The notes: a model not told the origin generated them from the sequence alone. Positions 1-20,000 are shown, numbered from the stretch's first letter. The stretch: 20,000 bases of DNA from an uncultured virus (IMG/VR IMGVR_UViG_3300025652_000046) (IMGVR_UViG_3300025652_000046); one strand, 5' to 3'. Numbers and translations are program-made.

Positions 1-2605
1 CATCCATTACGTGATTGAGCATTTCAGAAAAATCTTTATCAACAAGGTTCTTTTCGTAGTTACCACCAGCCTTACGTGTGATGACGCTAACATCAGTCTT
101 GTTACCACGGGTATCGAAAAACTTCTTCTCGCCTGCCTTAACAACTAAACGGTCTTGTTCTTTAATTATACCTATCCGTCTTGAATAGATAAGCTCACGG
201 TTAGCTCGTTGTAACTTGAGCATAGTAGGGTCTACTATTTGTACCTCTCTAGCTATAGTGTCTTTAAATGAACCTATCTCATTACGTCCACTATCTAAAT
301 CGATAACACCTCTGCGGGTTACACCTCGTAATCCTACTTTGATTTTACCTTGTGCCTTTAGACCAGTGAGAATGTTAGAACCCATTTTATGGTATTCACC
401 AAGAGTAGGAGCTTTAAAGAATACTTCCCAGTCTCTTACTTCTGCTTCATGTAGCTTCTTACCTATTTGTATAGAAAGACTATCATAGTCAGAAGATTGA
501 CCTGTAGCAACGTCTTTCATAATCTCAGACATTAGCTTAGTTCTATCTTTTATAAACTCAGGAGTTGCTGATTCTTGTATGAAGTCAGCCTTCTTCTTAG
601 TATACCACCACTCCAAATCTAGGAACCTGCGCTTTCGCTCAGTACCTGCTTGTAGGAATTTGGTGATAGCACTATCAGAAGGTATACCTTTCCATCTACG
701 CACAAACGCTTTACCAAAAGGTATCTTTTCAATTTCTTTAATAATGATAGCTTTCGCATCAGGGAACTTTGGTAGAATGTTGGGTAGCTTTGGAAAATAA
801 TTTCGCAAAGGAGAACGACCACCTAAGTAGCTTTTTCTTGCTAGACCAATCCCTTCTGTTGCTGCCCAGTTAGTTACATATCTTTGGTTCTTTAGAGTTC
901 TCTCAGCTATCTCATTGAAAGTAGTCCATTCACCCATTATTTGTATCTTTGCATCTTCCCCGCTAGCTCCAAACTTATAGACCTGTGAACGAGAACGAGA
1001 ACGTCTGTCTAGTACCCTGGATACGTTGACAACAGAGTTTTTAAGCTCTGCTCTTAATACCGCAGCAAGGTTATCCCATGGTTTCTTATCCTTAGCGAAT
1101 CGCTCCATGACAACACGTAGGTTCTCAATGATAACGGATTGCTGATTGACAGAGACTCCATCATTTTCCATAGACAGTGCAAATCGTTTAATAAAGTTCT
1201 TTTGGTCTTGACTTAGTAGCTTAGAAGTGTCTAGGTAATCCATACGCTCTTGTAGTACTTTAAAATCAGGATCATAAACGAGAGTCGATTTAGTCTCACC
1301 TGTCAAAGGGTCAACGCCTGTGTTTCTCTCATCGAACTGGTTGTTGGCTCTACGTCTTGTACCTTTCTTACCAGGAACCGAAGTACCCCGGAAGTCTGTC
1401 AGGGACAGATTAGAGTGTACATTGTGAGCCTCTGCTCTAAAGAATAAGCGTAGTTCATCTTCAACTGCTGCACTTCTTATAAGGGAGGAGGGCCTGCCTG
1501 CGTTGATTGCTAGCGCGTTAACTACATTAGAGCTCAACACTTTTTGTCTAACTGGCGTAGTATTTGTGTTCTTATTATCCAGTCGGCGTAATGCAGTTAA
1601 GGAAAGCGGTTTACCACTTGAGGTAGTAAAACTTTCTATAGGTAATTGACCATTATCGAAAAGTTCTACCTTTCGTATATCGCCTTGGAAGTGTCTAATT
1701 TTTACTTCTTGTTTTTGTCTTTTTAACCAAGTACCGTAATCTTCTTTAGAAGGAGCCACCCCGTTAAGGTTTGCCACTTGGGAAGCCTTTAATCCCTTTA
1801 ACACGTCCTTCTTGATATCAGGAGAGGCACTAGTTAGTAATTCACTATGTGACTTTAACACCGGAACCAGAGTACTACGACATCGCCAATGGAGTGGTGG
1901 TATGAATCGGGTATCATCAATATCGTAAACCTTACCGTCATGGTGAGCACAGATCGAAGAAGTACGGCTATCTAATACCGCTGTAAATCTAATACCTTTC
2001 ATAATTTCACGGTTTTCTTTAAGCACATTTAGCTGTGCAACCGTTTGTGTTCTTGTTATAGAGGTACGTACTAGAGCGGAAGCGTGAGCCTCTGTCAGTC
2101 TAGTCTTCCCTACCACGTTACGGATTATTTCGCTATTCGATAAACCCTTAGACAGACCTGTGTTGATTGCTGTCTGCATCCTGGTAAGTTCGCCGCTGCC
2201 TAGGCTTTGTATACGTTGAGCGAGATTACCATCACCTCTAACGTTAACCCCTACTATTTCAGCTAGTACCTTTGTAGCTCCTGGTCTACGTATGTTTGCA
2301 TACTTACCAATAGCTTTATTTAAATTGTTTGTAGTGAAGTCTACTTCGGTTAATCCGTAGTCCTCCATACCACCTACTAGGTGAGTGTTCATCTCCGATG
2401 TGAAACGTGTGACTTCAGGGTGGATGATGTCTTTCATTGTACGAGTTCTATCTACGGAATTGCCTGCGGATAGTTGTTTAGTCAGACGAGTACGATGGCG
2501 TCTAATTATACGCTTGGTATCTGTTTGGACGTTCTCTTCGTTGAGCCTTACCATTGACGAGTGGTCTACAGTGCGGTCATAAATCTTATCATTGATGCTT
2601 GGCAT
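1..2605 (-). CDS. MuF/SPP1 gp7-family minor head protein with a very long C-terminal extension; 3'-partial, >=868 aa
   Basis: Not in the ORF track because no stop is reached. ATG at 2605 with GGAGG RBS (2612-2616). My translation is open to the window edge: MPSINDKIYDRTVDHS...LVRTSITRTQ...FTAVLDSRTSSICAHHDGKVY...PPLHWRCRSTLVPV...KNLVDKDFSEMLNHVMD. LDxRT..C and PPxHxxCR are MuF hallmarks. It lies downstream of the portal. Confidence 0.9.
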   Translation of the reverse strand, partial: MPSINDKIYDRTVDHSSMVRLNEENVQTDTKRIIRRHRTRLTKQLSAGNSVDRTRTMKDIIHPEVTRFTSEMNTHLVGGMEDYGLTEVDFTTNNLNKAIGKYANIRRPGATKVLAEIVGVNVRGDGNLAQRIQSLGSGELTRMQTAINTGLSKGLSNSEIIRNVVGKTRLTEAHASALVRTSITRTQTVAQLNVLKENREIMKGIRFTAVLDSRTSSICAHHDGKVYDIDDTRFIPPLHWRCRSTLVPVLKSHSELLTSASPDIKKDVLKGLKASQVANLNGVAPSKEDYGTWLKRQKQEVKIRHFQGDIRKVELFDNGQLPIESFTTSSGKPLSLTALRRLDNKNTNTTPVRQKVLSSNVVNALAINAGRPSSLIRSAAVEDELRLFFRAEAHNVHSNLSLTDFRGTSVPGKKGTRRRANNQFDERNTGVDPLTGETKSTLVYDPDFKVLQERMDYLDTSKLLSQDQKNFIKRFALSMENDGVSVNQQSVIIENLRVVMERFAKDKKPWDNLAAVLRAELKNSVVNVSRVLDRRSRSRSQVYKFGASGEDAKIQIMGEWTTFNEIAERTLKNQRYVTNWAATEGIGLARKSYLGGRSPLRNYFPKLPNILPKFPDAKAIIIKEIEKIPFGKAFVRRWKGIPSDSAITKFLQAGTERKRRFLDLEWWYTKKKADFIQESATPEFIKDRTKLMSEIMKDVATGQSSDYDSLSIQIGKKLHEAEVRDWEVFFKAPTLGEYHKMGSNILTGLKAQGKIKVGLRGVTRRGVIDLDSGRNEIGSFKDTIAREVQIVDPTMLKLQRANRELIYSRRIGIIKEQDRLVVKAGEKKFFDTRGNKTDVSVITRKAGGNYEKNLVDKDFSEMLNHVMD

Positions 2606-2650
2606 ATGGAGCCTCCCGTTATGTAGGTATATTTAAAATTAGTGTATAAG

Positions 2651-2690
2651 AAAACCACTAACAGTGTGTTGTATGTACCGTTAGTGATTC
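2651..2690 (-). terminator. probable intrinsic terminator
   Basis: Minus-strand RNA AUCACUAACGGU-loop-ACUGUUAGUGGU (with G:U pairs) followed by UUUUCUU, right after the stop of 2693..2905. Confidence 0.6.
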
Positions 2691-2692
2691 TA

Positions 2693-2905
2693 TTACTTAA
2701 TATCTGAAGTTTCGATTACCTTAGCGCAATCTTTGTTTGAAACTAAAAACCTGCCATCTTCGTAGATATGTATAATTTTCCAGCTATTGTTAACAATATC
2801 GCCTATTTTTATACTTTCTTCTGCTCTAGAGGGCACTTCTTTTATTCCAACCTTTTCGATACTTTTGTGCTTATTCTTTTTTGAACTTTTAGTTGTTTTA
2901 CTCAT
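2693..2905 (-). CDS. hypothetical protein, Lys-rich N-terminus (70 aa)
   Basis: ORF packed between neighbours. Similar layout to 3595..3846 (basic tail, then a W-K-I core). Confidence 0.7.
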   Translation of the reverse strand: MSKTTKSSKKNKHKSIEKVGIKEVPSRAEESIKIGDIVNNSWKIIHIYEDGRFLVSNKDCAKVIETSDIK

Positions 2906-2907
2906 GT

Positions 2908-3345
2908 TTACACCTTGAAGAATACCATGGCTGCACTAAATGCTAAACCAGCAGCCGATGCTAGTAGTATGTATGATTTAAATTTGTATGTTTTAGTTTT
3001 ATCGAGCTGAACTGCTGCGTATACATGGCAGTATGCTGCTACAATACCGCATATTTGTCTGAATGGTATGTTAACTAATGTGCCATGTTCAAATAAAAAG
3101 TCACTTAATGGTGATGCGTTATCAAAGTAGTGGGCTGTCCACGTGATTAACCAATAAGTATTATCTAATGTTTGTCCAATAAAAGCTATCACTACGCCTA
3201 ATATCAACCATTGTTCACTCGTTAATTTCTTATCACTTGTTATTGCGTTGGCTGCTGATTGCCCCCAATGCACTACTACTGCTATTCCTAATAAAATCGT
3301 TAGGACAGTTAATCCCCCTGATAATACATCTGTCATTTTGTTCAC
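2908..3345 (-). CDS. multi-pass membrane protein (~145 aa)
   Basis: About four hydrophobic segments; start overlaps the upstream stop. Confidence 0.75.
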   Translation of the reverse strand: MNKMTDVLSGGLTVLTILLGIAVVVHWGQSAANAITSDKKLTSEQWLILGVVIAFIGQTLDNTYWLITWTAHYFDNASPLSDFLFEHGTLVNIPFRQICGIVAAYCHVYAAVQLDKTKTYKFKSYILLASAAGLAFSAAMVFFKV

Positions 3346-3593
3346 CTTAAATTCCGTATTTCGTCTAGAACAGATCTGCTTAGTGTTTCCACTGAATGTA
3401 CCCTGCCCTTAAGTTCCCTATAATCCCCAGTCATGTCTACTATTTGTTTCTGGTTAATGTCATGCATCATCTCGAATTTCTCGAGCTTTGCGGCATCTTT
3501 CTTTATATATGAGTTTAGTAGGAACCATAAGGATGTTATGACTGTCATCAACACCCCTAGTGCCCCTAGTATCTCTATCCTAGTGAATTCCAT
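3342..3593 (-). CDS. single-TM plus coiled-coil protein (MEFTRIEILG..., ~83 aa)
   Basis: N-terminal TM ILGALGVLMTVITSLWFLL then a helical tail. Start moved to ATG 3593, just after the upstream stop. Confidence 0.7.
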   Translation of the reverse strand: MEFTRIEILGALGVLMTVITSLWFLLNSYIKKDAAKLEKFEMMHDINQKQIVDMTGDYRELKGRVHSVETLSRSVLDEIRNLR

Positions 3594-3594
3594 A

Positions 3595-3846
3595 TCATTT
3601 CTGCAAGATTTCAAGTGCAGCCTTTTCACTTAGCGCAGCTCGTCCATGGAATTCAATATTCGCTTTTGTACCTATGATAATCCACATTCTATCCTTTAGA
3701 CGGAATGCTTCAATTTTCCATAGGCCACTTTTAGATATAGCACCTACTTCTAATTGAGGAGTAGGTTTAGCTACCGGTTTAGCTGCGGCTGCCTTTGGGG
3801 CAACCTCTTTGCTAGTTGTTTTCTTAATACTAGGTTTGCTACTCAT
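3595..3846 (-). CDS. hypothetical protein with K/A/P-rich N-terminus
   Basis: ORF track 3595..3861; the more likely start is MSSKPSIKK at 3846, overlapping the end of the portal gene. Confidence 0.7.
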   Translation of the reverse strand: MSSKPSIKKTTSKEVAPKAAAAKPVAKPTPQLEVGAISKSGLWKIEAFRLKDRMWIIIGTKANIEFHGRAALSEKAALEILQK

Positions 3847-5491
3847 CTTCATCTTCCTCATTAGTAATTGTTTCAGGTTGTTTTGACATGCGGTTGACTA
3901 AGTCATCCATAGGTAGCGCATCCACTCCGCCCATAATCAAATCATCCTTGCCTATTTCTTCTTGTCCTTTTTCATCATCATAATCTGAATCAATGATGTC
4001 ATTTGCCTTAGCAATGTCAAGGAAAGTTGAACGTGGTATAAGTCCTGTTTGGTACCATTCTGTAACCAGGCGTAACCAGTCAGCGCCAATAGGTGCTGGG
4101 TTTAAATCTGGAGTCAGGTCAAATTTTATGTCTTCTATTTTGTAGTCAGTATCATACCTCCAGTTAATCATCCAACAAAGGACTTTACGCATTTGCTGAG
4201 ATACTTTGGTAGATATAGAAGCTAATAAAGCAGACTGTCCTGCGTTTCTTATTTCAAGTGCTACACCTGAATCTCTGCCGCCGCCTGTCTCTGCTGCCAT
4301 CATACGGATACCCAAACGAGCCATCTCGTTAACAGTATTTTGAATTACTGTTTCCATGTCACGTAGTGCTGCCGAAGGCGTTTCTAATGCTTTAATCTCA
4401 TCGCCTTGCCCTAATTTGATCCAAGAACCTAGACCTGCTGATACCACATCTTCAAAACTGTCGTCTGTCATATCAGACATAATAACAGGGGTATAAGTAG
4501 CAGCACCTAGTAATAAATGGTTTCTGCGAGATACTTTGTTATAAAGAGATACTTCACGGTCGATAAGCGGCATAAGTACAGGCTCTTCACCATGTATATT
4601 GCCATTTAGAGGTAATGCTGGGATGTAATCTAGAGGTTTGTTATTGGCCAAGATGTTGTCAAAGGTAGTTATTAACTTCCATTTGCTCTTGTTACCCTTG
4701 TTTGCACCATGCATACCGCCAGTTACTTGGTAGTCTTGCTGCTCTACACCATTAATAAAGTGTACATTCTCAGCGGTAGAATCTAATTCGTATTTATCTA
4801 CAACGTAGAAACCCTGTTCATTCAATCTGTGTACATAAGTAGTATCTATGTAGTCAGGGTGTAATGGGTTGGTACGATAATGTTGTTCGAAAGTACGTAT
4901 TACAATAGCTAGTAAACAGTGTGAACCCGTAAGAGGGTGGGCACCTGTTCTCCAGTTGATTACTGATTCTGCTTTTAAAAGTACAGGATAAGGAGCTAAT
5001 TTCTTACGCTCTTCTAAGCTAAGAAGGTCCATATTAGGTACGGTAGGGTAATCCACCATAACCCAAGCTCTTGAAGTCTGTAGCTCTTCACTCAATGCTT
5101 CATCTAAGAAAGAGAGCATAGAGTTATCGTGTGAGGTAAAAGTATTCTTTAGCCAGTCCATAGCACCTTCAGGTACATCTCCAGGTAATGTAATCTCTGG
5201 TACTTTACGTAGCATGCCGCCTACTAATACCTTAATGTATTGCGCGGTTAATCCAGGTAGCTCTGCTTCTGCCTTGTAGAACGAGTATTGTTCAGGGGTC
5301 ATCGAAGGGCTAAATGGTAATAATATGTTTGTGAAGGTAAAAGAGTCTAAGTTGGCATCAAGTTCTTTTACGTGGTTTTGACCATTTAGTATACCACGGG
5401 CTGTGCGCCATAGTGGTTTTAAAGATTCGTAGCGTGAGTTGGGATCTCCAACGGCCTTCGAGTTGTTAGCTGCTGTATTTGCGTTAGCCAC
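3839..5491 (-). CDS. portal protein (DUF4055-like, 550 aa)
   Basis: GTG start with GGAGG RBS; size, acidic C-tail and position between terminase and MuF genes; segments such as YSFYKAEAEL, PYPVLLKAESVINW and SGVALEIR resemble DUF4055-type portals. Confidence 0.85.
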   Translation of the reverse strand: MANANTAANNSKAVGDPNSRYESLKPLWRTARGILNGQNHVKELDANLDSFTFTNILLPFSPSMTPEQYSFYKAEAELPGLTAQYIKVLVGGMLRKVPEITLPGDVPEGAMDWLKNTFTSHDNSMLSFLDEALSEELQTSRAWVMVDYPTVPNMDLLSLEERKKLAPYPVLLKAESVINWRTGAHPLTGSHCLLAIVIRTFEQHYRTNPLHPDYIDTTYVHRLNEQGFYVVDKYELDSTAENVHFINGVEQQDYQVTGGMHGANKGNKSKWKLITTFDNILANNKPLDYIPALPLNGNIHGEEPVLMPLIDREVSLYNKVSRRNHLLLGAATYTPVIMSDMTDDSFEDVVSAGLGSWIKLGQGDEIKALETPSAALRDMETVIQNTVNEMARLGIRMMAAETGGGRDSGVALEIRNAGQSALLASISTKVSQQMRKVLCWMINWRYDTDYKIEDIKFDLTPDLNPAPIGADWLRLVTEWYQTGLIPRSTFLDIAKANDIIDSDYDDEKGQEEIGKDDLIMGGVDALPMDDLVNRMSKQPETITNEEDEDE

Positions 5492-5527
5492 TTAGGCCTC
5501 CATTGATTTGGTTAAGTTTAAATTAGT

Positions 5528-5572
5528 TCCCCGTTTATAACTGTAAGTAGCGAATTTACAGTTAAAGGAGGG
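5528..5572 (-). other. stem-loop between HNH and portal genes
   Basis: TAACTGTAA-N9-TTACAGTTA inverted repeat, flanked by CCCC...GGGG. Confidence 0.5.
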
Positions 5573-5598
5573 GTTGCCTGGACGCCTTAAGCCACGTA

Positions 5599-6153
5599 TT
5601 ATAACGGTCTAAGGATCCTAAGTTGTTTCCAACCGAGAGTACCACGTCTTATACGTGCCTCAGCTGTTTTATGTTTTATACCGTGAGCGATAGCTGCTTC
5701 CCCTACATTACGGAATACACCTTTGTCGGTTTCTACCTCTATAGAAAGTTTTTCGCCTGCCTTTTTAGCACTGCTCATTTGGTGCGCCAGAAATTTTGCT
5801 TCATCTGTAAAGTAGGTGTCTCTGGCGTGTTGCATAGTGGAATCGAGGGTTCCTGCCTCTCGGCGGATAGCAGCTGTAGACTTACCTCCTCTAACAGCAA
5901 CTATTCTCGATGACTCTCGGTTATCTTCGTCTTGTAGCCAGTCCTGGTACCCTTTCTTCGCAGATTCAATTCTTGCTTCTTCAGGAAGGATTCTACCACT
6001 CAGCATTTGCCAAGCGACTTTATCTTGCCATCTGCCATAGGTATCAAATAGTTCCTTGTGCGCTTGCGCGTGTTCTTCTATAGTTAGTTGTACTAAGTTA
6101 TTAGGGTCGTCCGTGCCTCCCGCGTGTCGGGGGACTATGTGATGCCAATGCAT
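5599..6153 (-). CDS. free-standing HNH homing endonuclease with C-terminal NUMOD1/IENR1-like HTH
   Basis: HHIVPRHAGGTDDPNNLVQLTIEEHAQAH is an intact HNH motif; C-terminal GVFRNVGEAAIAHGIKHKTAEARIRRG. Confidence 0.88.
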   Translation of the reverse strand: MHWHHIVPRHAGGTDDPNNLVQLTIEEHAQAHKELFDTYGRWQDKVAWQMLSGRILPEEARIESAKKGYQDWLQDEDNRESSRIVAVRGGKSTAAIRREAGTLDSTMQHARDTYFTDEAKFLAHQMSSAKKAGEKLSIEVETDKGVFRNVGEAAIAHGIKHKTAEARIRRGTLGWKQLRILRPL

Positions 6154-6168
6154 GAGTATATCCTTAAA

Positions 6169-7521
6169 TTAAAAATTGTTTGATTGTTTGGATGTAACCT
6201 TCGTACCTGCTTGTACAGGGAAGAGGAATTCGGTCGAATATCGTACGCTGTCCGTCCAATGTTCTATACCTTCTGACTTATCTATTGTCAAAGTGTCTGG
6301 GTTGTTTTCTCTCCAAACGGTTCTTTCCATTGATTTTATCGTGTGCTTACAACGAGGATGAAAGTACATATTAATAGCACCATCACCTTTCAGTAGTAAT
6401 CTGTTAACCGCTTGTACAGAGTCTGCCATTCCTGGGGCTCTACTTCTTGCCAGTGTTTGTATACCGTAAGATTGTAGTATAGAGAAATCGGTACGGCCAA
6501 CAGCGGCACTGGATTTTCTGGCTCGACCACTTGGATCGGGATAAGCAAAAACCTTATGTCCTTTATCTATATACTTTTTCTTGATGTCTTTTGCGAGACA
6601 TTCGGTATCTGGGTGCCCTTGGAATTCGTTAAGGAAATGCATTTGTCCACCCCGTAAAGCGAATAAGCAAGATGCCATTATCGAGACGTTAAAATCTATA
6701 CCGATATGGGCATCTTCGCCTGGCTGTAATTCCTCAAGCTCTCTGTCTACGTGAGCAGACCTGTTAAAGTTATAGAACACAGTATTACCTGAGTCATCAA
6801 ATGACGCTTCATACTCTCGTTTAAATTGAAAGTGATCGATAGTATGTTTAGTACGTTCAATCTCTTTTACATCGAGGTATGGTGAATCTTTGTAAGTGTA
6901 GTGGTAAGACCTCCACTGAGAATCCCTTTCTTCAAAGTTAAACATCTCATAGAAGTAATCCTTGCCCATAGGTGTAGATATAACCAAAGCTCGTCCTGGT
7001 GACGGTGCGTTAAACTCCGCTGCTCTGTCTTCACTCCAACGGGTAGTAATACAAGGTTGTACTACTGATTCCCAGGATTCTTTGAAGGTAGAACCCGCAC
7101 CTTTAAATGATGTAACTTCATCCAGTACTACAAAGTATTGTCCGCTACCACGTAAACGCTGAGAGGCCTCGTAAGACCATAGCTTAAGAGTTACATTTCC
7201 AGGAAACCAAAAAGTACCTGAATGCTGACTCATTTTATCGCAGTAGTCCTCCATGCCCATTTGATAGGCTATTAGAGGGAAGTATATGTCTACACATTGC
7301 TGGTAGGTTGGCGCAATGATTGCTACATTCTTGTTTGGGATGTGCGCAGGCATTGACATTAATTCTTGTACGGCTAATATGGCAGCAGTGGCGGCAAGGT
7401 AAGACTTACCGAAACCACGTGAGGCACATACAACACTGTATCTGCAATTCTTTGCTACAAAGAGATCGTTGATGATCTCGGATTGTCCGGCATGTAACGT
7501 CAGACTCATAATCTTCTCCAA
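6169..7521 (-). CDS. terL: terminase large subunit (450 aa)
   Basis: Q motif LHAGQ, Walker A SRGFGKS, Walker B VVLDE, coupling motif ISTPMG, nuclease motifs IGIDFN, YPDPSG, HWTDSVRY. Confidence 0.95.
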   Translation of the reverse strand: MEKIMSLTLHAGQSEIINDLFVAKNCRYSVVCASRGFGKSYLAATAAILAVQELMSMPAHIPNKNVAIIAPTYQQCVDIYFPLIAYQMGMEDYCDKMSQHSGTFWFPGNVTLKLWSYEASQRLRGSGQYFVVLDEVTSFKGAGSTFKESWESVVQPCITTRWSEDRAAEFNAPSPGRALVISTPMGKDYFYEMFNFEERDSQWRSYHYTYKDSPYLDVKEIERTKHTIDHFQFKREYEASFDDSGNTVFYNFNRSAHVDRELEELQPGEDAHIGIDFNVSIMASCLFALRGGQMHFLNEFQGHPDTECLAKDIKKKYIDKGHKVFAYPDPSGRARKSSAAVGRTDFSILQSYGIQTLARSRAPGMADSVQAVNRLLLKGDGAINMYFHPRCKHTIKSMERTVWRENNPDTLTIDKSEGIEHWTDSVRYSTEFLFPVQAGTKVTSKQSNNF

Positions 7522-7536
7522 TCTCTGAGTATTATA

Positions 7537-8226
7537 TTATTTATGTAAATAGCTGCCCACTTTCTCCACAAAAGAGAAATCTGAAACAGCGGATAAGTTT
7601 ATTTTTTTATTACCTTCTCTACTTTCAAAAGTGTAACCAAAAGCTTCAAGGTCAGGTTTGTATCTGTCCTCAATTAGCTTCCTTGTTTTTGCTGTGTAGA
7701 ATTTTCGGTAGTCGGAAGTAGGTACACGTTGATGGCTTGCTTCAGTAATAGGATATGTCGAATCTAAGGGGATACCTAGTTCGCTAAGGATGCTTTCTGT
7801 GGATTCTTTTCGTGTTTCAAAGAAACCTATAAGATCTGTTTTTAGATTACATTCGGTATCCAGCATCCAACCTAGTTGTGGGTATCTCGAAAATGTTCTT
7901 AGGTAATCAGAGACGCCAGGTCTCCCAAAGTAGCTTTCAGGAAGAGGCATGTCAGCATAACGCCAATACACCCATTCTGTAAATGAGAGGTTGTGTGGTA
8001 CATCTCCTCTTTTGCCTGCATGGTATTTCCACTCACTGAATTCCCTTTCAAAAGGGTTTCTTACAAATAAAAATACAGTTTTACCAGCAGTAGGCATATC
8101 CATATCCAGAAAAGACCCGTGTTGAGAAGGTGCCTCAACGTCCAAGGTCCTACATAGGTAACCGGACATACTGGAGCTAGAGGTACGCGGTACCTGTACA
8201 AATATGAAATTTTCACCTACGATCAT
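7537..8226 (-). CDS. sulfotransferase family 2-like protein (229 aa)
   Basis: 5'-PSB-like FIFVQVPRTSSSSM, 3'-PB FVRNPFEREFSEWKY, DLIGFFE, and C-terminal YRKFYT...RYKPDLEAFGYTF. Confidence 0.8.
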   Translation of the reverse strand: MIVGENFIFVQVPRTSSSSMSGYLCRTLDVEAPSQHGSFLDMDMPTAGKTVFLFVRNPFEREFSEWKYHAGKRGDVPHNLSFTEWVYWRYADMPLPESYFGRPGVSDYLRTFSRYPQLGWMLDTECNLKTDLIGFFETRKESTESILSELGIPLDSTYPITEASHQRVPTSDYRKFYTAKTRKLIEDRYKPDLEAFGYTFESREGNKKINLSAVSDFSFVEKVGSYLHK

Positions 8227-8238
8227 TATTTTATCCTA

Positions 8239-8979
8239 TTATAAGTTTTCTTTATGGAACATACGTATCAAGTCACCACAAATGTCAGAACGCACAATGT
8301 CTTCCACATCGAATTCTATAGAGGGAACTTCAATATCGTTCCGATTACACATTTCTACGAATCGAGAGAGGTCACTACCTTTCTTAACGTCTGATTGCTT
8401 AGGGTCACCTATTAGTGCCATTACAGTACCTTCGCCTATACGGGTAGTGATCGCTTTGATCTCTTCGATAGAAAGGTTTTGTGATTCATCGATGATCACG
8501 AATGAATCTTCGAAGCTCATACCACGGATGGTCTCTATGGGTTGAATCATAATTTGAGTACCAAGCATCTTCTCATAGTTGCCTGCGCCTAATCCTTCTT
8601 TTAATACGTTGAGGATAGGGGCTAACCATGGGGCTAGTTTGTCATCAATGGTCCCGGGGAAGTGACCTAGTGAACGACCTGTGGGTACGTTTGGACGAGA
8701 TAACACAATTCTTTTTACTTTACCGTCAACAAGCATACGTGCAGCAATCATACCAGTGGTATAAGTTTTACCTGTGCCCGCTGGGCCAGTAGCTGTAACT
8801 AAGGGGTGTGTGTGGTAAAAGACACCTAAATCTTCTTGGTTGTCTGTAAGGGGTTCATAGAATTTACAAGGTGGAGTATATTCACGTTCGGGGTTAACCT
8901 TACGTTTGCTCTTACTCTTGCGAATCGGTGGAGCATAATCAGTATCGTTCTTGTTAGTGCTTCTTTTATTCTTTCTCAT
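8239..8979 (-). CDS. phoH: PhoH family ATPase
   Basis: GPAGTGKT Walker A, LSRP, LGHFPG, IRGMSF, IIDESQN, TRIGEG, GDPKQSD, DIVRS. Confidence 0.95.
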   Translation of the reverse strand: MRKNKRSTNKNDTDYAPPIRKSKSKRKVNPEREYTPPCKFYEPLTDNQEDLGVFYHTHPLVTATGPAGTGKTYTTGMIAARMLVDGKVKRIVLSRPNVPTGRSLGHFPGTIDDKLAPWLAPILNVLKEGLGAGNYEKMLGTQIMIQPIETIRGMSFEDSFVIIDESQNLSIEEIKAITTRIGEGTVMALIGDPKQSDVKKGSDLSRFVEMCNRNDIEVPSIEFDVEDIVRSDICGDLIRMFHKENL

Positions 8980-9011
8980 ATGGTGCCTTATATATAGTTT
9001 GGTTTAGTGAA

Positions 9012-9440
9012 TTATATTTTATTTCTAGCAACGCCTTTAAATTTCTCAAAGGTTCTGAGTCCGCCTAATCCGAGTAGTCCCATTAACACTGGCATCATTA
9101 TAGATAAGTCTGCTTGTGGAAATATGATTTCAGGGTGACCCGCTAGTTGAGCACTAAAAGTGCCTATTGGTGCGATTAGGAAGTTCATCGCGAATCCTAA
9201 GCCACACACCCATAATATGAATGGACGCGCACCTGCAACAAAGACACTATCTGATTTAGCAGCAGTGTTGTTGACTTCTATTTGAGCCAAGGCAAGTTGT
9301 TGTACATTGCTGGCTTCAAAGGTTTCTAATTTAAATTTTAATTCTGCTTTGGTAATTTTCTTATCGGTGTAGTCTTTAAACACGCCAGCTACGGTGTCTA
9401 ACACATCTCCAGATAAAAATTTAACTATTGTTGATAGCAT
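9012..9440 (-). CDS. holin, GTA_holin_3TM family
   Basis: EVN..AAKS.SVFVAGARPFILWVCG and LLGLGGLRTFEKFKGVAR are characteristic of this family. Confidence 0.85.
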   Translation of the reverse strand: MLSTIVKFLSGDVLDTVAGVFKDYTDKKITKAELKFKLETFEASNVQQLALAQIEVNNTAAKSDSVFVAGARPFILWVCGLGFAMNFLIAPIGTFSAQLAGHPEIIFPQADLSIMMPVLMGLLGLGGLRTFEKFKGVARNKI

Positions 9441-9509
9441 TAGATGTTCCTTTATGAATTAGTTTGGTTTGTTTTGTTTGATTTAATAAACACACCAACA
9501 TCTAGCATT

Positions 9510-9585
9510 AATGAGTCTCTTAATAGTCTCTTAAGAATACTTAGGATTAGTCTCCTAATAGTCTCCTAATAGTCTCTTAATGATC
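9510..9585. repeat. degenerate 11-bp tandem repeat TAATAGTCTC(T/C), ~5 copies
   Basis: ...gagtctcttaatagtctcttaag...ttagtctcctaatagtctcctaatagtctcttaat... Confidence 0.8.
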
Positions 9586-9635
9586 ATTAATGGTAATTAA
9601 TATATAACGAAGGGAGCAGGGGTTCATCCTTCCCT

Positions 9636-9650
9636 CTCTAGCGGGCACTA
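9636..9650 (-). promoter_or_regulatory. recurring motif TAGTGCCCGCTAGAG, putative phage promoter/operator upstream of the holin
   Basis: Shares WGTGCCC[T/G]CT with sites at 10327, 11083 and 11797. Confidence 0.45.
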
Positions 9651-9846
9651 CTTTTTATCCATAGGAATCATACATTTAAAATACCTGATTATGTGTGATT
9701 CTTTGTAAAAATGTCGAACGCGATTTTGTATAAAAGAATAGTAGCTACTCGGCTTCAAAGCGCTTCGCACTTCTCGCTTCGTGATAGTACCAGAGTGCTC
9801 CAGAGTGGCTCTCTCCCATACTTTAACAGATTTCTGATACCTTGGC

Positions 9847-10281
9847 TTAGCCTTTAGTACACTTACCTTTCTCTGTCTTACCTACGTGCTGTCCGTGAGT
9901 TCTTACTCGGTGGCAATTACTACACAACAAAAAACATCCTCTGATTACTTCTTTTATTCTCTTTAAACTCCAACCTGCTGACAGGACTGAGCTCTTTACT
10001 GCTTTACTTACAGAACTAGGGTCGTGCGGGATTAAATCAATGGCACACGCGTGAGCCCTGTATCCACAAGTACCACAACCTAAGATAGTCTTTACCCTAG
10101 CTATGAATTTTCTGTGTTTGTTTAATCTCTTCCACTCTGTGGTCTTCTCACGCCTGTTTTTCTTGTTTAGTTCAATCTGACAGATCTTACATGCTAGATT
10201 AAAACCATTCTTTCTTGCTTTGTTCTTGTAAAAGTCGTTGAGTGGTTTTTCAACCTTACAACGGTTACATGTTTGGCTCAT
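9847..10281 (-). CDS. Zn-ribbon + HNH-like protein (144 aa)
   Basis: Start moved to MSQTCNRC (ATG 10281, AAGGA RBS). CNRC..CKIC ribbon, then CGTCGY...AIDLIPH...LCSNCHR. Confidence 0.8.
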   Translation of the reverse strand: MSQTCNRCKVEKPLNDFYKNKARKNGFNLACKICQIELNKKNRREKTTEWKRLNKHRKFIARVKTILGCGTCGYRAHACAIDLIPHDPSSVSKAVKSSVLSAGWSLKRIKEVIRGCFLLCSNCHRVRTHGQHVGKTEKGKCTKG

Positions 10282-10326
10282 TAGAAGGTTTCCTTTGATA
10301 TATGTGTATTGGGTAGAGTCTTGTCT

Positions 10327-10341
10327 TAATAGAGGGCACAA
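10327..10341 (-). promoter_or_regulatory. recurring motif TTGTGCCCTCTATTA
   Basis: ~45 bp upstream of ATG 10281; near-identical to 11797-11811. Confidence 0.45.
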
Positions 10342-10372
10342 TATAAAACACTCCAAAAAGGGCCATTGGTGT

Positions 10373-10418
10373 TGGCGCGGAAACCATCGAGAATCCCTAA
10401 TGCTGGCGCGGAAACCAT
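10373..10418. repeat. 15-bp direct repeat TGGCGCGGAAACCAT x2, 31-bp period
   Basis: Exact copies at 10373-10387 and 10404-10418, intergenic. Confidence 0.85.
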
Positions 10419-10448
10419 TTCACTCGGGGTCCTTTGTGGTTAGGGGAT

Positions 10449-11015
10449 TTAGGTGATGTTGTTTGTGTGTGATTCTATCAAATAACAATTAGAGCATAAT
10501 ACCCTACACTGGGATAACTCTTTTTCAAGCCTAACCGCACCCCAGGAAGCCCTAATGGTATACTTGGCACTAGAGGATAAGTGTACGAACTCTAGGGCCA
10601 CAGGGTTCTCTTTGAATCCACAAGTACTACAACCACCGCATATTGTTTTGTATTTGTCTATAACAACCTTATTACGGGCTAATCTTTCCTGTTTCTTTGT
10701 ATCTTGTGTATATGTGGGTGCTGATTTACTGACACATCTACGACAAGTGGAATTTCTGCCAGTCTTGTTACCTTTGTTCTTGTGGAAGTAGTCAGCTTCT
10801 TTAGTTACTAGACAACTACTACATTCTATACTATATTCGACAGGAGGGTTAGGCATTCGTGCTGTGCGGGATTCCTTCTGGCAGTCTTTACAACTACTGT
10901 TACGTTTAGAAACTCTTGATGTGTTCTTAAAGAATTCTGTGTGTGGCTTCACGAGGGAGCATTGAGAGCATTCGTAAGAACGAAAGCGGCTGCTCTTTGT
11001 GTTATATATGGTCAT
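10449..11015 (-). CDS. double Zn-ribbon + HNH-like protein (188 aa)
   Basis: CSQC..CKDC and CSSC..CRRC ribbons, then CSTCGF...ALEFVH...LCSNCY; same architecture as 9847..10281. Confidence 0.8.
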   Translation of the reverse strand: MTIYNTKSSRFRSYECSQCSLVKPHTEFFKNTSRVSKRNSSCKDCQKESRTARMPNPPVEYSIECSSCLVTKEADYFHKNKGNKTGRNSTCRRCVSKSAPTYTQDTKKQERLARNKVVIDKYKTICGGCSTCGFKENPVALEFVHLSSSAKYTIRASWGAVRLEKELSQCRVLCSNCYLIESHTNNIT

Positions 11016-11082
11016 GTGTGGTTCCTATGAGCGATAGCGACCGCTCTTTTGTGGTTCATTAATGGTCATGTGTGGTTCTTTC

Positions 11083-11096
11083 TAGAGAGGGCACTA
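11083..11096 (-). promoter_or_regulatory. recurring motif TAGTGCCCTCTCTA
   Basis: ~70 bp upstream of ATG 11015. Confidence 0.45.
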
Positions 11097-11220
11097 TTGG
11101 GATCCTTTGGTTTTCCTCTTTGGTTCTGAATGGACTCTAAAATTTCCCTTATGAAAAAACCAATTAATTTCTAGACAAGAAGGGAGTAAGCATCAAGAAC
11201 CAAAAGGGCCCTATACCCCC

Positions 11221-11260
11221 CATGACCACCCATGACCACCCATGACCACCCATGACCACC
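11221..11260. repeat. tandem repeat (CATGACCACC)x4
   Basis: Four exact copies. Confidence 0.95.
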
Positions 11261-11539
11261 TATTATCATCAATGCCCACGAGTGTTCCACAGTGAATCAC
11301 AGAGAGACACTAATGACATTAAAGAGCGGTTGCTTCGCTCGTGGATGGCTATGGCATATGTGGTCATGTGTGGTCATATGTGGGTATGAGTGATGGTGTG
11401 TGGTTATATGTGTGGGTGTCGGTGAGCATGTGTGGTTTTAGTGGTTAAAGTGAATTATCCCTTATAGGAAGTTATTCAATTTGTGCACATCGATTAATGC
11501 TAAAGGCTGTAGTTAAGTAGTCAGTGATAATTCAAATAC

Positions 11540-11594
11540 ACACCACTAAGACACCACTAAGACACCACTAAGACACCATTAAGACCCCATTAAG
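11540..11594. repeat. tandem repeat (ACACCACTAAG)x3 plus 2 variants
   Basis: Three exact copies then ACACCATTAAG and ACCCCATTAAG. Confidence 0.95.
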
Positions 11595-11796
11595 CCCTCA
11601 CTAATGCTCCATCAATGCCCACCAATTACCTCTCCATTACAATAAGTGATAATTAAAATAAGCCCATTAAAGATCCTAAATGAAAACGTTTATCACTAAT
11701 ATCCCACGAGCGGTTGAGCTCGCTCTTATCTGTCTATCTATGTCTAGCTATGTCTATCTCTATACATTAAACCCCTTACTAATCATATAGATAAAA

Positions 11797-11811
11797 TAGT
11801 GCCCTCTATTA
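11797..11811 (+). promoter_or_regulatory. recurring motif TAGTGCCCTCTATTA, opposite orientation to the other copies
   Basis: Lies inside the arm that is inverted-homologous to 9585-9665. Confidence 0.4.
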
Positions 11812-11857
11812 GAAGAAGCTCCCCCTGCTCCCCGTGCTATATATTATTCATTAATGC

Positions 11858-11924
11858 CATTAATGCCCATATATGACATATTAATGCCCATATATGACAT
11901 TAATGCCCATATATGACATTAATG
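11858..11924. repeat. ~19-bp tandem repeat ATTAATGCCCATATATGAC x3
   Basis: Three copies, with a 2-bp insertion after the first. Confidence 0.9.
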
Positions 11925-11984
11925 ACCATACATAGACCATACATAGACCATACATAGACCATACATAGACCATACATAGACCAT
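11924..11984. repeat. tandem repeat (GACCATACATA)x5.5
   Basis: Five exact copies plus GACCAT. Confidence 0.95.
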
Positions 11985-12040
11985 GTCTAATACACTAATA
12001 GACTAACCTTAGAGGGTTAAACCTATACACACAACAAACT

Positions 12041-12130
12041 AAACATTAATAGACATTAATAGACATTAATAGACATTAATAGACATTAATAGACATTAAT
12101 AGACATTAATAGACATTAATAGACATTAAT
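12041..12130. repeat. tandem repeat (AGACATTAAT)x8 plus 1 variant
   Basis: Exact copies at 12051-12130, preceded by AAACATTAAT. Confidence 0.95.
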
Positions 12131-12307
12131 TAATCCCTAATGTTATTGTTTAGTTGTTTAGATTAATACAAAACAAACAACCCAATCTATCTATATATGT
12201 GTATTACATTACCTCTGTATGCCTTAATATGTTTAATGTCATTACTGGATCACTCTGGAGCACTCTTGATACATTAGTTATTGAGTGATAGAGACCCGTT
12301 ATTAACA

Positions 12308-12387
12308 TAAAAAAAATAAAAGAGTTTATGCCCCCAAGTTACCACCCACGACCAGTAAGGTCAAGGATGATAGCTTGGGGGCTTTTT
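12308..12387 (-). terminator. long hairpin/terminator ending the accessory-gene transcript (possibly bidirectional)
   Basis: GCCCCCAAG...CTTGGGGGC (12330-12382) with an extended G:U-containing stem on the minus strand; T-runs on both sides. Confidence 0.75.
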
Positions 12388-12395
12388 ACGTTAAT

Positions 12396-12725
12396 CTATA
12401 TTAGGTGTTCAGTAGTGGTTATGGTTCTTTCAACAACGCCAGTTTCTAAGTCTATACCTCGCATCTTCGCTGCTGCTTGAAGTCTGTGATATATGCTTTG
12501 ATTAACATCAGAGGATTCTAATAAAGAGGGAGTTACCTTTTTCTCACAACTGTGGTTCACACTCTTTCGGAACTCTAAGCAGTTCAGCCCACCAATACAT
12601 CTTGTTAATACCAGTAGTTCGAAGTCTGTTAATTCAATCATATTATGTGTTCCTTTTAAGTTATTAGTCATTTTGTTCGGTTTTACAATATCGTCTTCAA
12701 TCCACATCTCAAGTTCACGCATCAT
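12396..12725 (-). CDS. hypothetical protein (start 12725 or 12641)
   Basis: The track start at 12887 overlaps the next gene; RBS-supported ATGs are at 12725 (AGGAG) and 12641 (AAGGA). Confidence 0.65.
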   Translation of the reverse strand: MMRELEMWIEDDIVKPNKMTNNLKGTHNMIELTDFELLVLTRCIGGLNCLEFRKSVNHSCEKKVTPSLLESSDVNQSIYHRLQAAAKMRGIDLETGVVERTITTTEHLI

Positions 12726-12747
12726 ATTACTTACTCTCCTGTATTTA

Positions 12748-12993
12748 TTACCACCACCAATGAACCCACACCTCTTCCCCGAAAGGAACAAGTGTTTTAA
12801 TATGTGCATATATTTTAGGGTAAAGGAATTCACCTGCTTGTCCTTCATACCAATCATCTTCAGAGAACTTATAGATACATACATCATTGATTAACCTGTC
12901 GTCATCTCTCCACATCTGACTAGCTTCCTCTCCCAACTCTTCCGCATCACTCCACTGTATGTCTAATACCCATTGTTTTCTTAGTGCTATCAT
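12748..12993 (-). CDS. hypothetical acidic, Trp-rich protein (81 aa)
   Basis: GGAGTAAGTAATG start context. Confidence 0.75.
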   Translation of the reverse strand: MIALRKQWVLDIQWSDAEELGEEASQMWRDDDRLINDVCIYKFSEDDWYEGQAGEFLYPKIYAHIKTLVPFGEEVWVHWWW

Positions 12994-12996
12994 TAC

Positions 12997-13104
12997 TTAC
13001 TCCAACATTTGAATAATGCCCCATAGTAATACAGCGGCTGTGAATAACATACTCAACACTAATGATCCTAGTGCTAGTATAACTACGTACTCTTCAAGCA
13101 ACAT
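12997..13104 (-). CDS. small single-TM protein (35 aa)
   Basis: Own translation MLLEEYVVILALGSLVLSMLFTAAVLLWGIIQMLE; AGGAG RBS; fills the gap. Confidence 0.65.
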   Translation of the reverse strand: MLLEEYVVILALGSLVLSMLFTAAVLLWGIIQMLE

Positions 13105-13113
13105 AGTTAACTC

Positions 13114-13191
13114 CTAATCATTTAGTATGAACAATAGCAATATAAATGCCATGAATATTGCGAATACCAACACTGTTTGTTCTTCATCCAT
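13114..13191 (-). CDS. small single-TM protein (25 aa)
   Basis: Own translation MDEEQTVLVFAIFMAFILLLFILND; AAGGAG RBS; TAATG overlap with the upstream stop. Confidence 0.65.
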   Translation of the reverse strand: MDEEQTVLVFAIFMAFILLLFILND

Positions 13192-13496
13192 TACTTATTC
13201 TCCTTTTGCTTTACACTGTATTCAGGTACCCGTCCCGCGATTCTTGTGTTAGGGAACTGATCTAATGCTCGCATATGCCTACCTTCATAACCCATTACAA
13301 GTAGGTATATCTCGTCCCCACTTACAAGTTTACCTGTTTCAACAAACCTCCAGTTTCTGGTAGTACTACTACTTACAAGGTAGTCTTTCTTCTCTTTAAA
13401 GAAATACCCCGTTTCAATAGTTATCATAGCTTGAAACCAAAACTCAGCTGTTTCATTACATTCTCTTTTTTCTACTAATCTAAAATTACTTATCAT
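13191..13496 (-). CDS. hypothetical protein (101 aa)
   Basis: ORF with AAGGAG RBS. Confidence 0.8.
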   Translation of the reverse strand: MISNFRLVEKRECNETAEFWFQAMITIETGYFFKEKKDYLVSSSTTRNWRFVETGKLVSGDEIYLLVMGYEGRHMRALDQFPNTRIAGRVPEYSVKQKENK

Positions 13497-13514
13497 TACT
13501 TATTCTCCTTTAGC

Positions 13515-13718
13515 TTATAAAGATTCTGGTAAATGTCCCGCTAGAGATTCCATACCATTATACAAGTCTTCTATTGTCCAATCTTCAAATGCCTCTAGTA
13601 CGTGGCTCTCTATAAACTCATCGATACCCTCGTTATCCTCTCTTTCTAATAACTCCTCAGGTAGTCCTTCCGTGAGGAAGAAGCTACTTGCCCAAATTAT
13701 ACGTTCTATCTTATCCAT
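13515..13718 (-). CDS. very acidic small protein (67 aa)
   Basis: ORF with GAGGA RBS; strongly Glu/Asp-rich. Confidence 0.8.
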   Translation of the reverse strand: MDKIERIIWASSFFLTEGLPEELLEREDNEGIDEFIESHVLEAFEDWTIEDLYNGMESLAGHLPESL

Positions 13719-13752
13719 TATTCATTCCTCTTTTAATTAGTAGCAACCACTA

Positions 13753-13977
13753 TCAATACTTTCTATCTGTAGCAGCATTCTCTCCATTGCCACAAACTAT
13801 CATATATTCATAATCTGCTAACATCTCGAAGTAGGGCCTCAAGTAGTCCTCTATGTACTCCAGACGGATATCATAAGAACCCGCGCTTATTCGGTAGTAG
13901 TTTTCTTTCGCTATATCAAGGACTACATCATGTACAACTGTATCTTCTACTGACATTAATCTTATTCTAAATTCCAT
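13753..13977 (-). CDS. LxPY paralog family member 10 (74 aa, C-terminally shortened)
   Basis: MEFR...VHDVVLDI...YIEDYLRPYFEMLADY. Confidence 0.85.
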   Translation of the reverse strand: MEFRIRLMSVEDTVVHDVVLDIAKENYYRISAGSYDIRLEYIEDYLRPYFEMLADYEYMIVCGNGENAATDRKY

Positions 13978-13996
13978 AAGTCACCCTGTTTAATTA

Positions 13997-14281
13997 CTAG
14001 TTAAGTGCGTAGCAACCACTCTTGAGAAAACCATACCTTCTAGCTGTAGCAGCATTCTCTCCACTGCCACAGATTACCATATAGTCATAATCTGCTACTA
14101 GATTGAAGTAGGGCTTTAAGTGAGTCTCAATATACTCTACACGGATATGTCCGTAGTAACTTGTTTTCTTATCCCCCTGTTTACGGTATGCTCCTACTCG
14201 GTAGTTTCCTTTCCCTATATCAAGGACTTCATTATGTACAGTTTTATCTTTTCCTGATATTAATGTTATTTTAAATTCCAT
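13997..14281 (-). CDS. LxPY paralog family member 9 (94 aa)
   Basis: MEFK...VHNEVLDI...YIETHLKPYFNLVADY. Confidence 0.85.
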   Translation of the reverse strand: MEFKITLISGKDKTVHNEVLDIGKGNYRVGAYRKQGDKKTSYYGHIRVEYIETHLKPYFNLVADYDYMVICGSGENAATARRYGFLKSGCYALN

Positions 14282-14304
14282 TAGCTACATAGCCTCTCTA
14301 GTGG

Positions 14305-14550
14305 TTAACGATCGAAATGTTGTGGGCGTAATGTAATGTTACTACCCCTACCTGTGACTGATAGGTAGCTGTACTCTGCCACCATTTCGAAATAGGGTTT
14401 TAGGTTTGACTCCATGTATGTATCCCCTATAGAGTAAAAATGTGATCCCTTACCTGGTGGTAACACTATTCGGGTATGCTCGTCAGGTATGTCCATGACT
14501 TCCTCATGTATAGTAGTACTACCTTCCATTAACTCTATTTTAAATTCCAT
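14305..14550 (-). CDS. LxPY paralog family member 8 (81 aa)
   Basis: MEFK...IHEEVMDI...YMESNLKPYFEMVAEY. Confidence 0.85.
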   Translation of the reverse strand: MEFKIELMEGSTTIHEEVMDIPDEHTRIVLPPGKGSHFYSIGDTYMESNLKPYFEMVAEYSYLSVTGRGSNITLRPQHFDR

Positions 14551-14810
14551 TAGTCATCCTTATAGTAGTTCATCCTAAGAAACCAAGGAGAGCCCTTGTT
14601 TGTTATCGATATCCTGTTATATTCAAACAACAAGTCGTAGTAGGGTCTTAAATAATCACGAATATAATCAGACTTAGGCGCAGGTCTTCGACACTCAAAA
14701 GTAGAGTGAGTGTTCCTATCAAGGTCTCTACAGTTAGCTTCAGCTATCTCTACAATATCTGTGTGTACCACAATTCCCTCATCCGATACTAATTCTACCC
14801 TGAATTCCAT
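14550..14810 (-). CDS. LxPY paralog family member 7 (86 aa)
   Basis: MEFR...VHTDIVEI...YIRDYLRPYYDLLFEY. Confidence 0.85.
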   Translation of the reverse strand: MEFRVELVSDEGIVVHTDIVEIAEANCRDLDRNTHSTFECRRPAPKSDYIRDYLRPYYDLLFEYNRISITNKGSPWFLRMNYYKDD

Positions 14811-14819
14811 TAGTTATCC

Positions 14820-15062
14820 TTAAGCATAGTAGTATTGTGAAAAGGCTAACGATCTTTCACATGGGACGATCTTTACAAAGTCGAAATCTGCCAACATTTC
14901 GAGATAGGGCATCAGACTCGACTCTACATACGAACCCTTTATCACGAAACACGGATCGGCATCTTTGCTCCCAGGATGGTGATGCACAGCGTCTTCGGGT
15001 ATAGTCATGTTTTCTTTGTGTACAACATTCCCGTTGTTTATCATCCTTATTTTAACATTCAT
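14820..15062 (-). CDS. LxPY paralog family member 6 (80 aa)
   Basis: MNVK...VHKENMTI...YVESSLMPYLEMLADF. Confidence 0.85.
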   Translation of the reverse strand: MNVKIRMINNGNVVHKENMTIPEDAVHHHPGSKDADPCFVIKGSYVESSLMPYLEMLADFDFVKIVPCERSLAFSQYYYA

Positions 15063-15420
15063 CTATACCGTGCCCCATCTCGTATACCGATAAGTCGATA
15101 CACATTATCCTATCTTCTTCAGCGTGTAGGTCCGCATCTTCTTTGCTATCATATATAGAGGTACAACCAATACTATCCACATTCAGCCAACCCTCATATG
15201 CAACAGGTGCCATAAAGAGGTCGTCACTATTACAAAATCCTCCCCCAAGGAAGTTACCTTCTTCATCCCATTGTTGTATATGACCTGCTACCACACCCAC
15301 TAAGAAGTCGTCAGCACACACATATAGGTCCTCAAAGTAACCAAGTTGAGTTACCGTCTCACCCTCGCGAGTTATTACTTTATCACCAGCTAAGGCTCTT
15401 TCTAAGTTAAATTTCTTCAT
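15052..15420 (-). CDS. conserved phage hypothetical protein (122 aa), not an LxPY paralog
   Basis: N-terminus MKKFNLERALAGDKVITREG resembles a recurrent phage hypothetical family; AAGGA RBS. Confidence 0.8.
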   Translation of the reverse strand: MKKFNLERALAGDKVITREGETVTQLGYFEDLYVCADDFLVGVVAGHIQQWDEEGNFLGGGFCNSDDLFMAPVAYEGWLNVDSIGCTSIYDSKEDADLHAEEDRIMCIDLSVYEMGHGIDEC

Positions 15421-15432
15421 TATGTATATTCC

Positions 15433-15681
15433 TTAAAAGTTATAATCGTTTTGTAGTATGAGTGATCGACTGTACGTCCACAGGGTTGTCCTCTCACTGA
15501 ATGGTACTGGCATCACTATACGAATAGTAGAATACGAGTATAACAAGTCAAGGTAAGGTATTAAGTGGTCTTCCATATAAGTCATGCTTATCATAGTCCC
15601 GTCAAACAACCCGCTATCCGGTATATCTATTAACTCCTCATACACACCTAACTGCCCCTCTACTATTACTTTAAATTCCAT
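15433..15681 (-). CDS. LxPY paralog family member 5 (82 aa)
   Basis: MEFK...VYEELIDI...YMEDHLIPYLDLLYSY. Confidence 0.85.
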   Translation of the reverse strand: MEFKVIVEGQLGVYEELIDIPDSGLFDGTMISMTYMEDHLIPYLDLLYSYSTIRIVMPVPFSERTTLWTYSRSLILQNDYNF

Positions 15682-15694
15682 TATGTATCCCTTA

Positions 15695-16093
15695 TTAGTT
15701 TACGAACACTTGTCTGTCATTAGTCATAAAGCAAGCAGACAGACCTTTTGGTAATCCCTGCTTTGTCTTAGTGAAAACAAACTCATTATATAAGTAGGGG
15801 TTATAGGTTATCTGTTTATATGAGGTAATAGAAGGCGTAATCACTTTTGGATTAGCACCTGTCTTAAAAGGTATGTGGTGTAGCAGTGTACCCTTTATAC
15901 CCGCGTGTACATTCTTAGACTTCTGTTCTAACACTCTCTGTCTGCCTCTCTCTGATACTGTAGGCTCTATACTACCACCTAACCTTACATAAGATGCGTG
16001 GTGTATTACTAAGCCTTTCTTAGGCCCATCCAGAGCCCTAACAGACCAACAGTGTTTATGTAGATTGTAGTATACAAATACTTTATCATTCAT
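15695..16093 (-). CDS. conserved phage hypothetical protein (132 aa), not an LxPY paralog
   Basis: VYYNLHK..WSV, GRQRVL...KNVHA and YNPY motifs of a recurrent phage family of unknown function. Confidence 0.8.
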   Translation of the reverse strand: MNDKVFVYYNLHKHCWSVRALDGPKKGLVIHHASYVRLGGSIEPTVSERGRQRVLEQKSKNVHAGIKGTLLHHIPFKTGANPKVITPSITSYKQITYNPYLYNEFVFTKTKQGLPKGLSACFMTNDRQVFVN

Positions 16094-16349
16094 GGTGTAA
16101 CCTCGTTAGCATTGCTTTATTACGGGTGTGGAAGCTACTGCTCCTTTTTCCGGTTTTTATTAGTATAAGACAATACTCATGTAACAAGTCAAAATAGGGC
16201 ATTAAGTGATTCTTTACATAATGAGAATTTACATATCGTCCACCGCAGATAAAGTTTTCAGCAGCTATCTTTACTTCTTCCGTGTGCACAGTAGTATAAA
16301 TACCTTTGTCAGCTACCTGTAGCTTTATTCTATACATATTATCATTCAT
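16086..16349 (-). CDS. LxPY paralog family member 4 (87 aa)
   Basis: YRIKLQV...VHTEEVKI...YVKNHLMPYFDLLHEY. Confidence 0.85.
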   Translation of the reverse strand: MNDNMYRIKLQVADKGIYTTVHTEEVKIAAENFICGGRYVNSHYVKNHLMPYFDLLHEYCLILIKTGKRSSSFHTRNKAMLTRLHHE

Positions 16350-16626
16350 TATAATTCCTATATAATATTGTTTGTCTCTTGTGCCTGTGGTAGAGAGGGC
16401 ATGACCCCTCCCGTACTACTATACAGATAAACGCATATTCGTGTAACATATCGAAGTAGGGGGCCAAGTGATGCTTTGCGTAGTGACCCTTGACCCAGCT
16501 GTTCCCACTGGTAGCGCGTACAAAGTGTCTATCAGCTATTTCTACTTCCTCAGTGTGTAGAGTATCGTATTCAGCCTTATCTATGTTATATACCTGTAGC
16601 ATTACTTTATATCTTTTACTATTCAC
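16342..16626 (-). CDS. LxPY paralog family member 3 (94 aa)
   Basis: YKVMLQV...LHTEEVEI...YAKHHLAPYFDMLHEY. Confidence 0.85.
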   Translation of the reverse strand: MNSKRYKVMLQVYNIDKAEYDTLHTEEVEIADRHFVRATSGNSWVKGHYAKHHLAPYFDMLHEYAFICIVVREGSCPLYHRHKRQTILYRNYNE

Positions 16627-16897
16627 GGTAAGTCCTCTCTAATAGTGTTTGTCTCTTGTGCCTGTGGTAAAGAGGATACCACCCACCCTGTACTTCTACA
16701 CAGATAAAATCATATTCGTGTAACATATCGAAGTAAGGGACCAGGTAGTTCTTTGCGTAGTAGCCTTTAACCAGGTTGTTCCCGCTACTATTGTGTATAA
16801 AGTATTTATCCTCTACGTCTAACTCTTCAGTGTGTAGAGTATTGTATTCAGCCTTCTCTATGTTGTATACCTGTAGCTTTACTTTATATTTCATCAA
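16619..16897 (-). CDS. LxPY paralog family member 2 (92 aa)
   Basis: YKVKLQV...LHTEELDV...YAKNYLVPYFDMLHEY. Confidence 0.85.
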   Translation of the reverse strand: MMKYKVKLQVYNIEKAEYNTLHTEELDVEDKYFIHNSSGNNLVKGYYAKNYLVPYFDMLHEYDFICVEVQGGWYPLYHRHKRQTLLERTYRE

Positions 16898-17195
16898 AAT
16901 AACCTATTGGTGTTACTGGTGGGGGAAATTGTTGCGTACTACTGATTATGCTTGCTCGCATATAAGTGTAAGTAGATTGACACTTGCCGACCCTTTTTAT
17001 ATTCATATATGCATAATCGTGTAACAAATCAAAGTAAGGGATTAGGTGATCTCTTACATAAGTGGCAGCAACCCTGGCGCGCATGCCCTTGACACTAAAC
17101 ACTGCGCAATCAGGCACCTCTACTGTTTCCGTATGTTCTACTGTCCCATACGTTCCCTTCACCCCTCCGTGTAATAATACTATGTATGCCGCCAT
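16884..17195 (-). CDS. LxPY paralog family member 1 (103 aa)
   Basis: YIVLL...EHTETVEV...YVRDHLIPYFDLLHDY; AAGGAGG RBS. Confidence 0.85.
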   Translation of the reverse strand: MAAYIVLLHGGVKGTYGTVEHTETVEVPDCAVFSVKGMRARVAATYVRDHLIPYFDLLHDYAYMNIKRVGKCQSTYTYMRASIISSTQQFPPPVTPIGYFDEI

Positions 17196-17209
17196 AATCT
17201 GTGCCCTCC

Positions 17210-17329
17210 TTAGTAGCCGCCAGTTACTTCTATAGTTAAATCCAACGTATAAGCTTTAAACACTACCCCTCGTTTAACTAGCTCAAGTATCATCTCTGCC
17301 ATAGCAGCTATCGATTCACATTTAATCAT
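17210..17329 (-). CDS. small hypothetical protein (39 aa, ends in TGGY)
   Basis: Own translation MIKCESIAAMAEMILELVKRGVVFKAYTLDLTIEVTGGY; AGGAG RBS. Confidence 0.7.
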   Translation of the reverse strand: MIKCESIAAMAEMILELVKRGVVFKAYTLDLTIEVTGGY

Positions 17330-17338
17330 TATATTCTC

Positions 17339-17794
17339 CTAGAACCTTATTGTTGCACTTAACACAATAGCGTTACCATACAGTGTTACCCTTGGTTTTA
17401 TGTAAGGAGTGTCTAATTCAATACCTAACGAGAGTACTCCACATAAGGAGCCCATCGGTAGCATACACCCATCCCTATTCTCATAACCTGTTACAGCACC
17501 GACTGAAGCGATGACCTCGAAGTAATCGTACTTATAATAGTTTGATGCTGTTACCAAGTAAGACCTATCAAAGTAACTATTTTTGAATGTACTTACACCA
17601 AAACCATATTCAGCATTCCTATATTCAACACCAAATAAATTGTGTTTACTATTAAAACGTTTCCATTCCCCATCGAAATCCTCGAAGCCCTCATGGCCTA
17701 CGTGAGTCGATACTCCACCCACTACTGCTGTAAAGTAATTCTCGGCGTTAGCTGTGGTTGTCATTAGCAATAGTGCTATTAGTAAATATTTCAT
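17339..17794 (-). CDS. exported outer-membrane beta-barrel protein, PagP-like (151 aa)
   Basis: Signal peptide ending ANA, alternating beta-strands and C-terminal Phe. STH...FNSKHNLFGVEY and FKNSY resemble PagP WH...YNERPWGGGFG and FKDSW. Confidence 0.6.
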   Translation of the reverse strand: MKYLLIALLLMTTTANAENYFTAVVGGVSTHVGHEGFEDFDGEWKRFNSKHNLFGVEYRNAEYGFGVSTFKNSYFDRSYLVTASNYYKYDYFEVIASVGAVTGYENRDGCMLPMGSLCGVLSLGIELDTPYIKPRVTLYGNAIVLSATIRF

Positions 17795-18927
17795 TATGTT
17801 AATTCTCCTATTAAAACAATTTTAAATAAGTTACAAGCCCAGCCCAAAGGCTTATTGAGGTTACATATATTAGTTCCTGAATAATACAACTCTGGAATAA
17901 CACCATTGTTACTCCCAGCGATAGTTTTCATTTTGTTGAGATAGTGTTTTGGAGGCTGCATACCACATGCTGCATACGCAAGGATCAATGTTGGAAAGCC
18001 TAAGGTCCACTCCGCTTCATTACCATTAAGCTTACCCTCCGCCTGTGCATTAAATAGACCTCTATATGTGTAAAGAGTAACCCTCGAATTGATGTTGTAG
18101 TACTCATCATTCTCATATCTAATAACACCATTCTCTCTTACAAGCTTACTCTCGATGTTCTTTATTATTGCATTACCCTGTGTTCTTGACATTACCCTAC
18201 GAGGAACACCAAACCACACACCGTGGAGTTGAGCTAGATCTGCATTACGATGTTCTGTTTCGTTAGTACCGAACTCCCTTATAACCGTAATCGACTTATT
18301 TACTGCATGGTTAATCTGGGATGCTAACTCTGGATAATGCTTCTCGATGTCTACTAAACCAGATGCTGCACAGGCTATAGAAGATTGACGGATCTCATGG
18401 TTCTCTTCCCATGCACCACAATCACTTGTTTCCCAGAACCTTTGTGCTATTAGCGCTTCTACAAACAAGCCTACTATATGCCTATACTTATCGTTACCAA
18501 GTAATACGTCTGCTTCTTTTGATATAGCGATTAAGGCCATACCCCAAGCATCAAACTGTCTGTGGCCCCATTCCCTTTCACACTCATCGTTACCACTAAC
18601 TCCCCACCTGATATGGAACTCTTCGGCCTCATCAGGCATCTCAATTAGATAACTAAATTTACCATACTTCTTTTCACACAATACTAAGTAGTCTAAGAAT
18701 GTTTCCCAAGACTCTAGATACTGGTCTTTTTCAATATCTAATGTTTGCATATACAAATCGCGCAACCATACACACTCTACATAGTGTTCACCAGCCGATG
18801 CTGAGTATAAACCATTAGTACAACGTAGCGAGTTAGATGCATCTTGTATTTCTTTAACAGTATTATAAGACATGTTGTTCTCCATTGGCCATTGCATTTG
18901 TATCTCTTGAGCGATTTTAGTAGTCAT
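17794..18927 (-). CDS. glycoside hydrolase family 15-like (alpha/alpha)6 protein (377 aa)
   Basis: WLRD, QFD, DCGAWEE, GVIRYEND.YY, EAEW, IPELY and PLGW motifs in GH15 order. Confidence 0.8.
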   Translation of the reverse strand: MTTKIAQEIQMQWPMENNMSYNTVKEIQDASNSLRCTNGLYSASAGEHYVECVWLRDLYMQTLDIEKDQYLESWETFLDYLVLCEKKYGKFSYLIEMPDEAEEFHIRWGVSGNDECEREWGHRQFDAWGMALIAISKEADVLLGNDKYRHIVGLFVEALIAQRFWETSDCGAWEENHEIRQSSIACAASGLVDIEKHYPELASQINHAVNKSITVIREFGTNETEHRNADLAQLHGVWFGVPRRVMSRTQGNAIIKNIESKLVRENGVIRYENDEYYNINSRVTLYTYRGLFNAQAEGKLNGNEAEWTLGFPTLILAYAACGMQPPKHYLNKMKTIAGSNNGVIPELYYSGTNICNLNKPLGWACNLFKIVLIGELT

Positions 18928-18945
18928 AATATTCCCTTTGCTAAT

Positions 18946-19011
18946 TTAGTTAACTGCGCACCACATTAAACCGTATGCGATTAGAAGACCTATTAAAATG
19001 TAGATTCCCAT
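18946..19011 (-). CDS. tiny hydrophobic peptide (21 aa)
   Basis: Own translation MGIYILIGLLIAYGLMWCAVN; TAATG overlap with the upstream stop. Confidence 0.45.
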   Translation of the reverse strand: MGIYILIGLLIAYGLMWCAVN

Positions 19012-19205
19012 TATGAGGCCCTTTTATTTGCGAATTCTTGGCGTAGTTGTTCACGCAGTTTTACTAGTGGCGCTATCTCACTTTTATAGTGTGCATTATG
19101 TACATGGTCTGGTACAGGTTGGTCTGAATTCCATACGTTTAAGTCGTGTATCCAATCTGTTAGTTGGATTCCATTAAGTGTCTCCCAATTAGTTGGTTTA
19201 ATCAT
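19011..19205 (-). CDS. hypothetical protein (64 aa, MIKPTNW...)
   Basis: Track ORF 19011..19226; GGAG-supported ATG at 19205. Confidence 0.7.
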   Translation of the reverse strand: MIKPTNWETLNGIQLTDWIHDLNVWNSDQPVPDHVHNAHYKSEIAPLVKLREQLRQEFANKRAS

Positions 19206-19353
19206 GAAACCACTCCAACTGATCATTCACGAAGTGCTCAAGGCTGCTAATGTAACTAGCTTGTTTTTCAAGCTCCCTTTCTAGATTGTCTAGCCTTTCA
19301 CTAAAACTTTTTTCAATTGTTTGTTCTTCATCTTTAGTAGTCATATATTTCAT
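19198..19353 (-). CDS. small coiled-coil protein (51 aa)
   Basis: Own translation MKYMTTKDEEQTIEKSFSERLDNLERELEKQASYISSLEHFVNDQLEWFHD. Confidence 0.65.
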   Translation of the reverse strand: MKYMTTKDEEQTIEKSFSERLDNLERELEKQASYISSLEHFVNDQLEWFHD

Positions 19354-19356
19354 ATA

Positions 19357-19527
19357 TTATAATCCTAGGTAACGGTTATGGTTAGACTTAGCAACTATTT
19401 CGTTAGAAACATCCAAGTCCAAGGCCCACCAATAAAAGGTGGTTTCTCTTTTTAGTTTAAGGAAATTCACTAGCCTTATATCCAAGCGGTATAAGAACCA
19501 AGCCACTTTCTGTTTAAGGACGTTCAA
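19357..19527 (-). CDS. hypothetical protein (56 aa, TTG start)
   Basis: Own translation MNVLKQKVAWFLYRLDIRLVNFLKLKRETTFYWWALDLDV...; AGGAG RBS; start overlaps the upstream TGA. Confidence 0.55.
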   Translation of the reverse strand: MNVLKQKVAWFLYRLDIRLVNFLKLKRETTFYWWALDLDVSNEIVAKSNHNRYLGL

Positions 19528-19679
19528 CCTTCTCTCTCCTTTTTTGGTTTACAAGTATTACAAAAACGTATTGTAGAATTGGTTTTTAAATAGGTTTTTA
19601 AATCTACCTTGTGTTCAATTATGTAGCTGCATTTATCACAAATAATCCCGATGTGTCCTGTAGGTGTTTTAGCAATCAT
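19524..19679 (-). CDS. small CxxC...CxxC zinc-finger protein (51 aa)
   Basis: Own translation MIAKTPTGHIGIICDKCSY...FCNTCKPKKEREG; AGGA RBS. Confidence 0.7.
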   Translation of the reverse strand: MIAKTPTGHIGIICDKCSYIIEHKVDLKTYLKTNSTIRFCNTCKPKKEREG

Positions 19680-19689
19680 ATCCTATCTC

Positions 19690-19866
19690 CTAGCCTAATT
19701 TCCCGGTCCAACCTGAACCTTTTAAAGTAATGCCGGATGGTTTAATAACCTTTCTCAAGGTTTCTTTCTCACATTCCGGACATTCCACCAATTTATCATC
19801 TGTCATCTTCTGTCTGATATCAAACTCATGCCCGCACTCTTTACATCTATACGAATACGTTGGCAT
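19690..19866 (-). CDS. FmdB-family zinc-ribbon protein (58 aa)
   Basis: Own translation MPTYSYRCKECGHEFDIRQKMTDDKLVECPECEKETLRKVIKPSGITLKGSGWTGKLG matches the MP.Y.Y.C..CG..F...CP.C...KGSGW pattern. Confidence 0.85.
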   Translation of the reverse strand: MPTYSYRCKECGHEFDIRQKMTDDKLVECPECEKETLRKVIKPSGITLKGSGWTGKLG

Positions 19867-20000
19867 TACTTCCCTACTTCAGCTACTACTCAACTGTTGA
19901 TGTTACATTCCATTGGCCTAAACACTTTTGGTTTATAAAGTCTCTAGCTAGTAATTCAGTATCAAATAATTTATTTAGCATTACTATACCTTGCCAGTTT

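What the first reader, a model, noticed from the sequence alone, without database searches (positions are those of the whole stretch)
13753..17195. Array of ten divergent paralogous small genes with a fixed scaffold and a hypervariable loop
Seen: ten of twelve consecutive ORFs (74-103 aa) share an N-terminal strand (MEF[KR]h or Y[KR]h), then H-x5-[IV] (Y in one copy), then an invariant Y-x4-L-x-P-Y extended as [FYL]-[DEN]-[LM]-[LV]-x-[DES]-[YF] and a hydrophobic strand. The segment between the two motifs varies in length (14-27 aa by my count) and has little shared sequence; the C-tails also differ. All ten are open, and many are translationally coupled. I recognise no known domain. Inference: phages seldom keep ten paralogs, so this looks like a diversifying repertoire with a conserved fold and variable recognition surface, such as anti-defence or host-takeover binders covering several host targets or alleles. 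This is the best candidate for an undescribed system here.
Basis: partly seen in the sequence, partly recalled or inferred. Interest (0 to 1): 0.88.

Follow-up and report, generated by a model that had tools for sequence, protein, structure and literature searches.

The report
Ten-copy small-protein array in phage
An uncultured tailed phage carries ten old, diverged copies of one small protein of unknown fold and function in a row, at a spot where related phages carry different sets of copies, which makes it a good but untested candidate for a set of host-targeting or anti-immunity proteins.

Summary
Ten minus-strand ORFs (74-103 aa) between 13753 and 17195 are true paralogs. A profile built only from 13 homologs from other contigs picks exactly these ten of 100 window ORFs (E 1e-15 to 9e-11; next best 0.13).

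The family is tiny: 28 hits among 1.84 billion representatives, three of them spurious. No Pfam, PHROG, NCBIfam, PADLOC or PDB match reaches a curated cut-off or a significant score.

Two AlphaFold models (pLDDT 90 and 89) give one scaffold: a beta-hairpin, a variable insert, a kinked helix and two strands. Neither has a convincing structural neighbour (best Z 5.1).

The window is an uncultured siphovirus whose large terminase (TerL) is 65% identical to that of the Naomviridae phage DSS3_PM1. Close relatives carry different subsets of the copies at the same site. A more distant relative has an independent five-copy array there.

Each paralog has its own ortholog elsewhere, under purifying selection (dN/dS 0.28-0.59). 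The insert does not evolve faster than the hairpin or the tail, so "hypervariable loop" is overstated.

Function is unknown. My best guess (about 0.35) is a co-expressed repertoire of soluble binders or inhibitors of different host or competitor proteins. This is a new family of a known kind, the phage accessory paralog array.

The parts
16884..17195 (-). c10, family member, 103 aa, first gene of the array; AAGGAGG ribosome-binding site upstream
   Evidence: (E 9.2e-15 against the non-window profile)
16619..16897 (-). c9, family member, 92 aa (TTG start, or ATG one codon in); overlaps c10 by 14 nt
   Evidence: (E 2.3e-15); ortholog L003:92-376, 88% aa identity, dN/dS 0.29
16342..16626 (-). c8, family member, 94 aa (GTG start); the most recent duplicate of c9 (65% aa identity; 277-nt DNA repeat at 78%)
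   Evidence: AlphaFold model pLDDT 90.4; orthologs in L005 and L004
16086..16349 (-). c7, family member, 87 aa
   Evidence: E 1.1e-15; ortholog L003:369-632, dN/dS 0.50
15695..16093 (-). i132, an unrelated basic 132-aa protein inside the array (Pfam PF25735 Phage_L5_gp82, phrog_586); 96-97% identical in L003 and L005
15433..15681 (-). c6, family member, 82 aa (Y in place of the conserved H)
   Evidence: E 7.1e-11; ortholog L005:6997-7245, dN/dS 0.50
15052..15420 (-). i122, an unrelated and very acidic 122-aa protein inside the array (charge -19, 5 Cys); no family match
   Evidence: ortholog in L005 at 87% identity
14820..15062 (-). c5, family member, 80 aa
   Evidence: E 1.4e-14; groups with P0017 at 100/99 support
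14550..14810 (-). c4, family member, 86 aa, 26-residue insert
   Evidence: ortholog L005:7641-7901, dN/dS 0.44
14305..14550 (-). c3, family member, 81 aa; its start overlaps the c4 stop by 1 nt
   Evidence: (E 4.3e-12)
13997..14281 (-). c2, family member, 94 aa, longest insert (27 residues), modelled as an extra beta-hairpin
   Evidence: AlphaFold model pLDDT 89.2
13753..13977 (-). c1, family member, 74 aa, last gene of the array; a recent duplicate of c2 (DNA blocks 81-85% identical either side of the insert)
17212..17328 (-). 38-codon ORF with its own ribosome-binding site, lying between the PagP-like gene and c10; not a family member by eye, not tested further
   Evidence: read from the sequence
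11016..12395 (.). non-coding region rich in 10-11-nt tandem repeats that ends the transcription unit holding the array and separates it from the HNH-holin-PhoH-TerL module

Best explanation
The region is one tightly packed operon of an uncultured siphovirus. It encodes ten old, diverged paralogs of a phage-lineage-specific, soluble protein of 74-103 aa.

Each copy has the same predicted alpha/beta scaffold: a long N-terminal beta-hairpin, an insert of 14-27 residues (a second small hairpin in some copies), a Pro-kinked amphipathic helix carrying Y-x4-L-x-P-Y-[FL]-[DE]-[LM]-[LV], and two C-terminal strands. The invariant residues are mostly the helix face that should pack on the sheet. The differences lie on the hairpin, in the insert and in the tail.

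The array sits at a hotspot of gene turnover, between conserved small genes and a non-coding repeat region upstream of the holin-PhoH-terminase module. Near-identical phages carry different subsets there, and a sister lineage has expanded its own five copies.

I infer that the copies are made together and that each binds and blocks a different host or competitor protein. That would make the array a poly-specific counter-defence, or immunity-like, repertoire.

Shown here: paralogy, the shared predicted fold, operon packing, purifying selection on every tested copy, and presence/absence turnover. Inferred only: that they bind proteins, that the targets differ, and that the targets are defence or takeover-relevant.
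For: - Homology: an independent profile hits 10 of 100 window ORFs, exactly the ten.
- Shared fold: c8 has pLDDT 90.4 and pTM 0.80; c2 has pLDDT 89.2 and pTM 0.75 with the same order of elements plus an extra hairpin in the insert.
- Soluble: no 19-residue window reaches Kyte-Doolittle 1.6 in any of 45 family sequences (maximum 1.45).
- Charges differ: pI runs from 4.1 to 9.2 among the ten, as expected if partners differ.
- Operon: gaps are -14 to +23 nt and 6 of 11 junctions overlap.
- Retention: in the ML tree, c4, c5, c6 and c7 each group with an ortholog from another contig at support 99/93 or better, and c9 does so at 87/100. c1 and c2 together share one L005 ortholog (100/93). c8 lies unresolved in an 84/90 clade beside the L005, L004 and P0005 copies, so its orthology rests on identity (about 80% aa to its L005 and L004 copies). 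c3 and c10 have no ortholog among the sequences found.
- Purifying selection: ortholog dN/dS is 0.28-0.59 in 8 comparisons.
- Turnover among phages whose embedded i132 gene is 96-97% identical: the window has c10-c9-c8-c7-i132-c6-i122-c5-c4-c3-c2-c1; L005 has c8'-i132-c6'-i122-c4'-c1/2' and is then cut by the contig end; L003 has c9'-c7'-i132-i122.
- Independent expansion: L006 (TerL pieces 79-85% identical) has 5 copies at the syntenic place, all inside one clade of 18 rows with support 98/94.
- Hint of adaptive change: c1 and c2 differ in their first 26 codons by 12 nonsynonymous and 0 synonymous changes (one-sided Fisher p = 0.05, one of many comparisons).
- Precedent: phage accessory genes that neutralise defences do occur next to paralogs and are amplified under selection. 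T4 nrdC.5 overcomes Dsr1, and tifA amplifications overcome ToxIN (passages of PMC9391042). A homing endonuclease drives such amplification (abstract of PMC13096335).
Against: - No member resembles any known anti-defence, antitoxin or immunity protein by sequence. By structure the resemblance is not convincing: AcrIF9 Z 3.2 and T4 Dmd Z 2.8-3.1, both inside the noise.
- No region shows dN/dS above 1 between orthologs, and the insert is not faster than the hairpin or tail.
- Expression timing is unknown. Every gene in the window is on one strand, promoter-like sites are not enriched (26 found against 32 expected), and in L005 the array follows an endolysin gene rather than lying in a recognisable early region.
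- Several conserved residues are polar (H and E on strand 2; D/E, H and D/E on the helix). That could mean a shared ligand, metal or partner rather than ten different ones.
- The host is unknown, so no target can be named.
Confidence: 0.35

Rival explanations
1. The paralogs are subunits of one hetero-oligomeric assembly, or partners that work together. Equal co-expression from a translationally coupled operon would supply the parts of one complex rather than ten independent binders.
For: Tight packing and six overlapping junctions favour stoichiometric co-production. The most conserved stretch includes polar and aromatic residues that could form a common interface.
Against: Close relatives carry different subsets. 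L005 lacks c10, c9, c7, c5 and c3. L003 lacks c8 and c6. An obligate multi-subunit complex would hardly tolerate that. L006 manages with five copies of separate origin.
Confidence: 0.1
2. They are small regulators of phage or host gene expression (nucleic-acid or RNA-polymerase binders), duplicated to tune different promoters or stages.
For: Small size, cytoplasmic nature and a position just upstream of a repeat-rich non-coding region and the late module. Four copies are basic, with pI 8.6-9.2.
Against: No helix-turn-helix, ribbon-helix-helix or zinc motif, and no match to any DNA- or RNA-binding family in Pfam, PDB sequences or fold searches. Four copies are clearly acidic (pI 4.1-5.1) and two more are mildly acidic to neutral (5.7-6.9). 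Regulators are seldom gained and lost between near-identical phages.
Confidence: 0.12
3. They act in phage-phage or mobile-element conflict, for example as immunity-like inhibitors of nucleases from competing phages or of the many homing endonucleases in this lineage, or in superinfection exclusion.
For: Tandem arrays of diverged small proteins are the hallmark of polyimmunity loci (recalled from the polymorphic-toxin literature; PMC3482391 was seen only in the listing). This lineage is full of HNH and endonuclease VII genes: three in the window, and four in L006, one of them splitting TerL.
Against: No toxin or nuclease gene lies next to or is paired with any copy. Copy number (10) does not track the number of endonucleases. 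Homing endonucleases are not known to need immunity proteins (general knowledge).
Confidence: 0.1
4. The copies share one small-molecule or metal-dependent activity, with a conserved active or binding site, and the duplication serves dosage or substrate range.
For: Nearly invariant H and E on strand 2, and D/E-x-x-H-[DE] on the helix, in c6-c10 and the L006 lineage. The best structural neighbour is a papain-like NlpC/P60 effector, TseH (Z 5.1, rmsd 3.2, 74 residues aligned).
Against: No conserved Cys, so no papain-type dyad. The helix His is A or F in c1-c5, the strand His is Y in c6, and the strand E is V or D in c1 and c4. A Z of 5.1 is below the tool's own noise guide of 7-8. A protein of 74-103 aa is small for an enzyme.
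Confidence: 0.08
5. The array is a by-product of repeated duplication with no present function: selfish or neutral filler genes.
For: No known function. Content varies among relatives.
Against: All ten frames are open. Seven of the ten copies (c4-c9 singly, c1 and c2 through a shared ortholog) have an intact ortholog in other contigs; c3 and c10 have none among the sequences found. dN/dS of 0.28-0.59 shows constraint. The helix and strand 3 are strongly conserved (dN/dS 0.21). Confident folds are predicted. Phage genomes are size-limited by the capsid (general knowledge).
Confidence: 0.05

Closest known systems
Diverged anti-defence paralog arrays in phage accessory regions, e.g. T4 nrdC.3-nrdC.6, where nrdC.5 counteracts Dsr1
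   Same: Neighbouring, strongly diverged copies of one phage-only protein in a non-essential, variable region. In T4, one member is shown to overcome a host defence (passages of PMC9391042). The paralogy of nrdC.3-.6 comes only from earlier AI notes and was not tested here.
   Different: Unrelated proteins: about 300 aa with coiled-coil tails there, 74-103 aa alpha/beta here. There are ten copies instead of four. No member here has any shown activity, and no Pfam family matches.
Segmental amplification ('genomic accordion') of counter-defence genes in phages (T4 tifA; SegB-driven amplification in T6)
   Same: Tandem multiplication of an accessory gene in a phage, with copy number differing between close relatives. 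Homing endonuclease genes lie nearby (abstracts of PMC9391042 and PMC13096335).
   Different: Those amplifications are recent, near-identical repeats selected for dosage. Here the copies are 22-65% identical in protein, the closest DNA repeat is 78-85% identical, and most copies (c4-c9; c1 and c2 jointly) have their own ortholog in other phages. The expansion is old and the copies have diverged in sequence, so they have presumably diverged in specificity too.
Polyimmunity loci of bacterial polymorphic toxin systems
   Same: Runs of small, diverged, soluble paralogs with a common fold and variable surfaces, with gain and loss between strains (recalled from the literature; not read here).
   Different: No toxin gene or toxin cassette is linked. 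The array is in a lytic-type phage genome, not next to a secretion system, and it matches no known immunity family.
Multigene families of large eukaryotic DNA viruses
   Same: Tandem, diverged paralogs at a variable genome region, thought to widen host range or counter immunity (recalled from general knowledge; not checked here).
   Different: A different virus realm, different hosts and much larger genomes, and unrelated proteins. It is an analogy only.

Membership tests
Any curated protein family (Pfam-A, PHROGs, NCBIfam, PADLOC) | Profile match at or above the curated cut-off | tested here: not met
   Pfam: 0 of 10 window copies and 0 of 36 family members reach a cut-off. The best is ComA at 18 bits against a cut-off of 25.2, in 4 members. 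PHROGs: only two weak hits (E 0.0037 and 0.001), both to families of unknown function. NCBIfam: none reaches a cut-off. PADLOC: 2 of 36 members hit, at E 0.028 and 0.034.
NlpC/P60 / papain-like fold (best structural neighbour, T6SS effector TseH, 6v98) | Conserved catalytic Cys at the N-terminus of a helix, with a His on a strand | tested here: not met
   No conserved Cys anywhere in the 33- and 36-sequence alignments; the invariant or nearly invariant columns are H, E, Y, P, Y, L, Y.
NlpC/P60 / papain-like fold | Significant overall fold similarity | tested here: inconclusive
   Z 5.1, rmsd 3.2, 74 of 183 residues aligned for the c2 model. Z 3.2 for the c8 model. Both are under the tool's noise guide of 7-8.
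Beta-grasp fold (e.g. the C-terminal domain of staphylococcal SSL7) | A beta(2)-alpha-beta(2) mixed sheet gripping one helix, with significant structural similarity | tested here: inconclusive
   The order of secondary-structure elements is compatible. SSL7, SSL10 and SSL11 score only Z 3.1-3.7 at rmsd 3.5-4.3. Foldseek PDB has no hit at E <= 0.001.
Known small phage inhibitors (T4 Dmd antitoxin, AcrIF9) | Structural or sequence similarity to the solved inhibitor | tested here: inconclusive
   Dmd (5hy3_B) Z 2.8 and 3.1; AcrIF9 (7chr_A) Z 3.2. The profile found no match among PDB sequences at E <= 10.
Segmental amplification (genomic accordion) | Near-identical tandem repeat units that include flanking DNA | tested here: not met
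   The closest units are 78% (c8/c9, 277 nt) and 81-85% (c1/c2) identical. All other copies are recognisable only at protein level.
Polyimmunity locus of a polymorphic toxin system | A linked toxin gene or toxin cassettes with a secretion or trafficking domain | tested here: not met
   The neighbours are PagP-like, GH15-like, L5-gp82-like, acidic small proteins, HNH endonucleases, holin and PhoH. No toxin domain was found.
Polyimmunity locus of a polymorphic toxin system | A tandem array of diverged small paralogs with strain-to-strain gain and loss | tested here: met
   Ten copies here, at least 4 in L005, 5 in L006, and different subsets in L003, L004 and L005.
Diverged anti-defence paralog array (T4 nrdC.3-.6 type) | At least one member with demonstrated counter-defence activity | not testable with these tools
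   This needs expression against defence systems.

The most novel reading that the evidence does not exclude
A previously unseen small alpha/beta fold serves a group of uncultured phages as a modular binder scaffold. The scaffold-coding ends of neighbouring copies are kept alike by recombination, while older and distinct inserts are retained: synonymous divergence is 0-0.2 in the c1/c2 and c8/c9 hairpins against about 0.58 in their inserts. Whole copies are shuffled in and out between phages. Together this would give a poly-specific counter-defence repertoire of up to ten members that sets which hosts the phage can infect.
Probability: 0.25. Interest if true: 0.8.

Novelty: new member of a known kind. 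Interest (0 to 1): 0.55.

Why it matters
Ten retained, diverged paralogs are unusual for a phage genome of about 80 kb, where space is limited. So the family very likely pays for itself.

If the copies are inhibitors of different host defences or takeover targets, the array would be a compact natural library of binders on one small scaffold that does not match any solved or predicted viral structure searched here. The differences in array content between near-identical phages would then be a readable record of host-range adaptation in uncultured phages.

The immediate value is limited. Neither the host nor any target is known, and the family is confined to a narrow phage lineage.

Tried and rejected
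- IMG/VR scans with two family alignments found no relative: 34 and 73 pattern matches, none confirmed. A 33-sequence alignment was too variable for the tool.
- The nearest held virus record, G001, is identical to window 1-11035 only and stops before the array. The window's own assembly is not held.
- Megablast of the region and tblastn of P0021 against 50,697 GenBank phage records gave no match. The family profile found nothing in DSS3_PM1.
- The genome-contig scan gave 2 candidates out of 19 pattern matches, both in Burkholderiales MAGs. The L009 candidate is a shadow ORF opposite an AbrB/VapB-like gene beside a PIN-like gene. L010 carries the same segment. I rejected both as chance motif matches.
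- Three long hits of the representative search (P0026, P0034, P0036) are repeat proteins that match a short motif several times. I rejected them as fused forms. I did not run the 'longer' or 'shorter' length modes of the search for homologous proteins, but the representative search had no length limit.
- The ESM Atlas gave no usable hit for c8, and only hits at 0.78 or below to unnamed clusters for P0021.
- Earlier scan findings: nothing for this place or sequence.
- Foldseek PDB and BFVD gave nothing at E <= 0.001. The best BFVD row is an uncharacterised crAss-type protein (E 0.039, TMq 0.55).
- No tRNA and no Rfam family were found in the window.
Oligomeric state and expression therefore stay open.
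- The first regional dN/dS run used a wrong hairpin boundary for c8 and c9. One search replaces it.
- Two literature leads had no bearing on this family: the Endozoicomonas phage preprint and the vibrio phage plasticity paper (passages only). A search for PF25735 found no paper.

Full report
**What is there.** Every gene in the window lies on the minus strand. The window belongs to a tailed phage. It encodes a Mu-F-like head morphogenesis protein, a portal protein, a large terminase (TerL), a sulfotransferase, PhoH, a three-TM holin and several HNH endonucleases. The TerL is 65% identical to that of roseophage DSS3_PM1 (Naomviridae, Noahvirus) and 52% to EBPR siphovirus 1. The window's own assembly is not held. 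One IMG/VR fragment (G001) is identical to window 1-11035 and stops before the array. The protein database lists a 79,516-base contig for three of the window's proteins.

**The ten ORFs.** Between 13753 and 17195 lie twelve consecutive ORFs. Ten of them (74-103 aa, here called c1 to c10 by coordinate) align over their whole length. They share an invariant Y-x4-L-x-P-Y, a nearly invariant His and a second nearly invariant Tyr. The other two, i122 (15052-15420) and i132 (15695-16093), are unrelated. i132 belongs to PF25735 (Phage_L5_gp82) and phrog_586.

**Is it more than chance?** Yes.
- A profile built only from 13 homologs found on other contigs hits 10 of the 100 window ORFs of 40 aa or more. 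These are exactly the ten, at E 1.1e-15 to 8.6e-11. The next ORF scores E 0.13, and i122, i132 and the downstream small ORFs score E above 2.
- In BLASTP, 44 of 45 pairs of copies match at E <= 5e-4. Identities run from 22% to 65%.
- Neighbouring genes are spaced by -14 to +23 nt, and 6 of 11 junctions overlap. Together with recognisable Shine-Dalgarno-like purine runs upstream of most copies, this reads as one operon.
- No copy has a hydrophobic stretch long enough for a membrane span.
- pI ranges from 4.1 to 9.2.

**How rare is the family?**
- A profile search of 1.84 billion representative proteins gave 28 hits at E <= 1e-3 and 9 at E <= 1e-10. Three of the 28 are long repeat proteins that match a short motif several times, and I discount them. 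The rest are 69-117 aa.
- The word-indexed search of 5.8 billion clusters gave 15 hits.
- Nothing was found in IMG/VR, in GenBank phages or in DSS3_PM1.
- The scan of bacterial and archaeal genomes gave only two candidates, which are shadow ORFs opposite a VapB-like gene.
- No Pfam, PHROG, NCBIfam or PADLOC family, and no PDB sequence, matches at a meaningful level.

**Fold.**
- AlphaFold2 with the family alignment gives c8 a pLDDT of 90.4 and pTM of 0.80. Its elements are strands 3-14 and 19-31, helix 47-61, strands 66-72 and 78-83, and a short helix 84-89.
- c2 has the longest insert. Its model has pLDDT 89.2 and pTM 0.75, with the same order of elements plus an extra hairpin (27-32, 41-46) formed by the insert.
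- The conserved motif is therefore a Pro-kinked helix whose hydrophobic face (Y, L, Y/F, L, Y) should pack on the sheet. I infer this from the residue spacing, because I could not inspect coordinates.
- Foldseek found nothing at E <= 0.001 in the PDB or BFVD.
- The exhaustive VIA-align search of 48,161 chains gave a best Z of 4.0 for c8. For c2 the best was 5.1 (TseH, a papain-like effector; rmsd 3.2, 74 residues aligned). Both are below the tool's noise guide of 7-8.
- The family has no conserved Cys, so it is not a papain-type enzyme. I cannot say the fold is new, only that nothing known was recognised.

**Relatives and context.** One metagenome scan returned five loci. A family HMM finds 4 copies in L005 (which is cut by the contig end), 5 in L006, 2 each in L003 and L007, and 1 in L004.

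L005, L004 and L003 are close relatives of the window; their i132 is 96-97% identical. Their gene orders differ:
- Window: three small conserved ORFs, then u71, GH15-like, PagP-like, a 38-codon ORF, c10, c9, c8, c7, i132, c6, i122, c5, c4, c3, c2, c1.
- L005: endolysin, the same three small ORFs, a 59-aa ORF, then c8', i132, c6', i122, c4', c1/2'. It lacks the GH15-like and PagP-like genes and c10, c9, c7, c5 and c3.
- L003: c9', c7', i132, i122. It lacks c8 and c6.

L006 is more distant: TerL pieces are 79-85% identical, holin 77% and PhoH 72%. It is syntenic on both sides and carries five copies at the same place, after the homolog of one of the small conserved ORFs and before the HNH-holin-PhoH-TerL block.

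**Family tree.** I built an ML tree of 45 family proteins.
- c4, c5, c6 and c7 each group with their own ortholog from another contig at support of 99/93 or better.
- c9 does so at 87/100.
- c1 and c2 together share one L005 ortholog (100/93).
- c8 lies in an 84/90 clade beside the L005, L004 and P0005 copies without a resolved sister, so its orthology rests on about 80% amino-acid identity to the L005 and L004 copies.
- c3 and c10 have no ortholog among the sequences found.
- All L006-lineage sequences (18 rows) form one clade at 98/94, which points to a separate expansion.
- The tree is rooted at the midpoint for drawing only, and long branches are flagged.

**Selection.**
- Nei-Gojobori dN/dS between window copies and their orthologs is 0.28-0.59 in 8 comparisons. 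The embedded genes give 0.18 (i132) and 0.64 (i122).
- Pooled over five ortholog pairs, dN/dS is 0.52 in the hairpin, 0.55 in the insert, 0.21 in the helix plus strand 3, and 0.42 in the tail.
- The helix block is significantly more conserved than the rest (Fisher p = 0.0017). The insert is not faster than the rest (p = 0.44).
- So each copy is under moderate purifying selection. The differences in insert length and sequence among paralogs are old.

Two weaker signals are worth noting.
- The youngest pairs look mosaic. Synonymous divergence is 0 (c1/c2) and 0.20 (c8/c9) in the hairpin, against about 0.58 in the insert. This fits either gene conversion of the scaffold-coding ends or older inserts.
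- c1 and c2 differ in their first 26 codons by 12 nonsynonymous and no synonymous changes (one-sided Fisher p = 0.05, uncorrected for the many comparisons made).

**What it most likely is.**
- Shown: a real, selected, co-transcribed family of soluble small proteins with one predicted scaffold, sitting at a positionally conserved hotspot where copies are gained and lost between near-identical phages and where a sister lineage expanded its own set.
- Inferred: the copies are stoichiometric binders with different partners, most plausibly host defence or takeover targets, or competitor nucleases. I put this at about 0.35.
- The analogy is with phage accessory genes such as T4 nrdC.5 (anti-Dsr1) and tifA (anti-ToxN), which lie in variable regions and are amplified under selection (passages of PMC9391042; abstract of PMC13096335).
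- It differs from those amplifications in being old and diverged. The closest DNA repeat is 78-85% identical.
- Against the reading: there is no similarity to any known inhibitor, no positive selection overall and no evidence on timing. In L005 the array follows an endolysin gene. The conserved polar residues could mean one shared ligand or partner.
- The rivals are a hetero-oligomer, regulators, inter-phage immunity, a small enzyme or ligand binder, and neutral filler. They are listed with their tests in the Rival explanations section.

**Limits.**
- I could not view model coordinates, so statements about exposed and buried faces are inferences from sequence periodicity.
- The dN/dS estimates rest on short genes and single ortholog pairs.
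- The statement that Naomviridae have deoxyuridine-substituted DNA is my recollection and was not checked here.

Noticed in passing
window 11016-12395: A 1.4-kb stretch without any ORF of 60 aa or more. It is filled with tandem repeats of 10-11 nt period: TAGACATTAA about 9 times at 12040-12130, GACCATACATA about 6 times at 11924-11990, ACCACCCATG about 5 times at 11215-11265, and TAAGACACCAC about 4 times at 11536-11590. Inverted copies are also present. The IMG/VR fragment G001 ends at 11035. This is a candidate origin, packaging site or genome-end region.
   Followed up: partly
window 17339-18927: A PagP-like outer-membrane protein with a signal peptide (phrog_3600, E 5e-19) and a GH15-like glycoside hydrolase (Pfam E 1e-5) lie just upstream of the array. 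L005 lacks both at the same site, as it lacks c10 and c9. This is an insertion/deletion of moron-type genes, and it implies a Gram-negative host.
   Followed up: partly
L006 16207-18685: In the more distant relative, the large terminase gene is in two pieces (253 aa and 169 aa; 85% and 79% identical to the window's TerL). An endonuclease VII/HNH gene separates them, and another follows. The window's TerL is intact, with an HNH gene downstream.
   Followed up: no
window 15052-15420 and 13515-13718: Two very acidic small proteins: i122 (net charge about -19, 5 Cys) inside the array, and a 67-aa protein (about -16) just after it. Neither has a family match. Their charge recalls DNA-mimic proteins, but I tested nothing.
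   Followed up: no
window 17212-17328 (-): A 38-codon ORF with its own AGGAG-type ribosome-binding site. Its stop sits in the Shine-Dalgarno sequence of c10. It is too short for the ORF listings.
   Followed up: no
window 13753-14281 (c1, c2): The two youngest paralogs differ by 12 nonsynonymous and 0 synonymous changes in codons 2-27. They also differ by an indel of about 9-12 codons in the insert. The L005 ortholog has an intermediate insert.
   Followed up: partly
L009 4761-5102 and L010 2102-2347: The family motif PYFDLLHDY occurs by chance in a shadow frame, opposite an AbrB/VapB-like antitoxin gene beside a PIN-like gene, in two Burkholderiales MAGs. This warns against relying on motif-only matches for this family.
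   Followed up: yes
window 9847-11015 and 5599-6153: The window has three HNH/endonuclease VII-type genes, and L006 has four (two syntenic with the window's pair, two in and after TerL). This phage lineage is unusually rich in homing-type endonucleases.
   Followed up: no
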